Below, piece after piece: positions 1-64,000 of a stretch of DNA of 64,000 nucleotides. The notes beneath the pieces are model-generated. The model was not told where the DNA came from and made no database searches. It saw only the letters and a program-made list of their open reading frames with translations. Position 1 is the first letter of the stretch. Each line of letters begins with the position of its first letter. The stretch comes from Planctomycetota bacterium (GTDB lineage Bacteria; Planctomycetota; UBA1135; UBA2386), in NCBI GenBank assembly GCA_965223545.1, contig OZ245006.1, positions 1 to 64,000 on the forward strand, read 5' to 3'. Made by a program: the position numbers and the translations under genes.

Positions 1-1185
1 GGCAGCGGTCAGGCGCGGGTGACGATCAACGGGCGGGACCACTACCTCGGGGTCTACGGAACGCCGGAGTCGAAGGAGCGATACCGCAAGGTCCTCGCTC
101 AGCACCTCGGTCGGCGTCCGCGCACGCTAGCCGAGGTCCTCGAAGAGGGTGACGCGCACGAAGCGGTGACCGTCGAAGAGGTGCTCGCTGCCTTCTGGGA
201 GCACGCCAGTGCGGTCTACGTCTACGAGAAGACCGGCAGGCCGAAGCCCGAGCTGTCGAACGTGAAGCATGCGCTCCGCGTGGTGCGGAGCCTCTTCGGT
301 TCGCGCGGCACTCAGGAGCCGAACCTCTTGGCGATCAAGTTTGGTCCGCTCCGGCTCAAGCAGTGCCGGCAGGTCTTTGTCGAGGAAGGCCACACGAGGA
401 GCCACGTCAACGATCAGGTGGCTCGCATCCGGCGTCTGTTTCGGTGGGCTACCGAGAACGAGCTGGTTCCGCCCGCGGTGTTCCACGGTCTCCAGGCCGT
501 GCGTGGACTGCGCCGCGCCGAGGGTGGCGTGCGCGAGGGACGCAAGGTCGAGCCCGTGGCCATGCTGCACGTCGAGGCCGTGCTGCCACACGTCAGCCGA
601 CAGCTCGCCGCGGTGATTCAGCTCCAGCTCCTCACAGGCGCGAGGCCGGGAGAGATCCTCCAGATGCGACCGATGGACATCGACCGCGACGGTCCACACG
701 GGTGTTGGATCTACCGGCCGGCGAGCCACAAGACGGATCACCACGGCCACGACCGCGTCATCTTCATCGGCCCGAAGGGACAGGCAGTCCTCGGACCGTT
801 GCTCGACCGTGGCGAAAGCGCGTTCTGCTTCTCGCCGGCCGAAGCCGAGCGCGACCGGAACGACGCGAAGTCGGCGGCTCGGAAGTGCAAGCCGTCGCGG
901 ATCTACGACCCGAAGAGGCGCCGGAAGGCGAACCCGAAGCGGAAGCCGCAGGACTGCTACACCGTGGCCAGCTACCGGCGGGCCGTGGAGCGGGCGTGCG
1001 AGCGCGCGGGTGTGCCCCGTTGGACTCCGCACCAGCTCCGGCACTCCGCTGCCACTGGACTTCGCCGCGAGTTCGGCGTCGAGACCGCGCAGGTGACGCT
1101 GGGCCACCGGAGCCTCGACGTCACCGAAATCTACGCCGAGAGGGACCTGGACGCAGTCGCGCGCGCGATTGCAAAGGTGGGTTAG
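1..1185 (+). CDS. Tyrosine recombinase/integrase, 5' end cut by window edge
   Basis: Frame is open from base 1 (GSGQARVTINGRDHYLG). Catalytic motifs TGARPGE, HKT, HQLRH, LGH, TEIY. Confidence 0.93.
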   Translation, partial: GSGQARVTINGRDHYLGVYGTPESKERYRKVLAQHLGRRPRTLAEVLEEGDAHEAVTVEEVLAAFWEHASAVYVYEKTGRPKPELSNVKHALRVVRSLFGSRGTQEPNLLAIKFGPLRLKQCRQVFVEEGHTRSHVNDQVARIRRLFRWATENELVPPAVFHGLQAVRGLRRAEGGVREGRKVEPVAMLHVEAVLPHVSRQLAAVIQLQLLTGARPGEILQMRPMDIDRDGPHGCWIYRPASHKTDHHGHDRVIFIGPKGQAVLGPLLDRGESAFCFSPAEAERDRNDAKSAARKCKPSRIYDPKRRRKANPKRKPQDCYTVASYRRAVERACERAGVPRWTPHQLRHSAATGLRREFGVETAQVTLGHRSLDVTEIYAERDLDAVARAIAKVG

Positions 1186-1481
1186 AGACCAGCATCGTCG
1201 AGGATCCGCTTGGCGCGGTTGCGCGCCTTCTTCTTGGCTGCAGGGCCCGGCTGGGGCGACGGTCGCCCCGCCGCCTCGGTGCACGCCTCAACGAAGCGCT
1301 GCACAGCTTCGCGTGATGAGCACAGAACACCGCCGACCATGATGGTCTCCAACCGAACCCTGGCCGGTCCGACGCCCTTCTTGGCGTAGCGGTAGACCAC
1401 GGTGCGGTTGAGCTTGCCGGACGGCCACTGCTCGGCCAGCTCGGCGAGCGGGATGATCTGCTCGGTCCAGACGTCGATCAT
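1182..1481 (-). CDS. DUF1580-like small HTH protein (putative excisionase)
   Basis: 99 aa; pattern TVVYRYAKKGV...VRLETIMVGG..CSSREAVQRF; convergent with and overlapping the integrase stop. Confidence 0.75.
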   Translation of the reverse strand: MIDVWTEQIIPLAELAEQWPSGKLNRTVVYRYAKKGVGPARVRLETIMVGGVLCSSREAVQRFVEACTEAAGRPSPQPGPAAKKKARNRAKRILDDAGL

Positions 1482-2062
1482 CGCCGCCCCCTTGTCGATC
1501 GACAGAGGGGCCGACAGCGATCGGCGTGGACAAGTGGCAAGGCTGATGGGAACACGGGACCTCCGTTCGGGAAGCCGTCCGTCGACGAGTCAACGGACGC
1601 AGCGCACGGATGCCGATCCCCGCTGCTGTTGGTTGTGCTTCCTACCGCCCCTCCGCAGGGGTTTCGGGTCCCTTGGAGTCGTCGCGGGCAACGCGGCCAC
1701 CGTGGTCGCGGCGGGCCCGTTTCGACACCCTACTCGGTCGTGCTCAGCGCCTTTCGTCTATGTCCCGTCCCAGCGGGGTCCTGAGCGACGTTCCGCTGAG
1801 CCTGTCCGCGCCGCGCACGGCCGGCCAGATCGCCATCCTTCGCCGAGGCTTCGGCAGCAGCTCGGCGGGGTGACGGTTCGACCAAGGCTACCTCGTGCAC
1901 GGTGACCGTGTCGGCGATGGTCGCTGGTGGTCTCGGGTCGGGATTGCGGGGTTGCGCTGATGCGTTGGTTGCGCATCCTGCGCATGCCGGGGCATCGCAC
2001 AAGTCGTCCCAGAGGGTCGCAGGAGCGTTCTCGTAGAGGCTCCACGTAGCCGTCCTCCCGGG

Positions 2063-2632
2063 TTAGCCCGCTCTGGTCAGCAAGATCGACTCGACGTCCC
2101 CTTGGCCGATGTCTGCTGCTTGTCGGAGGTGCAGCTTGGTCTTCTTGATCGCTACCTGAAGCCCGGGCCTTGCCGTTCCTGCGACGATCGTCAGAGGGGC
2201 GAGCATGTAGAACCCGGAGGCCTTGAAGGCCTTCTTGAAGTTGCTGAGGTGAGGCGATCCTGGGGCGGGCTCCATTCGATGGTGTCGAGCGGTCAACAAG
2301 ACTTCTTGTGCATCGAGTTCGACGCCGTGAACTTGTGCTCTACGAACGGTGTTACCCGGCTCTGAGGTGACAAGGATCGAGTAGCCGGCGGGGGCGCCCG
2401 CAATGGGGCCTTCAACTATCGAAAGTCGTATCTCTTCAAACTGGTCAACCGCGCCAACGCGGTCTCGCCAGCCTTCGAAGATCGCAAGCCCTGCCGTAGC
2501 GTCGCGGAACTGCAGCGCAATCACGGGCGGAGCCGTGTTGTCAGGGTCGGTAAGATATGCAGTCCCATGCCATCCGGCGGCATCCCACCGAGGGGTATCG
2601 ATGAAAGACTGCACTAGCAACTCACGCCTCAT
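2063..2632 (-). CDS. Hypothetical cargo protein, about 189 aa
   Basis: ATG at 2632 preceded by GGAGGT; globular-looking sequence (FIDTPRWDAAGW...PPVIALQF); lower GC than flanks. Confidence 0.65.
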   Translation of the reverse strand: MRRELLVQSFIDTPRWDAAGWHGTAYLTDPDNTAPPVIALQFRDATAGLAIFEGWRDRVGAVDQFEEIRLSIVEGPIAGAPAGYSILVTSEPGNTVRRAQVHGVELDAQEVLLTARHHRMEPAPGSPHLSNFKKAFKASGFYMLAPLTIVAGTARPGLQVAIKKTKLHLRQAADIGQGDVESILLTRAG

Positions 2633-2765
2633 TCCTTGGCACCTCCAATCCTGTTGAAAGGGATGCCGGTGGGTATCGGTGAGCCGCAGCTTGCCGCTGA
2701 ACCAGAACGCGTGCACCAAATAGCTACGCTTCCTCAAGCCGGGCGTCGCGGCGGTCGAAATGGCT

Positions 2766-2785
2766 ACAGGTCTCATCAGACCTGT
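2766..2785. promoter_or_regulatory. Perfect 8-4-8 inverted repeat upstream of the second recombinase
   Basis: ACAGGTCT-catc-AGACCTGT between two divergent genes. Confidence 0.45.
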
Positions 2786-2813
2786 GACAAACGACCAACT
2801 CAGAGCCGACACC

Positions 2814-3410
2814 ATGACGAAGCTGCCAGTCGAGATCCTCACCCGTGACGAGGTCGGCGCGCTCATGCGCGCATGCAACCGCCGGTCGCCGTCCGGGCTC
2901 CGCGACCGCGCGTTGATCGCGCTGCTCTACGGTTCCGGACTACGGATCGCGGAGGCGTTGGCGCTGCGCCCGCGGGACGTCGACCTCGATGCCGGGACCG
3001 TGCGAGTGCATCGCGGCAAGGGTGGGAAGGCGAGGACCTCCGGAGTCGAGGAGGGCATGGCCGCGGTGGTCCGGGAGTGGATGGGCCTCAGAGCCGCGAG
3101 GTTGGCCCTCAACGGCTCCGTGCCGATCTTCTGTCAGATCACCCGCGGGAAGGTGGGGGAGCCGCTACAGCAAGCCTGTGTCCGTCAGATGCTCCGGCGT
3201 CGAGCGACCAAGGCAGGCATCGAGAAGAGGGTGCATGCGCACGGTCTTCGCCACAGCCACGCCGCGAACCTGGCGAGCGCCGCGATCCCGCTCAACGTGA
3301 TCCAGCGGCAGTTGGGGCACAGCAACGTCGCGACCACGTCGCGCTACATCGACCACGTGGCTCCCGCCGACGTGGTTGCCGCGGTGCGAGGTCTGGGCCG
3401 CGGCGCCTGA
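2814..3410 (+). CDS. Short tyrosine recombinase, catalytic domain only (FimB/resolvase-like size)
   Basis: 198 aa; GLRIAE, GKGGK, HGLRHS, LGHS, TSRY motifs; no N-terminal core-binding domain. Confidence 0.9.
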   Translation: MTKLPVEILTRDEVGALMRACNRRSPSGLRDRALIALLYGSGLRIAEALALRPRDVDLDAGTVRVHRGKGGKARTSGVEEGMAAVVREWMGLRAARLALNGSVPIFCQITRGKVGEPLQQACVRQMLRRRATKAGIEKRVHAHGLRHSHAANLASAAIPLNVIQRQLGHSNVATTSRYIDHVAPADVVAAVRGLGRGA

Positions 3411-3761
3411 GAGCGCCAGTGTGCGGCCCGGCACTCGGGTGCCCAATCGGACCTCGGGTGTTCCGGACGCCAGCAGGGGCGACCCTGCGGCTTCTGAGCA
3501 GGCGTGGCTTGCGTCGTCGACTGTGAGGTTGGTCCTGCCGCCGGCTCGTCTTCGCCGGGGAGAGCCAATTCCTCCGATAGTGTCGCCGATTGCGCGATCA
3601 CCATGGCTTGGCGGCCGGAGAGTGGGAGCCCCGAGCTATGCGGTAGTGCGTGCGCGAGCCATGGTGGTATCGGTCGGCTTCATTGCTCCGCCGGGGGTGG
3701 AGGCAGTGCACGTCTCTGCGGAGCATTGCACGGACCAGCGGCATAGGGATCTCGGTCCAAG

Positions 3762-4171
3762 ACTACCGGCCCACTCCATCTTACCCATACCATCGGGGCT
3801 GTAGATTGACCACGACGGCTCAGCGGGCCGGTAGTGGGACGCAGCGGGCCGGTAGTTCCGGCCCGGGTCAATCGACCATAGCAATGGAGGTTCCATACCA
3901 AGCCATGGCTTGGGACGCAACCGATCAAGTTCTCCCGCTGACCGTAGTGCATAGAGGTAGGGGGGGGAGGGAGGGTATAGGGTGGTGGCATCCCAGTTCT
4001 CTGACTTACTTCTACTTCTGTCCCAAGAGGGTAGTAGTAAGAGGAAGTGTCAATAGCATCGGTGGTTTGGGCGGGCCGGAACTACTGTCCCACTACCGGC
4101 CCGCTCCCGTCTAGGAATCGTCCGCATCTCCTATGGTAAGGGCGTGATAGAGCGGGCCGGACTTCCGGCCC
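3762..4171. repeat. Iteron-like repeat field (GGGCCGG[TAGT] in both orientations), putative replication origin
   Basis: Eight GGGCCGG/CCGGCCC cores near 3766, 3825, 3846, 3858, 4073, 4096, 4154, 4165. AGCGGGCCGGTAGTGGGAC (3822-3840) recurs inverted at 4087-4105. Palindrome CCAAGCCATGGCTTGG at 3898-3913. Confidence 0.65.
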
Positions 4172-4362
4172 ACATGCGAGTAGAGGCCGTAGACCGCTCC
4201 TATTCGCGATTTCTGCTCGCACGGCCTCCTTGCCAAGCAACCACGTAGTAGCCTTCGGAGCTGGGAGCCGTTGGGTTGATCTCCGACGGTGGGGCATCCG
4301 CCCTCGCCCCGACCCAGCACCGTTTCCACCTGGGGGCGGTGTGCAGCGAGAAGGAGGGCGAG

Positions 4363-5286
4363 ATGGACAGCACGACGACGACGCCGAGCAAGCGAGTTCG
4401 GCAGGCGATGGCACGATGCGATCGAGAGGCGGACCTCGGCGTCGACCGGCTGCCGGAGTGGTGCGTTCTGCAGGAGGCCCACTCCGACTCGGTAGTCGAG
4501 GCGTGCCGCCAGCTCATCGCGGAGGTTGGACGACTGTCCGCGCCCGAGTTCTTCTGGGCGCGCTTTCTCGATGAGTCCACGGTCGATCTGGACCGGCTGA
4601 AGGTAGTCGCCACGACCGCGCGAGACGCGGTCAAGCCTCTGCTGGCTGCCCACCATGGCAGCCGTGAGTTTGCGGTCCCCGGGCGCGTCGCCGGCTCTGC
4701 TTTCGAGGCGGTCGGCATCCTGGCGAACGAGATTCTGCGGTCGATGGCGTCGTGGGAGCCCGATGAGGTGGAGTTCGACCCTGAGCCAGACCCTGCCGCG
4801 GGCGAGCAGCTCCCGTGCCGGTTCCTCCCTCGTGTCGATGGCGTTGATGCTGACGTGCTGATGGAGATCTACCGGGCGTGCTGTGCTGTCGCTGGGCCTG
4901 CGTCGGCAACGTCGAAAAGTGCTTCCGCAAGCCGCGAAAGGCAGTCGGTCGCGGAACCGGTCTGGAGCGACTTCGATGGGAGTTGCTTCGCGAGTCCGTT
5001 GGCCGCGATGATCGGGCTGGCGCTGACAGGATCGGGAGCGGATCTGCGCTCGGGGCCCGCGATCGTTGACGCGATCGAGCGCAGGCATCGAGAGACCGAC
5101 TTTGCCCTCTTCTACGGGCGCTGCACCGTGTCTGCGAACACTGTGCGTCCCATGACTACGAAGATGCGCGAGGAAGGGCTGCTGACGGGGTCCGCCAACC
5201 AGCAGAAGCGGCAGTTGACCGAGCGTGGCATAGCTCTGGTCGATGCGGCCGTGCAGCGGCTCCGAGAGCCGTCTACTGGCGACTGA
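4363..5286 (+). CDS. Hypothetical protein with probable C-terminal winged HTH
   Basis: ATG 4363 after AAGGAGG; C-terminus VSANTVRPMTTKMREEGLL...RQLTERG looks like a wHTH. Confidence 0.6.
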   Translation: MDSTTTTPSKRVRQAMARCDREADLGVDRLPEWCVLQEAHSDSVVEACRQLIAEVGRLSAPEFFWARFLDESTVDLDRLKVVATTARDAVKPLLAAHHGSREFAVPGRVAGSAFEAVGILANEILRSMASWEPDEVEFDPEPDPAAGEQLPCRFLPRVDGVDADVLMEIYRACCAVAGPASATSKSASASRERQSVAEPVWSDFDGSCFASPLAAMIGLALTGSGADLRSGPAIVDAIERRHRETDFALFYGRCTVSANTVRPMTTKMREEGLLTGSANQQKRQLTERGIALVDAAVQRLREPSTGD

Positions 5287-5387
5287 GCAGCCCGCGAGGG
5301 CAAGAAGGTAATCCGCCAGCTCACCTGCTTGCCCTCCTTGGTTGGTGTGTTCTTCGAGGTAGTGAGTTTCACCTCGGAGCAAACGCA

Positions 5388-5741
5388 ATGACCAGCGCAG
5401 ATATCGGCCCGCGAGCCGGCGAAGAGCTGCACGAGATCAACGCCGAGTTCGCCGAGCTGGTCAGCCAGCAACTCGGCTTCCCCGTTACCCTCTCAACCCT
5501 CAGATACGGATACCGTCGAGGCACCGCGACACCGCAGGGCCGTGTGCGTCTCGGCGTGCTCAAGTTCGGTCGAACCGTGGTCAGTTCTGTCAAGGCGGTG
5601 CGGCGGTGGGCCGGGGCGGTGGCAGCCGCGAGCGCGTTCGACGGGATCGAGGTCACCACGGCCAGCGATGATTCCGCTCGGTCGAGCACGGCCCGCGTCA
5701 GGCAGGCCGAGGAAGTGCTGCGCGCTGAGGGGCTCCTGTGA
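5388..5741 (+). CDS. Second DUF1580-like HTH protein
   Basis: STLRYGYRRG...RVRLGVLKFGRTVVSSVKAVRRW...EEVLRAEGL parallels the 1182-1481 protein. Confidence 0.65.
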   Translation: MTSADIGPRAGEELHEINAEFAELVSQQLGFPVTLSTLRYGYRRGTATPQGRVRLGVLKFGRTVVSSVKAVRRWAGAVAAASAFDGIEVTTASDDSARSSTARVRQAEEVLRAEGLL

Positions 5742-8428
5742 CCTTCAACATCCTAACCACCCCCGACGTCCGCCAAAGGGGGATCGGAAGCATGCAAGAG
5801 GCCGGAGAGGTCTCGCAACGCTTCGCTGTCGAGCCTGTCGATTCCTTGTTTGGAAAGGCCTGGGCCGATGATCGACACTTCGTCGGCTACAGGCTGCACG
5901 GCAAGGACGGCGAGGAGCTGGCACAGGACGAGCAGCCCCGCCTGCGCAAGAGCGTGCGCGGGGAGATCGAGCAGGCTGGTGGCGCGGTGCGCTGCTGGGG
6001 CTTCGTCGGCGACTACGACCTGAACGAGAACGTGCCGGACTCCGTGCTCACCGCGGCAGGGTGGAACGGTGAAGGCAAGCGGCCGAAGATCGCGTGGACC
6101 CAGGAGCTGCTGGACCAGTTCACCACCAAGCTCGAGGGCGTAGTTGAGTCCCTGCGAGCCAGAGACCTTGGCCCGGGCTACATCTACCTGACCAACCACG
6201 GCGCGCGCTTCGTTCACTTCTACAGCACCGACCTCGATCCGCAGCAGCACGAGGAAGTCACCGGCGGAATGATCGGGCTCTACGCCGAGCTGGGCGTGGT
6301 GCTCGACGACGCGTGCGTCGACTGGACCCGCATGTTCCGCGCGCCGCGTGTGCGTCGACGCGTGGGCGGGACCGACATCGACACGGGCGACCAGCAGTGG
6401 TTCAAGGATTGGCACTACCGCAACTGCTGGACGATCCCTGCGCTGGCCCCGCGCACCTCGCGCCTCGCTGACAGCTACGCGCACGTCTCCGAGTATGTCG
6501 GCGACCGCCCGTCGGCCGAGGAGTGCCTCGACCTGCTGGTGGAGGATCCTGCCACCGGACGCCCGACCGAGACCTCCAAGAATTTGAAGCGGCTGTTCAA
6601 GCGCAAAGGCTTGGATCTTCTGATGGACATCCTTGTTGGCAAGATCGTCACCCTGCCTGAGGGCGGCCGAGACAGCACCTTGACCAGCCTCACCGGGCAG
6701 CTCGCGGTCCACATCTACGAGCAGGACTGGGCCAGCCCAGAGCTGATGTATGCCGTGCTCCTGCCCGTGCTTGAGCAGCTGGAGCCGGACCAGGGCACAC
6801 CCGACTGGTTCGACAAGTGCTGGCAGCTATGCAAGGGCATGTGGACGAAGGAGATGTCCAAGGCCAAGGCCAAGACGCTCGAGAAGGAGCAAGAGGAGGA
6901 GCGCAACCTCTCGAAGCTGGACCACCTACTCGAGTGCGTGCGCCGCCTCTACCCGAAGAACGCACTGCTGCAAGGCGACGACCACGTGGCGCTGGTGGAG
7001 CTATCGCGCATGGGCATGGTCAAGTCCGGCCCCACCATCTACGTGCTGCGCAGGGACGGCTACTACGACCCGCAGCCCTGCTCGACCGCCGTGCTGCCGG
7101 GCAAGGTGATCGACCTGGGCATGGAGTTCCTCATGCCCACCGAGATCAAGGGCGTGTTGCTCAAGGGATCAGAGATGCTGATGCAGTATGGGCGTGAGGT
7201 GTCGAAGGTGGAGGGCTCTGCGGCAGCGACGGCGGGGTCTCTGCGCGATGGAGCCCTTGTCGTGCCTTGCTATCAACGACGGCAGATACCTCGTCGGTTC
7301 AGGCGACGTGTCCACCGGTGGCTTAGAAAGATGCTTGGCTCGAAGTGGAGCCTTGTATGTCTTTGGATTGGGGAAGCTCTGGCCTTCGACGAGCTGAGAC
7401 CGCTGCCGTTGCTGCTGTTGGTTGGCGAGTCCGGTTCCGGCAAATCGCTGATCGTGGCGGGCATGGCCGACGCGACGGACGCGCGGAAGGCAGCAGATGG
7501 CCGGCGGGCACTTCGCAGGTTCAACGCCGTTCTTCTCGGGACGCCCTTCATTCACTTCGACGAGGACATCCCACGGCTGGCACGCGAGGACGGATCGACG
7601 ACAGAGCTGCTCCGCTCATTTGTTGGCGGTAGCCCGAGGAGGGCGATCGAGCGCAAGGGGCGCGAGGCCGAGACCCTAGAAGCGCACCCTCGGTTCGTTG
7701 CCACGATGAACTCCCAGCAGCGCGCCCTTTCTCAGCTGCTCGGTGACGGGGACCTGAGTCGCGACGACGTGGAAGCGATTGCGAACAGGGTCTTGGCTGT
7801 CGACATCGTCACTGGCACAGCCGCGTGGCTCAGTCTGCAGGCGGAGCGTAGCAGTCGGCCCTACACCGACAAGTGGCTCGAAGACGACTCGCTGGCGCAG
7901 CACTTTCTCTGGTGCTACGAGAACCGGGACCTGCTGCGAGCCAGACTGGAAGCCCGCGGTGAGCTACCAGCAAGCTCGAAGCATGGCCGGCTACTGCTGC
8001 CGTCAAACGCCCACGGCTTGTTGCGTCTGCGGGATGCCGACGATGCCGTTCCTGACCTCCTTGTCCGAAACGCAGCGGAGCTGTTCATCGGGGAGCCTGC
8101 GAGCCAGCTGAGCCGTGGCGCGGGTGCTGCGTTCCGTCAGGGGAGGAAGCTCTTCTTCTGCATCAAGCCGCTCGTCGAGCAGGTTGGGTCGTTGCTCGGC
8201 CCCACGCGCCGGGAACGAATGCAGGCCATCGACAGGATCTGCGTCGGCAGCGCGCCTGACAACCCATGGCGTCCTGCTCCCGGTGCGAGGAAAGCCCGTT
8301 GGCGGCAGCTGGACTCCGACCTGGTGATTCAGGTGCTGCGGGGCCGTGGTTTCGAGGATCTGGCCGACTCGCTGGAGCGGGTGTCAGAGACGCATGGTCC
8401 TCGGGCCATGGGCGGAGGCGCGGCATGA
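5738..8428 (+). CDS. Primase-polymerase (AEP-like) + PriCT-like + SF3/DUF5906-type helicase
   Basis: N-terminal GDYD, YLTNHGARF and DWTRMFRAPRV motifs; EGGRDSTL (PriCT-like); Walker A GESGSGKS, Walker B FIHFDE, IERKG and ATMN (motif C). Confidence 0.78.
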   Translation: MTFNILTTPDVRQRGIGSMQEAGEVSQRFAVEPVDSLFGKAWADDRHFVGYRLHGKDGEELAQDEQPRLRKSVRGEIEQAGGAVRCWGFVGDYDLNENVPDSVLTAAGWNGEGKRPKIAWTQELLDQFTTKLEGVVESLRARDLGPGYIYLTNHGARFVHFYSTDLDPQQHEEVTGGMIGLYAELGVVLDDACVDWTRMFRAPRVRRRVGGTDIDTGDQQWFKDWHYRNCWTIPALAPRTSRLADSYAHVSEYVGDRPSAEECLDLLVEDPATGRPTETSKNLKRLFKRKGLDLLMDILVGKIVTLPEGGRDSTLTSLTGQLAVHIYEQDWASPELMYAVLLPVLEQLEPDQGTPDWFDKCWQLCKGMWTKEMSKAKAKTLEKEQEEERNLSKLDHLLECVRRLYPKNALLQGDDHVALVELSRMGMVKSGPTIYVLRRDGYYDPQPCSTAVLPGKVIDLGMEFLMPTEIKGVLLKGSEMLMQYGREVSKVEGSAAATAGSLRDGALVVPCYQRRQIPRRFRRRVHRWLRKMLGSKWSLVCLWIGEALAFDELRPLPLLLLVGESGSGKSLIVAGMADATDARKAADGRRALRRFNAVLLGTPFIHFDEDIPRLAREDGSTTELLRSFVGGSPRRAIERKGREAETLEAHPRFVATMNSQQRALSQLLGDGDLSRDDVEAIANRVLAVDIVTGTAAWLSLQAERSSRPYTDKWLEDDSLAQHFLWCYENRDLLRARLEARGELPASSKHGRLLLPSNAHGLLRLRDADDAVPDLLVRNAAELFIGEPASQLSRGAGAAFRQGRKLFFCIKPLVEQVGSLLGPTRRERMQAIDRICVGSAPDNPWRPAPGARKARWRQLDSDLVIQVLRGRGFEDLADSLERVSETHGPRAMGGGAA

Positions 8429-8715
8429 TCACCGACAAAGAGCTGGTCGAACTGGCAGTCAGCCTGTTGCTGGCCACCCACCCGCATGATGACGCGGGCG
8501 CCCCCAAGCCGGGCAGCCTGGAGTGGCAGCACGCCGTTCAGGTGGTCGTCGGCCACCTGGCTTGGATGCGGGACAACGGCGTGCCGTTGCCGCCGGTGAT
8601 CGTCGCCGATGAGCAAGCGCGTGCGGCGTCCGCATGGTTGCTGGAGAAGTGTCGGCAGGACGCGCAGGCCAGAGTTGTCGAGGCCGCGGAGCGCGCGGCG
8701 AAGGAGGGGCAGTGA
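8425..8715 (+). CDS. Hypothetical protein
   Basis: ATGA overlap with the primase stop; GGAGG RBS; 96 aa. Confidence 0.6.
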   Translation: MITDKELVELAVSLLLATHPHDDAGAPKPGSLEWQHAVQVVVGHLAWMRDNGVPLPPVIVADEQARAASAWLLEKCRQDAQARVVEAAERAAKEGQ

Positions 8716-9179
8716 TGCGTGGTATGACACCAGAAGAAGCGTGTCGCGAGATATCACGGCGTGGGCAACCAGTGCCGTCGTCCTGCCCCTACGAGCTTGG
8801 CAGCCTCATCGCTGAGACGCTCGAAGGACTATTGAAGCCCCTACCAGTGGACGAGAGACGCCAGCGTTTCCAAGAAGGCAACCAGTGGTTGCAGGATGCG
8901 TTCTTCGCACTGCGCCCTTCGCGGCGACCGAGGAACGAACTGGAGATGCTGGATCTCTACTCCTTCATCTCCGCATGCGCGATGGATCATCAAGTGGCGG
9001 ACGTTGGCGCGTTCAGCCTCGACGGCCACGAAGACGTAGACGGCCGCTACGAGCGTGCGGCCAAAGAGCGCCACCTGCGACTCGGCTTGTTCGTTGCCGA
9101 GGACTGGTGGTTCGGGGCAGGAATGAAGGCGGCACGGCGGCGGCACGACCTCCTCGCTGACGAGAGGTATTCACCATGA
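8715..9179 (+). CDS. Hypothetical protein
   Basis: Coupled to both neighbours; AAGGAGG RBS. Confidence 0.6.
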   Translation: MRGMTPEEACREISRRGQPVPSSCPYELGSLIAETLEGLLKPLPVDERRQRFQEGNQWLQDAFFALRPSRRPRNELEMLDLYSFISACAMDHQVADVGAFSLDGHEDVDGRYERAAKERHLRLGLFVAEDWWFGAGMKAARRRHDLLADERYSP

Positions 9180-9805
9180 CCGCGCTCGCAACCAACGACC
9201 TCCATCCGGTCGAGGCGCGCAACTCCTTGGTCGAGTCCAACATTCCTCTGGCACGCTGGGTGGCCCGTCAACACGTCCACCAAGCCCGTGGAATCGTCGA
9301 CCTCGATGATCTCCAGCAGGCAGCCATGGTCGGACTGATCCGCGCAGCCGAGCTGTTCGACGCCAACCGCGGCACGACGTTCGCGACCTACGCGGTGCAC
9401 TGGTGCCGGCAGGCCGTCCGGCGAACGATCGCTAACCAGGGCCGCACCATTCGGGTCCCGGCGCACCTCGTCAGGGTTCCGGAGGCTGGTGAGGAGCTTA
9501 CCCCGCGGCAACGGGCAGCCGAGGCCGCGAATCGCACGGCCTCGCTCACCGCGGTCGGTGACGACGCGAGGGCTGTGGCTGATCCGCGGCCCAGCCCGCA
9601 TGACCTGGCTGCCCAGGAAGACGAGGTTGAGTGGATCCGATCTCGTGTCAATGCATTGCCGGCCGACCTCGCCGATGTCGTGCGCGGCAGGTTCGGTCTG
9701 GGGCGTCACCCCGAGACTCTGAAGGCCATCGGTCACCGTGCCGGCATCAGCCGTGAGCACGCGGGGCGCCGGCTGGCGAGCGCGTTGGAGGCGCTGCGAC
9801 GATGA
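9176..9805 (+). CDS. Sigma-70 family RNA polymerase sigma factor (RpoD/RpoS-like regions 2 and 4, compact)
   Basis: LVESNIPLA, DLQQAAMVGLIRAAELFD.NRGTTFATYA.HW, RTIRVP, and region 4 RFGL...TLKAIG...ISRE. Confidence 0.9.
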   Translation: MTALATNDLHPVEARNSLVESNIPLARWVARQHVHQARGIVDLDDLQQAAMVGLIRAAELFDANRGTTFATYAVHWCRQAVRRTIANQGRTIRVPAHLVRVPEAGEELTPRQRAAEAANRTASLTAVGDDARAVADPRPSPHDLAAQEDEVEWIRSRVNALPADLADVVRGRFGLGRHPETLKAIGHRAGISREHAGRRLASALEALRR

Positions 9806-10353
9806 CCGACCAACCGATCAAGAAGTCGGCCGGCGATCGCCGCAAGAAGGTGGATCCCGAGCAGGCGTTCAAGCTGTGGGCGGCCCTCGGCCCGACCCGC
9901 ACCTACAGCGAGGTCGCCCGTGAGATGGGTTGCGAAGACTCCACCATCCTCCGCATGGCGCGGCGCATGGCGTGGGACAAGCGGCTGGCCCGCATCGAGG
10001 CACCGCAGCGCGAGCAGGACGAGGACGAACTGCGGCAGCTCGTCCAGGAGATGAACGCTCGACACATCGAGGTCGCTCGGGTGCTGGTCACGAAGGGTAT
10101 CGAAGCGCTCCAGTATCTGGAGCCGACGTCGGTGGCGGAGGCGCTTCGGTTGGTCGAGACCGGCGCCAAGCTGGAGCGCCAAGCCAGAGGCGAGCCGGAC
10201 AGCAAGAAGCAGATCACCGTCGAGGCGATTCTGCGCGAGCGCTTCAAGGAGCTGGTGGTCGAGCCAGCCGACCAGCCGGCACGGCCACGCATCACCGTGG
10301 TCGATGTGCCGGACCTCGACGACGACGGCCAGCAGGAGGTCGGAGATGAGTGA
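9802..10353 (+). CDS. Putative terminase small subunit
   Basis: N-terminal HTH (AF..W..LGPTRTYSEVARE...W.KR), helical middle, directly upstream of and overlapping TerL. Confidence 0.7.
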   Translation: MTDQPIKKSAGDRRKKVDPEQAFKLWAALGPTRTYSEVAREMGCEDSTILRMARRMAWDKRLARIEAPQREQDEDELRQLVQEMNARHIEVARVLVTKGIEALQYLEPTSVAEALRLVETGAKLERQARGEPDSKKQITVEAILRERFKELVVEPADQPARPRITVVDVPDLDDDGQQEVGDE

Positions 10354-11761
10354 ACCGACGTTCAAGCGGGCAACGGTCAACAAGGCCGCGCTCTTCGCGA
10401 AGGCTGGCTACGAGCCGCACCCTGGCCAGCAGGCCATCCACGACGCCGGGCCACACGATGCCGGCGGCTTCCGGTATCGAACCGTCTCCTGCGGTGTGCG
10501 GTTCGGCAAGACGCATGCGGCTGCCTGGGAGATGGCGGCTGCCGCGCTCGCCCCCAACACCCACGAGTTCGAGGGCTGGTGTGTCGCACCCCTGCATTCC
10601 CTGGCGGACCGGTCGTTCCGCATGGTGGCCAGCATCTTCCAGAACCACTTCCCCGAGCACATCGTCTCCTTCAAGGAGACCGATGGTGAGTTGGTCATCA
10701 TCAACCTCGCTGGGGTCAAGGCGCGCATCCTGCGCCGGACAACTGAGCGCGGCAAGGTGGCGCTCACCGGTGCGTCCGTGGACGCCATGGTGATCGACGA
10801 GGCGTCTGCCGTGCCGGACGACATCTGGGAGTCGGCCCTGTCGACTCGACTGCTCGACCGACTGGGTTGGGTGCTGGCGATCAGCAGCCCACGAGGCACC
10901 ACTGGCTGGTGGGCGCAAATGCTCCGCGCCGGCTTGCGCGGGGACGACCCGCAAGTGTGGGCCGTCAAGCTGCCTACCTGGGTGAACCCGCGGGTGTCCA
11001 GGGAGGAGATCCGGAAGATCCGGGCTCGACTCCCGGAGCACATCTTCCAGCAGGAGTATGGCGGCGAGCTGGTCGCAGCCGCCGGCTCGGTCTTCGACCA
11101 GGCGGCCATCGAGGCGTGCGCGCGGGTCACTGCATGGGAGGATCCTGTCCCTGGTGAGATCTACGTGGCTGGCCTCGACATCGCGATGTCCACCGACTTC
11201 ACCGTGCTGACCGTCGGTCGCCAGCTCGACAACGGCAACTGCCGCGTCGCCTACGCCAAGGCGTGGCGCCGACTCCCGTGGGAGGGGCAGGTCCGTCAAG
11301 TGGGCAGGATCCTGCGGCACTACGGTGAGGCCCAGGTCCGCGTGGACGAGACCGGCCTCGGCAAGCCGGTGGTCGAGTCGATGCGCTCCTCTCAGCTGTT
11401 CGACGGTGGTGTGCGCGGTGAGGTCTTCACGGCTCAGAGCAAGAACGCCATGGCGCGCAACCTGCAGGTCATGCTGGAGCGCAAGCGGGTGTTGCTGCCG
11501 GTGCGTGAGCTGTGCCCCGACATGCACGACCAGCTGGAGAAGTTCGCCTACCTCGACGATGGCCCCAGCGTCGGCAGCCTCCGCAAGATGGGAGCGCCGA
11601 AGGGCGAGCACGACGACTACGTGGCCTCGCTGATGCTGCTCGGCATGTTCTTCCGGGGTGGCGGTGGCGCCGGCATGCGCTTCGCGCGACGCGAGGAGCG
11701 AAGCATCAGCATGGACTCCTACAGCCCCCGTAACCCCCTCGGAATCAGGTTCAACCAATGA
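10346..11761 (+). CDS. Terminase large subunit
   Basis: PHPGQ, GVRFGKT (Walker A), VIDEA (Walker B), ISSPRG, FQQEY; nuclease motifs GLDIA, VDETGLG, HDDYV. Confidence 0.92.
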   Translation: MSEPTFKRATVNKAALFAKAGYEPHPGQQAIHDAGPHDAGGFRYRTVSCGVRFGKTHAAAWEMAAAALAPNTHEFEGWCVAPLHSLADRSFRMVASIFQNHFPEHIVSFKETDGELVIINLAGVKARILRRTTERGKVALTGASVDAMVIDEASAVPDDIWESALSTRLLDRLGWVLAISSPRGTTGWWAQMLRAGLRGDDPQVWAVKLPTWVNPRVSREEIRKIRARLPEHIFQQEYGGELVAAAGSVFDQAAIEACARVTAWEDPVPGEIYVAGLDIAMSTDFTVLTVGRQLDNGNCRVAYAKAWRRLPWEGQVRQVGRILRHYGEAQVRVDETGLGKPVVESMRSSQLFDGGVRGEVFTAQSKNAMARNLQVMLERKRVLLPVRELCPDMHDQLEKFAYLDDGPSVGSLRKMGAPKGEHDDYVASLMLLGMFFRGGGGAGMRFARREERSISMDSYSPRNPLGIRFNQ

Positions 11762-12060
11762 GCGGCTGCCCCTACTACGTTTCCAACGGCATGTCCGTTC
11801 TCTTGCGCAAGCGCGGCAGCACCGTGAAGCGCCAGTTCGTCGAGCGGCAGGAGATCCCGGCCGAGTTCCTCCCCGAGCCCGACAAGCTGCAGACCATGGT
11901 CGATGCCGGCACCCTGGTGACCGTGTGTCCCGACGAGCCACCTCCGCCGACACCCGGTCGTCGGCCGAGGGATCCGGTGTCGTTGGACCACCTCACACCG
12001 CAGATGCGCGGCATCGTGAGGCGTATGGGCATGTGGCCGCTGTTCGGTGGCGGCGAGTAG
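11758..12060 (+). CDS. Small hypothetical phage-type protein
   Basis: ATGA overlap with TerL stop; similar codon bias. Confidence 0.55.
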   Translation: MSGCPYYVSNGMSVLLRKRGSTVKRQFVERQEIPAEFLPEPDKLQTMVDAGTLVTVCPDEPPPPTPGRRPRDPVSLDHLTPQMRGIVRRMGMWPLFGGGE

Positions 12061-12281
12061 GACGGCCTGTGCGCCTCTCTGCGGCCTTCGGATCGGAGAC
12101 GTGCCTGGAGTCATTTGACGATGCCAGAGGCCGTCAGGAGGCAGCAGGGGCCTTGGAGGCGGACTCGGGGTCAACTTGTTGTGCGGCAGTTCGCAACGAC
12201 TTGCGACTTCGCACGACGAGATCGCGATGCAAGATCCCATACTACTAGGGGTGGGCGCCGAGCGGTGCGACCGACGACGAG

Positions 12282-13424
12282 ATGGGCAAATCGATTCCTG
12301 CGATGGTGAAGCCGGAGCTGCTCCGATGGGCAAGGGAGTCCATCGGGCTTGATGTCTCCGCGGCCGCGCACAAGCTGGGGATCGACGAGGCGAAGCTGCT
12401 CGCGTGTGAGGAAGGAAGGGACCGCCTCACGATGGCGAAGCTCGAAAGGGCTGCCGACGTTGTCTACCGGAGGCCGCTCGCGGTCTTCTTCCTCCCCGCG
12501 CCCCCTGAAGAGTTTCAGGTCGTCAAGGACTTCCGCCGGCTCCCCGGGGCTCCCTCGGCCCCGTCACCCGAGCTGACTGTCGAGCTTCGCAAGGCGGGCG
12601 CCCGTCGCGCGATCGCCCTGGAGATGCTGGACGAGCTGGGGGAGGCGGCTCCGAACTTCGACCTGCGCGCGTCTCGGAAGGAGGCCGCCCAGGCCGCGGC
12701 GGCTCGTGTCCGAGCGGCCCTCGGGATCTCCGTCGAGGAGCAACTCGATTGGCGAGACGCCTACGTGGCATACCGGACGTGGCGTGCGGCGGTCGAGGAG
12801 CACGGCGTGCTCGTGTTCCAGATCACGGGCGTCCCGGTCAACCAGACCCGCGGCTTCTCGACATTCTATGAAGAGCTTCCCGTGATCGCGGTGAACGGGA
12901 AGGACGCGCCGACGGCCCGCTGCTTCACGTTGATGCACGAGCTGGGGCACCTCTTGCGCCGAGGGGGATCCGTCTGCAACTGGAGTGAACGCGACGCCGA
13001 GGAAGTCTGGTGCAACCGCTTCGCGGGTGAACTGCTGGTCCCATCTGAGGCGCTCCGCGCCGAGGTCGTCGACCTCATACACCACGACGAGTGGCCGGAT
13101 CCTGTCCTGACGAGACTTTCGAGGCGCTTCGGCGTAAGCCCCGAGGTCATCGTGCGCCGGCTGGTGACGATTCGGCGAGCGACGCAGGACTTCTACCAGC
13201 GGTGGCGAGACGAACGCGGCGATGAATCTCCACCGGCCGGCGGCGGGCCCGTGCCCGTCTCGAAACGCGTGGTCGCGCACGCCGGCAGCACCTTCGTCAG
13301 CCTCGTGCTCTCCGCCTACCACGCGGACCGGATCACGGCGAGCACCCTCTCGAACTACCTCGGCGCGAAGCTCAAGCACTTGCCGGCGATCGAGGCGCTG
13401 ATGATCGGGGGGGATGCCGGATGA
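12282..13424 (+). CDS. XRE-HTH + ImmA/IrrE (COG2856) Zn metallopeptidase
   Basis: N-terminal LRWARES.GL HTH; FTLMHELGH (HExxH); EVWCNRFAGELL. Confidence 0.92.
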   Translation: MGKSIPAMVKPELLRWARESIGLDVSAAAHKLGIDEAKLLACEEGRDRLTMAKLERAADVVYRRPLAVFFLPAPPEEFQVVKDFRRLPGAPSAPSPELTVELRKAGARRAIALEMLDELGEAAPNFDLRASRKEAAQAAAARVRAALGISVEEQLDWRDAYVAYRTWRAAVEEHGVLVFQITGVPVNQTRGFSTFYEELPVIAVNGKDAPTARCFTLMHELGHLLRRGGSVCNWSERDAEEVWCNRFAGELLVPSEALRAEVVDLIHHDEWPDPVLTRLSRRFGVSPEVIVRRLVTIRRATQDFYQRWRDERGDESPPAGGGPVPVSKRVVAHAGSTFVSLVLSAYHADRITASTLSNYLGAKLKHLPAIEALMIGGDAG

Positions 13425-13891
13425 CTTCGACCTCGTATTGCCTGGACACAAGCGCGCTGATCCACGCCGCCGTCCGGGCATACCCGATGGATGTCTTCGG
13501 CTCGTTCTGGACGCGACTCGGTGACCTAATCGCGGACGGCCGCGCTTTCGCGCCGAAGGAGGTCCAGAGGGAGATCAAGCAGCAGGACGATGAGCTACAC
13601 GGCTGGTGCAAGGAGAAGAACGGGCTCTTCGTTCCGCCGGAGGTCGAGATTCAGGCGGCGATGTCGGCCGTGACGGAGCAGTTCCCGAGCTTGGTCGACC
13701 AGACGAAGGGGCGCGGACTAGCAGACCCGTGGGTGGTCGCGACCGCGCAGGTGTCGAGCGCGACCGTGGTTACGCAGGAGTTCTCGAAACCGACCAAGCC
13801 GCGGATTCCGGATGCGTGCCGCGTCTTGGAGATCCCGTGCGTCAACCTGCTCGAGCTGATCCGGGCGGAGCGCTGGACGTGGAATGCCTGA
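13421..13891 (+). CDS. PIN-fold DUF4411-like protein (putative RNase toxin)
   Basis: YCLDTSALI, EV..EI, ADPWVVA.A, VVTQE, IPDAC; ATGA-coupled to the peptidase. Confidence 0.85.
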   Translation: MTSTSYCLDTSALIHAAVRAYPMDVFGSFWTRLGDLIADGRAFAPKEVQREIKQQDDELHGWCKEKNGLFVPPEVEIQAAMSAVTEQFPSLVDQTKGRGLADPWVVATAQVSSATVVTQEFSKPTKPRIPDACRVLEIPCVNLLELIRAERWTWNA

Positions 13892-14735
13892 TGCTCCCGG
13901 AGGCGAGGCGATGACGTCAGCAGAACTCGACGCAGCCAAGGGGAGGGTTGTTAGGAAGGTCTTCGTCGACACAGCGGACGACAACTACGTCGGTGCTCGG
14001 TGGTGCTTCTACCACGGGCTCAGCGTCGACTTTCACTGGCTAGCGGTCCACGCCCTGGAGAAGTATCTGAAGGCCGTGTTGCTGCTGAACGACAAGTCGG
14101 CGAAGGGCTACGGGCACAACATTGAACGCCTCTACTGCGAGGTGCACCCGCTGGCCTTTGACCTGTTACCGAAGGTGCTGGAGCAGTCGAGCAGCCTGGA
14201 CACCAAGGGATGGCACGACGAGGAGCCGGAGCGGTTCCTGAGGCGCCTCTATGCGAAGGGCGAGGCGAACAACCGCTACGACCTGTTCGGCTTTGTGCAG
14301 ATGAGGCACGACCTCTTCAAGCTCGATCAGATGGTCTTCGCCGTTCGCCGCCTCTGCCGTCCGCTCGACGCCATGTTCTTCCCTGGAAGGCCGGAGCAAG
14401 GAACCAACCGAGAGGTGTTGAACAAGCAACCGGAGTGGTGGTCGCTCCGCACGACGGGGAAGCTGGAGAAGACCGTCCACGGGAAACGAGGATCGGAGCT
14501 GCGGCGCGTGCTACTCAACTGCAACCCCTTGCTCGCTCCCGATGACTTCGAGCACGAGCCGGTGCGAAGCAGCACGAGCGCCTCGAACTCAATACTCGGG
14601 AAGGAGATCGTGAAGCCGTTGAAGGGCCCGGCGGGCCAGTCGCAAGAGGTGGCGCTCGACCTGCGTGAGTGGGTGCTGAACAAGATCAAGCTCCCGCCTG
14701 ATGTTCAGAAGGAGCTTCGAGACGCAGGTCCGTGA
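13884..14735 (+). CDS. HEPN-like domain protein (alternative start 13911)
   Basis: ADDNYVGAR...HALEKYLKAVLL...GHNIERLY...NRY pattern. Confidence 0.7.
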   Translation: MPDAPGGEAMTSAELDAAKGRVVRKVFVDTADDNYVGARWCFYHGLSVDFHWLAVHALEKYLKAVLLLNDKSAKGYGHNIERLYCEVHPLAFDLLPKVLEQSSSLDTKGWHDEEPERFLRRLYAKGEANNRYDLFGFVQMRHDLFKLDQMVFAVRRLCRPLDAMFFPGRPEQGTNREVLNKQPEWWSLRTTGKLEKTVHGKRGSELRRVLLNCNPLLAPDDFEHEPVRSSTSASNSILGKEIVKPLKGPAGQSQEVALDLREWVLNKIKLPPDVQKELRDAGP

Positions 14736-14978
14736 CGAGCCGTGGGTGGTGTTCTTGGGAAGTCCGTGGGTCGTCTCGGCGCTGGCCCACCACCGACCGC
14801 TGCGTGCGTTGCGCAGACTACCCGGACTACCCAAAACGCTCCCGCCTACCCCCGATTCGCAAGGACTTACGACGACGTGGAGCGACTGCCAACGACGCAG
14901 TTGACTCGCCGGCCGATGGTCGTATCCTCCGGTGGCCAGGGTAGATTAGAACGACGCAACTTGCTGCCAGGAAGTAGC

Positions 14979-15023
14979 TTCGGGACGCAGAGGTCGCTGG
15001 TTCAAATCCAGTCGCCCCGACCA
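14979..15023 (+). pseudogene. 3' half of tRNA-Pro(CGG), attachment-site duplication
   Basis: TTCGGGA anticodon loop + CGCAG-AGGTC-GCTGGTTCAAATCCAGT-CGCCCCG-ACCA. No D-arm or 5' acceptor/anticodon strand upstream. Confidence 0.88.
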
Positions 15024-15107
15024 GCTTCTGCTGCTTTGCAGCAGAAGCTGATCGGGGCGGCTGGATTTGGACGCGCTCCGAGCTTCGCTCCGAGCGCGTT
15101 CAAATCC
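15001..15107. repeat. Overlapping inverted repeats complementary to the tRNA 3' end
   Basis: 34-bp arms 15001-15034 / 15038-15071 (3 mismatches); second stem 15063-15078 / 15092-15107. Confidence 0.8.
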
Positions 15108-15127
15108 GCGTGGGCTTGGGGGCGTGA

Positions 15128-15527
15128 TGAGCCTCCGGCGCCTCGAATCTTCGAGCTTCGACAACATTCTCGAGGCGACGTCGCCGACATGGCAACGTCG
15201 CCGCCGCGCCGGAGGCTCGGAGAGACAGTGCCTCCTGGCTCAGCGCGGCGGCGGATGGGTCGGACCTTCCAAGCCGCTCCGGGAAGAGCGGCATCCGAGT
15301 TTGGTTGCGGCCGTGGCCGCGCTGAGCCTCGGGGTCCGAGAATGTTCGAGCGGCAACAACCTTTCGGAAGGCCCGTCGTCGCCGGGACTTCGATACCGCA
15401 ACTCCCGGGGGCTCGAAGACAACACTGGCGTCTGGGCTCAGCGCGGCCGCCGGCGACCGCCGGACCCGCGACCGACGCTCGGGTCGCGGAATGCTCCGTG
15501 TTTGGTTGCGGCCTCGGCTGCGCTGAG
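15128..15527. repeat. Two degenerate ~200-bp tandem units with internal palindromes (REP/MITE-like)
   Basis: TGAGCCTC..GAAT.TTCGAGC at 15128 and 15323; GGCTCAGCGCGGC at 15237 and 15435; GTTTGGTTGCGGCC..GGC.GCGCTGAG at 15299 and 15500. Confidence 0.65.
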
Positions 15528-15539
15528 TGGTCAGTGCTG

Positions 15540-15833
15540 TTACGGGCGGGGTGGGCGCGAGCCTGGGACTGAGTTCACGATCCGCTGCAGCGCGGCGGCA
15601 GCCCGTGCGCGTGCGGGGCCGCGCACGTCGTCGGTTGCCGCCATTGGGAAGACGAAGCGGTCCTCGCAGTGCTCAGGGCCGCGGCTGCCCTGGATGTAGC
15701 CTTCGCGCACTTCGTGCTCGATGCCTGCCGCGTGGAACGCGTGGCGCATCTTCGGTGCGAGCCATCGCGGCACGTCCACCCAGATGGGGATGGCATCGTT
15801 GCCCAGGCGCGTCGCACCCCGACCGGGGTTCAC
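15540..15833 (-). CDS. Hypothetical protein
   Basis: Plausible composition; no recognisable motif. Confidence 0.35.
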   Translation of the reverse strand: MNPGRGATRLGNDAIPIWVDVPRWLAPKMRHAFHAAGIEHEVREGYIQGSRGPEHCEDRFVFPMAATDDVRGPARARAAAALQRIVNSVPGSRPPRP

Positions 15834-15971
15834 GCGGATGCCCTCTCAGGGCCACCATTGGAGGTCGGTCGTTGGTTGCATCGGTGGTGTGGAGGCGAGT
15901 GGCAGGGGTCTTTCGTCCCGCCAGAGTTGGTTTGCGACGAGACCGCGGTACTCATCCGCGAGCCGCGGAGT

Positions 15972-16394
15972 CTAGAGGAACTCGCGTGGGGGGGCTCGAC
16001 GCCGGCGGTGGCGAAAGGACCACACGAGCGGCGCAGCGACCCCGATGACGGCACCCCCTACGACCAGGAGTCCGACGACCCACAGATTGTCGGGATCGCC
16101 GGGGGCCCTCATGAGCGGGACCATGCCACTCGTGAGCAAGCCCCAGGACACCGCACCGCCCGTCGCTGCGCCGAGTCCTCCCCAGTAGGCGCAGCTCAGG
16201 ACCAGCCCGATCGCACTCACGACTCGTTGGGCAGCACTCCGCATCGGCAACGCCTGCGTCGGTTGTACCTGTCTCCCTGGATTCATCCCTCGCTTCAGGG
16301 CAGCAATTGTTCCCGGGACATGACCGGGGGTTGGCTGGAACCTAGACGATGGTTCGGTCTCGATTGCCACAGGGTAACTCGGCTCCCCGCGCAC
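15972..16394 (-). CDS. Small membrane protein (start uncertain)
   Basis: Two to three hydrophobic segments followed by a basic tail. Confidence 0.4.
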   Translation of the reverse strand: MRGEPSYPVAIETEPSSRFQPTPGHVPGTIAALKRGMNPGRQVQPTQALPMRSAAQRVVSAIGLVLSCAYWGGLGAATGGAVSWGLLTSGMVPLMRAPGDPDNLWVVGLLVVGGAVIGVAAPLVWSFRHRRRRAPPREFL

Positions 16395-17392
16395 GGCTCT
16401 CGATCCGCCGCCGGCTGGTCTATGCGATCCTCCCCCTGTTGCTCGCGGTGGTGCTCGTCGAGCTCGGGGGACGTTGCGTCTTCTTCCAGTTCGACGGCCG
16501 GAGGATGTTCGCGGTGCAGCGCATGTACGACGCGCTCGCCGGACACGTCCGCGACCGGGTGGTGGAGCGGGCCGTCGATCGAGCTGCCAAGGACTTCGCG
16601 CGGGCGGAGGCGCTGAGCCCGGCGGATGAGCGTGAGCGGCACGCGGCCTTGTACGAGCCGCTGTTCGACCGCTTCGTCAGCGCATGCCGGCGCGCGGACG
16701 CCCGGCTGGTGATCGTCTACGTGCCGGCGGCGGACCGCGACGACTCGGTGGCGCTGGATCTGTTTGCGCGGCTGACGGGCAAGCACGGGCTGCCTCTGCT
16801 GGATCTTTCGCCGCACGTCCGGCGGTTTCCGACGACCCGGACGTACTTGTTGCCGGAAGACGGGCACCTCTCGCGCTTCGGAAACTACCTGTTGGTCGAC
16901 GCGCTGGTTCCCGTCCTCGAGCCGATGTTGCACCATCGCTCGTCGGTTGAGCTGGCGGAGAGGCCGGAGTTGCTGGGGGATCTCGACGCCAACCTGAACA
17001 CGATCTTCTGGCGCAAAGCACCGTTGCCGTGTCGTCTGATCACCAACTCGCAGGGCCTGCGGCGGACCACCGACGTCGAGTTCCCCAAGACGAGGGTGCG
17101 CGTGCTGTGCATCGGCGACTCGTACACCTTTGGGCACGCCATGCACAATGCGCAGTGCTATCCGCAACTGCTCGAACGCCTTCACCCGCAGCTGGAGGTG
17201 ATCAACGCGGGCGTGTCCGGCTACACGATCTGTGACCAGTGCTCTTACTTCGAGGAGCGCGGCCGGTATCTGCAGCCGGACATCGTCGTGCTGCAGGTCA
17301 TGCCGAACGACCTCGATGGGTTTCGACCGGAGCTGCAGCGGCTGTACTGCCGCGGTGGCGCGTACTGCCCGACGAAGGGCGAGCGCCGGTGA
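16349..17392 (+). CDS. Membrane-anchored SGNH/GDSL hydrolase with permuted motif order
   Basis: N-terminal TM helix; EDGHLS (block V); then CIGDSYTFG, INAGVSGY, MPND. Confidence 0.8.
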   Translation: MVRSRLPQGNSAPRARLSIRRRLVYAILPLLLAVVLVELGGRCVFFQFDGRRMFAVQRMYDALAGHVRDRVVERAVDRAAKDFARAEALSPADERERHAALYEPLFDRFVSACRRADARLVIVYVPAADRDDSVALDLFARLTGKHGLPLLDLSPHVRRFPTTRTYLLPEDGHLSRFGNYLLVDALVPVLEPMLHHRSSVELAERPELLGDLDANLNTIFWRKAPLPCRLITNSQGLRRTTDVEFPKTRVRVLCIGDSYTFGHAMHNAQCYPQLLERLHPQLEVINAGVSGYTICDQCSYFEERGRYLQPDIVVLQVMPNDLDGFRPELQRLYCRGGAYCPTKGERR

Positions 17393-17406
17393 GTGCGATC
17401 GTCGCG

Positions 17407-18729
17407 TCAGAACACTTCAATCACGTCGAGCGCCGTGTAGCTGCTGCCGACCAGCGACTGGAGCCCGATGCGGGTGTAGGCGGGGGTGCCGGCGGCGATC
17501 GGCAGGTTGACGCTGGTCAGCCCATTGGCCGGCATCGGGCCGGTCGACACAGGGAAGCCGGGCAGAAACGGCATCTGCAGGTAGAAGGGGCCGAACACGG
17601 TCATGATCGGGTTGGTCGTGGTGAAGTTCGTGCTGGCGAACACGTCGACCGGGTTGCTGCCCGGCGGGCCGATCGTGCGGATGATGACCGTACTGCCGGC
17701 AGTCGAGGCCAGGCCGACGGCGTAGACGTGCGGGTGGAACTCGTCCGCGCCCATGTCGACGGTGCCGGTGAAGATGCGTGGATCGCCCTCGAAATCCACC
17801 GGCCCCGCGGCGGCGAGCGCGTTGCTGCCGGCGTCGATGCACGGCGATGTCGCGAGCAGGTGCAGATCGCCGCCCGGTCCACTGACGAACGCGGGATCGA
17901 GTGCCAGGTTGCCAGCGCCCCAGCTCAGCGTGCCGCCGGCGATGACGACGCCGGCTTGGCCGCCCTGCACGTCGGAGTACTCGACGGTGACCGCCGTGCT
18001 GCCGGCGAGGTAGAGCTCCTGGGCAGTGTCGCCCCACAACACGCTGTTGCGCACGGTCAGATTGCTGCTGTCGGTCGAGTAGAGCGCGCCTCCCTCGGCA
18101 GCGCGGTTGCCGCCGAACGAGCAGTTGGTCACGGTCATCATCGCTCCCAGGCGCAGGGCGATCGCCCCGCCGCCCGAGTAGCTGATGTTCTGGTTGAACA
18201 CGCAGTTCTCGACCGCCGGAAACGCGTTGCCGCAGTAGATCGCGCCGCCGCCGAGGCCGGCGGCCTGGCCGAGGTTGCGGCGAAACACGCAGCCGCGGAT
18301 GGTGGGGAAACCGCTGAGGACGCCGATCGCGCCCCCTTGGGCGCCCGACCCACCGGTGATCGTGAAGCCGGCGATCGTCGGTGAGCCGATGATGCCGAAC
18401 GCGCGGTCCTGCCCCTGGCAGTCGATCGTGCAGCGCGACGGGCCGTTCTCGCTGGTCACGGTGATGCTCTGGTTGACCAGTACGCCGCGATTGCCGACGC
18501 CGGTGTAGCGCCCGTCGAGGACGACGACGGCATCGCCGGGCGCGGCGGCGGCCACGGCCTCCGCGATCGCGTCGAACGGCGCGGCGAGGGTGCCGTTCTC
18601 GCCGGGATCGCTGACTGCGGGATTGCCGGGTCCCGGGTCGTTCGGTGCGTTGTCGTCGACGTAGATGCGGGTCTGCGCCGCCAGCGAAGCGGTCAGCGAG
18701 AGGGTGAGGAGAACGGCGGTGGACTTCAT
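17407..18729 (-). CDS. Secreted right-handed beta-helix (pectin lyase-like/Pmp-repeat) protein
   Basis: Signal peptide MKSTAVLL..AAQ; repeated GGAI motifs; SPCIDAG and DMGADE. Confidence 0.8.
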   Translation of the reverse strand: MKSTAVLLTLSLTASLAAQTRIYVDDNAPNDPGPGNPAVSDPGENGTLAAPFDAIAEAVAAAAPGDAVVVLDGRYTGVGNRGVLVNQSITVTSENGPSRCTIDCQGQDRAFGIIGSPTIAGFTITGGSGAQGGAIGVLSGFPTIRGCVFRRNLGQAAGLGGGAIYCGNAFPAVENCVFNQNISYSGGGAIALRLGAMMTVTNCSFGGNRAAEGGALYSTDSSNLTVRNSVLWGDTAQELYLAGSTAVTVEYSDVQGGQAGVVIAGGTLSWGAGNLALDPAFVSGPGGDLHLLATSPCIDAGSNALAAAGPVDFEGDPRIFTGTVDMGADEFHPHVYAVGLASTAGSTVIIRTIGPPGSNPVDVFASTNFTTTNPIMTVFGPFYLQMPFLPGFPVSTGPMPANGLTSVNLPIAAGTPAYTRIGLQSLVGSSYTALDVIEVF

Positions 18730-18874
18730 GTCGGTGTATCCCGGAGCAAGAGAGGAGCCCGGTGGTCCGCCCTGCGTCGCCAAACGGGGCCGTCGCATTG
18801 CGTGATCACCAACAGGTCTGGCGAAACTGGGGCGGTTCCGCGGAGTGCGAATCGCGAGTTTCTGCTGCCGTGCT

Positions 18875-21760
18875 TCAGCGAAGCGAGATCGCGACCTGGC
18901 AGGGTTCACCGCCAACGACCGTGAACGCCGCCTGGCCAGTCCGGCCGTTGGCGCGCACGGTCACGACATAGCGACCGGCTGCCAACCAGTGCTCGAAGGT
19001 GCGTGCGATGGCGCCGGGGAGCCGCCCGTACCTGCTCGAGCCGGCGACCAACCGTTGGCCGTCGTGAATGCGAACTTCGCATTCACGCAACGGGGTGGCG
19101 GACTCGACGACGAACTTGCACCGATGGCCGGTCTCGACCGCCACCGGCACGGTCGACTCCTCGCCCGCCCGCACTGAGACGGGAATCATCCGCGCGGCGA
19201 CCCCATCGCCGCGCACCGACACGAAGTAGTCGCCGGGGGCGAGGGGCTCCGACCGGCCATTCGCGCCGGCGCGCACGGCGAACCACCGCGACATCGTGTG
19301 GTCGGTGAGGCCTATGGTCGCGTCGGCAACGTCACCGCTCGCCCGCACGAAACCGGCGGGCGGCAGTCGGAGTTGGCCGAGCTGCCATTCTTCGCCCGCC
19401 CCCAGAGCGCGGAAGCCGGTCGACAGCCGGGGCTGGTCCGGAACCCTGAGCTCGAGACCCCATTCGCCGGGCGGCAGTGGGCCGATGTCGAAGGCCCCGG
19501 CTTCGTTCCCGGCGGCGAGGTGCGCGTGCCCCCAGCGCCGGTCGATGACGTCGATCATCACCTGTGGCACCGGCCTGCCATCGGCGTAAGCCAGCGATCC
19601 GGCGATGCGCACTGATGCCGGCGGGCCGGGGGTGAGGCGGAGCTCTGCCCGACTGGATGGCGTCGCAACGATCTCGATGGCTGCCGGTAGGAAGCCTGCC
19701 GCGGAGGCGGTGATCGTCAGCCGCTGATCGCGCGGACAGTCCGGGAGTGAGAAGAAACCCTCCGCATCGCTTTGCGCATTGCCGCGCCAGCGCGGCGTGC
19801 TGTCGGTCGGATCGTTGCGTGCGCTCAAGTCGGCGTCGGGGACGCCACGGCCGGCTTCGTCGAGGACCCTGCCGCGCAGCGCGCCTCCCGCGGAGAGGAT
19901 CAGTTGGCTGAAGAGCGTGTCGCCCGGTCGGGCCTGCAGATGCACGGCGGTCTCGACGCCGTTGTGCCGCGCGCGCAGGGTCAGCTCACCGGCGGGAAGG
20001 CCGTGCAAGGCGAATGCACCGGACCCATCGGTGCGCCCGCGCACGTGGTCGAAGTCAGTCCAGGTACCGAGCTCGACCGTGGCGCCCGCGATGCCTTGGC
20101 CGGCAGCGTCCACGACCGAGCCGTTGACCGACACGCCCGCCGAGAGTTCGACCTCGAGCTCGGCAGCGGCCCCCGCGCGCACTCGGCACGAACCGGTCCA
20201 TGGCGCGAGATCGGGCGCGCGCACCTGGACCGGGTGGTCACCGAGGGCGATGCCATCGATGCTGAACCGGCCGTGTCGGTCGGTGCGGGCGATCGGCCGG
20301 AGGTTCCCCTCTGCATCCTGGTCCTGCCGGTGGCCGCCGCTCTCCCCGACGGTGACCAGCGCCGCCGCCACGGGCTTGCGCTCCGGATCCAGGACGCGGC
20401 CGGCCAAGCTGCCGCCGGCGCCGGGGAGCTCGATGCGCAGCTCCCTTCGGCCGACGCCCTCGACGAACACCAGGTGCATGCGCGAGGGGCTGTGGCCCGC
20501 GGCCCGCGCGCCGACCAAGCACAGACCAGGGCACGCGCGTAGGGCGAAGCGCCCGGCGTCGTCGGTCGTGGCCGCGTACTCGGCGTCCTCCAAGATGCCC
20601 GGGCCCGCGAGGTGGACCTCAGCACCGGGTACGGCGCTCCCGACCCGATCGACGACCAATCCGCTGACCGTGACGCCCTCGGGGAGGACGAGCGAGACCG
20701 CGCGATCTTTGCCGGCGCGCACTTCGACTTGTGCAGAGACCGCGGAGTTGCGGCGATTGGTCAGTAACCAGCGGCCTGGCGCGAGGTCGGCGAACTTCGC
20801 CACGCCCAGCGCGTCGGTGCGGGCGCGCCGACTCTGGTGGCGTCGGCTCGCATCGGGGCGAAAGGCGAGGACGAGCAGATCCGGCACCGGAGCTGCCTCG
20901 GCGGCGTAGGTTGCCGCGACCGTCACGGTGCCGGTGGTGCGCGCAGCGCCACTCGGTGCTTCGGTAGGCCTAGGGGCCAAGGCCGCTGCCCGCGGCGGAT
21001 GAGACGCGTCCGCATCGGCGGTCATCGGAGCACCGAGGGGAACGCTTCCGGTCTCGGGCAATGCCACCGGAGCCTCCGCGCCAGGCCAGAGCAGAAGCGC
21101 GGTGACCGCTGCTGCGGCGGCGATTGCGATGCTCTTCACGGGAGAGCCCGAAGCGAGCGCCCAAGTGCTCATCGCCGCCGCCGCCCCACTCTGCGCTGGC
21201 GTCTCCGGGTACACAATGGCGATCGGCGCCAGCCAGGCGCGGCAATCGCCGGTGCGACGATCGAGCCGTTGGCGAAGCGCCTCGTGTGCGCTCCGCAGCC
21301 TGCTGTTGACGGTGCTCGTGGGTACGCCGATCCGGGTGGCAATCGCTCGAGGAGGCCGATTCTCGAAGTAGCGCAGCAGGACGACCTCGCGCTGCTCCCT
21401 GGGCAGGGCGGCAACGGCCTGCATGAGCTTGAGGCGGCGCTCCTGCCGTTCCGCCAAGCGCACCGTTGGCGGCGCCGAAGCGGACGCCGGGATCGCTGCC
21501 TCGGCCTCGTGCCGTCGCCGGCGAGACTCCTGGCGGCGCATGTTGTGAGCGACGCCGCGGAGTACGGACGCCAGCCAGCGGCGCGGTCGACGGATGCCGG
21601 GGTGTTCGCGCTCGACCACGCGCAACCAAGTCTCTTGCACGGCATCGTCCGCGTCGTGGCCGATGAGTGCCCGCGCCAGCGCGGCGACGAACGGAGCTTC
21701 GTCCAGGAGAGGCGAAAGATCGTCGGAGATGGCGGTCGGCATCGGAGTCGTAGTCACCAC
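18875..21760 (-). CDS. ECF sigma factor fused to a TM helix and carboxypeptidase-regulatory-like repeats
   Basis: ADDAVQETW, WLASV, LPREQREVVLLRYF, TVNSRL; TM segment; repeated G.V.D..G.P...A.V / TD..G.F units. Confidence 0.85.
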   Translation of the reverse strand: MVTTTPMPTAISDDLSPLLDEAPFVAALARALIGHDADDAVQETWLRVVEREHPGIRRPRRWLASVLRGVAHNMRRQESRRRRHEAEAAIPASASAPPTVRLAERQERRLKLMQAVAALPREQREVVLLRYFENRPPRAIATRIGVPTSTVNSRLRSAHEALRQRLDRRTGDCRAWLAPIAIVYPETPAQSGAAAAMSTWALASGSPVKSIAIAAAAAVTALLLWPGAEAPVALPETGSVPLGAPMTADADASHPPRAAALAPRPTEAPSGAARTTGTVTVAATYAAEAAPVPDLLVLAFRPDASRRHQSRRARTDALGVAKFADLAPGRWLLTNRRNSAVSAQVEVRAGKDRAVSLVLPEGVTVSGLVVDRVGSAVPGAEVHLAGPGILEDAEYAATTDDAGRFALRACPGLCLVGARAAGHSPSRMHLVFVEGVGRRELRIELPGAGGSLAGRVLDPERKPVAAALVTVGESGGHRQDQDAEGNLRPIARTDRHGRFSIDGIALGDHPVQVRAPDLAPWTGSCRVRAGAAAELEVELSAGVSVNGSVVDAAGQGIAGATVELGTWTDFDHVRGRTDGSGAFALHGLPAGELTLRARHNGVETAVHLQARPGDTLFSQLILSAGGALRGRVLDEAGRGVPDADLSARNDPTDSTPRWRGNAQSDAEGFFSLPDCPRDQRLTITASAAGFLPAAIEIVATPSSRAELRLTPGPPASVRIAGSLAYADGRPVPQVMIDVIDRRWGHAHLAAGNEAGAFDIGPLPPGEWGLELRVPDQPRLSTGFRALGAGEEWQLGQLRLPPAGFVRASGDVADATIGLTDHTMSRWFAVRAGANGRSEPLAPGDYFVSVRGDGVAARMIPVSVRAGEESTVPVAVETGHRCKFVVESATPLRECEVRIHDGQRLVAGSSRYGRLPGAIARTFEHWLAAGRYVVTVRANGRTGQAAFTVVGGEPCQVAISLR

Positions 21761-21786
21761 CCGGCGACGATTGCCGTACGAAAATC

Positions 21787-23082
21787 GTGTGCGTCAACCG
21801 GTGGGGTCAGCCTCGTCGCCGCGCCGTTGTCCCGCAAGGGGGCTTCGCCGTTGGAACGAACCGCCGCCTTCCTACGATCTGCCCCGTGGTCGGTTCTCAG
21901 CACGCCGGGCCGCCGCGGAGCGGCGGTCTCCTCCAGCAGTTCCTGCGCCTCGAGGCGTTGGCGGGTTTCGCGTTGATGGGGGCGGCAGCCGCGGGGATGG
22001 CGTGCGCGAACTCGGGACTGGCTGGCTGGTACGACCAGTGGCTCGCCACCGAGGTGGAGGTCCGGATTGGCGAATCGGGCCTGCGCAAACCGCTGCTCCT
22101 CTGGATCAACGATGGGCTGATGGCCCTGTTCTTTCTGCTCGTCGGCTTGGAGCTCAAGCGCGAGGTCCTTCGGGGGGAGCTTTCCAGCCGCAGCCAAATC
22201 GCCTTGCCGCTGGCGGCGGCCATCGCCGGCATCGCGGTGCCGGCGTTGGTGTTCTACGGCTTCACTCACGGCGATCCGGATGCAGCGCGCGGCTGGGCCA
22301 TTCCTGCCGCCACCGACATCGCCTTCGCGCTCGGCATTCTCGCCCTCGTCGGCGACCGGGTGCCGCCCGCTCTGAAGACCTTCTTGCTGTCGCTGGCGGT
22401 GTTCGACGATCTCGGTGCCATCCTGATCATCGCCGCCTTCTACACCGACGAGATCTCGTGGACCGCCAAGGGAATGGCGATCGGCTTCAGCGCCGCCCTC
22501 TTGATCCTGAACCGGTTGCGGGTGCGGCGGGTGGCCGCGTACATGCTGGTCGGGGCGGCCTTGTGGCTCTGCGTGTTGAAGTCCGGGATGCACGCGACCC
22601 TGGCCGGCGTCATCGTCGGCCTCGCGATTCCATTGCGCGTTGAGGCGCCGTTCGGCGGCTCACCGCTCGAGCATCTCGAGCACGGGCTGCACCCCTGGAT
22701 CGCGTTTCTCGTGGTGCCGCTGTTCGCCTTCGCCAACGCCGGCGTCAGCCTGACGGGCGTGCACGTGGAGTCACTGCTCGATCCGGTGGCGGTTGGCATC
22801 GCGGTCGGGCTGGTGATCGGCAAGCCGGTGGCCGTGTTCGCCACGGTCATGCTGATGGCCAGGCTCGGTGTGGCGCGGCTGCCCGCGGGGGCCACCCCAC
22901 TCTCGATGTTGGGTGTGTCGTTCGTCGCCGGCATCGGCTTCACGATGAGTCTGTTCATCGGCACGCTCGCGTACGAGCACACCGGCGACCTGCACACCGT
23001 CGCGGTGCGGCTCGGCGTATTGGGTGGCTCCTTGGTTTCGGCCCTGGTCGGCTTCCTGCTGCTGCGGGCCGCCGTCCGCTGA
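21787..23082 (+). CDS. nhaA: Na+/H+ antiporter NhaA (start may be later)
   Basis: WINDGLMALFF, GLELKRE, GWAIPAATDIAF, DDLGAI, GIGFTMSLF. Confidence 0.95.
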   Translation: MCVNRWGQPRRRAVVPQGGFAVGTNRRLPTICPVVGSQHAGPPRSGGLLQQFLRLEALAGFALMGAAAAGMACANSGLAGWYDQWLATEVEVRIGESGLRKPLLLWINDGLMALFFLLVGLELKREVLRGELSSRSQIALPLAAAIAGIAVPALVFYGFTHGDPDAARGWAIPAATDIAFALGILALVGDRVPPALKTFLLSLAVFDDLGAILIIAAFYTDEISWTAKGMAIGFSAALLILNRLRVRRVAAYMLVGAALWLCVLKSGMHATLAGVIVGLAIPLRVEAPFGGSPLEHLEHGLHPWIAFLVVPLFAFANAGVSLTGVHVESLLDPVAVGIAVGLVIGKPVAVFATVMLMARLGVARLPAGATPLSMLGVSFVAGIGFTMSLFIGTLAYEHTGDLHTVAVRLGVLGGSLVSALVGFLLLRAAVR

Positions 23083-23211
23083 ACCCAGTCGCCTCCCGGC
23101 CCTGCCGCGAGGTTTTCTCGCAGCGGAGTCTCTCCGGTTCCGCGAGGTGTCGGGTGGGAGAAAGCCTGAGAAATCGCGTCGGCCGAGCCCGCGCCGGGCG
23201 TTGATACCGAT

Positions 23212-23811
23212 GTGCCCGAGCTGTCCTACCAACCCCCTTCGAGCAACGGCCGGGCGCCGGCGGTGTCTCGAGCGGCGCCCGATCAGACGTCGCCGGCGCA
23301 CACCCCGGAGCCGCACGGCCGTGCTTTCGCCGACCTTTACGCCGAGCTGCGGCGGCACGCGGCTTTGCTCATGCGCGGGCGCCGCGCCGCGGTGACCATT
23401 CAGCCGACCGCGCTCGCCAACGAGGCCTGGATGCGCGTCGCCGAGCGCCGGCCGGAGCTGCTCGCCCGCAGTGCGGAGTTCTTGGCCTACGCCGCGACGG
23501 TGATGCGCCACATCCTGGTCGACGCCGCCCGCCGCCGTGAGCGGCGTCGCCACGCGACCGAAGCGGTGCGCGAAGCCGAACTGCCGACGTTGGTCGCCGG
23601 CGCCGAGCAGCGCAGCCTGGAGCTGCTCGCGCTGGATGAGGCGTTGACCGAGCTGGCGACGTTCGATGCGCGGATGGCGCGGGCGGTCGAGCTGCGCTTC
23701 TTCGCCGGGCTGGAGTTCAGTGTGATCGCCTCCCTGCTGGGAATGTCGAAGAGAACTCTCGAGCGGCACTGGCGCGCGACGCGCGCGTGGCTGTACCGGA
23801 GACTCGCGTGA
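23212..23811 (+). CDS. ECF-type sigma factor (planctomycete kinase-associated type)
   Basis: [39 protein letters not shown]...RAWL. Confidence 0.9.
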
Positions 23812-25943
23812 AGGCCGAGCGATGGGGGATGGTGCGCGAACTCTACGTTCGCGCTGTGGAGCAGCCGGCGGCCGAGCGGGTCGACTTCGTCCTGCGCGAG
23901 GCCGGCGATGAGGGTCTCGCTCGGGAAGTGCTGGCCCTTCTCGCAGTCGACGAAGAGGCTGCCGAGGCCCTGCTGCGGCCGGCGGTCGACGGCGATGCCG
24001 CCGGCATGGTCGGTCGGACGCTCGGGCGGTGGTCGGTCGAACGCGAGCACGGCCGTGGCGGCATGGGGACGGTTTACCTGGCGACGGACGTCGCCACCGG
24101 CGAGCGCGTCGCCCTCAAGATCCTCACCCGGTTGGCCAGCGCGCGGCCGCGGGCGGTGGCGATGTTCCGCCGCGAAGCGGGCGCGGTGGCGCGGCTGTCG
24201 CACCCCGCCATCGTGCCGCTGCGGGACTTCGGCCAGACCGACGGGCACTGGTACTACGCGATGGACTTCGTCGAGGGCCAATCGCTGGGTGCGCTGTTGC
24301 GCGCCGCGCGTTCGGGTGGCGAGACTGCGCCGCTCGATCTGGCCGACAGCGGCGGCGTGGCCGAGTTCATCGCGGTGCTGCTGGACGGTCTGCAGCATGC
24401 GCACGAGCACGGTCTGGTCCACCGCGACGTCAAGCCGGACAACGTGTTGGTGGCGGCCGACGGCAGCCCACGGCTGGTCGACTTCGGCGTGGCCAAAGAC
24501 CTGACGCTGGAGAGCTTGTCGCAGACCGGGGACGTTTCCGGCACCCCGCACTACATGAGCCCGGAGCAGGCGGCCGCCGCGCGCCGGCCGATCGATCATC
24601 GCTCGGATCTGTTCAGCGTCGCGGCCGTGCTCTACGAGATGCTCACCTTGCAGCTCCCGTTTCCGGGACGCGAGGTCCGCGAGGTGCTGGACCGCATCGT
24701 GCACGACGACCCGAAGCGGATTCGCGGAATGGCGCCGCACGTGCCGGCAGGCATCGCCGCGGTCTGCCACAAGGCGATGGCCAAGGACCCGGACGACCGC
24801 TTCGGCAGTGCGGCCGAGTTTGCCCGGCTGTTGCGCGGGGCGGCCTTGGGGCGACGCGTGGCGTTGCGGGGTGAGCCGTGGCTCAAGCGCTTGCGCCGTA
24901 CCGCGGCGCGCCGGCCCTGGCTGGCCTCGGGCATCGGTGCCGCTGCCGTCGCGACGCTGGCGGTCGGTCTCGCCGGCAGCGTGCACGGTGCTGCGAGCGA
25001 GGCGACGGTGCGGCTCGCGCTCGGCGAGGCGAGCAACGTCCGCTTGCTGCGGTGGCCCGATGCGCCCGGGAGTCCGGTCGTGCGCGAGGAGATCGGGCGC
25101 CTCGACGCCGGCTCCCACCGGCTCTCGGTGACGCCGGGCGGCCGCGCGTGGATCGTCGTGGAATCGGGCGCGTCCGTGTTGGAGGCGAGTCGCGTTCTGC
25201 GGCTCGGCACCCAGGTGCAAGTCGATGCAACCGGTCCGGCCGGCGGTCATGGCGCGGCGATGCTGCACTTCGGTGGCGGGCGGCATGCGAGTCGAGTGCG
25301 CGTAGGGCGCGCAGTGGAGGACGTCGTCACCGACGTGGCACCGTTCTCGCTCGACCGCAGGCCGGTGACCAACGCCGAGTACCTCGCCTTCCTCAGCGGC
25401 ACGGGCCGCTCGGCCGAGATGGCCAGCCCGCGGTGGGACCGCGCCCGCGGCGTGGCGGCGCGCGTCGATTGGGATCGGCTGCCCGCCACCGGGATGACGC
25501 GGGCGCAGGCCCGTGCGTATGCCGAGTGGTGCGGCAAGCGGTTGCCGACCAGGGCCGAGTGGGAGCTCGCCATGCGCGCAACGGGTCACGAGTGGCCGGC
25601 CGATGCCGACCTGAACGCGCTGCGGCAGCGCTACCGTGTGGACCGGCCCTCATCCAGGGTGGATTACGATGCCTACCTTCGCGACGCGGCACCGGTCGAG
25701 CGCACCGAAGCCAGCGAGGAGTTCGTCGCGGGCATCGGCAACGTCTGGGAGTGGGTCGACGACCTCGCCGTCGAGCGCGGGGACGGCGGCTACGAGAGTC
25801 TGCCTCGCTTGGCGCTGGCCAAGGGTGGCTTCTGGGGAACCCCGGTGGGCCACGCGCGGGCTCACGGTGTCACCCTGGAGACGATGAGTCACACCGACTC
25901 GGTCGAGATCGGTTTTCGTTGCGCCCGGAGCGCAACCCAATGA
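23808..25943 (+). CDS. Ser/Thr protein kinase with C-terminal FGE-sulfatase (SUMF1)-like domain
   Basis: [60 protein letters not shown] start overlaps the ECF stop. Confidence 0.92.
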
Positions 25944-25979
25944 CTGCTTGCCCACCTTCGATGCCGAATGGAGGCTCCC

Positions 25980-26429
25980 ATGACCGAACCCCAACCCTAC
26001 CGCGCCAGCGTCGGTTTCAACGTCAACTTCACCCATTCGTCACTCGGTGACTTTGCGCACCTGACCCCGGCGCAGGAGTACGCGATCCGCGAGCTGTACT
26101 TCCAGGCCCTGCTGGGGTCGAACCCCGCTGGTTTCGCGGCGCTGTGCGCGCGGAAGTGGGATGTCAGCGGCGAGCCCGCCAACGGCCACCTCGGCGGAAG
26201 CGAGGCGCACCGCATCGCGGAGCTGGCGACCGGTGCCTACAACGACTTGAAGACGGGGACCACCCTCAAGCTGCCGAGCGAAGACCCGCACTGCGTGCGC
26301 TGGGAGTGGATCGACGGCAAGCTCTGCACGATCTACAACTACCTGGCGCCGGTGGAGAGCTGCACCGAGTGCCCGCCTCCCGGGGGCACCTACCACGTCA
26401 TCGTGTGCAACGAGGCACCACTGCCATAG
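25980..26429 (+). CDS. Hypothetical Cys-rich protein
   Basis: GGAGG RBS; strong host-like codon bias; six Cys. Confidence 0.65.
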   Translation: MTEPQPYRASVGFNVNFTHSSLGDFAHLTPAQEYAIRELYFQALLGSNPAGFAALCARKWDVSGEPANGHLGGSEAHRIAELATGAYNDLKTGTTLKLPSEDPHCVRWEWIDGKLCTIYNYLAPVESCTECPPPGGTYHVIVCNEAPLP

Positions 26430-26464
26430 CCGCTCGCCTCGTGCACGACGCGACGAACGAACGT

Positions 26465-26541
26465 TGGCACGCCCGCCAGGACTCGAACCTGGGACCCTCG
26501 GATTAGAAATCCGATGCTCTATCCGGCTGAGCTACGGGCGC
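26465..26541 (-). tRNA. tRNA-Arg(TCT)
   Basis: GCGCCCGTAGCTCAG...TCGGA-TTTCTAA-TCCGA...GGTTCGAGTCC...CGGGCGTGCCA. Confidence 0.96.
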
Positions 26542-26635
26542 TCCGTCGCCGCAGCTTGCCCGGCCCCGCGGCGCCGGTCAACCAGGCACAGCAGTCAACC
26601 AGGGCGGCAGGAACGGAGCGCTGCCGGCGGGCGCG

Positions 26636-27340
26636 CTAATCGCGCCGGCCGAACAGCCCCAGCACCGAGGCCCAGTAGATCAGCTGCACGAACGAGTTGA
26701 CGAACGCGGCGACGTAGGTCATGCCGGCGGCATTGAGCACCGCGCGGGCGCCCGGCAGCTCGTCGGCAGTGAGATAGCCGCCGCCTTCCAGCGCGACCAT
26801 CGCGCGCCGGCTGGCATCGAACTCGACGGGCAGCGTCACCAGAGTGAAGAGCGTGGTCGTGGCGAACAGCGCCAACCCGACCCACGCCAGCGTCGCGCCG
26901 GCGCCGCCCGCGGCAAAGCCGCCCAACACCGCCGCGGCGATGATGATCCATATCGACAGGTTGCTGCCGAAGTTCGCGATGGGCACCCACCACGAGCGGA
27001 AGCCCAATGGCGCGTAGCGCTCGGCGTGCTGGATGGCGTGGCCGACCTCGTGCGCGGCGACGCCGAACGCCGCCATGTTGTTCTGGTGGAACACAGGCTC
27101 GGACAGCCTCAGGGTCTTGCTGCGCGGATCGTAGTGATCGGTCAGCTGGCCGGGGACCGGCTCGACCCGCACATCGTGGATGCCGTGCGTCTGCAGAATC
27201 GCCTCGGCGACCTGGGCCCCGCTGAGCCGCGATCGCGTCGGCAACTTGCTGTAGTGCGCAAACGTGCTCTTGACCTTGCTGGAAGCCCAGAGGCTCAACA
27301 GCATGCCGAGGCCGATGATGACCCAGTACGTCAGTCCCAT
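26636..27340 (-). CDS. Membrane zinc metallopeptidase (YugP-like)
   Basis: LTDHYDP, AAHEVGHAIQH, TLPVEFDASRRA, TYVAA. Confidence 0.92.
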   Translation of the reverse strand: MGLTYWVIIGLGMLLSLWASSKVKSTFAHYSKLPTRSRLSGAQVAEAILQTHGIHDVRVEPVPGQLTDHYDPRSKTLRLSEPVFHQNNMAAFGVAAHEVGHAIQHAERYAPLGFRSWWVPIANFGSNLSIWIIIAAAVLGGFAAGGAGATLAWVGLALFATTTLFTLVTLPVEFDASRRAMVALEGGGYLTADELPGARAVLNAAGMTYVAAFVNSFVQLIYWASVLGLFGRRD

Positions 27341-27451
27341 GGCTCTCGTCTAGGCCCTGGGGCCGGGGCCCGTCAACGGCGATCACGACTTTCCGGTGCC
27401 AGCGCGTTCCGACGGGACGTGCGGGTGCGCGATATGCTTGCCTCTGGGGCG

Positions 27452-30142
27452 ATGCCACCGACCGAGGACACGCAGTTCGCCAGCTCCCAGGAGGTGGCCG
27501 CCAGTCTCTTCTTCGAGCGGGCAGTCCGCGCCGGCGCGGTCGACCCATCTTCGTTCGACGCCCTTTGCGCCGAGTTCCCGCACTGGCGCGAAGTGTTCGA
27601 GATCCTGCGCGTGGACGTCGAGCAGGCCGGCCCGGCTCTGCGCGGAGTGATGCCCGGCGGCAGCGGCGCGGCGGATGTCCCGGGCGTCTTCGCCTCGCTG
27701 CAGGAGGGCGGCACCAGGGCCGGTCGGTTTCGCGATCTCGGCGTGCTCGGCCGCGGCGGCATGGGGATCGTCCGCAAGGTCTGGGATCCCGAGCTGCGCC
27801 GGGTCGTCGCCCTCAAGACGCTGATCGAGCCGGCGGAGCATCGCGATCCCCTGTGGTCGCAGCGCACGCAGTGGCGGCTGCTGGCCGAGGCGCAGATCGT
27901 CGGTCAGTTGCAGCACCCCGGCATCGTTCCGGTGCTGGAGGTCGGACTGAACGCGGCGGGACAGCTGTACTTCACCATGCCGCTGGTGGCCGGCGAGGGC
28001 TACGACGCAGTGTTGGGCAAGGTGCGTGCCGGCGCCACTGACTGGAGCCTGACGCGGGCCATCGTGGTGCTGCAGCGGGTGGCCGAGACCGCCGCGTACG
28101 CGCACGCCCGCGGGGTCCTCCACCGGGATCTGAAACCCGCCAACGTCATGGTCGGCGCCTTCGGTCAGGCCTACGTCATGGATTGGGGCTTGGCACGCAT
28201 CGTCGGCGGGGCAGCGGCGGAGCTTCCCGCGCTCGAGGACGACGAGCGCGAGGGCGGCGCGACCGCACTCGGCGGCGAAGACGGCGAGGGCAACGCCGAG
28301 GTCTCGTCGGCGCGCCAGGAGCTCCGCCGGCGCGCGCCCCTGTCGCCGCTGCTGTCGCACGTCGGAGACGTCGTCGGCACACCCGCGTACATGGCTCCCG
28401 AGCAGGCCCAGGGCAAAGTCGACGAGGTCGATGCCCGGGTCGACGTCTACAGCATCGGCGCAATGCTGTACGAGCTCCTGGCCGGTCATCCTCCGTACTC
28501 GGGAGGGCGGCGCAGCGCGGCGCCTCGAGCGCGGGGCGCGACCCTGGAGCGCGTGCGTGCGGGCCCGCCCCCGGCCCTGTCACGATTGGCAACCGGGGCT
28601 CCCGAGGAGCTGGTGGCGATCGCCGACAAGGCGATGGCGCGGGATCCCGCGGTGCGCTACCCGACCGCGATGGCGCTCGCCGACGATCTGCGCGCCTTCC
28701 TCGAGCTGCGCGTGGTGTCGGCCCATCGCACTGGCGCCTTGCCCGAGCTCAGCAAGTGGATGGCACGGCACCGCGGGGTCGTCGTCGTCATGGCCTTGCT
28801 CTTGCTCACGCTGCTGGGGTCGGCGTTGGGTTTCGCCGCCCTCTACCGAGAGGCGGACGACCAGCTGCTGGCGACCCGGCGCGCACAGGCAGACGCCCTG
28901 CGCCGCCAGAGCGCGCTGCGTGGCATCGGCCCAACGACGTTTCCACTGCCGACCTTCAGCGACGTCTTCGACGACGACAGACTGGACCGCCGCTGGATCG
29001 GCGCTTCGAACGCCCATCTGATCGAGGAGGTCGACGGTGCGCTCCGCTTGGCGGCGCCCGCCGCGGAGAGCACGGACACCATGCTCACTCTTGACCGCAT
29101 GGTGTCCGTGGTGCAAGGCGAGTTCGAGCTGACCGTGTCGTTCGCGCTGCACGGCTTCGATGTGCCGGGAGAGACGCGGCACGAGCGGCTGGCGGGAGTG
29201 GGGCTGCGCTCGACCGGGGACGACCGATTCGTCGCCGGAATCTCGCGGCACGCGGAGCGGGATCCACCCGATTGTGTCGGCGCGGCGCAGACCTACTGCG
29301 CGTCGTTCGAAGGCTCCGATTGTCTCGGCAGCGTGTGGCGGGCGCGCGACGATCGGCGCGGCCGCATGCGCTTTGTCCGCCAGGACGGTGCCCTCAGCCA
29401 ATCGTACTGGGACTCGGACGGCGGCTGGCAGGTGCTGCGCACCGATCCGGCGCCGGCGGACGATCTGTACATCGTGATCTGGGCGCGAAACTTCTACGCC
29501 ACGGAGCCATTTCGGTTCGACGTCGAGTCAATCGACTACCGCACTCTTTCCGAGCGGCGTCGGGAGCCGGTGGAGTTGGTGCTGGATTTCAGCGATGGCT
29601 GGATCGATCCCCGTCTGCAGATCGCCGGCGATTTCGGCATCGTGGCGGAGATCGACGACACCATGTTCTTGGAGAAGCTGGCGGGCTCGCCGGGGTGGGT
29701 TGCGGTCAACCTCGATGCCGACCGCTATGCACTGTGTGGCGATTTCGAGCTGGTGTTGCAGCTCGAGCTCGATGAGTTCTCCGCGCCGGCCGCCGGTGCG
29801 CACGCGCTCCATCTGGGCCTGCGCGGCATCGATGGCACCGCCTACGCCAGGCTGTCGCTGCTCGCGGACGCACGCGGGCGTGGCTGGCGTTCGTGGCAGC
29901 GCAGTCGGGTGTCGCGGAGTCCGAGTGAAGGTGATGCGCTGGCCATCGTCGTGCATCGCCGCGGGACGGTGCTGCGGTTCGAAGTGACGGACGAGCTCGG
30001 CACCCGCGAAGTGCTCCGACGGGAGCACGTCGGCGCCTCGGTCGACCTGAGCTTCGGCCTCGAGCTGTCGGCGGTCGACAGCGAGGCCGAGCTGGTGGTC
30101 GGCGTCAATCGCCTGTGGGCCCGCAACCTGCAGCCGAGGTGA
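27452..30142 (+). CDS. Membrane Ser/Thr protein kinase with beta-rich extracellular domain
   Basis: GRGGMG, HRDLKPAN, MDWGLA, GTPAYMAPEQ; TM helix; C-terminal beta-sandwich-like region. Confidence 0.9.
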   Translation: MPPTEDTQFASSQEVAASLFFERAVRAGAVDPSSFDALCAEFPHWREVFEILRVDVEQAGPALRGVMPGGSGAADVPGVFASLQEGGTRAGRFRDLGVLGRGGMGIVRKVWDPELRRVVALKTLIEPAEHRDPLWSQRTQWRLLAEAQIVGQLQHPGIVPVLEVGLNAAGQLYFTMPLVAGEGYDAVLGKVRAGATDWSLTRAIVVLQRVAETAAYAHARGVLHRDLKPANVMVGAFGQAYVMDWGLARIVGGAAAELPALEDDEREGGATALGGEDGEGNAEVSSARQELRRRAPLSPLLSHVGDVVGTPAYMAPEQAQGKVDEVDARVDVYSIGAMLYELLAGHPPYSGGRRSAAPRARGATLERVRAGPPPALSRLATGAPEELVAIADKAMARDPAVRYPTAMALADDLRAFLELRVVSAHRTGALPELSKWMARHRGVVVVMALLLLTLLGSALGFAALYREADDQLLATRRAQADALRRQSALRGIGPTTFPLPTFSDVFDDDRLDRRWIGASNAHLIEEVDGALRLAAPAAESTDTMLTLDRMVSVVQGEFELTVSFALHGFDVPGETRHERLAGVGLRSTGDDRFVAGISRHAERDPPDCVGAAQTYCASFEGSDCLGSVWRARDDRRGRMRFVRQDGALSQSYWDSDGGWQVLRTDPAPADDLYIVIWARNFYATEPFRFDVESIDYRTLSERRREPVELVLDFSDGWIDPRLQIAGDFGIVAEIDDTMFLEKLAGSPGWVAVNLDADRYALCGDFELVLQLELDEFSAPAAGAHALHLGLRGIDGTAYARLSLLADARGRGWRSWQRSRVSRSPSEGDALAIVVHRRGTVLRFEVTDELGTREVLRREHVGASVDLSFGLELSAVDSEAELVVGVNRLWARNLQPR

Positions 30143-30282
30143 CGGCCGGGCGCACTCGTAATGGCATTGTAATCGTTGTCGAGTAGACCCACCGGGGGTG
30201 TGGACCGGGGCGAGGTGCTGCCGTTGTCTGGGACGTGGCACAGACCCCAACTCCGCCGGCGCGCCCGGCGGGCCGCGGAACC

Positions 30283-33090
30283 ATGAACGCCAAGCTACTC
30301 GCCCTCGGGCTCGGACTCGCCGCTGCCGTCGCAGCGACGGTGGCGCTGCTCTCCCAACCCTCGGCTCCCGCGCCGCTGACCACCCAGGAGGGCGGGCCGG
30401 GCGCCGCTGGCGCGGGCGCTGCGGCGACGCTGGTGGACCATCAGCGGCCGAAGTCGACTTCGGCGTTCGCCGAGCGCAGCGCGGTGGCCGATGGCGGCGC
30501 TGGTGGCGGCGCGAGCGCTGCGGTGGGCGCGCTGCGCGTCAGCGGCCGCGTGGTCGATGGCGCCGGCCGGCCGGTCGCGGGGGCGGACGTCTGGGCGATG
30601 CACTGGGATCGCGCCGATCCCCGGGCTCGGTTTGGCGGTGCGGAGTGGCGGTCGCGCGGCCGTGGAGAGGGTCGCCGGCGGCGTCCACTCGGCGAGGCCA
30701 CGAAGACTGGCCCGGACGGCAGCTTCGTGCTGGCCGGCGGGGTCGGCGCCGAGGTCGAGCTCGCCGTCCTGGCGCGCCGGGCCGACCTCGCTCCGGCGGT
30801 GGTGGAGCGGACCTGGCGCGCGGAGGAGGGAGTGCTCCACGTCGGGGACGTCGTGCTCGCTGCCGGGGTGCGCGCGCGCGGTACCGTCGTCGACGAGACC
30901 GGACGCCCGGTCGCCGGTGCCGAGGTTCGCTTCCGCTCGGCCGAGCGCGGCGGTCGCGGCGCCCGCTGGGGACGCGGCGACAATCTGATGACCGACCTGG
31001 TGGCGCCGGTGCGGACCGACAATGCCGGCGGTTTCGAGTTGGGACCCGTGCCCCTGACGCCGTTTCGGTTGGCGGCCGACGCCGAACGGCACGTCGCCGC
31101 CGAGACGCCGGTGATCGAGGTCGGCGACGATGGCGCGGTGGCGGAGCAGCGGTTGGTGCTGGTGCGCGCGGTGTCCTTGGCCGGCATCGTGCAAGATCGC
31201 GCCGGAGCGCCGATCGCGGGCGCGCGCGTCTCGGGCTCCGCGGCGCCGGCGGCCGATGCTCGCGGTGGGGGCGGAGACCGACTCGAATCGAGGCGCGGCG
31301 GGCGCGGGGGCGGGCGCTTCCGGCGCGGCCGCCCGGAGCGTGCCGACGCGGTGCGCACCGACGCCGAGGGGCGCTTCGAGCTGACCGAGCTACCTCCCGG
31401 ATTGGTCGAGGTCCGCGTCGAGCACGAACAGCACCGCGATCTCCTGGTCGAGGAGGTCGATCCGGCGCGCGACCGCTGGCTGACCCTGGCGATGGACCCA
31501 CTGGCGACGGTCCGCGGGACGGTCGTGGATGCGCGCACCGGCGCCCCCGTCGAGAGCTTCGCCATCGAGGCGCGCGCCTACCGCGGCGCGCGGGGTGAAG
31601 CGTCCGGCCGCGGTCCCGGCGCCCCACCGGCCGAGCAGAGCTGGCGTGTCGAGCGGTTGGGTGGCGTCGGGGAGGTCGCCGGGCGGACCGGCCCGCCGGA
31701 GCCGCGGCCGGAGGGCGTGTTCGCCCTGCACGGTCTCGAGCCGGGCGACTACCTGTTCGACATCCGCGCCCCGGGCTACGCCGCGGTGGCCGCGGGGAGC
31801 GTGACCGTGCCGCTTGCCGGTGTGGACGGCCTGCGGTTCGCGTTGCAGCGCGGTGCCGTCCTGCGCGGCCGTGTCGTCGAGCGCGGCGGATCGCCGGTCG
31901 CCGACGCCCGGGTGCGGCTGGCCCTGCCGGAACCGCCGGGTGCAGCCGCCGGTGACGAAGCGCGCGGAACCCCGCGCGGCGGCGGGCGGCGACCTGGACG
32001 CGGCCGACCGCGCAACGATCCCGTCGGCGAGGCGCGCACCGCGGCCGACGGCAGCTTCGCCATCGAAGGCGTACCTGCCGGCAGCTACGTCGTGACCGTG
32101 GCCGCCGAGGGCTACTTGGAGCTCGAGGAGCCGGGCGTGAGCCTGCGCGCCGACAGCGCGGCGGATCGCACGTTGACCCTCGTCGCCGGCGGGGTGATCC
32201 GGGGCGCGATCCTGGATCACCGCGAGGGCGAGGAGGCCATGGTGATCGCCAGCGGTACGGACGGCCGCCGGCACCGGGGCGAGGTCGATCCCGTGCTCGG
32301 CACCTACGAGATCGGCGGTCTGCCGGCGGGTGGTTACCAGGTCACGCTGATGGACGTCGATGGCAACGGCCGTCGCGCGCTGCTGGCGAGGCTCGTGCAG
32401 GGCGAGCAGGGCACCGATGTGTTCGTTCGCGAAGGCGCCGAGGTGCGCTTCGATCTGCGCCACGCCCCGGTCGACGTCGGCAGCGTGACGGGTGTCCTGA
32501 CGCTCAATGGAGCCCCGCGGGAGGGGGTCCTCGTGCAGCTGGCTCCGACCAGTGGGCCGATGGCCGCGGGTCAGAACAGCGGCGGTCGCGAATGGGCCCG
32601 CGCAGCTTGGCTGTGGTCGGACCGCACCAGTGCCGAGGGCCGCTTCAGCATCGCGGACGTGCCGCCGGGTGGATTCGAGCTGCGCGTCACCGCCGCCGGT
32701 GGCGGGGGGCCACGCCGCGGAGGCAGCTCCGGCGAGCCGCTGCACGTCGAACCACTGCAGGTTGTCGCCGGGGCGCCCACCACCGTCGACCTCGCGGTGT
32801 CGGTCGGCAGCGTCGAGGTGATGGTGCCGGGGCTCGCCGTGGGCCAGCGGGCCGCTGTCTGGATGGTCTTGACGGAAGAAGCGGCCGGACGCCCGCCGAC
32901 GGAATGGCGTGGCCTGGGGTCGGTGCAGATTCTGCGCCTGACGGAGGGCACCACCGGCGAGCGGGTCGTTGCGCCGGGCGCCTACCGGGCAGCCGTGCTC
33001 GGTGGCGAAGTGCGTTCCGACCCCGTCGACGTGACCGTGGCCACAGGCGCTCCCACCCGACTGGTGATCGAGATCACCGACGGCGGGTGA
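30283..33090 (+). CDS. Exported carboxypeptidase-regulatory-like repeat protein
   Basis: Signal/anchor MNAKLLAL; multiple G.V.D..G.PV.GA.V and TD..G.F repeats; RG-rich loops. Confidence 0.8.
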   Translation: MNAKLLALGLGLAAAVAATVALLSQPSAPAPLTTQEGGPGAAGAGAAATLVDHQRPKSTSAFAERSAVADGGAGGGASAAVGALRVSGRVVDGAGRPVAGADVWAMHWDRADPRARFGGAEWRSRGRGEGRRRRPLGEATKTGPDGSFVLAGGVGAEVELAVLARRADLAPAVVERTWRAEEGVLHVGDVVLAAGVRARGTVVDETGRPVAGAEVRFRSAERGGRGARWGRGDNLMTDLVAPVRTDNAGGFELGPVPLTPFRLAADAERHVAAETPVIEVGDDGAVAEQRLVLVRAVSLAGIVQDRAGAPIAGARVSGSAAPAADARGGGGDRLESRRGGRGGGRFRRGRPERADAVRTDAEGRFELTELPPGLVEVRVEHEQHRDLLVEEVDPARDRWLTLAMDPLATVRGTVVDARTGAPVESFAIEARAYRGARGEASGRGPGAPPAEQSWRVERLGGVGEVAGRTGPPEPRPEGVFALHGLEPGDYLFDIRAPGYAAVAAGSVTVPLAGVDGLRFALQRGAVLRGRVVERGGSPVADARVRLALPEPPGAAAGDEARGTPRGGGRRPGRGRPRNDPVGEARTAADGSFAIEGVPAGSYVVTVAAEGYLELEEPGVSLRADSAADRTLTLVAGGVIRGAILDHREGEEAMVIASGTDGRRHRGEVDPVLGTYEIGGLPAGGYQVTLMDVDGNGRRALLARLVQGEQGTDVFVREGAEVRFDLRHAPVDVGSVTGVLTLNGAPREGVLVQLAPTSGPMAAGQNSGGREWARAAWLWSDRTSAEGRFSIADVPPGGFELRVTAAGGGGPRRGGSSGEPLHVEPLQVVAGAPTTVDLAVSVGSVEVMVPGLAVGQRAAVWMVLTEEAAGRPPTEWRGLGSVQILRLTEGTTGERVVAPGAYRAAVLGGEVRSDPVDVTVATGAPTRLVIEITDGG

Positions 33091-33205
33091 GCCGTGCGGA
33101 TGCCTGAATCACCCCACCCTAGAGTTTCGGGCCGGAGCTACCCGCGTGGCGGGCAGGCAACGTCCGGCTCCCCCCTGTGTTGTTTCGTTCCGAGGTAGGA
33201 CACCG

Positions 33206-34342
33206 ATGTCGCATGGCATGATTTGGTTCGTTCCGGCGCTGTGCGCCGCTCCGCTGCTCGGCCAACAGGCCGCGTTGACCCATGGCCCCGCGGTGGACGT
33301 GCGGGTCTCGATCGACACCACGGTGACGAGTGAGAGCCAGCGGGCAGTGACGATCGACGGCGAGGAGCCCGATTTCGGCAACCGCGGGTTTGGCCGCGGC
33401 CGCGGCGGCGGCAAGACCACCGCCGCGCGCCAGATCGTGTTCGAGCAGGCGGCCGACGGCAGCTGGCGCCGCTATGACGAGCTCCGTTCGGTCAGCGAGC
33501 GTCCCGGCCGGGACGGCGAGTCGGCGCGCGCCGAGGTCGAGGGCGCGCTGGCCGGCAAGAAGGTCCGCTGGTCGAAGGGCGAGGCTGGCGAGACGGTACT
33601 GATCGCCGAGGGCGAGGACGGTGCCGAGGCCCTGCCCGCTGCCTACGCGCGCGGTGCCCGGGCGCTTGATTTGGCGGCCGTGCTGCCTGGCAAGGTGGTC
33701 GAGGTCGGCGAGGAGTTCGAGCTGGGATCCGACCTGCGCGCCCTGTTGCTGGCTCTGGACCACCCGGTGGTGCCGGCGCGCGAACAGGGCGGCGAACGCC
33801 GCGGCGACCGGGGTGACCGCGGTGACCGCGGTGAGCGGCGGGGCGAGGGCCGCGGTGGGCGCGGCGAGGGGCGCGCGGGGCGCGGCGAGGGTGCCGGGCG
33901 CGGCGGGCGCGGCTTCCGGCGAGGCGGCGGCAGTGGCATCGAGGCGTTGCTCGCCAATGACAAGTTGGCCTTCTCCGGCAGCGGGAAGTTGGTGGCGATC
34001 GAAGAGGAGGGCGACGCGCGCCGCGCGAAGATCGCGCTCGCCGCCAAGCTCGAAGCCAGCGGCGACGCCGAGCAGCTGGGCCTGGGTGGCGGAATGGGTT
34101 TTCGCCGGGGAGGTGGAGACGCCGGGACCTCGACTGCGGTCGCCGCGGTGCAATGGACCGGTCACGCGTGGTTCGATCTGGTGGCGAGCCAAGTGACGCG
34201 CATCGATCTGGCCGGCAGCTGGAAGCAAAGCACCGAGAGCAAGCGGATGGTCAACTTCGACGGCCAGGAGGGCGAGCTCGAGACCCGTTCGAGCACCGAG
34301 GGCACGTTCGAGGTCGCGGTGCGCGCAGAGCCGACGCGCTGA
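33206..34342 (+). CDS. Secreted hypothetical protein with RG-rich insertions
   Basis: Signal peptide; beta-rich body; GERRGDRGDRGDRGE low-complexity tract. Confidence 0.7.
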   Translation: MSHGMIWFVPALCAAPLLGQQAALTHGPAVDVRVSIDTTVTSESQRAVTIDGEEPDFGNRGFGRGRGGGKTTAARQIVFEQAADGSWRRYDELRSVSERPGRDGESARAEVEGALAGKKVRWSKGEAGETVLIAEGEDGAEALPAAYARGARALDLAAVLPGKVVEVGEEFELGSDLRALLLALDHPVVPAREQGGERRGDRGDRGDRGERRGEGRGGRGEGRAGRGEGAGRGGRGFRRGGGSGIEALLANDKLAFSGSGKLVAIEEEGDARRAKIALAAKLEASGDAEQLGLGGGMGFRRGGGDAGTSTAVAAVQWTGHAWFDLVASQVTRIDLAGSWKQSTESKRMVNFDGQEGELETRSSTEGTFEVAVRAEPTR

Positions 34343-34353
34343 GCGCGACAGCC

Positions 34354-34977
34354 ATGCCGCCCCCGACCGTCGCACTGCGCTCCCTCGCGCGCCGGGATCC
34401 CGCGCTGGGCCGCGCCATGCGCCGCGTCGCGCCCTACCCGGGGTTCCCGCAGCGCGGTCGCGGCGCGCCGGGCTCTCGCTTCCACGCCCTGGCGCGCGCC
34501 ATCATCTTCCAGCAGCTCGCCGGGGCGGCGGCGCGCACGATCCACGCTCGGGTCGCGGCGCTGACGCCAGGGCCCCGGTTTCCGTCTCCAGACGAACTGA
34601 GCGCGCTGCCGGAGGCCGCGCTGCGCGCCGCGGGCCTGTCCCGCGGCAAGCTGGCCAGCCTGCGCGATCTCGCGGCCCGCGTCGGCGACGGCCGGCTGCG
34701 GCTGCGCGGCATGCACCGCCTCGACGACGACGACGTCATCGAGCGCCTGGTCGAGGTCCGCGGGATCGGCGAGTGGACCGCCCAGATGTTCTTGATGTTC
34801 GAGCTCGGCCGCCTCGATGTGATGCCCACCGGCGACCTCGGCGTCCGCGAGGGAATGCGTCGACTCGACGGCCTCGCCGAGCGCCCGACGCCCACCGCCC
34901 TCGACCAGCGCGCCCAAATCTGGGCCCCACTCCGCAGCGTCGGCGCCTGGGTCCTCTGGCGCCTCGCCGACGAGTAG
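34354..34977 (+). CDS. DNA-3-methyladenine glycosylase II (AlkA/HhH-GPD family)
   Basis: AIIFQQL, GLSRGK, VRGIGEWTAQM, DVMPTGDLGVR. Confidence 0.9.
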   Translation: MPPPTVALRSLARRDPALGRAMRRVAPYPGFPQRGRGAPGSRFHALARAIIFQQLAGAAARTIHARVAALTPGPRFPSPDELSALPEAALRAAGLSRGKLASLRDLAARVGDGRLRLRGMHRLDDDDVIERLVEVRGIGEWTAQMFLMFELGRLDVMPTGDLGVREGMRRLDGLAERPTPTALDQRAQIWAPLRSVGAWVLWRLADE

Positions 34978-35018
34978 TACCGAGTCAGACTCGATTTTCT
35001 CGCTTCGCCGCGCCCGGC

Positions 35019-37340
35019 CTACTGGCCGAACCGCGCCAAGACCGCGTTGGAGAAGCTCAGCCCCTGCGGCAGGCTCGGGTCCAGCGAGACGTACTGCAGC
35101 GCGAGGTTGAGTGGCGTGCCGCGTCCATTGATCGGGAACGACACGCTGCCGGTCGGTCCGGTGGCGACCAGGATCGAGGACAACAGTCCCGTTCCCGAGA
35201 CGATCGTGCCGCCGGCGATCGGCAGATCGGGCAGCCCGGGCGTGGAAATGACCAACGCCGCCGGCGCCAGCGGAGTGGCGTCCGTCAACGTCAGCTGGCT
35301 ACTCTCACCGGTCTTCAGGCCGGTGCCGCAGAAGGTGAGGATCGAGGAACCCGGACCGGTGCCGCCGAGGTCCATCTGGCAATCGGTGGTGGCACCGACG
35401 AACAACAGCGTGTCGTAGTCCTGATCTTCGGTCTCGCCGAAGACACCGTTCTCGTTGCGGTCGTAGCTGATCGTAGCGTGCACGACGACGCCGCCGAGAT
35501 GCAAGGGGTCGCGGTTGGCAACGGCGTTGTGGTCCTGGCCGTTGTGGCCGTCGGCGCAAATGTTTTGCGACCACGCCGTGTTGGAGCTGATCGAGTTGCT
35601 GTCGGCGATGCCGATGAAGTCGATCTGGTAGTCGATGCCCGAATTCGCGCCGCTGAACACGTCGCGCACTTGGAATACGAGCTCCAACTCGTAGCCCAGA
35701 GTGGTGGGGTCGAGCACGGCGCGCACCAAGCCGGTGCTGAACGTCGAGGTGGCACCAAAGATCTCGATTGCCGAGACGAACCAGATGTTGCCCCCCGAGT
35801 CGACCATCGGCGAGGTCATCGACGGCCCGAATGGCGTGCCGCCGGTGACGCGGTCGAGCGTGGTCAGGCGGCCGATGGCGTTGCCGCCGGGTCCGTCGAG
35901 CAACTCCTTGCCGACGACTCCCGCCGAGCTCGAGTTGTAGGCCGCGATCGTCCACTGCGCGTTGCCGTTGTCGTCGACGAACGCCACCGGAATGAAGTGC
36001 TGGTTCCAGTTGGGGCCGGAATCCGACGGGTGGTCCATGACCGCCGCGACCACGAGCCGCCCCTGCGGATCGATGTTCATGCCGACCTGGCCGTTGCCGC
36101 CACGGAACGCCACCTGGCTGTGGTAGTGGTCGAACTCGTTGGTGCCCGGGATGTTGGTGACCAGCGTCACCGGGTCGGTGATCGTGCCGGGCGGGATCAA
36201 GCCGATCGAGCCGGTGACGTTCGCGCTGGCATCGATGCCGAACACGTTCATCACCGTCGTGTTGCTGCCCTGATCCTGCCCCAGCACCGCGGCGATGCCG
36301 TGCGTGCTGGCGACCGAGGCGTGGTTCTTCTCGATGGTCGACATGCCGCCACGGTGGCCGGTCACCGTCGACGCGAGGTGCCCCGTGCCCTGGGCCAGGG
36401 TGGCGAACGTCGACCCGCGGACGTACTCGTTGTTGAAGTTCGTCCCCATCATGATGGGCACACCGATGTTGCCGATGGTCGGCGTGTTGTGCGTGGATTG
36501 CGCCTGCTGCAGCAGCCAGTTGGTCGCCGTGGCGTCGAACAGCCCGAAGGGATACTCGAGGCTGATGACGTTCATGATGTCGCAGTCGCGCATCGCGGCA
36601 CCGACCATGTAGACGTTGTCGCCGGACAGCGGCGTCAGCGACGCCGCGGCGCAGGTCGCGCCGACGACACCGAAGCCGTCCGCGCGGAAGATGGTGAACC
36701 CATCGGCATCGACGGCACCGAAGCCGAAGGTCGCCAGCTCGGCGCCCGTGTCACAGCCCGAGATGGCGGACAACACGCGGTCGACGTAGAGCCTGGTCGA
36801 GTTGATCGGGTCGTAGCGGACCAGCGCGGTGACGATGGCACCGAAGGGCACACCCGCATCCGTCGTGCCGAACTCGGTGAAGGCGGCGGCGAACTGATTG
36901 CCGTTGACGCCGGCGCTGATCGGAAACGCGGGATCGTTGATCGCCGGATCGTTGTTGACGCCGCGGCCGGCGGTCTGACTCCAGAAGCCGAAGGTGCCCG
37001 GGATCGGCATGTTCGACAGCTGTGCCCGGCTCATGGCCTGCGCGCCGAGAACGCCGGTGAAGAACGTCGAGCTGACCTTGCTGGACTTGACCAGCGGGCC
37101 GATGCCGAACTGCGTGCCCCAAGAAGTGCCGAACGGCACCAGATCGAGCACGTACTGATTGCATTGCTCGCTTCCGTTCGTCGCGGTGTTGTCGGCCCAC
37201 GGTGGGACCGCGTCGCCGGGGAGGCCGTTGGTCTTGGACACACTGTCCTGCGCGACCAGCGGGGCGCCACCGACCACCGCGGCGGCGGCGGCGAGCGCGA
37301 GAAGAGAGCGCTGGGAGGGGCAACGAGATGCGGAGGGCAT
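35019..37340 (-). CDS. Large secreted protein, unknown function
   Basis: Signal peptide; T/G/N/S-rich body; C-terminal ~120-aa beta domain ending LQY...FSNAV. Confidence 0.8.
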   Translation of the reverse strand: MPSASRCPSQRSLLALAAAAAVVGGAPLVAQDSVSKTNGLPGDAVPPWADNTATNGSEQCNQYVLDLVPFGTSWGTQFGIGPLVKSSKVSSTFFTGVLGAQAMSRAQLSNMPIPGTFGFWSQTAGRGVNNDPAINDPAFPISAGVNGNQFAAAFTEFGTTDAGVPFGAIVTALVRYDPINSTRLYVDRVLSAISGCDTGAELATFGFGAVDADGFTIFRADGFGVVGATCAAASLTPLSGDNVYMVGAAMRDCDIMNVISLEYPFGLFDATATNWLLQQAQSTHNTPTIGNIGVPIMMGTNFNNEYVRGSTFATLAQGTGHLASTVTGHRGGMSTIEKNHASVASTHGIAAVLGQDQGSNTTVMNVFGIDASANVTGSIGLIPPGTITDPVTLVTNIPGTNEFDHYHSQVAFRGGNGQVGMNIDPQGRLVVAAVMDHPSDSGPNWNQHFIPVAFVDDNGNAQWTIAAYNSSSAGVVGKELLDGPGGNAIGRLTTLDRVTGGTPFGPSMTSPMVDSGGNIWFVSAIEIFGATSTFSTGLVRAVLDPTTLGYELELVFQVRDVFSGANSGIDYQIDFIGIADSNSISSNTAWSQNICADGHNGQDHNAVANRDPLHLGGVVVHATISYDRNENGVFGETEDQDYDTLLFVGATTDCQMDLGGTGPGSSILTFCGTGLKTGESSQLTLTDATPLAPAALVISTPGLPDLPIAGGTIVSGTGLLSSILVATGPTGSVSFPINGRGTPLNLALQYVSLDPSLPQGLSFSNAVLARFGQ

Positions 37341-37520
37341 GGGCTGTTCCTGCTGAGGCGGAGTGTCGAAACTCGTTGGCGGCGGGGCCAGGACGGCCGC
37401 CGGCGCACGGCATGACCATAGCCGCAGCGCGACACCGGCGCGCGGGCCGATTGGCCACAGCCCGGAAGCGCGCTCCCAACTGACGTTGGGAACGTGGCTT
37501 CGGGAAACGCGGCCCTCGTT

Positions 37521-38627
37521 CTACGCGTCGCCGTCGGGCGTGATCAACGCCTTGACGGCGGAGCCATCGCCGACCGCGGCCATCGCCTCGGCGGCGCGGT
37601 CGAGGCGAAAGCGCTGCAGCGGCACCTTGCTCCACGCCTGGCCCAGATCGGGATGCGCGGTGATCTCGATGGCGCGGTGGAAGTGCGAGAAGTCGGAGCC
37701 CCACGACGCACGCACCTCGAGATGCTTGGCGTTGAGATCCGAATGCGGATTGAAGCGCGCCTCGCCGCGGTCGGTGTACTGCCCGACGACGACCAGACGG
37801 CCGGCGTCGCGCGCCGCGCGCAGGCCGGTGACGACGGCATCGGGTGCGCCCGATGCCTCGATCACCACGTCGGCGCCCCGACCGTCCGTGTGCGCGCGCA
37901 CCCATTCGAGCAGATCGCTGAGCTCGCGCTCGCGGAAGTCGATGGTGGCATCGGCGCCGACGGCGCGGGCGACCTCCAGCCGCGCACTCGGCGCGCCGAC
38001 GACCAGGACCGTGCCGGCGCCGCGCACGCGCGCGAGCGCGGCCAGGGACAGCCCGACCGGACCCGCGCCGAGGATCAGCACGCTGTCCGCGATGCCGATC
38101 TCCGCGCGCTCGATGGCGTGGATCGCCGTCGGCAAACCGCAGCCACCGGCCATGAACCGCTGCGGGTCGGCGTCGCCGAGCGGAAGCACACGGGTTCCGG
38201 GGCGCAGGTAGACCGCTTCGGCCCAGCCACCGGCGAGGCCATCGTCGGCGCCGTAGGTGATGCCGTACACCCGCCGCGACGGGCAACGCGTGCTGGCCTT
38301 GGCGACCGCGCAGTACCAGCAGACGTTGCAGGTGCGATGGACGTCGAGGAACGTCACCCTATCGCCTTCCTGCACCGCGGTGCCGTCCACCGTCCGCATG
38401 CTGCCGCGCAGCTTCTCGATCCGGCCCACGGTCACGTGGCCGGGGATCAACGGGTAGGGGACTCCCGCCAGCAGGCCGTCGCGCAGATGCAGGTCGGTGC
38501 CACACACCTCGCTGCTGAGCACGCGCAGCAGTGCCGAGTCCGGCTCCAGGGCCGGTACCCGCATCTCGCGCAGCTCGACCTCGCGGCCGGGCGCGGGGAT
38601 CACCGCAGCACGCACGGTGTCACTCAT
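37521..38627 (-). CDS. Zinc-binding alcohol dehydrogenase (MDR family)
   Basis: VCGTDLH, PGH, CxxCxxC...C, GAGPVG, GADVVIEASG. Confidence 0.92.
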   Translation of the reverse strand: MSDTVRAAVIPAPGREVELREMRVPALEPDSALLRVLSSEVCGTDLHLRDGLLAGVPYPLIPGHVTVGRIEKLRGSMRTVDGTAVQEGDRVTFLDVHRTCNVCWYCAVAKASTRCPSRRVYGITYGADDGLAGGWAEAVYLRPGTRVLPLGDADPQRFMAGGCGLPTAIHAIERAEIGIADSVLILGAGPVGLSLAALARVRGAGTVLVVGAPSARLEVARAVGADATIDFRERELSDLLEWVRAHTDGRGADVVIEASGAPDAVVTGLRAARDAGRLVVVGQYTDRGEARFNPHSDLNAKHLEVRASWGSDFSHFHRAIEITAHPDLGQAWSKVPLQRFRLDRAAEAMAAVGDGSAVKALITPDGDA

Positions 38628-39142
38628 CGTGGACTCCTGGCAAACAGCGTCGCGCCCTGGTCTTCGTGCTCCAACAGCCATTGCTTGGTCGGCAGGCCGC
38701 CGCCGAAGCCGGTCAGCCGGCCGTCCGCACCGACCACGCGATGGCACGGAATGACGATGGCGATCGGGTTGGCGTGGTTGGCGGCGCCCACCGCACGCGC
38801 CGCGCCGGGCCGACCGATGCTGGCGGCGATTGCGCCGTAGCTGCGCGTCTCGCCGTACGGAATCCGTTGCAATGCGCGCCACACCTGCCGCTGGAACGGC
38901 GTTCCCTCCGGCGCGAGTGCAAGCTCGAACCCGCGCCGGTCGCCCGACAGGTACTCCCGCAGTTGGCGCTCTGCCGGCGCGGTGCGCGCGGGATCCGAGT
39001 CCAGCGACGCGCGCTCGGCGAGCGCGCTCTCGGCGGCGGGCGGGTCGAACGCGAGCCGGACCAGGGCACCGGCGGGGTCGACGGCCAGCAGTATCGGCCC
39101 GAACGGGCATCGCACCCTGCGCGTGAACAGGCGATCTCTCAC
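38624..39142 (-). CDS. ogt: Methylated-DNA-protein-cysteine S-methyltransferase
   Basis: GTPFQRQVW, IPYGETRSY, RAVGAA, IPCHRVV. Confidence 0.93.
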   Translation of the reverse strand: MRDRLFTRRVRCPFGPILLAVDPAGALVRLAFDPPAAESALAERASLDSDPARTAPAERQLREYLSGDRRGFELALAPEGTPFQRQVWRALQRIPYGETRSYGAIAASIGRPGAARAVGAANHANPIAIVIPCHRVVGADGRLTGFGGGLPTKQWLLEHEDQGATLFARSPR

Positions 39143-39489
39143 CACAGCTCCGCCAGGCGTTCGGGGGGGCGGGCGATGACGGCGCGCGCGCCGCGCTGGA
39201 CGATCGGTCGCTCCAACAACTCGGGGTGCGCGACGAGCGCCGCGATGCGGCGGTCGCGATCGGCGTCGGCGAGGCCCAGCTCCGCGGCCAGCGGCGCCTT
39301 GTAGCGCACGATCGAGCGGGCCTCTGCATCGCCGAGCGCGGTGCAGAGCGCGCCGAGCTCGCCGGCGTCGAGCGGTGCCGCGAGGTAGTCGCGGACGCGG
39401 TGCGGAATCGCCCGTTCGCGCAACAGTTGCGCGGCAGCGCGCGACTTGGAGCAGGCCGGGTTGGCGTAGAGCGTGACGTCGGACTCCAT
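39139..39489 (-). CDS. ArsC family reductase
   Basis: YANPACSKSR, HP.LLERPIV, IARPPE. Confidence 0.88.
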   Translation of the reverse strand: MESDVTLYANPACSKSRAAAQLLRERAIPHRVRDYLAAPLDAGELGALCTALGDAEARSIVRYKAPLAAELGLADADRDRRIAALVAHPELLERPIVQRGARAVIARPPERLAELW

Positions 39490-39568
39490 CGCCGCTGATG
39501 TTACCGGCCGGACCAGCCCGCCCGCAGCGGTTTCGCCGCCGCCGCCCATCACGCGGTATGGTCTCGGC

Positions 39569-40723
39569 GTGCCGCGCCCCGCAACTTTCTTCGCCACTTG
39601 TGCCCCCGGCGTCGAGCCGTTCCTCCACCGCGAGCTCCGCGCCCTGCGCGTCGGCAAGCTCGAACGCCAGGTCGGTGGCGTGCGGTTCGCGGGCAGCATG
39701 GAGGATGCCTGGCGCGCCAACCTGTGGTTGCGCACCGCGATCCGCGTCCTGCTGCGCCTGGGGAGGTTCGCCGCCCCCGACAGCGACGCGCTCTACCGGG
39801 GCATTCGGCAGATCGATTGGCACCAGTGGCTGCGTCCGGACGGCGCCTTGCTGGTCGACGCGCAGGCGAGGGACTCGGCGCTCGACCACTCGCAGTTCGT
39901 CGCGCAGCGGACCAAGGACGCGATCGTCGACCAGCTGCGCGCGCGGGCCGGAGTGCGGCCGTCGGTCGACAAGGAGCGGCCCGATGTGCGCGTCCACGTC
40001 CACCTGTTCCGCGACCGCGCCACCGTGTCGCTGGACACCTCCGGGGATTCGCTGCACAAGCGCGGCTGGCGCCGTTACCAGGGCTTCGCGCCGCTGTCGG
40101 AGACCGGAGCAGCGGCGTTGCTGATGATGGCGGACTGGGATCTGCGCTCCCCCTTGCTCGACCCGTTCTGCGGCTCCGGCACGATCCTCGTCGAGGCCGC
40201 CGCGATGGCCGCCAACGCCCCTCCGGGGATGCACCGCGGGTTCGCGTTCGAGCGCTGGGTCGATCACGATGCGAAGCGCTACGCGGCGCTGAAGAAAGCC
40301 GCGCTGGCCATGCGCCGGCCGCTGGGCAAGTGCGTGCTGCGCGGTGCCGACCTCGATTGGCGGCACGTCGAGGGCGCGCAGCAGAACATCGCCGCCGCCG
40401 GTTTCGAGGGAGCCATCGAGATCGGCCGCGCCGAGGCGCGCACCTTGGCGCCCCGCCGCGGCTGGAACGCGTGGATCGTCACCAACCCGCCGTTCGGGGA
40501 GCGGGTCTCCGATCGCGAGCGCGTCGGCGCCCTGTACCGCTCGTTCGGTCGGGTGTTGCGGCAGCGCTGCGCCGACTACTGGGTCGGCATCCTCGCCAGC
40601 CGCGACGTACTGCTCGACGCACTCGAGCTGCCGAACGCCACCCGTCACACGATCCTGCATGGCGGATTGGATTGCCGGGTGCTCTGCGGGCGGGTGCCGC
40701 AGAGCGAAGCCGCCGGCTCGTAG
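39569..40723 (+). CDS. THUMP-domain RNA methyltransferase (RlmL-like)
   Basis: FATCAPG.E, SLDTSG.SLHKRG, DPFCGSGT, NPPF. Confidence 0.9.
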   Translation: MPRPATFFATCAPGVEPFLHRELRALRVGKLERQVGGVRFAGSMEDAWRANLWLRTAIRVLLRLGRFAAPDSDALYRGIRQIDWHQWLRPDGALLVDAQARDSALDHSQFVAQRTKDAIVDQLRARAGVRPSVDKERPDVRVHVHLFRDRATVSLDTSGDSLHKRGWRRYQGFAPLSETGAAALLMMADWDLRSPLLDPFCGSGTILVEAAAMAANAPPGMHRGFAFERWVDHDAKRYAALKKAALAMRRPLGKCVLRGADLDWRHVEGAQQNIAAAGFEGAIEIGRAEARTLAPRRGWNAWIVTNPPFGERVSDRERVGALYRSFGRVLRQRCADYWVGILASRDVLLDALELPNATRHTILHGGLDCRVLCGRVPQSEAAGS

Positions 40724-40863
40724 GGCGACTGCGTCGGGGCGCGCGTCGTCTCGTTTTGACGCCGATGCGGTGGCCCGGACGGGGAGTCCTGTTGCACTCC
40801 TGTGCGGCGACCGCGGCCACCCGTCGATCAGCCTCACATCGGAACATGGAGGGAGGTTCGAGA

Positions 40864-41532
40864 ATGAGACGGGATTCTGCCGGGTTCACCTTGATTGAGC
40901 TCGTGATCGTGACGGTCGTGCTGGTGGTGCTGGCGAGCATCGCGGTACCGAGTCTGGTGCGCGGCCGCGCGACCGCCAATGAGTCGGCGGTGGTGGCGAC
41001 GATGCGGACCATCGCGAACGTGCAGTTCCAGGCCAAGGCCATGGAGCTCATCGACATGGACGGCGATGGCCAGTTCGAGTATCCGGGGTTGATGGAGGCC
41101 GCCGGTGTCGTGCCGTTGCGCGGCACCGGCGAGCGCCTGTCCCCGCCACTGCTGAGCGCGGCGTTCTCCAGCGTCGACGCCCAGGGCCGCTTGTTGCGGC
41201 ACGGCTACTACTTCGCGCTGCACCTGCCGGACGCGGCCGGGGTCGGTCTGCGCGAGACCGCCGCCAACCGCGCCTCGATCGAGCCGCTGCTGGCGGGTTC
41301 GTACTGGACCTGCCTGGCGTGGCCGTTCGACCGCCGCAGCACGGGCAAGCTCACCTACTTCGTCAACCAACACGGGGAAGTGCTGCGCACCTCGGACGGC
41401 GGTTACAGCGGCAACCTGGCGCCGCCGGCCGGCGCCGCCCTGCTGGGAGTGTCCGCCGACCGGATCGACAGCGAGCAGCTGGCGATCGGCACGGTGGGGG
41501 CCGACGGCAGCTTGTGGCGGCCTGTGCAGTAG
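40864..41532 (+). CDS. Prepilin-type N-terminal cleavage/methylation protein
   Basis: GFTLIEL..V..V..VLA.IAVP, then ANES. Confidence 0.88.
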   Translation: MRRDSAGFTLIELVIVTVVLVVLASIAVPSLVRGRATANESAVVATMRTIANVQFQAKAMELIDMDGDGQFEYPGLMEAAGVVPLRGTGERLSPPLLSAAFSSVDAQGRLLRHGYYFALHLPDAAGVGLRETAANRASIEPLLAGSYWTCLAWPFDRRSTGKLTYFVNQHGEVLRTSDGGYSGNLAPPAGAALLGVSADRIDSEQLAIGTVGADGSLWRPVQ

Positions 41533-41669
41533 CCCACAGGATGCGCGAAGCGCAGAATCAGGCGTGCCCCGGTGTCGCTGGCGGCACCCAACAGCCATCA
41601 TGATGGGGGCTTCCCACCATCAGCGATTCCGCGCGTGGCTGGGAGGTCCAATGACGGCGAGGTGCACCG

Positions 41670-42590
41670 ATGGCCAAGAGGAAGCGACGCGCAACGGCTG
41701 CCGTGGTCGTGCTGCTCGGAGTGGCACTGTGGTTCTTGATCGACCTGCCCGGCGTGCCGCGGGAGGGCGGTCCGGGCGCCGGCGCACCGGCGACCGGTGC
41801 CCCGGTGCGCGGCCAGCTAACCGCGCCCGCCCGCAGTACCGCCGAGCTCGCGTCCAACCCGGGTACCGGCACCGCAGCGGCCGATCCCGCCGTGGTGCCG
41901 CTGCCGAGCACCGACGGGCCTGGCGTCCTCGATGGGTTGTACGGCGCCCTGCACGTCATTCGCGGCGCCATCGAGCGCGGCAGTCCGGCGGCGGGCTTCG
42001 CCGCGGTTGAACGGGCGACCCACCCCGACCTCAGCGACTGGGGGCGGGCGCAGCTCGACGACGCCACGGTGCAGCTCCGGCAGATGGTCGAAGCACAGCT
42101 CGAGGCCGTCGCCGAGGGGTTGGGCGAAGGCTCGGTGTTGGCGGTCGCCGGTCGACTCCAGCGTCTGCGCACGCCGCCGCACCACGAGGTCGAGACCGCA
42201 GTCGCCGCCGCGTGGGCGCGGCACGGCTGGCCCCGGCTGGCGCCGAGGGATGGCGCGCTGCCGTTGAGAGCCGAGCCGCTCGCGGCCAACCAGCGGGTTC
42301 GGATTCGCCATCGCGGCGAGGTGCGCGAGGGGCGGGTGGCCGCCACCGCCAACTCCGGAGAAGTCACCGTCCGGATCCGGGATGCCGAACAGGTCCAGTT
42401 CGGCATCGCCCCCCGCGCGGCCATCGAGCCCATCGATGCCACCGTCGATCAGGCGCTGGCTCAGCTGCGCGCCGCGCACACTGCCGGCGACGCACTGCTC
42501 GCGGAGCTGTGGTTGGTGCGCGTTTGGTTGTCGGCGCCCGACGATCCACGCATCGAGGCGTGGACCGACGGTGCCGTGCGGCGCCCCTGA
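41670..42590 (+). CDS. Membrane-anchored hypothetical protein
   Basis: Basic N-terminus plus TM helix. Confidence 0.6.
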   Translation: MAKRKRRATAAVVVLLGVALWFLIDLPGVPREGGPGAGAPATGAPVRGQLTAPARSTAELASNPGTGTAAADPAVVPLPSTDGPGVLDGLYGALHVIRGAIERGSPAAGFAAVERATHPDLSDWGRAQLDDATVQLRQMVEAQLEAVAEGLGEGSVLAVAGRLQRLRTPPHHEVETAVAAAWARHGWPRLAPRDGALPLRAEPLAANQRVRIRHRGEVREGRVAATANSGEVTVRIRDAEQVQFGIAPRAAIEPIDATVDQALAQLRAAHTAGDALLAELWLVRVWLSAPDDPRIEAWTDGAVRRP

Positions 42591-42607
42591 GACGGGTCCG
42601 GCGTGGC

Positions 42608-44629
42608 CTACGCCGACCGAGGCGCGGCGGTCTCCGGCCGGCTGCCGACGACGAACAGCCAGAGGAGGAGCGCCCCGAGTCCGCCGACCAACGCCAAGGG
42701 CCACGCCGCCGGCGACCACAGCGCCATCGGCAGGTAGCCGAACAGCATGGCGACGGACATACCGAGTACGGCGTACGGCGCCTGGGTGCGGACGTGGTGC
42801 AAGTGGTCGCTGGCGGTGGCGACGGACGAAAGCACCGTGGTGTCACTGATCGGCGAGCAGTGGTCGCCGAAGATGCTGCCCTCGAGGACGGCGCCGATGC
42901 TGAGCAGCATGAGACCGACGCCGCCGATAGCCGCCGACTCGCCCACGGTGTGGGCGAGGACCACGACGTTCGGCAAGAGAATGGCCATCGTGCCGTACGA
43001 GGTCCCGGTCGAGAACGCGACCAGGGCCGCCAGCAGGAACAGCACGACCGGCAGCAACCACGCCGAGAACGCGCTCTGGAACGCCGCGGTCAAGTACTGC
43101 GCGGTGCCGAGGTCTTTGCACGTGTTGCCGATGGCCCAGGCCAAGACGAGGATGACGACCGCGAAGTACAGCGAGCTGAAAGAGCGGACCGCCGCGGCGG
43201 CGGTCTGCCGTGGGCGCAGCACTCCGCTGCCGATGGCCATCGCCGCGGCGACCAGCAGGGCGATGGCCGAAGAGTAGAGCAGCGCGCGCTCACTCTGCGC
43301 GTTGGCCAAGATGGCGCGCAGGTCATCGCCGAACGCTCCGCTCAAGGGGCCGCGATCGGGGTGGGTGTAGCCGAAGAACAGCATCAGCCCGAGCGCGCAC
43401 GAGACCAGCACGACGACCGGCACGAACGCGTTGCGGCCGCGAATCCGCGCGCCGCTGGGGGCCTCCAGCTCGGCCAGCCCCCGCGCCAGCATCGGCTTGG
43501 CGTCGTCCGCGGCCGGCTTGCCGTCGTGAACCGCGCGGCGCTCGGCGGCGAGCATCGGCCCGAACTCGCGGCGGGTCAGGATCGTCAACAGCACCAGCGC
43601 CAGCGTGAAGATGCAGTAGAAGCGGTACGGCAGGGTCTGCACGAACACCGAGAACGCGTCTCCCACGGTGTAGGCGACCTCCATCTCCACGCCGGTGACT
43701 GCGTCCCGCACGCGATGCGTGACCTCGGGCAGCTGGTCGCGGAACATCGAGATCTCGTAGGCGATCCAGGTCGACACGATCGAGATGCCGGCGATCGGCG
43801 CGGCGGTGGAGTCGACGATGTAGGCCAGCTTCTCGCGCGACACGCGATTGCGATCGCACAGGGGCCGCATGGTCGTGCCGGTGATGATGCAGTTGGAGTA
43901 GTCGTCGAAGAAGATAAGGATGCCGATGACGTAGCTGCACAGCTGCGTGCTGATCGGGCCGCGCGCGAACTTCCGCACCCATTCGACCATGCCTTGAATG
44001 CCGCCCGAACGCGCCATCACGCCGATCGCCATGAACAGCAGGATGACGAAGCCCATGATGCGCAGGTTGAAGCTCTGCAGCAGCACCCGGGCCCACAGGT
44101 TGTCGGTGACGAAGTACTGCACCCCGGCGAGTGCTCCACCCGTCGCCAGCCACGCCCCGACCAAGCAACCGAGCAGCAGCGAGGGGATGACCTTGCCGGT
44201 GAGGATCGCCAGGGCGATCGCGAGGAAGGCCGGGATCGTGCTGGTGCGATCGGGGTAGTAGCCCAGGCTGCCGTCGCGGGCGAGCGCGAGGCGTACCGGG
44301 GCTCCGCCCGCGCCGTCGCTCAGGCTGGCCGTGAAGCCGGCTTCGTCGACGTCGACATCGAGCCGGAGCGACTGCGTTGGCTCCACCTGCAGCTGGCGAG
44401 AGCGGGCCCACACCCGCACGGTGCGCTCGTAGTCCGCGGCGCGCGCCGCGGACTCGACGTCGGCGGCCAGCGGCGCGATCCGGCCGTCGACGACGAACTG
44501 CTGCAGCGCGGTGTCGTTGAGCCAGGCGCGGGTGCGCAGATAGGCGAGGTGGTCGTGGTCGACGTCGGGGATGGCGAAGTAGAGCGCGGCGAAAGCCGCG
44601 GCCAGCAGGTAGCGCAGTTTCCCGCCCAT
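42608..44629 (-). CDS. Na+/H+ antiporter NhaC-family protein
   Basis: IFFDDY, SREKLAYIVDSTAAP, GTSYGTM, FGDHCSPISDTT. Confidence 0.9.
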   Translation of the reverse strand: MGGKLRYLLAAAFAALYFAIPDVDHDHLAYLRTRAWLNDTALQQFVVDGRIAPLAADVESAARAADYERTVRVWARSRQLQVEPTQSLRLDVDVDEAGFTASLSDGAGGAPVRLALARDGSLGYYPDRTSTIPAFLAIALAILTGKVIPSLLLGCLVGAWLATGGALAGVQYFVTDNLWARVLLQSFNLRIMGFVILLFMAIGVMARSGGIQGMVEWVRKFARGPISTQLCSYVIGILIFFDDYSNCIITGTTMRPLCDRNRVSREKLAYIVDSTAAPIAGISIVSTWIAYEISMFRDQLPEVTHRVRDAVTGVEMEVAYTVGDAFSVFVQTLPYRFYCIFTLALVLLTILTRREFGPMLAAERRAVHDGKPAADDAKPMLARGLAELEAPSGARIRGRNAFVPVVVLVSCALGLMLFFGYTHPDRGPLSGAFGDDLRAILANAQSERALLYSSAIALLVAAAMAIGSGVLRPRQTAAAAVRSFSSLYFAVVILVLAWAIGNTCKDLGTAQYLTAAFQSAFSAWLLPVVLFLLAALVAFSTGTSYGTMAILLPNVVVLAHTVGESAAIGGVGLMLLSIGAVLEGSIFGDHCSPISDTTVLSSVATASDHLHHVRTQAPYAVLGMSVAMLFGYLPMALWSPAAWPLALVGGLGALLLWLFVVGSRPETAAPRSA

Positions 44630-44666
44630 CGCCTGCAGGCTACACTCCGCGTCCGGATTCGACCCG

Positions 44667-45188
44667 ATGTCACCGCTACAATTCGCGCTGTTCTTCGCCG
44701 CCTTGCTGACCGGCTACGTGCTGGTTCACCTCAGGCTGGTCCGGTTCGAAGGCTACCTCCGCGAGATCGGTGGCCTCCGCCTGCTCAACGAGCGGCTGCA
44801 GGGAGTCGCCGACTCGCTCAAGCGCGCCGCCGTGGACCGGCTCGAAGAGAAGGTCGAGAGCGTGCACAACGAGCTGTCCGACATCCGTGCCGTGCTCGAG
44901 CGCATGGAGCGCGCGCCGGGCGCGCGGGCTGTGCCGGAAACCGGCGGGCGGGTCGCCGCCGAGAGCGAGCAGGATCGCGTCCGCGCCGCGGTCGAGGCAC
45001 GCCTGTTGGCGCTCGGCTACTCCAATCTCAACATCATCAGCGACCTGAGTGGGATGTCGCTGGCGGAGCCCGCCGAGATCACGGTCGAGTGTGAGAAAGG
45101 CAAGATCGCGCACAAGGGCAAGGTTCTGCTGGGCAACGGTGGCATCCGCGACATCCGCCTGCAGAACGTGACCCAGTCGTTCCCTTAG
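44667..45188 (+). CDS. Membrane-anchored coiled-coil hypothetical protein
   Basis: N-terminal TM, heptad region, host-like codon bias. Confidence 0.7.
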   Translation: MSPLQFALFFAALLTGYVLVHLRLVRFEGYLREIGGLRLLNERLQGVADSLKRAAVDRLEEKVESVHNELSDIRAVLERMERAPGARAVPETGGRVAAESEQDRVRAAVEARLLALGYSNLNIISDLSGMSLAEPAEITVECEKGKIAHKGKVLLGNGGIRDIRLQNVTQSFP

Positions 45189-45220
45189 CAGGCCGGCCGC
45201 AGGTCGCCCTCCACGCGTGG

Positions 45221-45925
45221 TCAGCGCGAGGCGAGGTGCTCCGCCGCCCGCCGTGCACCGTCGCGCAGCACGGGCCAAGGTGCGTCCGGGTCGAGGCCGA
45301 AGTCGGTGCCGCAGTGGCGCTGCAGGGTGGCGATCACCATCTGCCGTTCGAGCGCCCACCGCTGCCGGTCGGGCAGCCCGTGCTCGCCGTGCTCCGCGGC
45401 GTACGGAGTGCCGGCGACGAGAACGGCGCAGAGCATCGGTTGAGCCTCTCGCCGTTCGCCGAGATCGAGCAGCGCACACGCGGCGGCAGCCCGGGTGGTT
45501 GCCGCCACCGTGCGGTCGGCCGCCGCGGCGCGCAGCGCAGGCGCGGCGTCGGCCGCGCCGATCCGGCCGAGCGAGAGCGCCGCTTCCGGGCCGAGCGGAG
45601 GCGCGCGCCGCAGGTGCGCGAGCAGCACTTCGGCGGCGGTCCGGTCGCCGAGCTCGCCGAGGGTGAAGAGCGCGGCTTGGCTACCCGGCGCCCCGGGCAG
45701 GGCTTGCAGCGCATCGGCCAACGCTGGTGCGTCTCCTTCGGCGAGGACGGCGCGCATCGCGTCGGGCCACTCGTCGGGACCGGCGAGCAGGAGTCGGCGC
45801 GCCGCCGCGGAGCCGTCACCGGCGTCCACCGTGACGCAGCTTGTGGCGAGCAAGAGGAGGACGAGGGCGCCTCCGCGCGGGCCGGATCCGGTGGCCGGTC
45901 GAGATCTCGAGGCAAGCGTGACCAT
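45221..45925 (-). CDS. HEAT-repeat putative lipoprotein
   Basis: LLLLATSC lipobox-like; AALFTLGELG and AALSLGRIG repeats. Confidence 0.65.
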   Translation of the reverse strand: MVTLASRSRPATGSGPRGGALVLLLLATSCVTVDAGDGSAAARRLLLAGPDEWPDAMRAVLAEGDAPALADALQALPGAPGSQAALFTLGELGDRTAAEVLLAHLRRAPPLGPEAALSLGRIGAADAAPALRAAAADRTVAATTRAAAACALLDLGERREAQPMLCAVLVAGTPYAAEHGEHGLPDRQRWALERQMVIATLQRHCGTDFGLDPDAPWPVLRDGARRAAEHLASR

Positions 45926-45966
45926 GCGGGCGCGCAGTATAGCCGCGCGCTGCCGGTGCTCGTCGG

Positions 45967-48900
45967 TCAGCGGCCGTTCTGCGACAGGGCGGTGTAGCCC
46001 TGTACTTTGCCGCTCTCGAAGGCGAGCACCAGACGACCACCGGCGTCGGCCGCGACCGGGGCCAGCAGCCGGCTGTCGCTGCGCAAGAGGTACTGCACCT
46101 GCAGCGTCGCGCCATCGAGCACGCGCACCACGCCCGACCGGTCGCCGACCAGCACGACCCCGCCCGGCCCGACGGCGGGTGGCGAGCAGTACAGCGGCTC
46201 GCTGGGTTGGAACGCGATCGGCTCACCGTCGCGCGCCGCCAGAGCGAGCAGGTTGCGGTCACTGGCAACCAACACGCGGTCCCCCGCGACGACTGGCGTC
46301 AGCGCGAGCTCGCCCAGGCCGCGGCGCTGCCAGACCACATCGCCGGAGCGCAGAGTGCGCACCTCGAGGGCGCCGTCATCGCAGACTGAGGCGATCAAAT
46401 GACCGTCGGTGTGTGGCGCGGCTGCCACCCGCGACGACGTCGGCGAGCGCCAGATGACGCGACCGTCGCGGACGCGGACGCAGTGCAATGCGCCATCGCG
46501 CGTGGCGACGACCGCATGGCCGTTGACCGCTGCAATGTCGAACTCGACCCCGGCGCCGAGGTCGAGGCGGAAACCCTCGATCCAGGCCTGGCCGCCGCCT
46601 CGGTTGAAGCCGACGAGCGCGCCGTGGTGGGTGGCGACCAACAACGTGCTGCCGACCTTGACCGGCGCCGCCTCGCAGGGCAGGTTTTCGACCTGATGGG
46701 CCAGCCGTCCGGTGCGGGCGTCGAACCACCGCAGCCGGCCGTCGAACGAGGCCACCGCGATCTGATCGCCGCACAGAGCGGGGGACGGCAGCAAGCCGTT
46801 CGGGTCGCCGGTGGGGAACTTCCACGCCACCACCCCCGAGGCGAGGTCGATGGCGGCGACGGTGCCGGCGCGATCGACGACGTAGGCACGCCCTCTCCCA
46901 TCGCACACCGGCGCGCGCTCGACGGCGCCCGCCATCTCGGTGCTCCAGTCGGCGACTTTGGCGAGCGCCAGGGCGACGCGGGCGGTATCACCGCCCTCGA
47001 AGCGCACCTCTTCGGGTTGGAACCCGTCGCGGTCGATCGACACGACGGTTTCGCCGTCGGGGACGTAGCTTCCCAAGACCGGTGTCTGGCCGATCGTTGT
47101 GCCGTTGATGCTGACCGTGGCCCCGGCGGGCGTGGTCTCGACGCGCAGCGGCAGCCGTACCAGCCGCTGCACCGGCAGAGTCGGTTCCATCTGCGCGAGG
47201 TCGGTGAGGCCGCTGACCGCCTGCGCGTGCGCGCCGGCCTCGGTCGCGGCCTGGATCGCGCGGAGCTGGGTCAGGATCGCCTCGTAGCGCTGTACGCGCC
47301 GGACGAACGTCTGCTTGAGCTCGTTGTTCTTCGGATACTCCCTGGCCAGCGTGCGGTACGCCTCGAGAGCAGCGGCGAAGTCGTAGTTGGCCTCGTGCTC
47401 GCGCGCCGCCAAGAAGACCGGCTGCAGCCGCTCCTCGACGGCGGCCTGCGACAGCGCCGTTTCGTAGGTCGAGCGCACGTTGCCGGCCGCATCGAACGCG
47501 CGCAGGACCGTCCGGCAGTCCTGCAGCAGCGCCAGGCGTTGTCCCTCGGTCAGCCACTCGCTGAGCAGCGCACCCTCGGCGGCGGCGAGAGCGCCTTGCG
47601 CGATCGCCCGGTCCATGTCCTGGAAGCGCTCGTCGATCTGGCGCAAGACCAGCCGGCGGCGTTCGGGCGAGTCGGTCGACTGCGCCGGCGGTGGCACCTG
47701 CTCGGGCAGACTCTTGGCGAGGATCTCGATCTGCTGGGGGAGTCGACTGAGGCGGCCGTTGGAGGCGTCGCGCACCAGCTGCTCGAACTCGGTGTTGAGC
47801 AACAGCTCGCGGTACAGCAGGACGGCGGCCTCGACGTCGCCGCGGGCGAGATGGTTGGCAGCGACCCCGAGGTCGCGCCGGATCGCGCCCTCCCGCGAGG
47901 AGCGCACGTCGCTGCTCTGCCGTTGCTGCTGCGCGAGAACGTCCCGCTCGAGCGCGAGCAGCTCCGGCCGGTCGCCGAACTCGGCGCGGGCGTTGGCGAT
48001 CAGCTGGGGCAAGCCGTCGGTCAGGCTGCGGTCGAGCTGCTCGCGCAGGGTGGCCAGCACGCCCTGGAAGTCGCGCTCGAACAACGTGCCGCTGAGCAGG
48101 CTGTGCCCGGCGAACAGCGTGCCGGCGACCACCGTGATGATCGCACCGACGCGCATCTTGCGCGCGCGCGCGCTGCTGCGCAGGGTCACCAACGCCTTGG
48201 CGATGTCGCGGCGCCGGCTGTCGAGCATCATGATCTGCTCGTAGACTTTGATCAGCTCTTCGCGCCGCTTGTCTTGCTTGAGGAACTCGGTCAGCCGGGT
48301 CAGCTCGATCACCGCCTCGGGGATGCGGTCGAGCTTCTGCAGGAGCTTCGCCTTGCGGCTCAGGATGGCCACCGGGTCGCCGCCGAGGTTCTCCAGCTGC
48401 TCGACCGCGCGTAGCGCGCGCTCCTCCTTGCCCTCCTGCAGCAGCGCCTCGATGAGGTCGGCGGTGACTTGGCGCGGCTCGTCGCCCTCGACGTTGCGAG
48501 CCAGCAGCATGTCGAGGAGGTACTGCAGGATGTCCGTCGAGCGCTTGTCGAGCCGGCACGCCTCGCGCGCCAGCTCCAGCGCCTCGTCGGGATCCTCATC
48601 CTGGGTGTCGGCGCTCTTGCGCCACAGGGTCTGCGCCGCCATCCGCGGCTCGGCGCAGCGCTCCATGGCGGCGGCCAGCTCGCGGGTGGTCACCAGATCG
48701 AGCTTCTCGCCGCGGTCGACGAGGGTGCGCAGCGTCACTACCGCGCGCCGGGTGTCGTTCCGCAGGCGCTGCATCTCGGCGACCGCCAGCAGCTCGTCGG
48801 GCCGGGCCAGCTCGACGAGGTTCCACTCGTTGAGATCCTTCAGGGTCCGCGCGCAGTCGAACAGCCCGAGCACGGTGTGGTCCGGCAGCTCGCGCACGCT

Positions 48901-49611
48901 GCGGGTGCCGTCCAGCGCGTGCAGCACGGTCAGGTGATCGCCCGAGAGCTCGCCGGTGTCCGACTCCTCGATCGGCAGGAAGATCTCGTCGACGCTGTGC
49001 AGCTGGGCGTTGATCAGATCCCACTCGTCCGAGCGGCGGGCGACCTCGAGCAGGACGCCGTTGACCTCGAACCGGGGCAGCCGTTCCAGCCGCTCGGCGC
49101 CCTCGAACTGCGGAGCACCGCGGTAGAACTCGAACGCACCCTGCTGCCACGTGAACAGGGAGTACAGGTCTTCGGCGGCCTGGTAGTAGGCGACGTCCTC
49201 GATCGCACCCTCGTCGATGACCCCTTCCTCGACGAGAATCTGGCCTAGGGGGCGGGGGTTTTGCCGCTGCAGATCGAGGGCGTGGCGCACCTCGTCGGGG
49301 CTGACCAAACCGGCGCGGATGAGCCGCTGGCCGAGGCGGCGGTTCTCGTTGCGACCCGAGCCGAAGTCCTTGACGAAGCCGTCCTCGAAGAAGAGCATCC
49401 GTTGCTCGAGCGGATGACTCAGCTTGAGGACGCCGACCATTTTTGACATCGCCAGGGTCTGGAAGATGTCGGACAGCTCGATCTTCTGCAGATCGCCCGA
49501 CATCGTGACCTCTTGCGCGCCGGCGTCAATCGGGATCGACGCCGGCTCGGTGAGGCCCGACAGGGACGCGGGGCCTTCGTCGAGGAGCAGGTGGTCTTGG
49601 TCTTGGCTCAT
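45967..49611 (-). CDS. DUF4388 + TPR-like + TM + PEGA + PQQ-like beta-propeller protein
   Basis: GDL..I.LSDIFQ.L, RLGQ.L, W..G.FEF (DUF4388); T.PAGA.V.ING..IG.TP (PEGA); C-terminal W-containing propeller repeats. Confidence 0.82.
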   Translation of the reverse strand: MSQDQDHLLLDEGPASLSGLTEPASIPIDAGAQEVTMSGDLQKIELSDIFQTLAMSKMVGVLKLSHPLEQRMLFFEDGFVKDFGSGRNENRRLGQRLIRAGLVSPDEVRHALDLQRQNPRPLGQILVEEGVIDEGAIEDVAYYQAAEDLYSLFTWQQGAFEFYRGAPQFEGAERLERLPRFEVNGVLLEVARRSDEWDLINAQLHSVDEIFLPIEESDTGELSGDHLTVLHALDGTRSVRELPDHTVLGLFDCARTLKDLNEWNLVELARPDELLAVAEMQRLRNDTRRAVVTLRTLVDRGEKLDLVTTRELAAAMERCAEPRMAAQTLWRKSADTQDEDPDEALELAREACRLDKRSTDILQYLLDMLLARNVEGDEPRQVTADLIEALLQEGKEERALRAVEQLENLGGDPVAILSRKAKLLQKLDRIPEAVIELTRLTEFLKQDKRREELIKVYEQIMMLDSRRRDIAKALVTLRSSARARKMRVGAIITVVAGTLFAGHSLLSGTLFERDFQGVLATLREQLDRSLTDGLPQLIANARAEFGDRPELLALERDVLAQQQRQSSDVRSSREGAIRRDLGVAANHLARGDVEAAVLLYRELLLNTEFEQLVRDASNGRLSRLPQQIEILAKSLPEQVPPPAQSTDSPERRRLVLRQIDERFQDMDRAIAQGALAAAEGALLSEWLTEGQRLALLQDCRTVLRAFDAAGNVRSTYETALSQAAVEERLQPVFLAAREHEANYDFAAALEAYRTLAREYPKNNELKQTFVRRVQRYEAILTQLRAIQAATEAGAHAQAVSGLTDLAQMEPTLPVQRLVRLPLRVETTPAGATVSINGTTIGQTPVLGSYVPDGETVVSIDRDGFQPEEVRFEGGDTARVALALAKVADWSTEMAGAVERAPVCDGRGRAYVVDRAGTVAAIDLASGVVAWKFPTGDPNGLLPSPALCGDQIAVASFDGRLRWFDARTGRLAHQVENLPCEAAPVKVGSTLLVATHHGALVGFNRGGGQAWIEGFRLDLGAGVEFDIAAVNGHAVVATRDGALHCVRVRDGRVIWRSPTSSRVAAAPHTDGHLIASVCDDGALEVRTLRSGDVVWQRRGLGELALTPVVAGDRVLVASDRNLLALAARDGEPIAFQPSEPLYCSPPAVGPGGVVLVGDRSGVVRVLDGATLQVQYLLRSDSRLLAPVAADAGGRLVLAFESGKVQGYTALSQNGR

Positions 49612-49705
49612 CGGGTGTTTCCCGGGCGCAGCCACCCCGGCGGCGACAGCGGCAGGCTTCCCGCTTCGAGCTATCGGCACTCTCTGTCTCCTCGCTCAAC
49701 CGGGC

Positions 49706-51148
49706 TTGGCGCAGCCTCCGTCCGAGCTCCTCACCATGGGTGATGGCCGCGGTCTGGCCTGGCCCGAGCTGTCGGAGATGCTGCGCGAGCGCAGTGGCGA
49801 CCGCGTGCGCGAGGCACTGCAGCAAGCCCATACCATCGGACCGAGCGCGGCGGCAGCCATCAGCCAACTGCACGGCGCCCGGCCGCGCGCCGAGCGCGGC
49901 CGGCTGATCGGCGCTCTGGCCGCGGCGCTCGGCGCCGGCAACGAGGACCGCCTGGTCGAGGCCGTCAGCGAGAGCAACAGCACGACGCAGGAACGGTTGA
50001 TGGCCCTGCTGGCAATCGCGCTCGGGCCGCGGTGTCGGACCAGCCTGCCCGGCCTGGCCGCGTGGCGCGACGAACGTCCCCCGGCGGCCGAGCGGGTGGC
50101 CCTGTGCCTGGCGCTGTCGCGCTGTGGCGAGCCACCGGCTGTCGATTGGTTCGGCACCGGTTTGCGCCAGGACCCCGGAGTGCTCGCCGCGGCGCTGATC
50201 GCCGGAGTGCGGCCGCCGGCCGCAGTGCTCGAACGCTGGACCGCGGTGGAGGACGCCGAGGTGGACGAGCGCCACTGGTTGGTCTGGCGCGGGCTGCTGG
50301 CGGCGCCCGCGGCCGCTGGGCTGGCGAGCTGGCAGGCGGCGGTGGGCCGGCGCGCGCTCGCCACCGCCGCCGATTCGGCCGCCGACCTCCGCGCGGCGGC
50401 GGCGGCCTGGGTGGCGCGCAACCCCTCCGCTCTCGACACGCGGCCGCAAGCCGCGCTGCTGCGGGTGATCGCCGGCTCGGCGGCCGGCCGCGCCCGCGCG
50501 CAGGAGCTCGGCGCGCTGGTCGCCGTGCCGTCCAGCCGGTTCGAGCTCGAGCTGCGCCGGGCTCTGGCGGTCCAGTTCGCGCTGGCCGCGCCGCTGCCCG
50601 CCCTGCAGGTCGCCGCGGTCGAGTGGCGACAGGCCCCCGAACTCAGCGGCGACGTCTGCCTGGCGCTGGCGCTGCGTTGTCTCATCCGCGCCGCGGACCG
50701 CGCAGCGATCGGCGCGCTTTGCATCGGCGGCCCGCTCGACCGCGTCGAGGAGGCCTGGTGGGTGTCGGTGATCGTCGGCGCCGCCACCAGTTCCGAACCG
50801 CCCGCCGGCCTCCCCCCGGTGCTGGCCGCCACCGCCGCGTTGGCGCTCGAGGGGCGGGCCGGTGAAGAGTCCATCGGCCGGCAGCTGGAACTCGAGCTGT
50901 GGCAGCGCGGGACCCACCCGGGCCGGGCGCTCTACGCCGTGCACGCCGTGCTGGTGCGCGACTTGTTGGTGACCGGCTCGATCTACGTGGAGAAGCGGTT
51001 GGGGCGGGTGCGCTCGTTCGACTATCTGCCGCCCGGCCTGGAGCGCGGGGACCGCACACTGTTCGAGCCGCTCTACGAGTTCTTCGAGTGGCGCGCGGAC
51101 CTGGGACTGGTGCCGGCCGAGTACGCGCTCGCGCCGCGTTCCGGCTGA
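49706..51148 (+). CDS. Ala/Leu-rich helical hypothetical protein (start uncertain)
   Basis: Long ORF divergent from the DUF4388 gene. Confidence 0.55.
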   Translation: MAQPPSELLTMGDGRGLAWPELSEMLRERSGDRVREALQQAHTIGPSAAAAISQLHGARPRAERGRLIGALAAALGAGNEDRLVEAVSESNSTTQERLMALLAIALGPRCRTSLPGLAAWRDERPPAAERVALCLALSRCGEPPAVDWFGTGLRQDPGVLAAALIAGVRPPAAVLERWTAVEDAEVDERHWLVWRGLLAAPAAAGLASWQAAVGRRALATAADSAADLRAAAAAWVARNPSALDTRPQAALLRVIAGSAAGRARAQELGALVAVPSSRFELELRRALAVQFALAAPLPALQVAAVEWRQAPELSGDVCLALALRCLIRAADRAAIGALCIGGPLDRVEEAWWVSVIVGAATSSEPPAGLPPVLAATAALALEGRAGEESIGRQLELELWQRGTHPGRALYAVHAVLVRDLLVTGSIYVEKRLGRVRSFDYLPPGLERGDRTLFEPLYEFFEWRADLGLVPAEYALAPRSG

Positions 51149-51196
51149 CAGGGTCTCGCCGCACGGCGCGGCGCCGCTGATCTCAGTGTTGGCGGC

Positions 51197-52312
51197 TCAG
51201 CCGTCGATGCCGAGCGCGGCGAGCACCGCGCGCATGTCGGCTTCGGTGTTGGTGGGACCAGGGCTGATGCGGATGGTTCCGGCGTGTTCGGTGCCCAGGG
51301 CGCGATGCACCCAAGGGGCACAGTGGTGGCCGGTCCGCGCGTGGATGCCGGCCTCGGCGAGCAGCACCCCCGCCTCGGCGGAATCGAGATGACTGCAGCA
51401 GAAGCTGAGCACCGCGGTGCGCGGCCCGGCGTCCGGACCGTGGCAGGTCGCCACGCCGCTGGCGACCAGCGCGGCGCGGAGCTGGTCGACCAAGCGCAGC
51501 TGTCCCGGCAGGGCTTGTGGGCGACCCTCCAGCCAACACAGCGCCGCCTGCAGACCGAAGATCGCCGGAGTGTTCGGCGTGCCGGCCTCGAGCGCGTGCG
51601 GCCATTGTTCGGGATGTTGTTCGAGCGCGCGCGCGCTGCCGGTGCCGCCTTGCTTGTGCGAGGTCAGCGCGATGTCATCGCCCGCGGCCAAGAAGCCGAG
51701 ACCCGGCGGGCCGTGCAGTGCCTTGTGCGCGGAGGCGACGACGATGTCCGCGCCGACGGCGATCGGCAGCGCGCCGGCGGTCTGGCTGGCATCGAGAAGG
51801 CTGGTGCAGTCCTGGGACCGGGCCAGGCTGCACAGCTCGGCCGCTGGCTGCACCGCGCCGTGCACGTTGCTGGCGTGGGAGAAGGCGAGCAGCCGGGTGG
51901 GCGCGCGCGCCAGTGCCGCGGCGGCGGCCGCCAGCGGGATGCGGCCGTCCGCGTCGGCGGCCAGCACCTCGACGGCCAGGCCGAGGGGGCCGCGGAGGGC
52001 GAGTAGCGGTCGGACCAGCGAGGCGTGCTCGAGCTCGGTGGTGACCACGCGGTCGCCTTGCCGGAGCACGCCGCGCAAGGCGAGATTGAGCGCCTCGGTC
52101 GCGCCCGACGTGAACGCCAGCCGCCGCTCGTCGACGCCGCACAGCCGCGCCAGGCGCCGGCGCGCGTCGGCGACGACGCCGGCGACTTCTTCGCGCGCGG
52201 GGCTGTCGCCGCGCTCGGCACTGACGCCGAGGTGTCGCAGCCAACGGTCCATGGCCGCGAGCACCGGCTCGGGTTTGGGAAAGCTGGTCGCAGCGTGGTC
52301 GAGGTAGATCAT
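51197..52312 (-). CDS. Class V aminotransferase / cysteine desulfurase family
   Basis: IYLDHAATS, FTSGATE, DASQT, SAHK, EAGTPN, RTGHHCAP. Confidence 0.92.
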   Translation of the reverse strand: MIYLDHAATSFPKPEPVLAAMDRWLRHLGVSAERGDSPAREEVAGVVADARRRLARLCGVDERRLAFTSGATEALNLALRGVLRQGDRVVTTELEHASLVRPLLALRGPLGLAVEVLAADADGRIPLAAAAAALARAPTRLLAFSHASNVHGAVQPAAELCSLARSQDCTSLLDASQTAGALPIAVGADIVVASAHKALHGPPGLGFLAAGDDIALTSHKQGGTGSARALEQHPEQWPHALEAGTPNTPAIFGLQAALCWLEGRPQALPGQLRLVDQLRAALVASGVATCHGPDAGPRTAVLSFCCSHLDSAEAGVLLAEAGIHARTGHHCAPWVHRALGTEHAGTIRISPGPTNTEADMRAVLAALGIDG

Positions 52313-53349
52313 CGCGCGCCGACGTGGCGGTCGTAGAGCGCCTGCGCGCGCTGCGGTGAGCCGGCGCCGAAGATCAGCGCCCGGCCGCCGGGAAACACGC
52401 TGAACCGACTGCCCTCAGCCGAGAACCGCAGCAGGTGCGGAGTGCGCTCGACCGCGATCGAGGCCGCGGCGAGGTGGTGGGCGAGGGTCTCCAGATCGAG
52501 CCCGCGGTCGGGTGGCGGGCGTATTTGAACGGCGTCGCGCCCGCAGAGCTCGACCGTCGGCGCCGCGTCGTCCTCGAGCGCCGGCCAACGCCCACCGGCG
52601 CAGACCGGGCAGTCGTCGGCAGGTGGCGCAGAGAGCAGGCGAACGCGGTACTCGGCGCGCCAGGGGTCGACTTCCAAGACCCCGCTCGGCGGCGCCGCAT
52701 CGCCCTCGACCAGCAGGCGCAGGAGCTGGCCGCACTGGAACGCGGTGACCGTCGCGACGACGGGCTGCAGCACGCCTTCGGTCTCGCAGCTGCCGGCCTC
52801 CACCGGCGCGGGCGCCTGCGGGATCAGGCAACGCAGGCACGGGCCGCGGTCGGGCCGGAACACCGCCGCGGTACCGCGGCTGCCGAGCACGCCTCCGTAC
52901 GCCCAAGGGCGCTGGGCGCGCCGCGCCAAGTCGTTGATCAAGTAGCGGGTGGCGAAGTTGTCGGTGCCGTCGACGATCGCATCCGGCGGCTCCGGCAGGC
53001 CGTCGAACAGATGGGCGTCGAACTGGTCGACCCAGGCGTGGGTCTCGCAGTCGCCGTTGATCGCCGCCAAGCGCTCAGCGGCGGCGATCGCCTTCGGCCG
53101 GCCGTGCGCGGCGTCGGCTTCGTCGAACAACAGCTGTCGCTGCAGGTTGTCGAGGCTGACGACGTCGCGGTCGACGAGCCACAGGCGCCCGACGCCCGCG
53201 CGCGCCAGCGCCGAGGCAGCGTGCGTGCCGAGCGCGCCGACCCCGACGACGAGCACGGTGGCCCGCCGGATGCGTTGCTGGCCCGCTTCGCCGATCGGCG
53301 CGAACCGCGTCTGGGGCGCGTAGCGCCGGTCGCCAGCGGTCCCGCTCAG
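52309..53349 (-). CDS. ThiF/MoeB family adenylyltransferase (possible CTG start)
   Basis: RY..Q, GVGALG, DRD.V...NLQRQ, DGTDNF.TRY, CxxC, C...GV, CxxC. Confidence 0.9.
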   Translation of the reverse strand: MSGTAGDRRYAPQTRFAPIGEAGQQRIRRATVLVVGVGALGTHAASALARAGVGRLWLVDRDVVSLDNLQRQLLFDEADAAHGRPKAIAAAERLAAINGDCETHAWVDQFDAHLFDGLPEPPDAIVDGTDNFATRYLINDLARRAQRPWAYGGVLGSRGTAAVFRPDRGPCLRCLIPQAPAPVEAGSCETEGVLQPVVATVTAFQCGQLLRLLVEGDAAPPSGVLEVDPWRAEYRVRLLSAPPADDCPVCAGGRWPALEDDAAPTVELCGRDAVQIRPPPDRGLDLETLAHHLAAASIAVERTPHLLRFSAEGSRFSVFPGGRALIFGAGSPQRAQALYDRHVGAR

Positions 53350-53597
53350 CCGGACTTCTTGGCGAAGTACTCGGCGTTCACCCGCGTGAAGTCGTTCCAC
53401 TCCTCGGGCAGGTCCTCTTCGGCAAAGATCGCCTGCACCGGGCAGGCGTCGACGCACAGAGTGCAATCGATGCAGTCGTTGGGATCGATGTACAGCTGTG
53501 GGTCGCCGTCTTCACCGTGGATGCAGTCCACGGGGCAGACGTCGACACAGGCCTTGTCCTTGACGTCGATGCAGGGTTGGGCGATGACGTGCGTCAT
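53346..53597 (-). CDS. Ferredoxin (7Fe/dicluster type)
   Basis: C...KD.ACV.VCPVDCI and CIDC.LC...CPV.AI. Confidence 0.95.
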   Translation of the reverse strand: MTHVIAQPCIDVKDKACVDVCPVDCIHGEDGDPQLYIDPNDCIDCTLCVDACPVQAIFAEEDLPEEWNDFTRVNAEYFAKKSG

Positions 53598-53705
53598 AGG
53601 GATCGAGTTCTACGGAGGGGGGAAGCGATGGGCACCGGGCCCGGCGCGGACGATAAGCCGGGAATCGCATTCCGGCAAAGCAGATCTCCGGCCGGCACGG
53701 TCGGG

Positions 53706-53792
53706 TGGTGCGGAAGGGGGGACTCGAACCCCCACGGGCTCTCGCCCACAGGAACCTAAATCCTGCGCGTCTACCAGTTCCGCCACTCCCGC
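53706..53792 (-). tRNA. tRNA-Leu(TAG)
   Basis: GCGGGAGTGGCGGAACTGGTAGACGC...CAGGA-TTTAGGT-TCCTG, long variable arm, GTTCGAGTC, ends ACCA. Confidence 0.96.
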
Positions 53793-53890
53793 GGCAGGAG
53801 CGTGCGATGGTAGCGGGTGGGGGCCCTCGCGCAAGCGGGTCGACCCAGCCTCGCCCGCCTCGGTGCGGCCGCGCGTTCCCGGGGCCGCGG

Positions 53891-54625
53891 TCAGTGCTCG
53901 ATCGCCTGGCTGTGCTCGGTCATCCGCACCGCGACCACGCTGAGCAGGTCCTTGATGTGCGCCTCGACCTTGTTCACCGCCATCACGTTGTCGATGACGA
54001 TCGCCTCGCGCTTCGACGAGGGGTAGAAGATCAGCCGGCCGCTGCGCAGGAGCGCGAACTCGAGCAGGTCGTAGATCTCCTTGGTCACCAGCAGGCCCGA
54101 GGTCGGGATGCGGGTGATGTCGCCGAGGTAGCCGTGGTGGTGCAACAGCTCGCGGTGGTTGATCTCGTAGTAGTTGAAGCGGGTGTTGATGAACACCGTC
54201 AGCAGCATCGCCGCCAGGAGCGCACTGACGAAGCCGTAGAACTGCGTGTTCATCCGGATATCGACGTGCGCCAGCGCCTCCTTGATCCCGGTGAACCAGC
54301 CCCACTGCGAGTTCGCCCAGCCGATGCCGAGCACGACGGCGACCGCGGCGATCAGGATGGTGATCGTCTTGATCCGCGAGAAGTCGAAGGCGAACACCAG
54401 CAGGTTGAAGGCGAACACCAGCATGAACCAGTTGCCCATCCACGCGACCCCCGTGGTGGCGCCGTGCTCCGAGAACATCGAGATCAACCAGAAAATGGTC
54501 GCGGCGATGAACGTCGGATAGAGGAAGACGACCTTGGGCCAGGGGCGAATGATCAGGCTGGCCGACAGGCCCTGCGGCTTCGTCGAGGGCGCGGGCTGCG
54601 CGGGAGGGGCGGCGGACTCGGTCAT
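53891..54625 (-). CDS. Conserved-looking membrane protein with soluble C-terminal domain
   Basis: Four TM segments; strong codon bias. Confidence 0.75.
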   Translation of the reverse strand: MTESAAPPAQPAPSTKPQGLSASLIIRPWPKVVFLYPTFIAATIFWLISMFSEHGATTGVAWMGNWFMLVFAFNLLVFAFDFSRIKTITILIAAVAVVLGIGWANSQWGWFTGIKEALAHVDIRMNTQFYGFVSALLAAMLLTVFINTRFNYYEINHRELLHHHGYLGDITRIPTSGLLVTKEIYDLLEFALLRSGRLIFYPSSKREAIVIDNVMAVNKVEAHIKDLLSVVAVRMTEHSQAIEH

Positions 54626-54804
54626 CGGCGGTATCAGCGGATCGTCGGGAGGAACGCGAAGCGTGCGCGCGCGAGCCGAAACCGGCGGCGCGGCGCGCCG
54701 TGCAGTAGAGGCCACGCGGCGTTGGATTCAACGGGCGCCACAGAAAGCGACTTTCGAGCTGGGTTCTGCTAAATCTGAGAACTACTGCGACCGTAGTTCG
54801 CCGC

Positions 54805-56955
54805 ATGCTGGCTCGCCTTTCCATTTTGCCCAAACTCTCATCGCACGGACGCCGGCCTGGCGGGGCCGCAGCGGAGGGGCGGCGGGGAGCGGCCAGCGCT
54901 TCCGCCCGGGCCGGTTGGGCGGTCTTCGGCGCCACGCTCGCCCTCGCAGCGGCCCTGGTGGCGCCGCTGCCGGCGCAGGAGCCCGAACCCGCCGAAGCGC
55001 GGGTGATCGTCGTGCCGGTCAAAGGCATGATCGACGACGTCACCGCCTACCAGATCCAGAGCAGCTTGCGGGAGGCGCGATCGCGGGGCATCGCCCGCAT
55101 CGTGCTGGAGATCGACACACCCGGTGGGCTGGTCGAGTCGAGTGCGGAGATCGAGAGCGCCCTGCGGAGCCTGTCCCGGGCCGAAGTCCAGGTGATCGCC
55201 TTCGTCGAGCACAAGGCGCAGTCGGCCGGTGCCTACGTCGCCTTGGCCTGCGCAGAGATCTACATGGCGCCGGGTGCGTCGATCGGCGCGATGGTGCCGG
55301 TGCTCGCGGGCCCCGGCGGGATCCAGGCGATCGGCGACGAGGAGGTCCGCGCCAAGATCGTCGCCGCCCTGCGTGGCGATGTGCGCGCGATGGTCGAGCG
55401 CCGCGGCAACGCGCGCCCCGGCTTGACGCTGCTCGCCGAGGCGATGGTCGATCCCGACCTCGAGGTCTTCGAGGTGTCGTGGCTCGACGCCGGCGGCATC
55501 GAGACCAGCGAGATCGTCGACGCCCGCGGGCTGGCGAAGCTGCGCGAGCAGGGCGTCGAGATCACCGAGGAACGCGCGTTCCCGACCCGGCCGCTGGTCC
55601 TGAGCGCCGGCGAAGCAGTGCGCGTCGGGTTGTCGAGCGGGACCATCGGCTCGGTGCGCGAGCTGGTGCGCGAGGAGCTGATGGTGCCGATCGAGTCGAT
55701 CGTGCGCCGCGACGTCAGCTGGTCCGAAGAGGCGGTCGCGTTCTTGAACTCGATGAAGCCCGTGCTGTTCGTGCTCGGGTTTCTGTTCTTGATGCTGGAG
55801 CTGAAGACGCCGGGGTTCGCCGTCCCCGGGGCGATCGGCGTCGCCCTGCTGGCGTTGGCCATGTTCAGCAGCTACCTGGTCGGTCTGGCGGAGTGGCAGG
55901 AGGTCCTGCTGTTCTTCGCCGGGATCGCTCTGGTCGGCGTCGAGGTGTTCGTGATGCCCGGCATGCTGGTGTTCGGGTTCGCGGGCCTGCTCTGCATCGT
56001 GATGGGTTTGCTGCTGTCGCAGCAGAGCTTCTTCATCCCGGAGACCGCCGCGCAGCACGACATCCTGCTCGCCAACCTCGTCAACATGCTGCTGTTGACG
56101 TTGGCGGTGATCGTCGGCGCGATCGCGCTCTGGCGCCTGCTGCCGCACGTGCCGATCGCGAACCGCGTGCTGCTGCCTCCGCCGAACCGGCCGATGTCCG
56201 GCGGTCAAGTGCTCGGCGGCGCGGCCGCGCGCAGTGCCGACTTGGTCGGCAAGCGCGGCGTCGCAGTGACCGACCTGCGGCCGACCGGATCGGTGGAGAT
56301 CGACGGCGAGTGGCACGACGCGGTCACCGACGGCAGCTACGTCGGCAAGGGAGCGACGGTCGCCGTCCGGGGGGTCGAGTACAACCAACTGCTGGTCGAG
56401 CTGGAAGCCGGCGGTGCCGAAGCGCGCGGCGAGGTCAACTTCGGCACCCTGATGCTGATCTGGATCGTCGGCCTGTGCCTGGTGATCGCCGAGGTCTTCT
56501 TTCCCTCGTTCGGTGTTTTGTCGGTGCTGGCTGCGCTGGCGTTCGTCGCCGCGATCTTCTTCGCCTACACCCAAGACACGGTCATGGGCCATGTCTTCCT
56601 CGTGCTGTCCGCGGTGGGTGCCCCACTCGCCGCGCTGGGCGCGCTGCGGGTGTTGCCGCACACCCCGTTCGGCGGGTGGCTCATGCTGAAGGGCCCGCGG
56701 CGCGAGGACGTGGCCGGCTCCGGGGTCGAGCCCGGCCTGCAGCGCTATGCCGGCCAGCGCGGCCACGCCCTCACCGCGCTGCGCCCGGCCGGCATCGCCC
56801 GCATCGACGGCGCGCGGGTCGACGTCGTCACCCGCGGCGAGCTCGTCGACAAGGATCAACCGGTGGTCGTCATCGAGGTGGAGGGCAACCGCGTGGTGGT
56901 CGCTCCAGTCCGCGATGCCGAGCCGACCTCTGCGGCCTCAGGGCCGAGCGAATAG
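54805..56955 (+). CDS. NfeD-family protein (ClpP-like domain + TM + OB fold) fused to a second short NfeD unit
   Basis: DTPGG, A.SAGA..ALAC; two T.LRP.G...IDG...D.VT OB-fold motifs; upstream of floA. Confidence 0.85.
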
Positions 56956-56968
56956 GAGTGATGTCTTG

Positions 56969-58030
56969 ATGTTCGTTGCGCAGTCCAACTCGTTCAGCGA
57001 CTGGTGGCCGTGGGTCGTCGGCTTCCTGCTGCTGCTGTTCTTGATCATCGCGGTCGTCCTGCTCAAGTTCATCAACCTGTGGATCCAGGCCTACCTGTCG
57101 CGAACCAAGGTGAGCCTGTTCAGCCTGGTGGGAATGCAGCTGCGCAAGGTCAACCCGACGGTGGTGGTGCGCGGCATGATCTCGGCGACCCAGGCGGGGA
57201 TCGAGCTCGACGTGCGCGAGGTCGAGGCCCACTACCTGGCGGGCGGCAACGTGCTCAACGTGGTCGGCGCGCTGATCGCGGCCGATCGCGCCAACCTCGG
57301 CCTGGATTTTCGACGGGCGGCGGCGATCGATCTCGCCGGCCGCGACGTGCTCGAGGCGGTGCAGACCTGCGTCAATCCGAAGGTCATCGACTGCCCGCCC
57401 GATATCAACCGCAAGGTGGCGGCGATGGCGAAGAACGGCATTCAGGTGCTGGCGCGGGCGCGCGTGACGGTGCGCACCAATATCGATCGGCTGATCGGCG
57501 GCGCCACGGAGGAGACCATCATCGCCCGCGTCGGCGAGGGCATCGTCTCGTCGATCGGCTCGTCGGGCAGCCACAAGGACGTGCTCGAGAACCCCGATGC
57601 GATCAGCAAGAAGGTGCTCGACCGCGGTCTCCACTCGGGCACGGCGTTCGAGATCCTCTCGATCGACATCGCCGACGTCGACGTCGGCGACAACATCGGT
57701 GCGCGGTTGCAGGCCGAGCAGGCCGAGGCCGACAAGCGCATCGCGCAAGCGGCGGCCGAAGGGCGCCGCGCGATGGCGGTCGCCGCCGAGCAGGAGAACG
57801 CCGCCACGGTGATGGAGAACCGGGCCAAGCTGGTGCTGGCCGAGGCCGAAGTGCCGCGCGCCATGGCCGACGCGTTCCGCAGCGGCAACCTCGGCGTGTT
57901 CGACTACTTCAAGATGAAGAACCTGGAGTCCGACACGAAGATGCGCTCGCAGATCGCCGCGGGTGAAGAGTTCCACGTGCAGGAAGACCGCGACCGGGGC
58001 AAGGTCAAGGGCGACCCCAAAGACGAGTGA
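56969..58030 (+). CDS. floA: Flotillin-like protein FloA (YqfA/UPF0365)
   Basis: [51 protein letters not shown]. Confidence 0.93.
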
Positions 58031-58650
58031 GCGACCTGATCCAGCTGCTCACCGACAACCCGTTGTTGGTGTTGATCGTCGTCGCCACCCTGCTGCAGGC
58101 CCTGGGTGGCCTGGCGGCCGGCGCGGCGAAGAAGGCGAGCCAGTCGGGTAAGCGCGCGTCACCGCCGCCGGCGGCGAGCCCGACTCGGCCGGCCGCCGCA
58201 CCCCCAGCGCAGCCCCGAGCCCAACCGCGCGCCGCGCCGGTGGCGAGACCGCGGCCCAGCAACCGGGGGCGGGCCGCCGAGGAGGTCGCACGGGAGCTCC
58301 GGCGCGCTCTGGGTATGGATCCCGAGCCGCCGACACCGACCGGCGAGCACGCGCCGGTGGAGCCGCCGCGACCACGACCCCTCGCCCCGTCCCCGCCTCC
58401 GCTGACCGGCGGCAGTCCGCTGCAGACCGTCGAAGTGCGCACCGCGACCAGCTCACCGCAGGCCGGTGTGCCACCCGCACTCGTGCCCCGGCATTCCACC
58501 CAATCCCCGCTCCGCCCCCAATCTCGACCTCGACCCCCTCGCGTCCCCCGGCCCCAGGGCAAGCTCTACGACCGAACGATGGGCCCAGTCCGCGCCATCG
58601 TCATGGGCGAGATCTACGGTCCTCCCCGCTCGCTGCGCGGCTGGGACTGA
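58027..58650 (+). CDS. Pro-rich membrane-anchored protein (floA operon third gene)
   Basis: GTG start overlapping the floA stop; C-terminal [11 protein letters not shown] motif. Confidence 0.65.
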
Positions 58651-58714
58651 CGCCCCAGGGCATCCCACCTGATGGTACGGAGCCAGGCTCCGTACCATCA
58701 CGCGCTCGTTCCCA

Positions 58715-59089
58715 CTAGCGAAGTAGGTCGGGTACTCGATCAAGCGCATGCGCCAGCCGGCGGGCCGCCCGGTGGGGGGACAGCAGGCGCTGCAGTGGAT
58801 GGTCCGCGGCGGCGAACCGGCGCAGCCGCCGGCTCTCCGCGGAGGCCGTGCGGCGCAGTGTGCCGACAGCGTGCGGCACGCCGTGGGTGAGGTCGGTGCC
58901 GATGCGGTCGACGATCCGTGCCGTTCCCAGGCGCAACCGCTCGAGACGGCCGCCGATGTCACGGTCCAGCAGGCTCGCGCGCTCGGAGGTCGCGCACGCT
59001 CCGAGGCAAAGCAGCAGTGGCAGCAGCGGAGTCGCTCTGGGGTTGGTGGTCACGGCAAGCGTTGCTTTTTCGCGGGACTTCGTCGCCAT
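58715..59089 (-). CDS. Small putative lipoprotein
   Basis: LLLCLGAC lipobox; follows the Lol-type permease. Confidence 0.5.
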   Translation of the reverse strand: MATKSREKATLAVTTNPRATPLLPLLLCLGACATSERASLLDRDIGGRLERLRLGTARIVDRIGTDLTHGVPHAVGTLRRTASAESRRLRRFAAADHPLQRLLSPHRAARRLAHALDRVPDLLR

Positions 59090-59091
59090 CG

Positions 59092-60408
59092 TCACTCGTG
59101 ACGCAGCGAGTGTAGCGGATCGTGGCGCGCGGCGCGCCAGGCGGGCAGGGCCGAAACCAGCAGACCGACTGCCATCGCCATCAGCACGACTTGGCCGATC
59201 CAGACCGGGTCGAGGTCGTACGGAACGCGTTCGAGGTTGTAGATCCGGGCGGGAAACAGATCGAGGCCGAAGCTCGCCCGCAGCCACCGGTTGAAGGCGT
59301 CGAGATAGATCGATGAGATGCAGCCCGCGATCACGCCGATCACCGTGCCGCAGAGGGTGATCGCCACGCCGCAGCCCGCGAACACGCGCAAGACACCCCA
59401 CGGCGTCGCGCCCATCGCGGTCAGGATACCGATGTCGTGCGTCTTCTCGGTGACCATCATCGAGAGGGTCGCGTACATCAAGAACGCGGCGACCACCAAG
59501 ATGACGATCAGCACGAGCTTCATCAGCGCGCGCTGGTGTTCGACCGCACTGAGAAAGTGCGCTTCGAGCTGATGCCACGCGAACACACGCAGCATGGGCG
59601 CATGCGGTGGACGGGCCGCGTTGAGCGTCCGTTCCAACCGTGCCGCGGTCTCATCGCGCGCATCGGGGTCGACGCAGCGCAGCACGACCTGGGTCACCAC
59701 GTCGTCGCCCGGCTCGACCCCCATCAGCTGCCGCAGGGCATCGATGTCCACGAAGCACGTCTGCGCGTCGAATGCGGTGTGTCGCGTGGCGTAGGTGCCG
59801 GTGATCTCGAACTGGGCGTCGAACATCTCCAGCGGCTGGCGCGCGTCGTCGGGGGTCTCGCGTCCGGAGTGCACGGTCACCGGGAGGCCCTTGCTGGCGG
59901 CGTCGGCCCGCAGCCGGCGCTCGCCGACGACGATCCCCGGCAAGGCGCCGCCGCCAAACGGCGCGGCTGGGTCGGTCACGCGTCCGGTCTCCGCCGCTCG
60001 CAGCCAGGCGCCGAACTCGGTGACTTCCCCTTCTGCGGCCGGATCGATCCCGATCAGGCTGATGAGCGGGCTGTCGGCGCCCGGTTGCTCGAGGCTGTCG
60101 ACCCGCGGCGCCGCACCGCGCGTCTTACCCAGCGTGTGCAGCAGGCCGAACCACGCGTAGCGCGGGGCGTAGGCCTCGACGTTGGGGTCGGCGGCCAGCA
60201 CCTCTTCGACTTCGGCGAGCCGGCGACAACCCAGCACGGTCAGGTCGGAGGTCACCGCGCGGACGTGGTTCTGCACCTCGACCAAGAAGCCGGAGAAGAT
60301 CGACACCACGACGATCAAAGCCCAGACGCTGACCGAGACACCGAGCACGCCGAGCAGATTGATCGGCCTGCTGAGCAGATAGCGGAGCGCGAGGTACAGC
60401 CGGTACAT
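59092..60408 (-). CDS. LolC/E-type ABC permease (FtsX-like)
   Basis: LALRYL, V.S.F.GF, MMVTEKT.DIGIL.AMGA, PA.RAA..DP..SLR.E. Confidence 0.88.
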   Translation of the reverse strand: MYRLYLALRYLLSRPINLLGVLGVSVSVWALIVVVSIFSGFLVEVQNHVRAVTSDLTVLGCRRLAEVEEVLAADPNVEAYAPRYAWFGLLHTLGKTRGAAPRVDSLEQPGADSPLISLIGIDPAAEGEVTEFGAWLRAAETGRVTDPAAPFGGGALPGIVVGERRLRADAASKGLPVTVHSGRETPDDARQPLEMFDAQFEITGTYATRHTAFDAQTCFVDIDALRQLMGVEPGDDVVTQVVLRCVDPDARDETAARLERTLNAARPPHAPMLRVFAWHQLEAHFLSAVEHQRALMKLVLIVILVVAAFLMYATLSMMVTEKTHDIGILTAMGATPWGVLRVFAGCGVAITLCGTVIGVIAGCISSIYLDAFNRWLRASFGLDLFPARIYNLERVPYDLDPVWIGQVVLMAMAVGLLVSALPAWRAARHDPLHSLRHE

Positions 60409-61103
60409 CAGTCGACCAGCACTCCGTCCGCCATCCGCACCACGCGATCGCAGCGCTGCGCCAGCTGCTCGTTGTGCGTGACCAACAAGAACGCGAGCCC
60501 GCGCTCCCGGTTGAGGTTGAAGAGCAGCTCCAGCACCTCACCCGAGGTCTTCGAGTCGAGGTTGCCGGTGGGCTCGTCGGCGAGGATCACCTTCGGTTCG
60601 GCGATCAGCGCCCGGGCGATCGCCACCCGTTGCTTCTCTCCGCCGGACAACTCCGACGGCCGGTGGCGTTGCCGCTCCTGCAGACCGACCCGCTCGAGCA
60701 GCGCCTTGGCGCGGGCCCGGACCTCGCGCCGCGCGCCCCAGTACTCGAGCGGCCCGCGCAGCATCATTTGGCCGAGCAGCACGTTCTGCAGCGCGTTGAG
60801 CTCCGGGATCAAGTGGTAGAACTGGAACACGAAGCCGATGTGGCGGTGGCGCAGCGCGGCGCGGCGCGCCGACGGCAACGAGTGAGCGGGCTGACCCTCG
60901 AAGTGGATCGCGCCCCTCTGCGGCCGGTCGAGCAGACCGAGGACGTGCAGCAGCGTCGACTTGCCCGCCCCGGACGCGCCGAGCAGGGCCACCATCTCGC
61001 CGGCCTGGATCCGCAGATCGACGCCGCGCAGGACCGGGATCTCGCGCCGCCCCAAGAAGTAGCTCTTGGTGACCTCAACCGCTTCGAGGATGGGGGTGCT
61101 CAT
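60408..61103 (-). CDS. lolD: LolD-type ABC ATP-binding protein
   Basis: GASGAGKST, GFVFQFYHL, LSGGEKQR, ADEPTGNLD. Confidence 0.88.
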   Translation of the reverse strand: MSTPILEAVEVTKSYFLGRREIPVLRGVDLRIQAGEMVALLGASGAGKSTLLHVLGLLDRPQRGAIHFEGQPAHSLPSARRAALRHRHIGFVFQFYHLIPELNALQNVLLGQMMLRGPLEYWGARREVRARAKALLERVGLQERQRHRPSELSGGEKQRVAIARALIAEPKVILADEPTGNLDSKTSGEVLELLFNLNRERGLAFLLVTHNEQLAQRCDRVVRMADGVLVD

Positions 61104-61131
61104 GGGGTGGGTCGCACTCGACGGATTCGGA

Positions 61132-62559
61132 TCACTCGTAGCTGAGGGCCTTGACCGGGTCCATCCGCGCCGCGCGGCGCGCCGGTAGGTAGGACACCGC
61201 CAGCGACAGCACGAAGGCGGCCACCAGAACCTGTGTCAGCCAGGCGCCCTCGATGCGGTACGGAATCCGCTCGAGGTCGTACAGGTCGGTGGGAAAGATG
61301 GCGAGGCCGGTGTTGGCCACCAGCCAGTCGTTGAAGTCGTTGAGGTGGCGCGCCGAGAAGTAGCCGAGCACGGCGCCGAGGCCGCAGCCCAGCGCGGCGA
61401 CCGCGCCGCCGCCGAGCAGGAAGATCGCGGCGATGCCGCGCGGCGTGGCGCCCAGCGAGGTGAGGATGCCGATGTCCTTGGTCTTCTGCGTGACCATCAT
61501 GTGCAGGGTGGCGTAGATCAAGAACGCCGCCACCAGCATCACGCAGAACAGGACTACCTTCATCATCGCGCGCTCGTGGTCGACCGCGTCGAGGAAGGTG
61601 CGGTTCTGCTCCTCCCAGGTCTGCACGACGCCACCGAACCGGGGCGCCGCGGCGGCCGCCAACCGGTCGCGCAGCGCGGCCAGGTCGACGCCGGGACGTG
61701 CCTTGATCACCACCTCCGACACCGCCGCAACCGCACTCGGATCGTCGGGATCGTGGCCGAGCACCTCGCGCAAGAAATCGATGTGGACGAAGCCGTGGTT
61801 GCTGTCGAAGGTCCGATAGCGCGTCTCGAACGCGGCGGGCACCATGATCTCCCGCTGGATGCGTACGACGCGCTGGTCCTCGCCACTGCCCGCGAGCCGG
61901 GCGGTCACCAGGTGCGCGAGGCGCTGGAACAACAGGGCGCTGCGGCTCTCATCCAGCCGGCGGAAGCTCAGCAAGAGCCCCGGCGGCGTCGACAGCACGC
62001 GGGCCGTGGGCTTGCCGACCAGAGCCAGTGCGCGCCGGTACGCCGCCGTCGGCACGGCGAACGGATCGGCCGGATCGGCGACGGCGAAGTCGGGCTTCTG
62101 CGGCGCCCGGTCGTCGGCTTGCAGCGCCAACCAGCCGGCAAAGCCGGTGGTCTCCAGCTCGCGCCCGGGATCGACGCCCACCAGGTGGACGAAGTCGAGC
62201 TGGCTGGCCGAGTTGGCAGTCGGTGCGGTGTGCTGCACGGTGAAACGCCGCAGCAGGTGGTCGCGAGGAAACAACAGCGCGTAGTGCGACAGGCGCGGCG
62301 CGGTCGACAGCACGCCGTCGTCGCTCTCCAACACCGCCCGCACGGCCTCGTAGTCGGTGCCCCGGTCGACCCCGGTCAGCACCAGGTCGGCGGTGGCGCC
62401 GCGAATGTGGCCGCGGATCTCGCTGATGAACCCCGAGAAGACCGCGATCACCACGATCAGCGCCCAGACCGCGATCGCCACGCCGGCCACCCCCATGGCA
62501 TTCACGCGGCGCGCCAGCAGATAGCGCAGTGCCAGGTACCACGAGAACGCCGGAGCCAA
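61132..62559 (-). CDS. LolC/E-type ABC permease
   Basis: Paralogue of 59092-60408 with the same motifs; TTG start directly after the lysS stop. Confidence 0.88.
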   Translation of the reverse strand: MAPAFSWYLALRYLLARRVNAMGVAGVAIAVWALIVVIAVFSGFISEIRGHIRGATADLVLTGVDRGTDYEAVRAVLESDDGVLSTAPRLSHYALLFPRDHLLRRFTVQHTAPTANSASQLDFVHLVGVDPGRELETTGFAGWLALQADDRAPQKPDFAVADPADPFAVPTAAYRRALALVGKPTARVLSTPPGLLLSFRRLDESRSALLFQRLAHLVTARLAGSGEDQRVVRIQREIMVPAAFETRYRTFDSNHGFVHIDFLREVLGHDPDDPSAVAAVSEVVIKARPGVDLAALRDRLAAAAAPRFGGVVQTWEEQNRTFLDAVDHERAMMKVVLFCVMLVAAFLIYATLHMMVTQKTKDIGILTSLGATPRGIAAIFLLGGGAVAALGCGLGAVLGYFSARHLNDFNDWLVANTGLAIFPTDLYDLERIPYRIEGAWLTQVLVAAFVLSLAVSYLPARRAARMDPVKALSYE

Positions 62560-64000
62560 TCAGGCCTCGGTCTGCTCGCGGTGCGGGGCGGCGTCGGCAT
62601 CCTCGGTGGCGGCACGGCGCAACAGCGGAAACAACACGACGTCGCGGATCGACGCCTGGCCGCTCAGCAGCATGATCAGTCGGTCCATGCCGATGCCGAG
62701 GCCGCCGGCTGGCGGCAGCCCGTACTCGAGCGCGGTGACGTAGTCCTCGTCCATCTCGGACGGCGACTCGTCGTCGGCGTTCTTCAGCTGTGCCGCGAAC
62801 CGCGCCCGCTGATCGTCGGGGTCGTTGAGTTCGGTGAACGCGTTGGCGAGCTCCATACCGCCGCAGAAGAGCTCGAAGCGCTCGGCCACCCGGGGATCGT
62901 CGGGACTGGTCTTGGCCAGCGGACAGATCGGCAGCGGGTAGTCGCAGATGAACACGGGCCCGTCGAGGGTGTCCTCGACCGTTGCCTCGAAGATGTCGTT
63001 GGCCAGCTTGGCGGCGGGCACTCCGTCGGTCTTGAGGCCCAAGGCAGCCGCGCGCCGCGCGACGCCGGCGGCGTCGAAGAAGTCGAGGCCGTCGTTGTGC
63101 CGCTCGAAGAGATCGAGATAGCGCTCGACCGCGAACGGCGGCTTCAAGTCGTAGCTCTTGTCGCGAAACCGAACCACGCTATCGCCGCCGCGCACCGTCT
63201 CACAGAGATGCGCGAACAGTCCCTCGACCAGCCGCATGACGTCGCGGTAGTCGATCCACGCCGCGTAGCTCTCCAGCATCGTGAACTCGGGGTTGTGCCG
63301 AGTGCTGATGCCCTCGTTGCGGAACACGCGGCCGACCTCGTACACCCGCTCGAGCCCGCCGACCAGCAGGCGCTTGAGGTAGAGCTCGGGCGCGATGCGC
63401 AAGAACAGCGGCATGTCGAGCGCGTTGTGGTGGGTGTGGAACGGCCGCGCGGTGGCGCCGCCGAAGATCGGCTGCAGGATCGGCGTCTCCACCTCGAGAT
63501 AGCCCAATCCGTCGAAGTAGGCGCGCACCTCGCGCAGCACGCGCGAGCGCAGCATGAACGCCTCCCGCACGTCCTTGTTGGCGAACAGGTCGACGTAGCG
63601 CATGCGGTAGCGCTGCTCGACGTCTTGCAGGCCGTGCCACTTCTCCGGCGCCGGCCGCAGCGCCTTGCTGGCCAGGGTCACCGCGGCCGCCCAGATCGTC
63701 GGCTCACCCTTGTCGGTGCGGCCGAGCTCACCGGTGATCACCACCAGGTCGTTGCCTTCGATCAGCTTGCGGCTCGGCCACAGCTCCTCGAGCCGCTGGC
63801 GCTGGAAGCCGACCTGGATCTCGCCGGAGCGGTCGACCAGGTGCGAGAAGCGCAGCTTGCCGAAGTCGCGAAACTGGGTCAGCCGGCCGGCGACGGTGAC
63901 GGTCTCGCCGGTGCGCTGATCGACCGCCTCGACGCACGGGCCGATCGGCTCCGGGGGGGCCACCCGCGGCGGGAACGGGTCGAAGCCGCGCTCGCGCAGC
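62560..64000 (-). CDS. lysS: Lysine--tRNA ligase (class II), 5' end outside window
   Basis: RYRMRYVDL, LRIAPELYLKRL, FRNEG, HNPEFTMLE, GGLGIG.DRL. Confidence 0.97.
   Translation of the reverse strand, partial: LRERGFDPFPPRVAPPEPIGPCVEAVDQRTGETVTVAGRLTQFRDFGKLRFSHLVDRSGEIQVGFQRQRLEELWPSRKLIEGNDLVVITGELGRTDKGEPTIWAAAVTLASKALRPAPEKWHGLQDVEQRYRMRYVDLFANKDVREAFMLRSRVLREVRAYFDGLGYLEVETPILQPIFGGATARPFHTHHNALDMPLFLRIAPELYLKRLLVGGLERVYEVGRVFRNEGISTRHNPEFTMLESYAAWIDYRDVMRLVEGLFAHLCETVRGGDSVVRFRDKSYDLKPPFAVERYLDLFERHNDGLDFFDAAGVARRAAALGLKTDGVPAAKLANDIFEATVEDTLDGPVFICDYPLPICPLAKTSPDDPRVAERFELFCGGMELANAFTELNDPDDQRARFAAQLKNADDESPSEMDEDYVTALEYGLPPAGGLGIGMDRLIMLLSGQASIRDVVLFPLLRRAATEDADAAPHREQTEA

Follow-up and report, generated by a model that had tools for sequence, protein, structure and literature searches.

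A planctomycete element of about 15.2 kb is integrated precisely in a tRNA-Pro gene and carries its own integrase, a replication protein and a conserved pair of small and large terminase subunits (TerS–TerL) that is under selection; its boundaries are known on both sides. The same terS–terL plan without a shell recurs, conserved, in dozens of Planctomycetota loci. It appears slightly more probable than improbable that the element is a satellite docking its own terminase motor on helper proheads. The broader proposal stands at about an even chance, namely that an unnamed, widespread satellite class exists with its own TerS–TerL but no portal, capsid or tail, in which TerL's variable C-terminal tail would match the helper portal and a zinc-ribbon subfamily would have a second role in packaging or interference.

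Boundaries and gene map of the element

The window, the 64,000 nucleotides that were analysed, opens inside the element. The two ends of the window's contig, C1, meet in the chromosome: the other end holds an intact tRNA-Pro(CGG)/attL (C1:8065485-8065561), and the element is fully bounded. On the right, the attR core (14979..15024, + strand) is a 46-bp duplicate identical to the 3′ part of tRNA-Pro(CGG), and short repeats at 14816..14832 (+), matched at the left end (C1:8065625-8065642), are candidate arm sites of the integrase. The tyrosine integrase (1..1185, +; Pfam PF00589, 1e-13; phrog_1, 9e-31) starts across the contig join: its opening 10 codons sit on the opposite end of C1 (from C1:8065673), and the join lacks 15 bases, the distance from the att core to base 1 being 155 letters in two read-set contigs versus 140 in the assembly. 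The frame runs on across the join, where a paralog has 5 more residues. Left of base 1 there are only the tRNA-Pro and about 155 bp; the leftward extension proposed by the sequence-only reading thus recovered the intact attL and ruled out structural genes on that side. No Rfam match was found within 1-16500. A joint from 15024 to 1 in the reads was considered as proof of a circle and rejected: attL carries the identical core (sides of 29-31 letters) and alone predicts the joint, which is therefore no evidence of an attP circle.

The gene set described in the sequence-only reading (integrase, HTH proteins, primase-helicase, sigma factor, terS–terL, a 100-aa ORF, defence-like cargo and att site) was borne out by Pfam and PHROGs; its genes are real, but it omitted a XerC-like recombinase, an iteron-like cluster, the arm repeats and the integrase start across the join. 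Its label of excisionase-like HTH proteins holds for the DUF1580 HTH (1182..1481, − strand; PF07618, 4.5e-6) through phrog_66 (excisionase, E 0.03), but not for the second, a small HTH-like protein ahead of the primase (5388..5741, +), which matches no family in Pfam or PHROGs and for which the label is conjectural; its position is kept in the two closest relatives. A 271-aa ORF (2063..2878, −), whose true start is probably internal, is likely cargo and has no Pfam, PHROG or PADLOC match. The XerC-like tyrosine recombinase (2760/2814-3410, +; PF00589, 1.4e-40) consists of the catalytic domain only and may resolve multimers. The iteron-like cluster (3762..4171, unstranded) comprises five copies of an 11-bp repeat, with copies in either orientation, arranged about a core of lower GC (0.53 at 4001-4100). 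All five matches of the repeat in the 64-kb window fall within it, against 0.86 expected, and 0 of 100 shuffles reach five; the cluster is a candidate replication origin.

The primase-helicase (5738..8428, +; DUF5906, 8e-8; weak PriCT_1 and AAA), which is the replication protein, has a homolog in the closest relative, as has the sigma70-family factor immediately upstream of terS (9176..9805, +; Sigma70_r2, 4.8e-14; r4, 9e-8), a possible late-gene activator. A PHROG 'head protein' blip of E 0.03 covers 23 residues of this sigma factor. Two small ORFs of 96 and 155 aa (8425..9179, +) match no family. Towards attR lie an HTH-ImmA/IrrE-type peptidase (12282..13424, +; PF06114, 8e-22; PADLOC RmrA, 2e-19) and a DUF4411 PIN protein (13421..13891, +; PF14367, 2e-40; no PADLOC match), a pair resembling toxin-antitoxin or defence-like cargo, followed by a possible HEPN-domain cargo protein (13884..14735, +; Pfam HEPN at E 0.046 only; no PADLOC match).

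Terminase genes and the search for a shell

The small terminase subunit (9802..10353, +; phrog_6299, 3e-11) is followed by a large subunit of the P74-26/G20c kind with ATPase and nuclease (10346..11761, +; Terminase_6N and 6C; phrog_2, 7e-33) and by a 100-aa ORF coupled to terL (11758..12060, +), which is kept in the closest relative (48% over 50 aa with locus L124). This ORF faintly resembles small genes after phage capsid genes in a match picked by eye (pairwise E 7e-4), which was not recovered by phmmer or by a 14-sequence HMM; a further homolog search was empty, and its structure model (pLDDT 54) gave no Foldseek match at E 0.001 (best Z 2.9; Atlas 0.78). The gpFI protein of lambda is a packaging chaperone, and a gpFI-like role for the 100-aa ORF is an unproven lead, with HHalign probabilities of 3% and 9%.

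The claim that no portal, capsid, protease or tail gene lies between integrase and att was upheld, as 0 of the 16 element ORFs match these families in PHROGs. Portal and capsid families were hit by none of 55 cluster representatives, by no genome-locus ORF in a set of 112 others, and by none of another 34; as a control, of the 69 ORFs that follow distant phage TerLs, 45 are portals. Searches of 111 loci (1.75 Mb) with 52 portal and capsid queries returned only two weak 72-aa matches (E 8e-4); single-query absences are weak, a single-query search having missed a host prophage TerL later found by profile. None of the ORFs could be identified as a capsid or portal protein, the profile scans being negative and the models of the 307-aa and 100-aa ORFs of low pLDDT.

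That the element forms its own capsid, from capsid or portal proteins too divergent for the profiles used, is extremely improbable. The two ORFs of 307 and 271 aa without assigned family would leave space for this reading. The 307-aa protein (4363..5286, +; 336 aa from an upstream TTG) is the sole capsid-sized ORF without assignment on the operon strand, and its all-helical model has a pLDDT of only 39; however, it has one full-length homolog only among 1.84 billion representatives, ORFs large enough for a portal or capsid do not form any recurring family in the 57 related loci, and two of the related elements (G298 and G076) leave little room for extra capsid or portal genes. The protein is probably a regulator, its Atlas neighbours being winged-helix clusters (0.83, a lead only).

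The closest solved terminase is the TerL of the Thermus phages P74-26/G20c (PDB 4ZNI, 5M1F), with 27% identity and profile matches of E 7e-44 for the ATPase and 6e-29 for the nuclease. The hallmarks of headful-type terminases (Walker A/B, motif III and three nuclease acids) are present in the element TerL, where R52, K55, D151/E152, R168, D278, D334 and D423/D424 are kept, and are near invariant across 60 element TerLs. Two arginines described as essential in P74-26 TerL, R39 and R139 (10.1101/080440), have no equivalent in any of the 60; V51 and T141 stand in their place here. In a control set of 48 portal-linked phage TerLs, 20 are without the R139 equivalent and 5 without that of R39. The D6E TerL carries cis and trans arginines according to PMC5727402, and by spacing R52 and R168, which every one of the 60 element TerLs retains except for a single gap at 52, would map to these positions, in contrast to the arrangement in P74-26/G20c. 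Both the control with phage TerLs and the presence of D6E-type arginines weaken the idea of a dead motor that the lost P74-26 arginines had suggested. The TerL of G339, a tailed phage (89% complete) that encodes portal, capsid and tail proteins, falls inside the element TerL clade, is the sister of the present TerL and has the same catalytic-residue state.

The terL gene is under purifying selection, as the sequence-only reading had proposed to examine: the median dN/dS is 0.094 (0.044-0.28) in 23 close pairs, 20 of which come from one record and are thus not independent, and it is below 0.5 in 279 of 279 usable pairs. Against L124, values are 0.15 for terL and 0.28 for terS, and terS has a median of 0.08 in 12 family pairs. 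In 12 TerLs from 9 loci, the ATPase is kept and the nuclease swapped for a CxxC..CxxC zinc ribbon, and terS stays; the lost half is the one that cuts DNA and probably binds the portal, and this subfamily cuts against the reading of packaging by the element's own motor.

The zinc-ribbon TerLs, retaining ATPase and terS without a nuclease, instead favour a role of TerS–TerL as an interference module, which would poison helper motors or proheads or cut concatemers, the element itself travelling by helper terminase or transduction. Tandem terL copies in several loci, the defence-like cargo adjoining terS–terL, the missing P74-26 arginines and the PLE, which is described as blocking packaging through binding of the phage TerL (10.1101/2024.04.22.590561), point the same way. 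Yet strong selection to retain all nuclease acids would not be needed in a decoy, a real phage (G339) uses the same residue state, and neither TerS nor TerL has a PADLOC match, so that this reading is considered unlikely. Distinctly more doubtful is a hand-over or hybrid motor, in which the element terminase would do no more than recognise and cut the element's concatemer, before the end is handed on to the helper TerL or the two enzymes assemble together. Tolerance of distant helpers and the loss of P74-26-type arginines would both be accounted for in this way, but the D6E-type R52/R168 are kept and the nuclease-less forms are left without explanation.

Related elements in Planctomycetota

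The search for relatives yielded 57 genome loci, mostly from Planctomycetota, that hold terS–terL with integrase and primase, and none is a full prophage. TerS is found in 51, a ParB-methylase in 45, a tyrosine recombinase in 41 and a primase/helicase in 27, a count affected by the shortness of many loci. Four more elements are bounded by att repeats (12.3-19.8 kb) and contain no head gene, several copies occur at different sites within one genome, and 41 of 339 genomes of the host's class give a strong match; a cultured carrier is Rohdeia mirabilis Pla163 (locus L137).

These loci bear on the possibility, raised in the sequence-only reading, of a deletion-reduced prophage in which terS–terL would be relics. 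In its favour, the genes are of phage origin, the TerLs of the elements do not form a single clade (AU p 0.009), one terL is frameshifted (L171), and the archaeal element NitKor-E1 is interpreted as a relic (PMC6563490). Nevertheless, this reading is very improbable and close to excluded: the same loss recurs in dozens of divergent loci, and neither the element nor its relatives hold a head/tail module or decaying remnants of one; terS–terL is under strong purifying selection, att repeats are exact at sizes of 12-20 kb, and several copies per genome sit at different sites.

The expectation that the element might appear in viromes was not borne out, the only close viral matches among viral contigs being phages. 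This absence, the nuclease-for-zinc-ribbon swap and the fact that portal and capsid family searches detected no resident helper in several carriers would suit a recruited terminase that translocates or processes DNA outside capsids (vesicles, cell contact, copy resolution). Against such a use, the elements show no recurring gene for a partner channel, terminases are known only from viruses according to PMC6563490, and TerS, a packaging-specificity factor, is maintained under selection; it is rated slightly less probable than the hand-over of DNA ends.

Comparison with known satellites and the proposed packaging route

Most satellites are described as lacking a motor (10.1101/2024.04.22.590561). 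PICIs and SaPIs resemble the element in size (~10-20 kb), integrase, regulator, primase-replicase, small terminase, cargo and the absence of virion genes, but as described in PMC10085698 they have no large terminase of their own, whereas the element carries a TerL under selection. The element further differs in its sigma factor, and most relatives in a ParB-methylase; no AlpA/MerR/Stl regulator or capsid-morphogenesis gene was found in it with Pfam or PHROGs. Capsid-forming cf-PICIs share the possession of TerS and TerL but bring capsid and head-tail joining proteins of their own as well, tails being all that they steal (PMC10085698); none of these proteins was detected here. The earlier assessment that the element fits neither class, based on satellite definitions that are those of the cited papers, therefore stands. 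PICI-like tycheposons and VEIMEs are similar in tRNA targeting, integrase, excisionase, primase/helicase and tyrosine or serine recombinase, but carry terS or a capsid gene (10.1101/2020.12.28.424599, PMC9618062) where the element has TerL; the main texts of both sources do not contain 'terL', and VEIMEs are expected to obtain TerL from the helper (PMC9618062). PLEs and EPIPs likewise rely on helper virion parts (10.1101/2024.04.22.590561; PMC12822802). In contrast to the element, however, the PLE of Vibrio cholerae is without TerL and manipulates that of the phage (10.1101/2024.04.22.590561), and for EPIPs terS, head-tail and tape-measure genes but no TerL are listed in PMC12822802.

The closest printed case is NitKor-E1 of Ca. 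Nitrosopumilus koreensis AR1, a cryptic integrated archaeal element with terS directly before terL, a tyrosine integrase, toxin-antitoxin/defence cargo and no other head-tail gene (PMC6563490). It is a single archaeal case and a probable relic (PMC6563490), whereas the present elements form a family in bacteria that has a replication module of its own and in which purifying selection was measured. No description of a shell-less terS–terL family was found in the literature searched, which covered few subscription papers; such variants may figure in the element tables of PMC10085698 and PMC9618062. In 10.1101/2025.02.15.638363 likewise nothing on such a family was found.

In the preferred reading of a satellite with its own motor, the element would excise when a helper phage turns lytic, and its primase-helicase would replicate the DNA to concatemers. 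The terS–terL genes would then be switched on, here probably through the element's own sigma factor. TerS would mark the element's pac site, TerL would cut, and its C-terminal part would dock on the helper portal, much as lambda TerL is described as docking via its C-terminal domain (PMC9026076). Since no capsid-size gene is evident, headful packaging would fill helper proheads of normal size with two to five 15-kb copies each, and helper tails and lysis would complete the particle. Owning a TerL would free the element from the TerS–TerL specificity of the helper and leave portal fit as the sole constraint.

Candidate helpers would be G339-like phages, with their sister TerL, or two complete phages contained in the assembly. 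The TerLs of the latter show 24% identity and no significant match, respectively, to that of the element, and a portal fit with them is not obvious because their TerLs are distant or unrelated. Neither has a telling DNA match to the element, so that no pac mimicry is seen. A crude search for repeats turned up no CRISPR array in C1, and hence no spacer link to C2. Read depth on the element exceeds that on the flank in runs X4 (43 versus 9.6, up to 4.5-fold) and X3 (35-43 versus 24-28), an excess that could arise if only a fraction of the population carried the flank; the shares in runs X5-X11 are small, with X5 and X6 showing only scattered pieces.

What separates one satellite family from another is the part that each steals, and a family that owns a motor and steals the shell is absent from the families in the cited papers. 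If the preferred reading is true, these elements would be the missing counterpart to PICIs, which steal motor and shell, and cf-PICIs, which steal tails only. Current detectors would file them as broken prophages, and since a lone terL is a common virus marker, shell-less elements may mislead virus counts. It would then follow that terminases can act on foreign portals in nature, dozens of naturally occurring TerL variants would become available for mapping portal specificity, and the 'relic' reading of NitKor-E1 would turn into a testable lifestyle. For Planctomycetota, the elements would represent a route of gene transfer.

Integration site and integrity of the element

The window forms the first 64 kb of the 8.07-Mb contig carrying the element (C1), which is accompanied in the source assembly by one further contig, C2, of 39.6 kb. 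The genes listed in the sequence-only reading are all present, as judged by family matches to Pfam and PHROGs, and its statement that head and tail genes are lacking is borne out by a PHROGs scan in which none of the 16 element ORFs matches a portal, capsid, protease or tail protein. The intact tRNA-Pro(CGG), which was to be sought leftwards, proved to be the final tRNA gene on C1, with 141 bp left between it and the end of the contig; window positions 14979–15024 are an exact 46-bp repeat of its 3′ part. The integrase reading frame opens 30 bp short of the end of C1 and runs on at window base 1. An integrase paralog at another tRNA-Pro has five extra residues at the contig-join point, and the stretch from the att core to base 1 measures 155 letters in two public-run contigs versus 140 in the assembly; therefore, 15 bases are absent at the join, and nothing more. 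The element measures ~15.2 kb, with a GC content of 65.7% versus 69.7% for the chromosome. Short repeats common to the inner sides of both ends are candidate integrase arm sites. An 11-bp repeat is present in five copies and both orientations at 3762–4171 and has no other copy in the window; five copies were reached in 0 of 100 shuffles. Since it resembles the origins of SaPIs, this cluster may constitute a replication origin.

Three features lie at or beyond the attachment sites. Window positions 15000–15072 form a 35-bp inverted repeat (91%), the left arm being the end of the att core, with tRNA 3′ sequence mirrored just outside attR. A repeat of ~200 bp, MITE- or REP-like, occurs twice at 15120–15527, also just outside attR; C1 contains it at far more than 100 sites. 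Elsewhere (G000:C1:2352500-2352936), a truncated, related integrase adjoins tRNA-Pro(GGG), and a TPR-repeat-like cargo gene comes next.

Public sequencing runs contain the element. In run X4, a 15,194-bp contig spans positions 1–15008 with no mismatch at a depth of 43 versus 9.6 for the flank contig, and in run X3 the element has a depth of 35–43 versus 24–28 for its flank; these depths, which are no copy numbers, derive from 4 of 12 listed runs, and both X3 and X4 may stem from the source study. The excess fits excision and replication or the presence of extra hosts, but also a flank held by only some of the cells.

A recurring family without detectable head genes

TerL matches at E 1e-10 occur in 48 of 339 genomes of the class, with up to four per genome, and 41 of these genomes reach 1e-30; in a phylum-wide sample of 401 genomes, 15 match at E 1e-100. 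A scan of genome contigs yielded 57 related loci, mostly titled Planctomycetota, a set that overlaps the 339-genome matches so that the counts are not additive. The usual gene plan comprises a ParB-methylase, terS, terL, one or two XerC-like genes, a variable primase or helicase and a SpoVG-like gene, together with either an HTH protein and a tyrosine integrase or DUF2924 and a serine recombinase. Among the 57 loci, many of which are short contigs and all of which were read with our own gene caller, terS is found in 51, the methylase in 45, a tyrosine recombinase in 41, a primase/helicase cluster in 27 and a serine recombinase in 13. Full-length terL is present in 50, and 34 of these extend at least 5 kb downstream of it. 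The window element belongs to a side branch that has a sigma factor where the usual plan has the ParB-methylase. Its HTH gene preceding the primase is found in both of the nearest relatives (TerL identity 78% and 56–57%); the nearer of them additionally has the primase, sigma factor and 100-aa ORF in common with it.

Further elements could be delimited: one of 12.9 kb in G298 with a 39-bp att repeat at tRNA-Leu, corresponding to the 5′ rather than the 3′ part of the tRNA; one of 12.3 kb in G076 with a 34-bp repeat at tRNA-Met; and one of 19.8 kb in G142 between two complete tRNA-Gly copies. Only short, doubtful end repeats were seen in G067 and G078, and no trustworthy att repeats in the remaining 15 of the 20 regions examined. 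In six loci (L133, L136, L138, L139, L143 and L145), a single terS is followed by a tandem pair of full terL genes; five elements are located on one contig. In some elements (L140, L151, L272) the replication slot is filled by a family A DNA polymerase.

PHROG scans of relatives (55 cluster representatives, 112 further ORFs of 200–1500 aa and 34 more) returned a sole portal, from the viral contig L181, and neither portal nor capsid from genome loci. Stray structural labels in the latter fell on proteins that we take, partly from Pfam or co-hits, to be a metallo-beta-lactamase fold (labeled ‘tail protein’), an HtrA-like protease, a secretin and a Clp-type protease (E 4e-5). When 111 loci (1.75 Mb) were searched by tblastn with 52 portal and capsid proteins as queries, the sole matches were two of 72 aa at E 8e-4. 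As a control, the first large downstream ORF of distant TerL relatives (24–33% identity) matches portal families in 45 of 69 cases (72 ORFs minus 3 near-duplicates) and a head-tail adaptor family in four more. In carrier genomes, some of them 67–89% complete, phrog_12 had no match in G145, G192, G142 and G298, and phrog_145 and phrog_10 had none in G145, G192, G076 and G078 (three or four families searched). A deletion-reduced prophage, the alternative originally offered, is disfavored by the recurrence of the family, the lack of head genes in relatives and the low dN/dS of terL. It is almost certain that the element is real, intact, mobile and part of a recurring family rather than a decayed prophage.

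The claim that it fits no defined satellite class withstood comparison: the element is PICI-like in plan, yet fails membership of every family tested. In the available portions of the respective sources, terS is a PICI gene, whereas terL is given as peculiar to cf-PICIs, whose gene set additionally includes capsid and head-tail genes (PMC10085698); for tycheposons, either terS or a gene for a capsid is described (10.1101/2020.12.28.424599); VEIMEs are expected to use the helper TerL (PMC9618062); PLEs are described without TerL (10.1101/2024.04.22.590561); and terS is listed for EPIPs (PMC12822802). The element departs from PICIs by its own TerL, a gene it shares with cf-PICIs, whereas the capsid and head-tail genes of the latter were not found in it. 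NitKor-E1, in the part of its description available, has no head or tail gene besides terS-terL and was taken for a probable relic (PMC6563490); in the window element, likewise, none was detected. Literature searches found no published description of a family of shell-less terS-terL elements.

Two plasmid records with terminase genes were also noted. L329 (NC_014535.1), a 13.8-kb linear cyanobacterial plasmid, encodes TerL, a telomere resolvase and a tyrosine recombinase, with a portal or capsid match in 0 of 9 ORFs scanned; two cyanobacterial plasmids of similar size also match TerL. L330 (NZ_CP025962.1), a 15.9-kb circular Rhodococcus ‘plasmid’, has an integrase, a terminase and a tape-measure gene, and no annotated capsid or portal.

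Conservation and descent of the terminase

The dN/dS of terL is 0.15 between the window element and its close relative L124, and below 0.5 in all 279 usable pairs (319 computed; pairs whose synonymous changes were scarce or close to saturation were set aside); the median is 0.094 in 23 close pairs, 20 of them from one record. This substitution pattern indicates that the terminase is maintained in the elements. Across 60 element TerLs, hardly any variation is seen in the Walker A lysine, Walker B, motif III or the nuclease acids. Among solved structures the nearest is that of P74-26 TerL, for which the available text reports that the P-loop R39 and finger R139 are required for hydrolysis or cleavage (10.1101/080440). 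Both positions are non-arginine in 60/60 element TerLs, and a dead motor was therefore suspected. Three observations weaken this suspicion. In a phage control of 48 portal-linked TerLs (adaptor-only loci included), the R139 equivalent is missing in 20 and the R39 equivalent in five. R52 and R168 of the window TerL have the same spacing as the cis R44 and trans R158 given for D6E TerL in the available text (PMC5727402), R168 being present in 60/60 element TerLs and in four of the five phages lacking an arginine at position 51, the R39 equivalent. Finally, the same residue state is found in the TerL of G339, a 49.7-kb viral record (89% complete) with portal, lambda-E-like capsid, tail tube and tape measure.

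In trees, one branch unites all element TerLs with G339-like phages (SH-aLRT 99), and these phages are sister to the window’s side branch (SH-aLRT 100). Constraining element TerLs to a single group was rejected (AU p 0.009), in a test that used a quick tree without mixture model, a group named after the first tree and 37 rows chosen from 208. This result indicates that the terminase module has moved between phages and elements on more than one occasion. In the closest phage relatives of the window TerL (G339, L181, L074, L312 and L289-L302), the portal gene is oriented opposite to, and lies apart from, both terL and the capsid operon.

Candidate helpers and the proposed mode of packaging

C2 (L266, L267) is a complete tailed phage with a terminal overlap, binned with the host; it encodes TerS, TerL, a portal fused to an F-like domain, a protease, an HK97 capsid, tail proteins and a RecE/RecT-like pair, and no integrase was seen on it. 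Its TerS belongs to the same family as that of the element (24% identity); its TerL is unrelated. Co-binning suggests that C2 may infect the source host. An intact-looking 77.5-kb prophage with a 45-bp att repeat occupies tRNA-Asn at C1:7775442-7852941 (L270, L287, L288) and carries portal, scaffold, capsid and tail genes and a TerL of the same broad family as the element’s (24%). Small ORFs are inserted between its portal and head-morphogenesis genes.

Loading of helper proheads by the element’s own motor, as originally proposed, is favored by the intact element, the recurring family and the maintained terminase. Against a simple version of this scheme stand two observations. Searches of viral contigs turned up no element. 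Furthermore, 12 TerLs in 9 of 69 loci examined (L179, L271-L277 and L281; three tandem copies in L271, two in L274) end at the ATPase-nuclease boundary and continue into a zinc-ribbon-like CxxC..CxxC domain in place of the nuclease, with terS upstream where visible; 9/69 is no frequency, since 8 of 12 added loci were fetched for their short TerL matches. Should cutting and docking reside in the C-terminal half, such ATPase-CxxC TerLs cannot package alone. The main rivals are that the element interferes with phage packaging, which we regard as unlikely, and that it hands over to the helper motor, which appears less likely still. On balance, and with modest confidence, the element is best read as a satellite that would fill helper proheads with its own motor.
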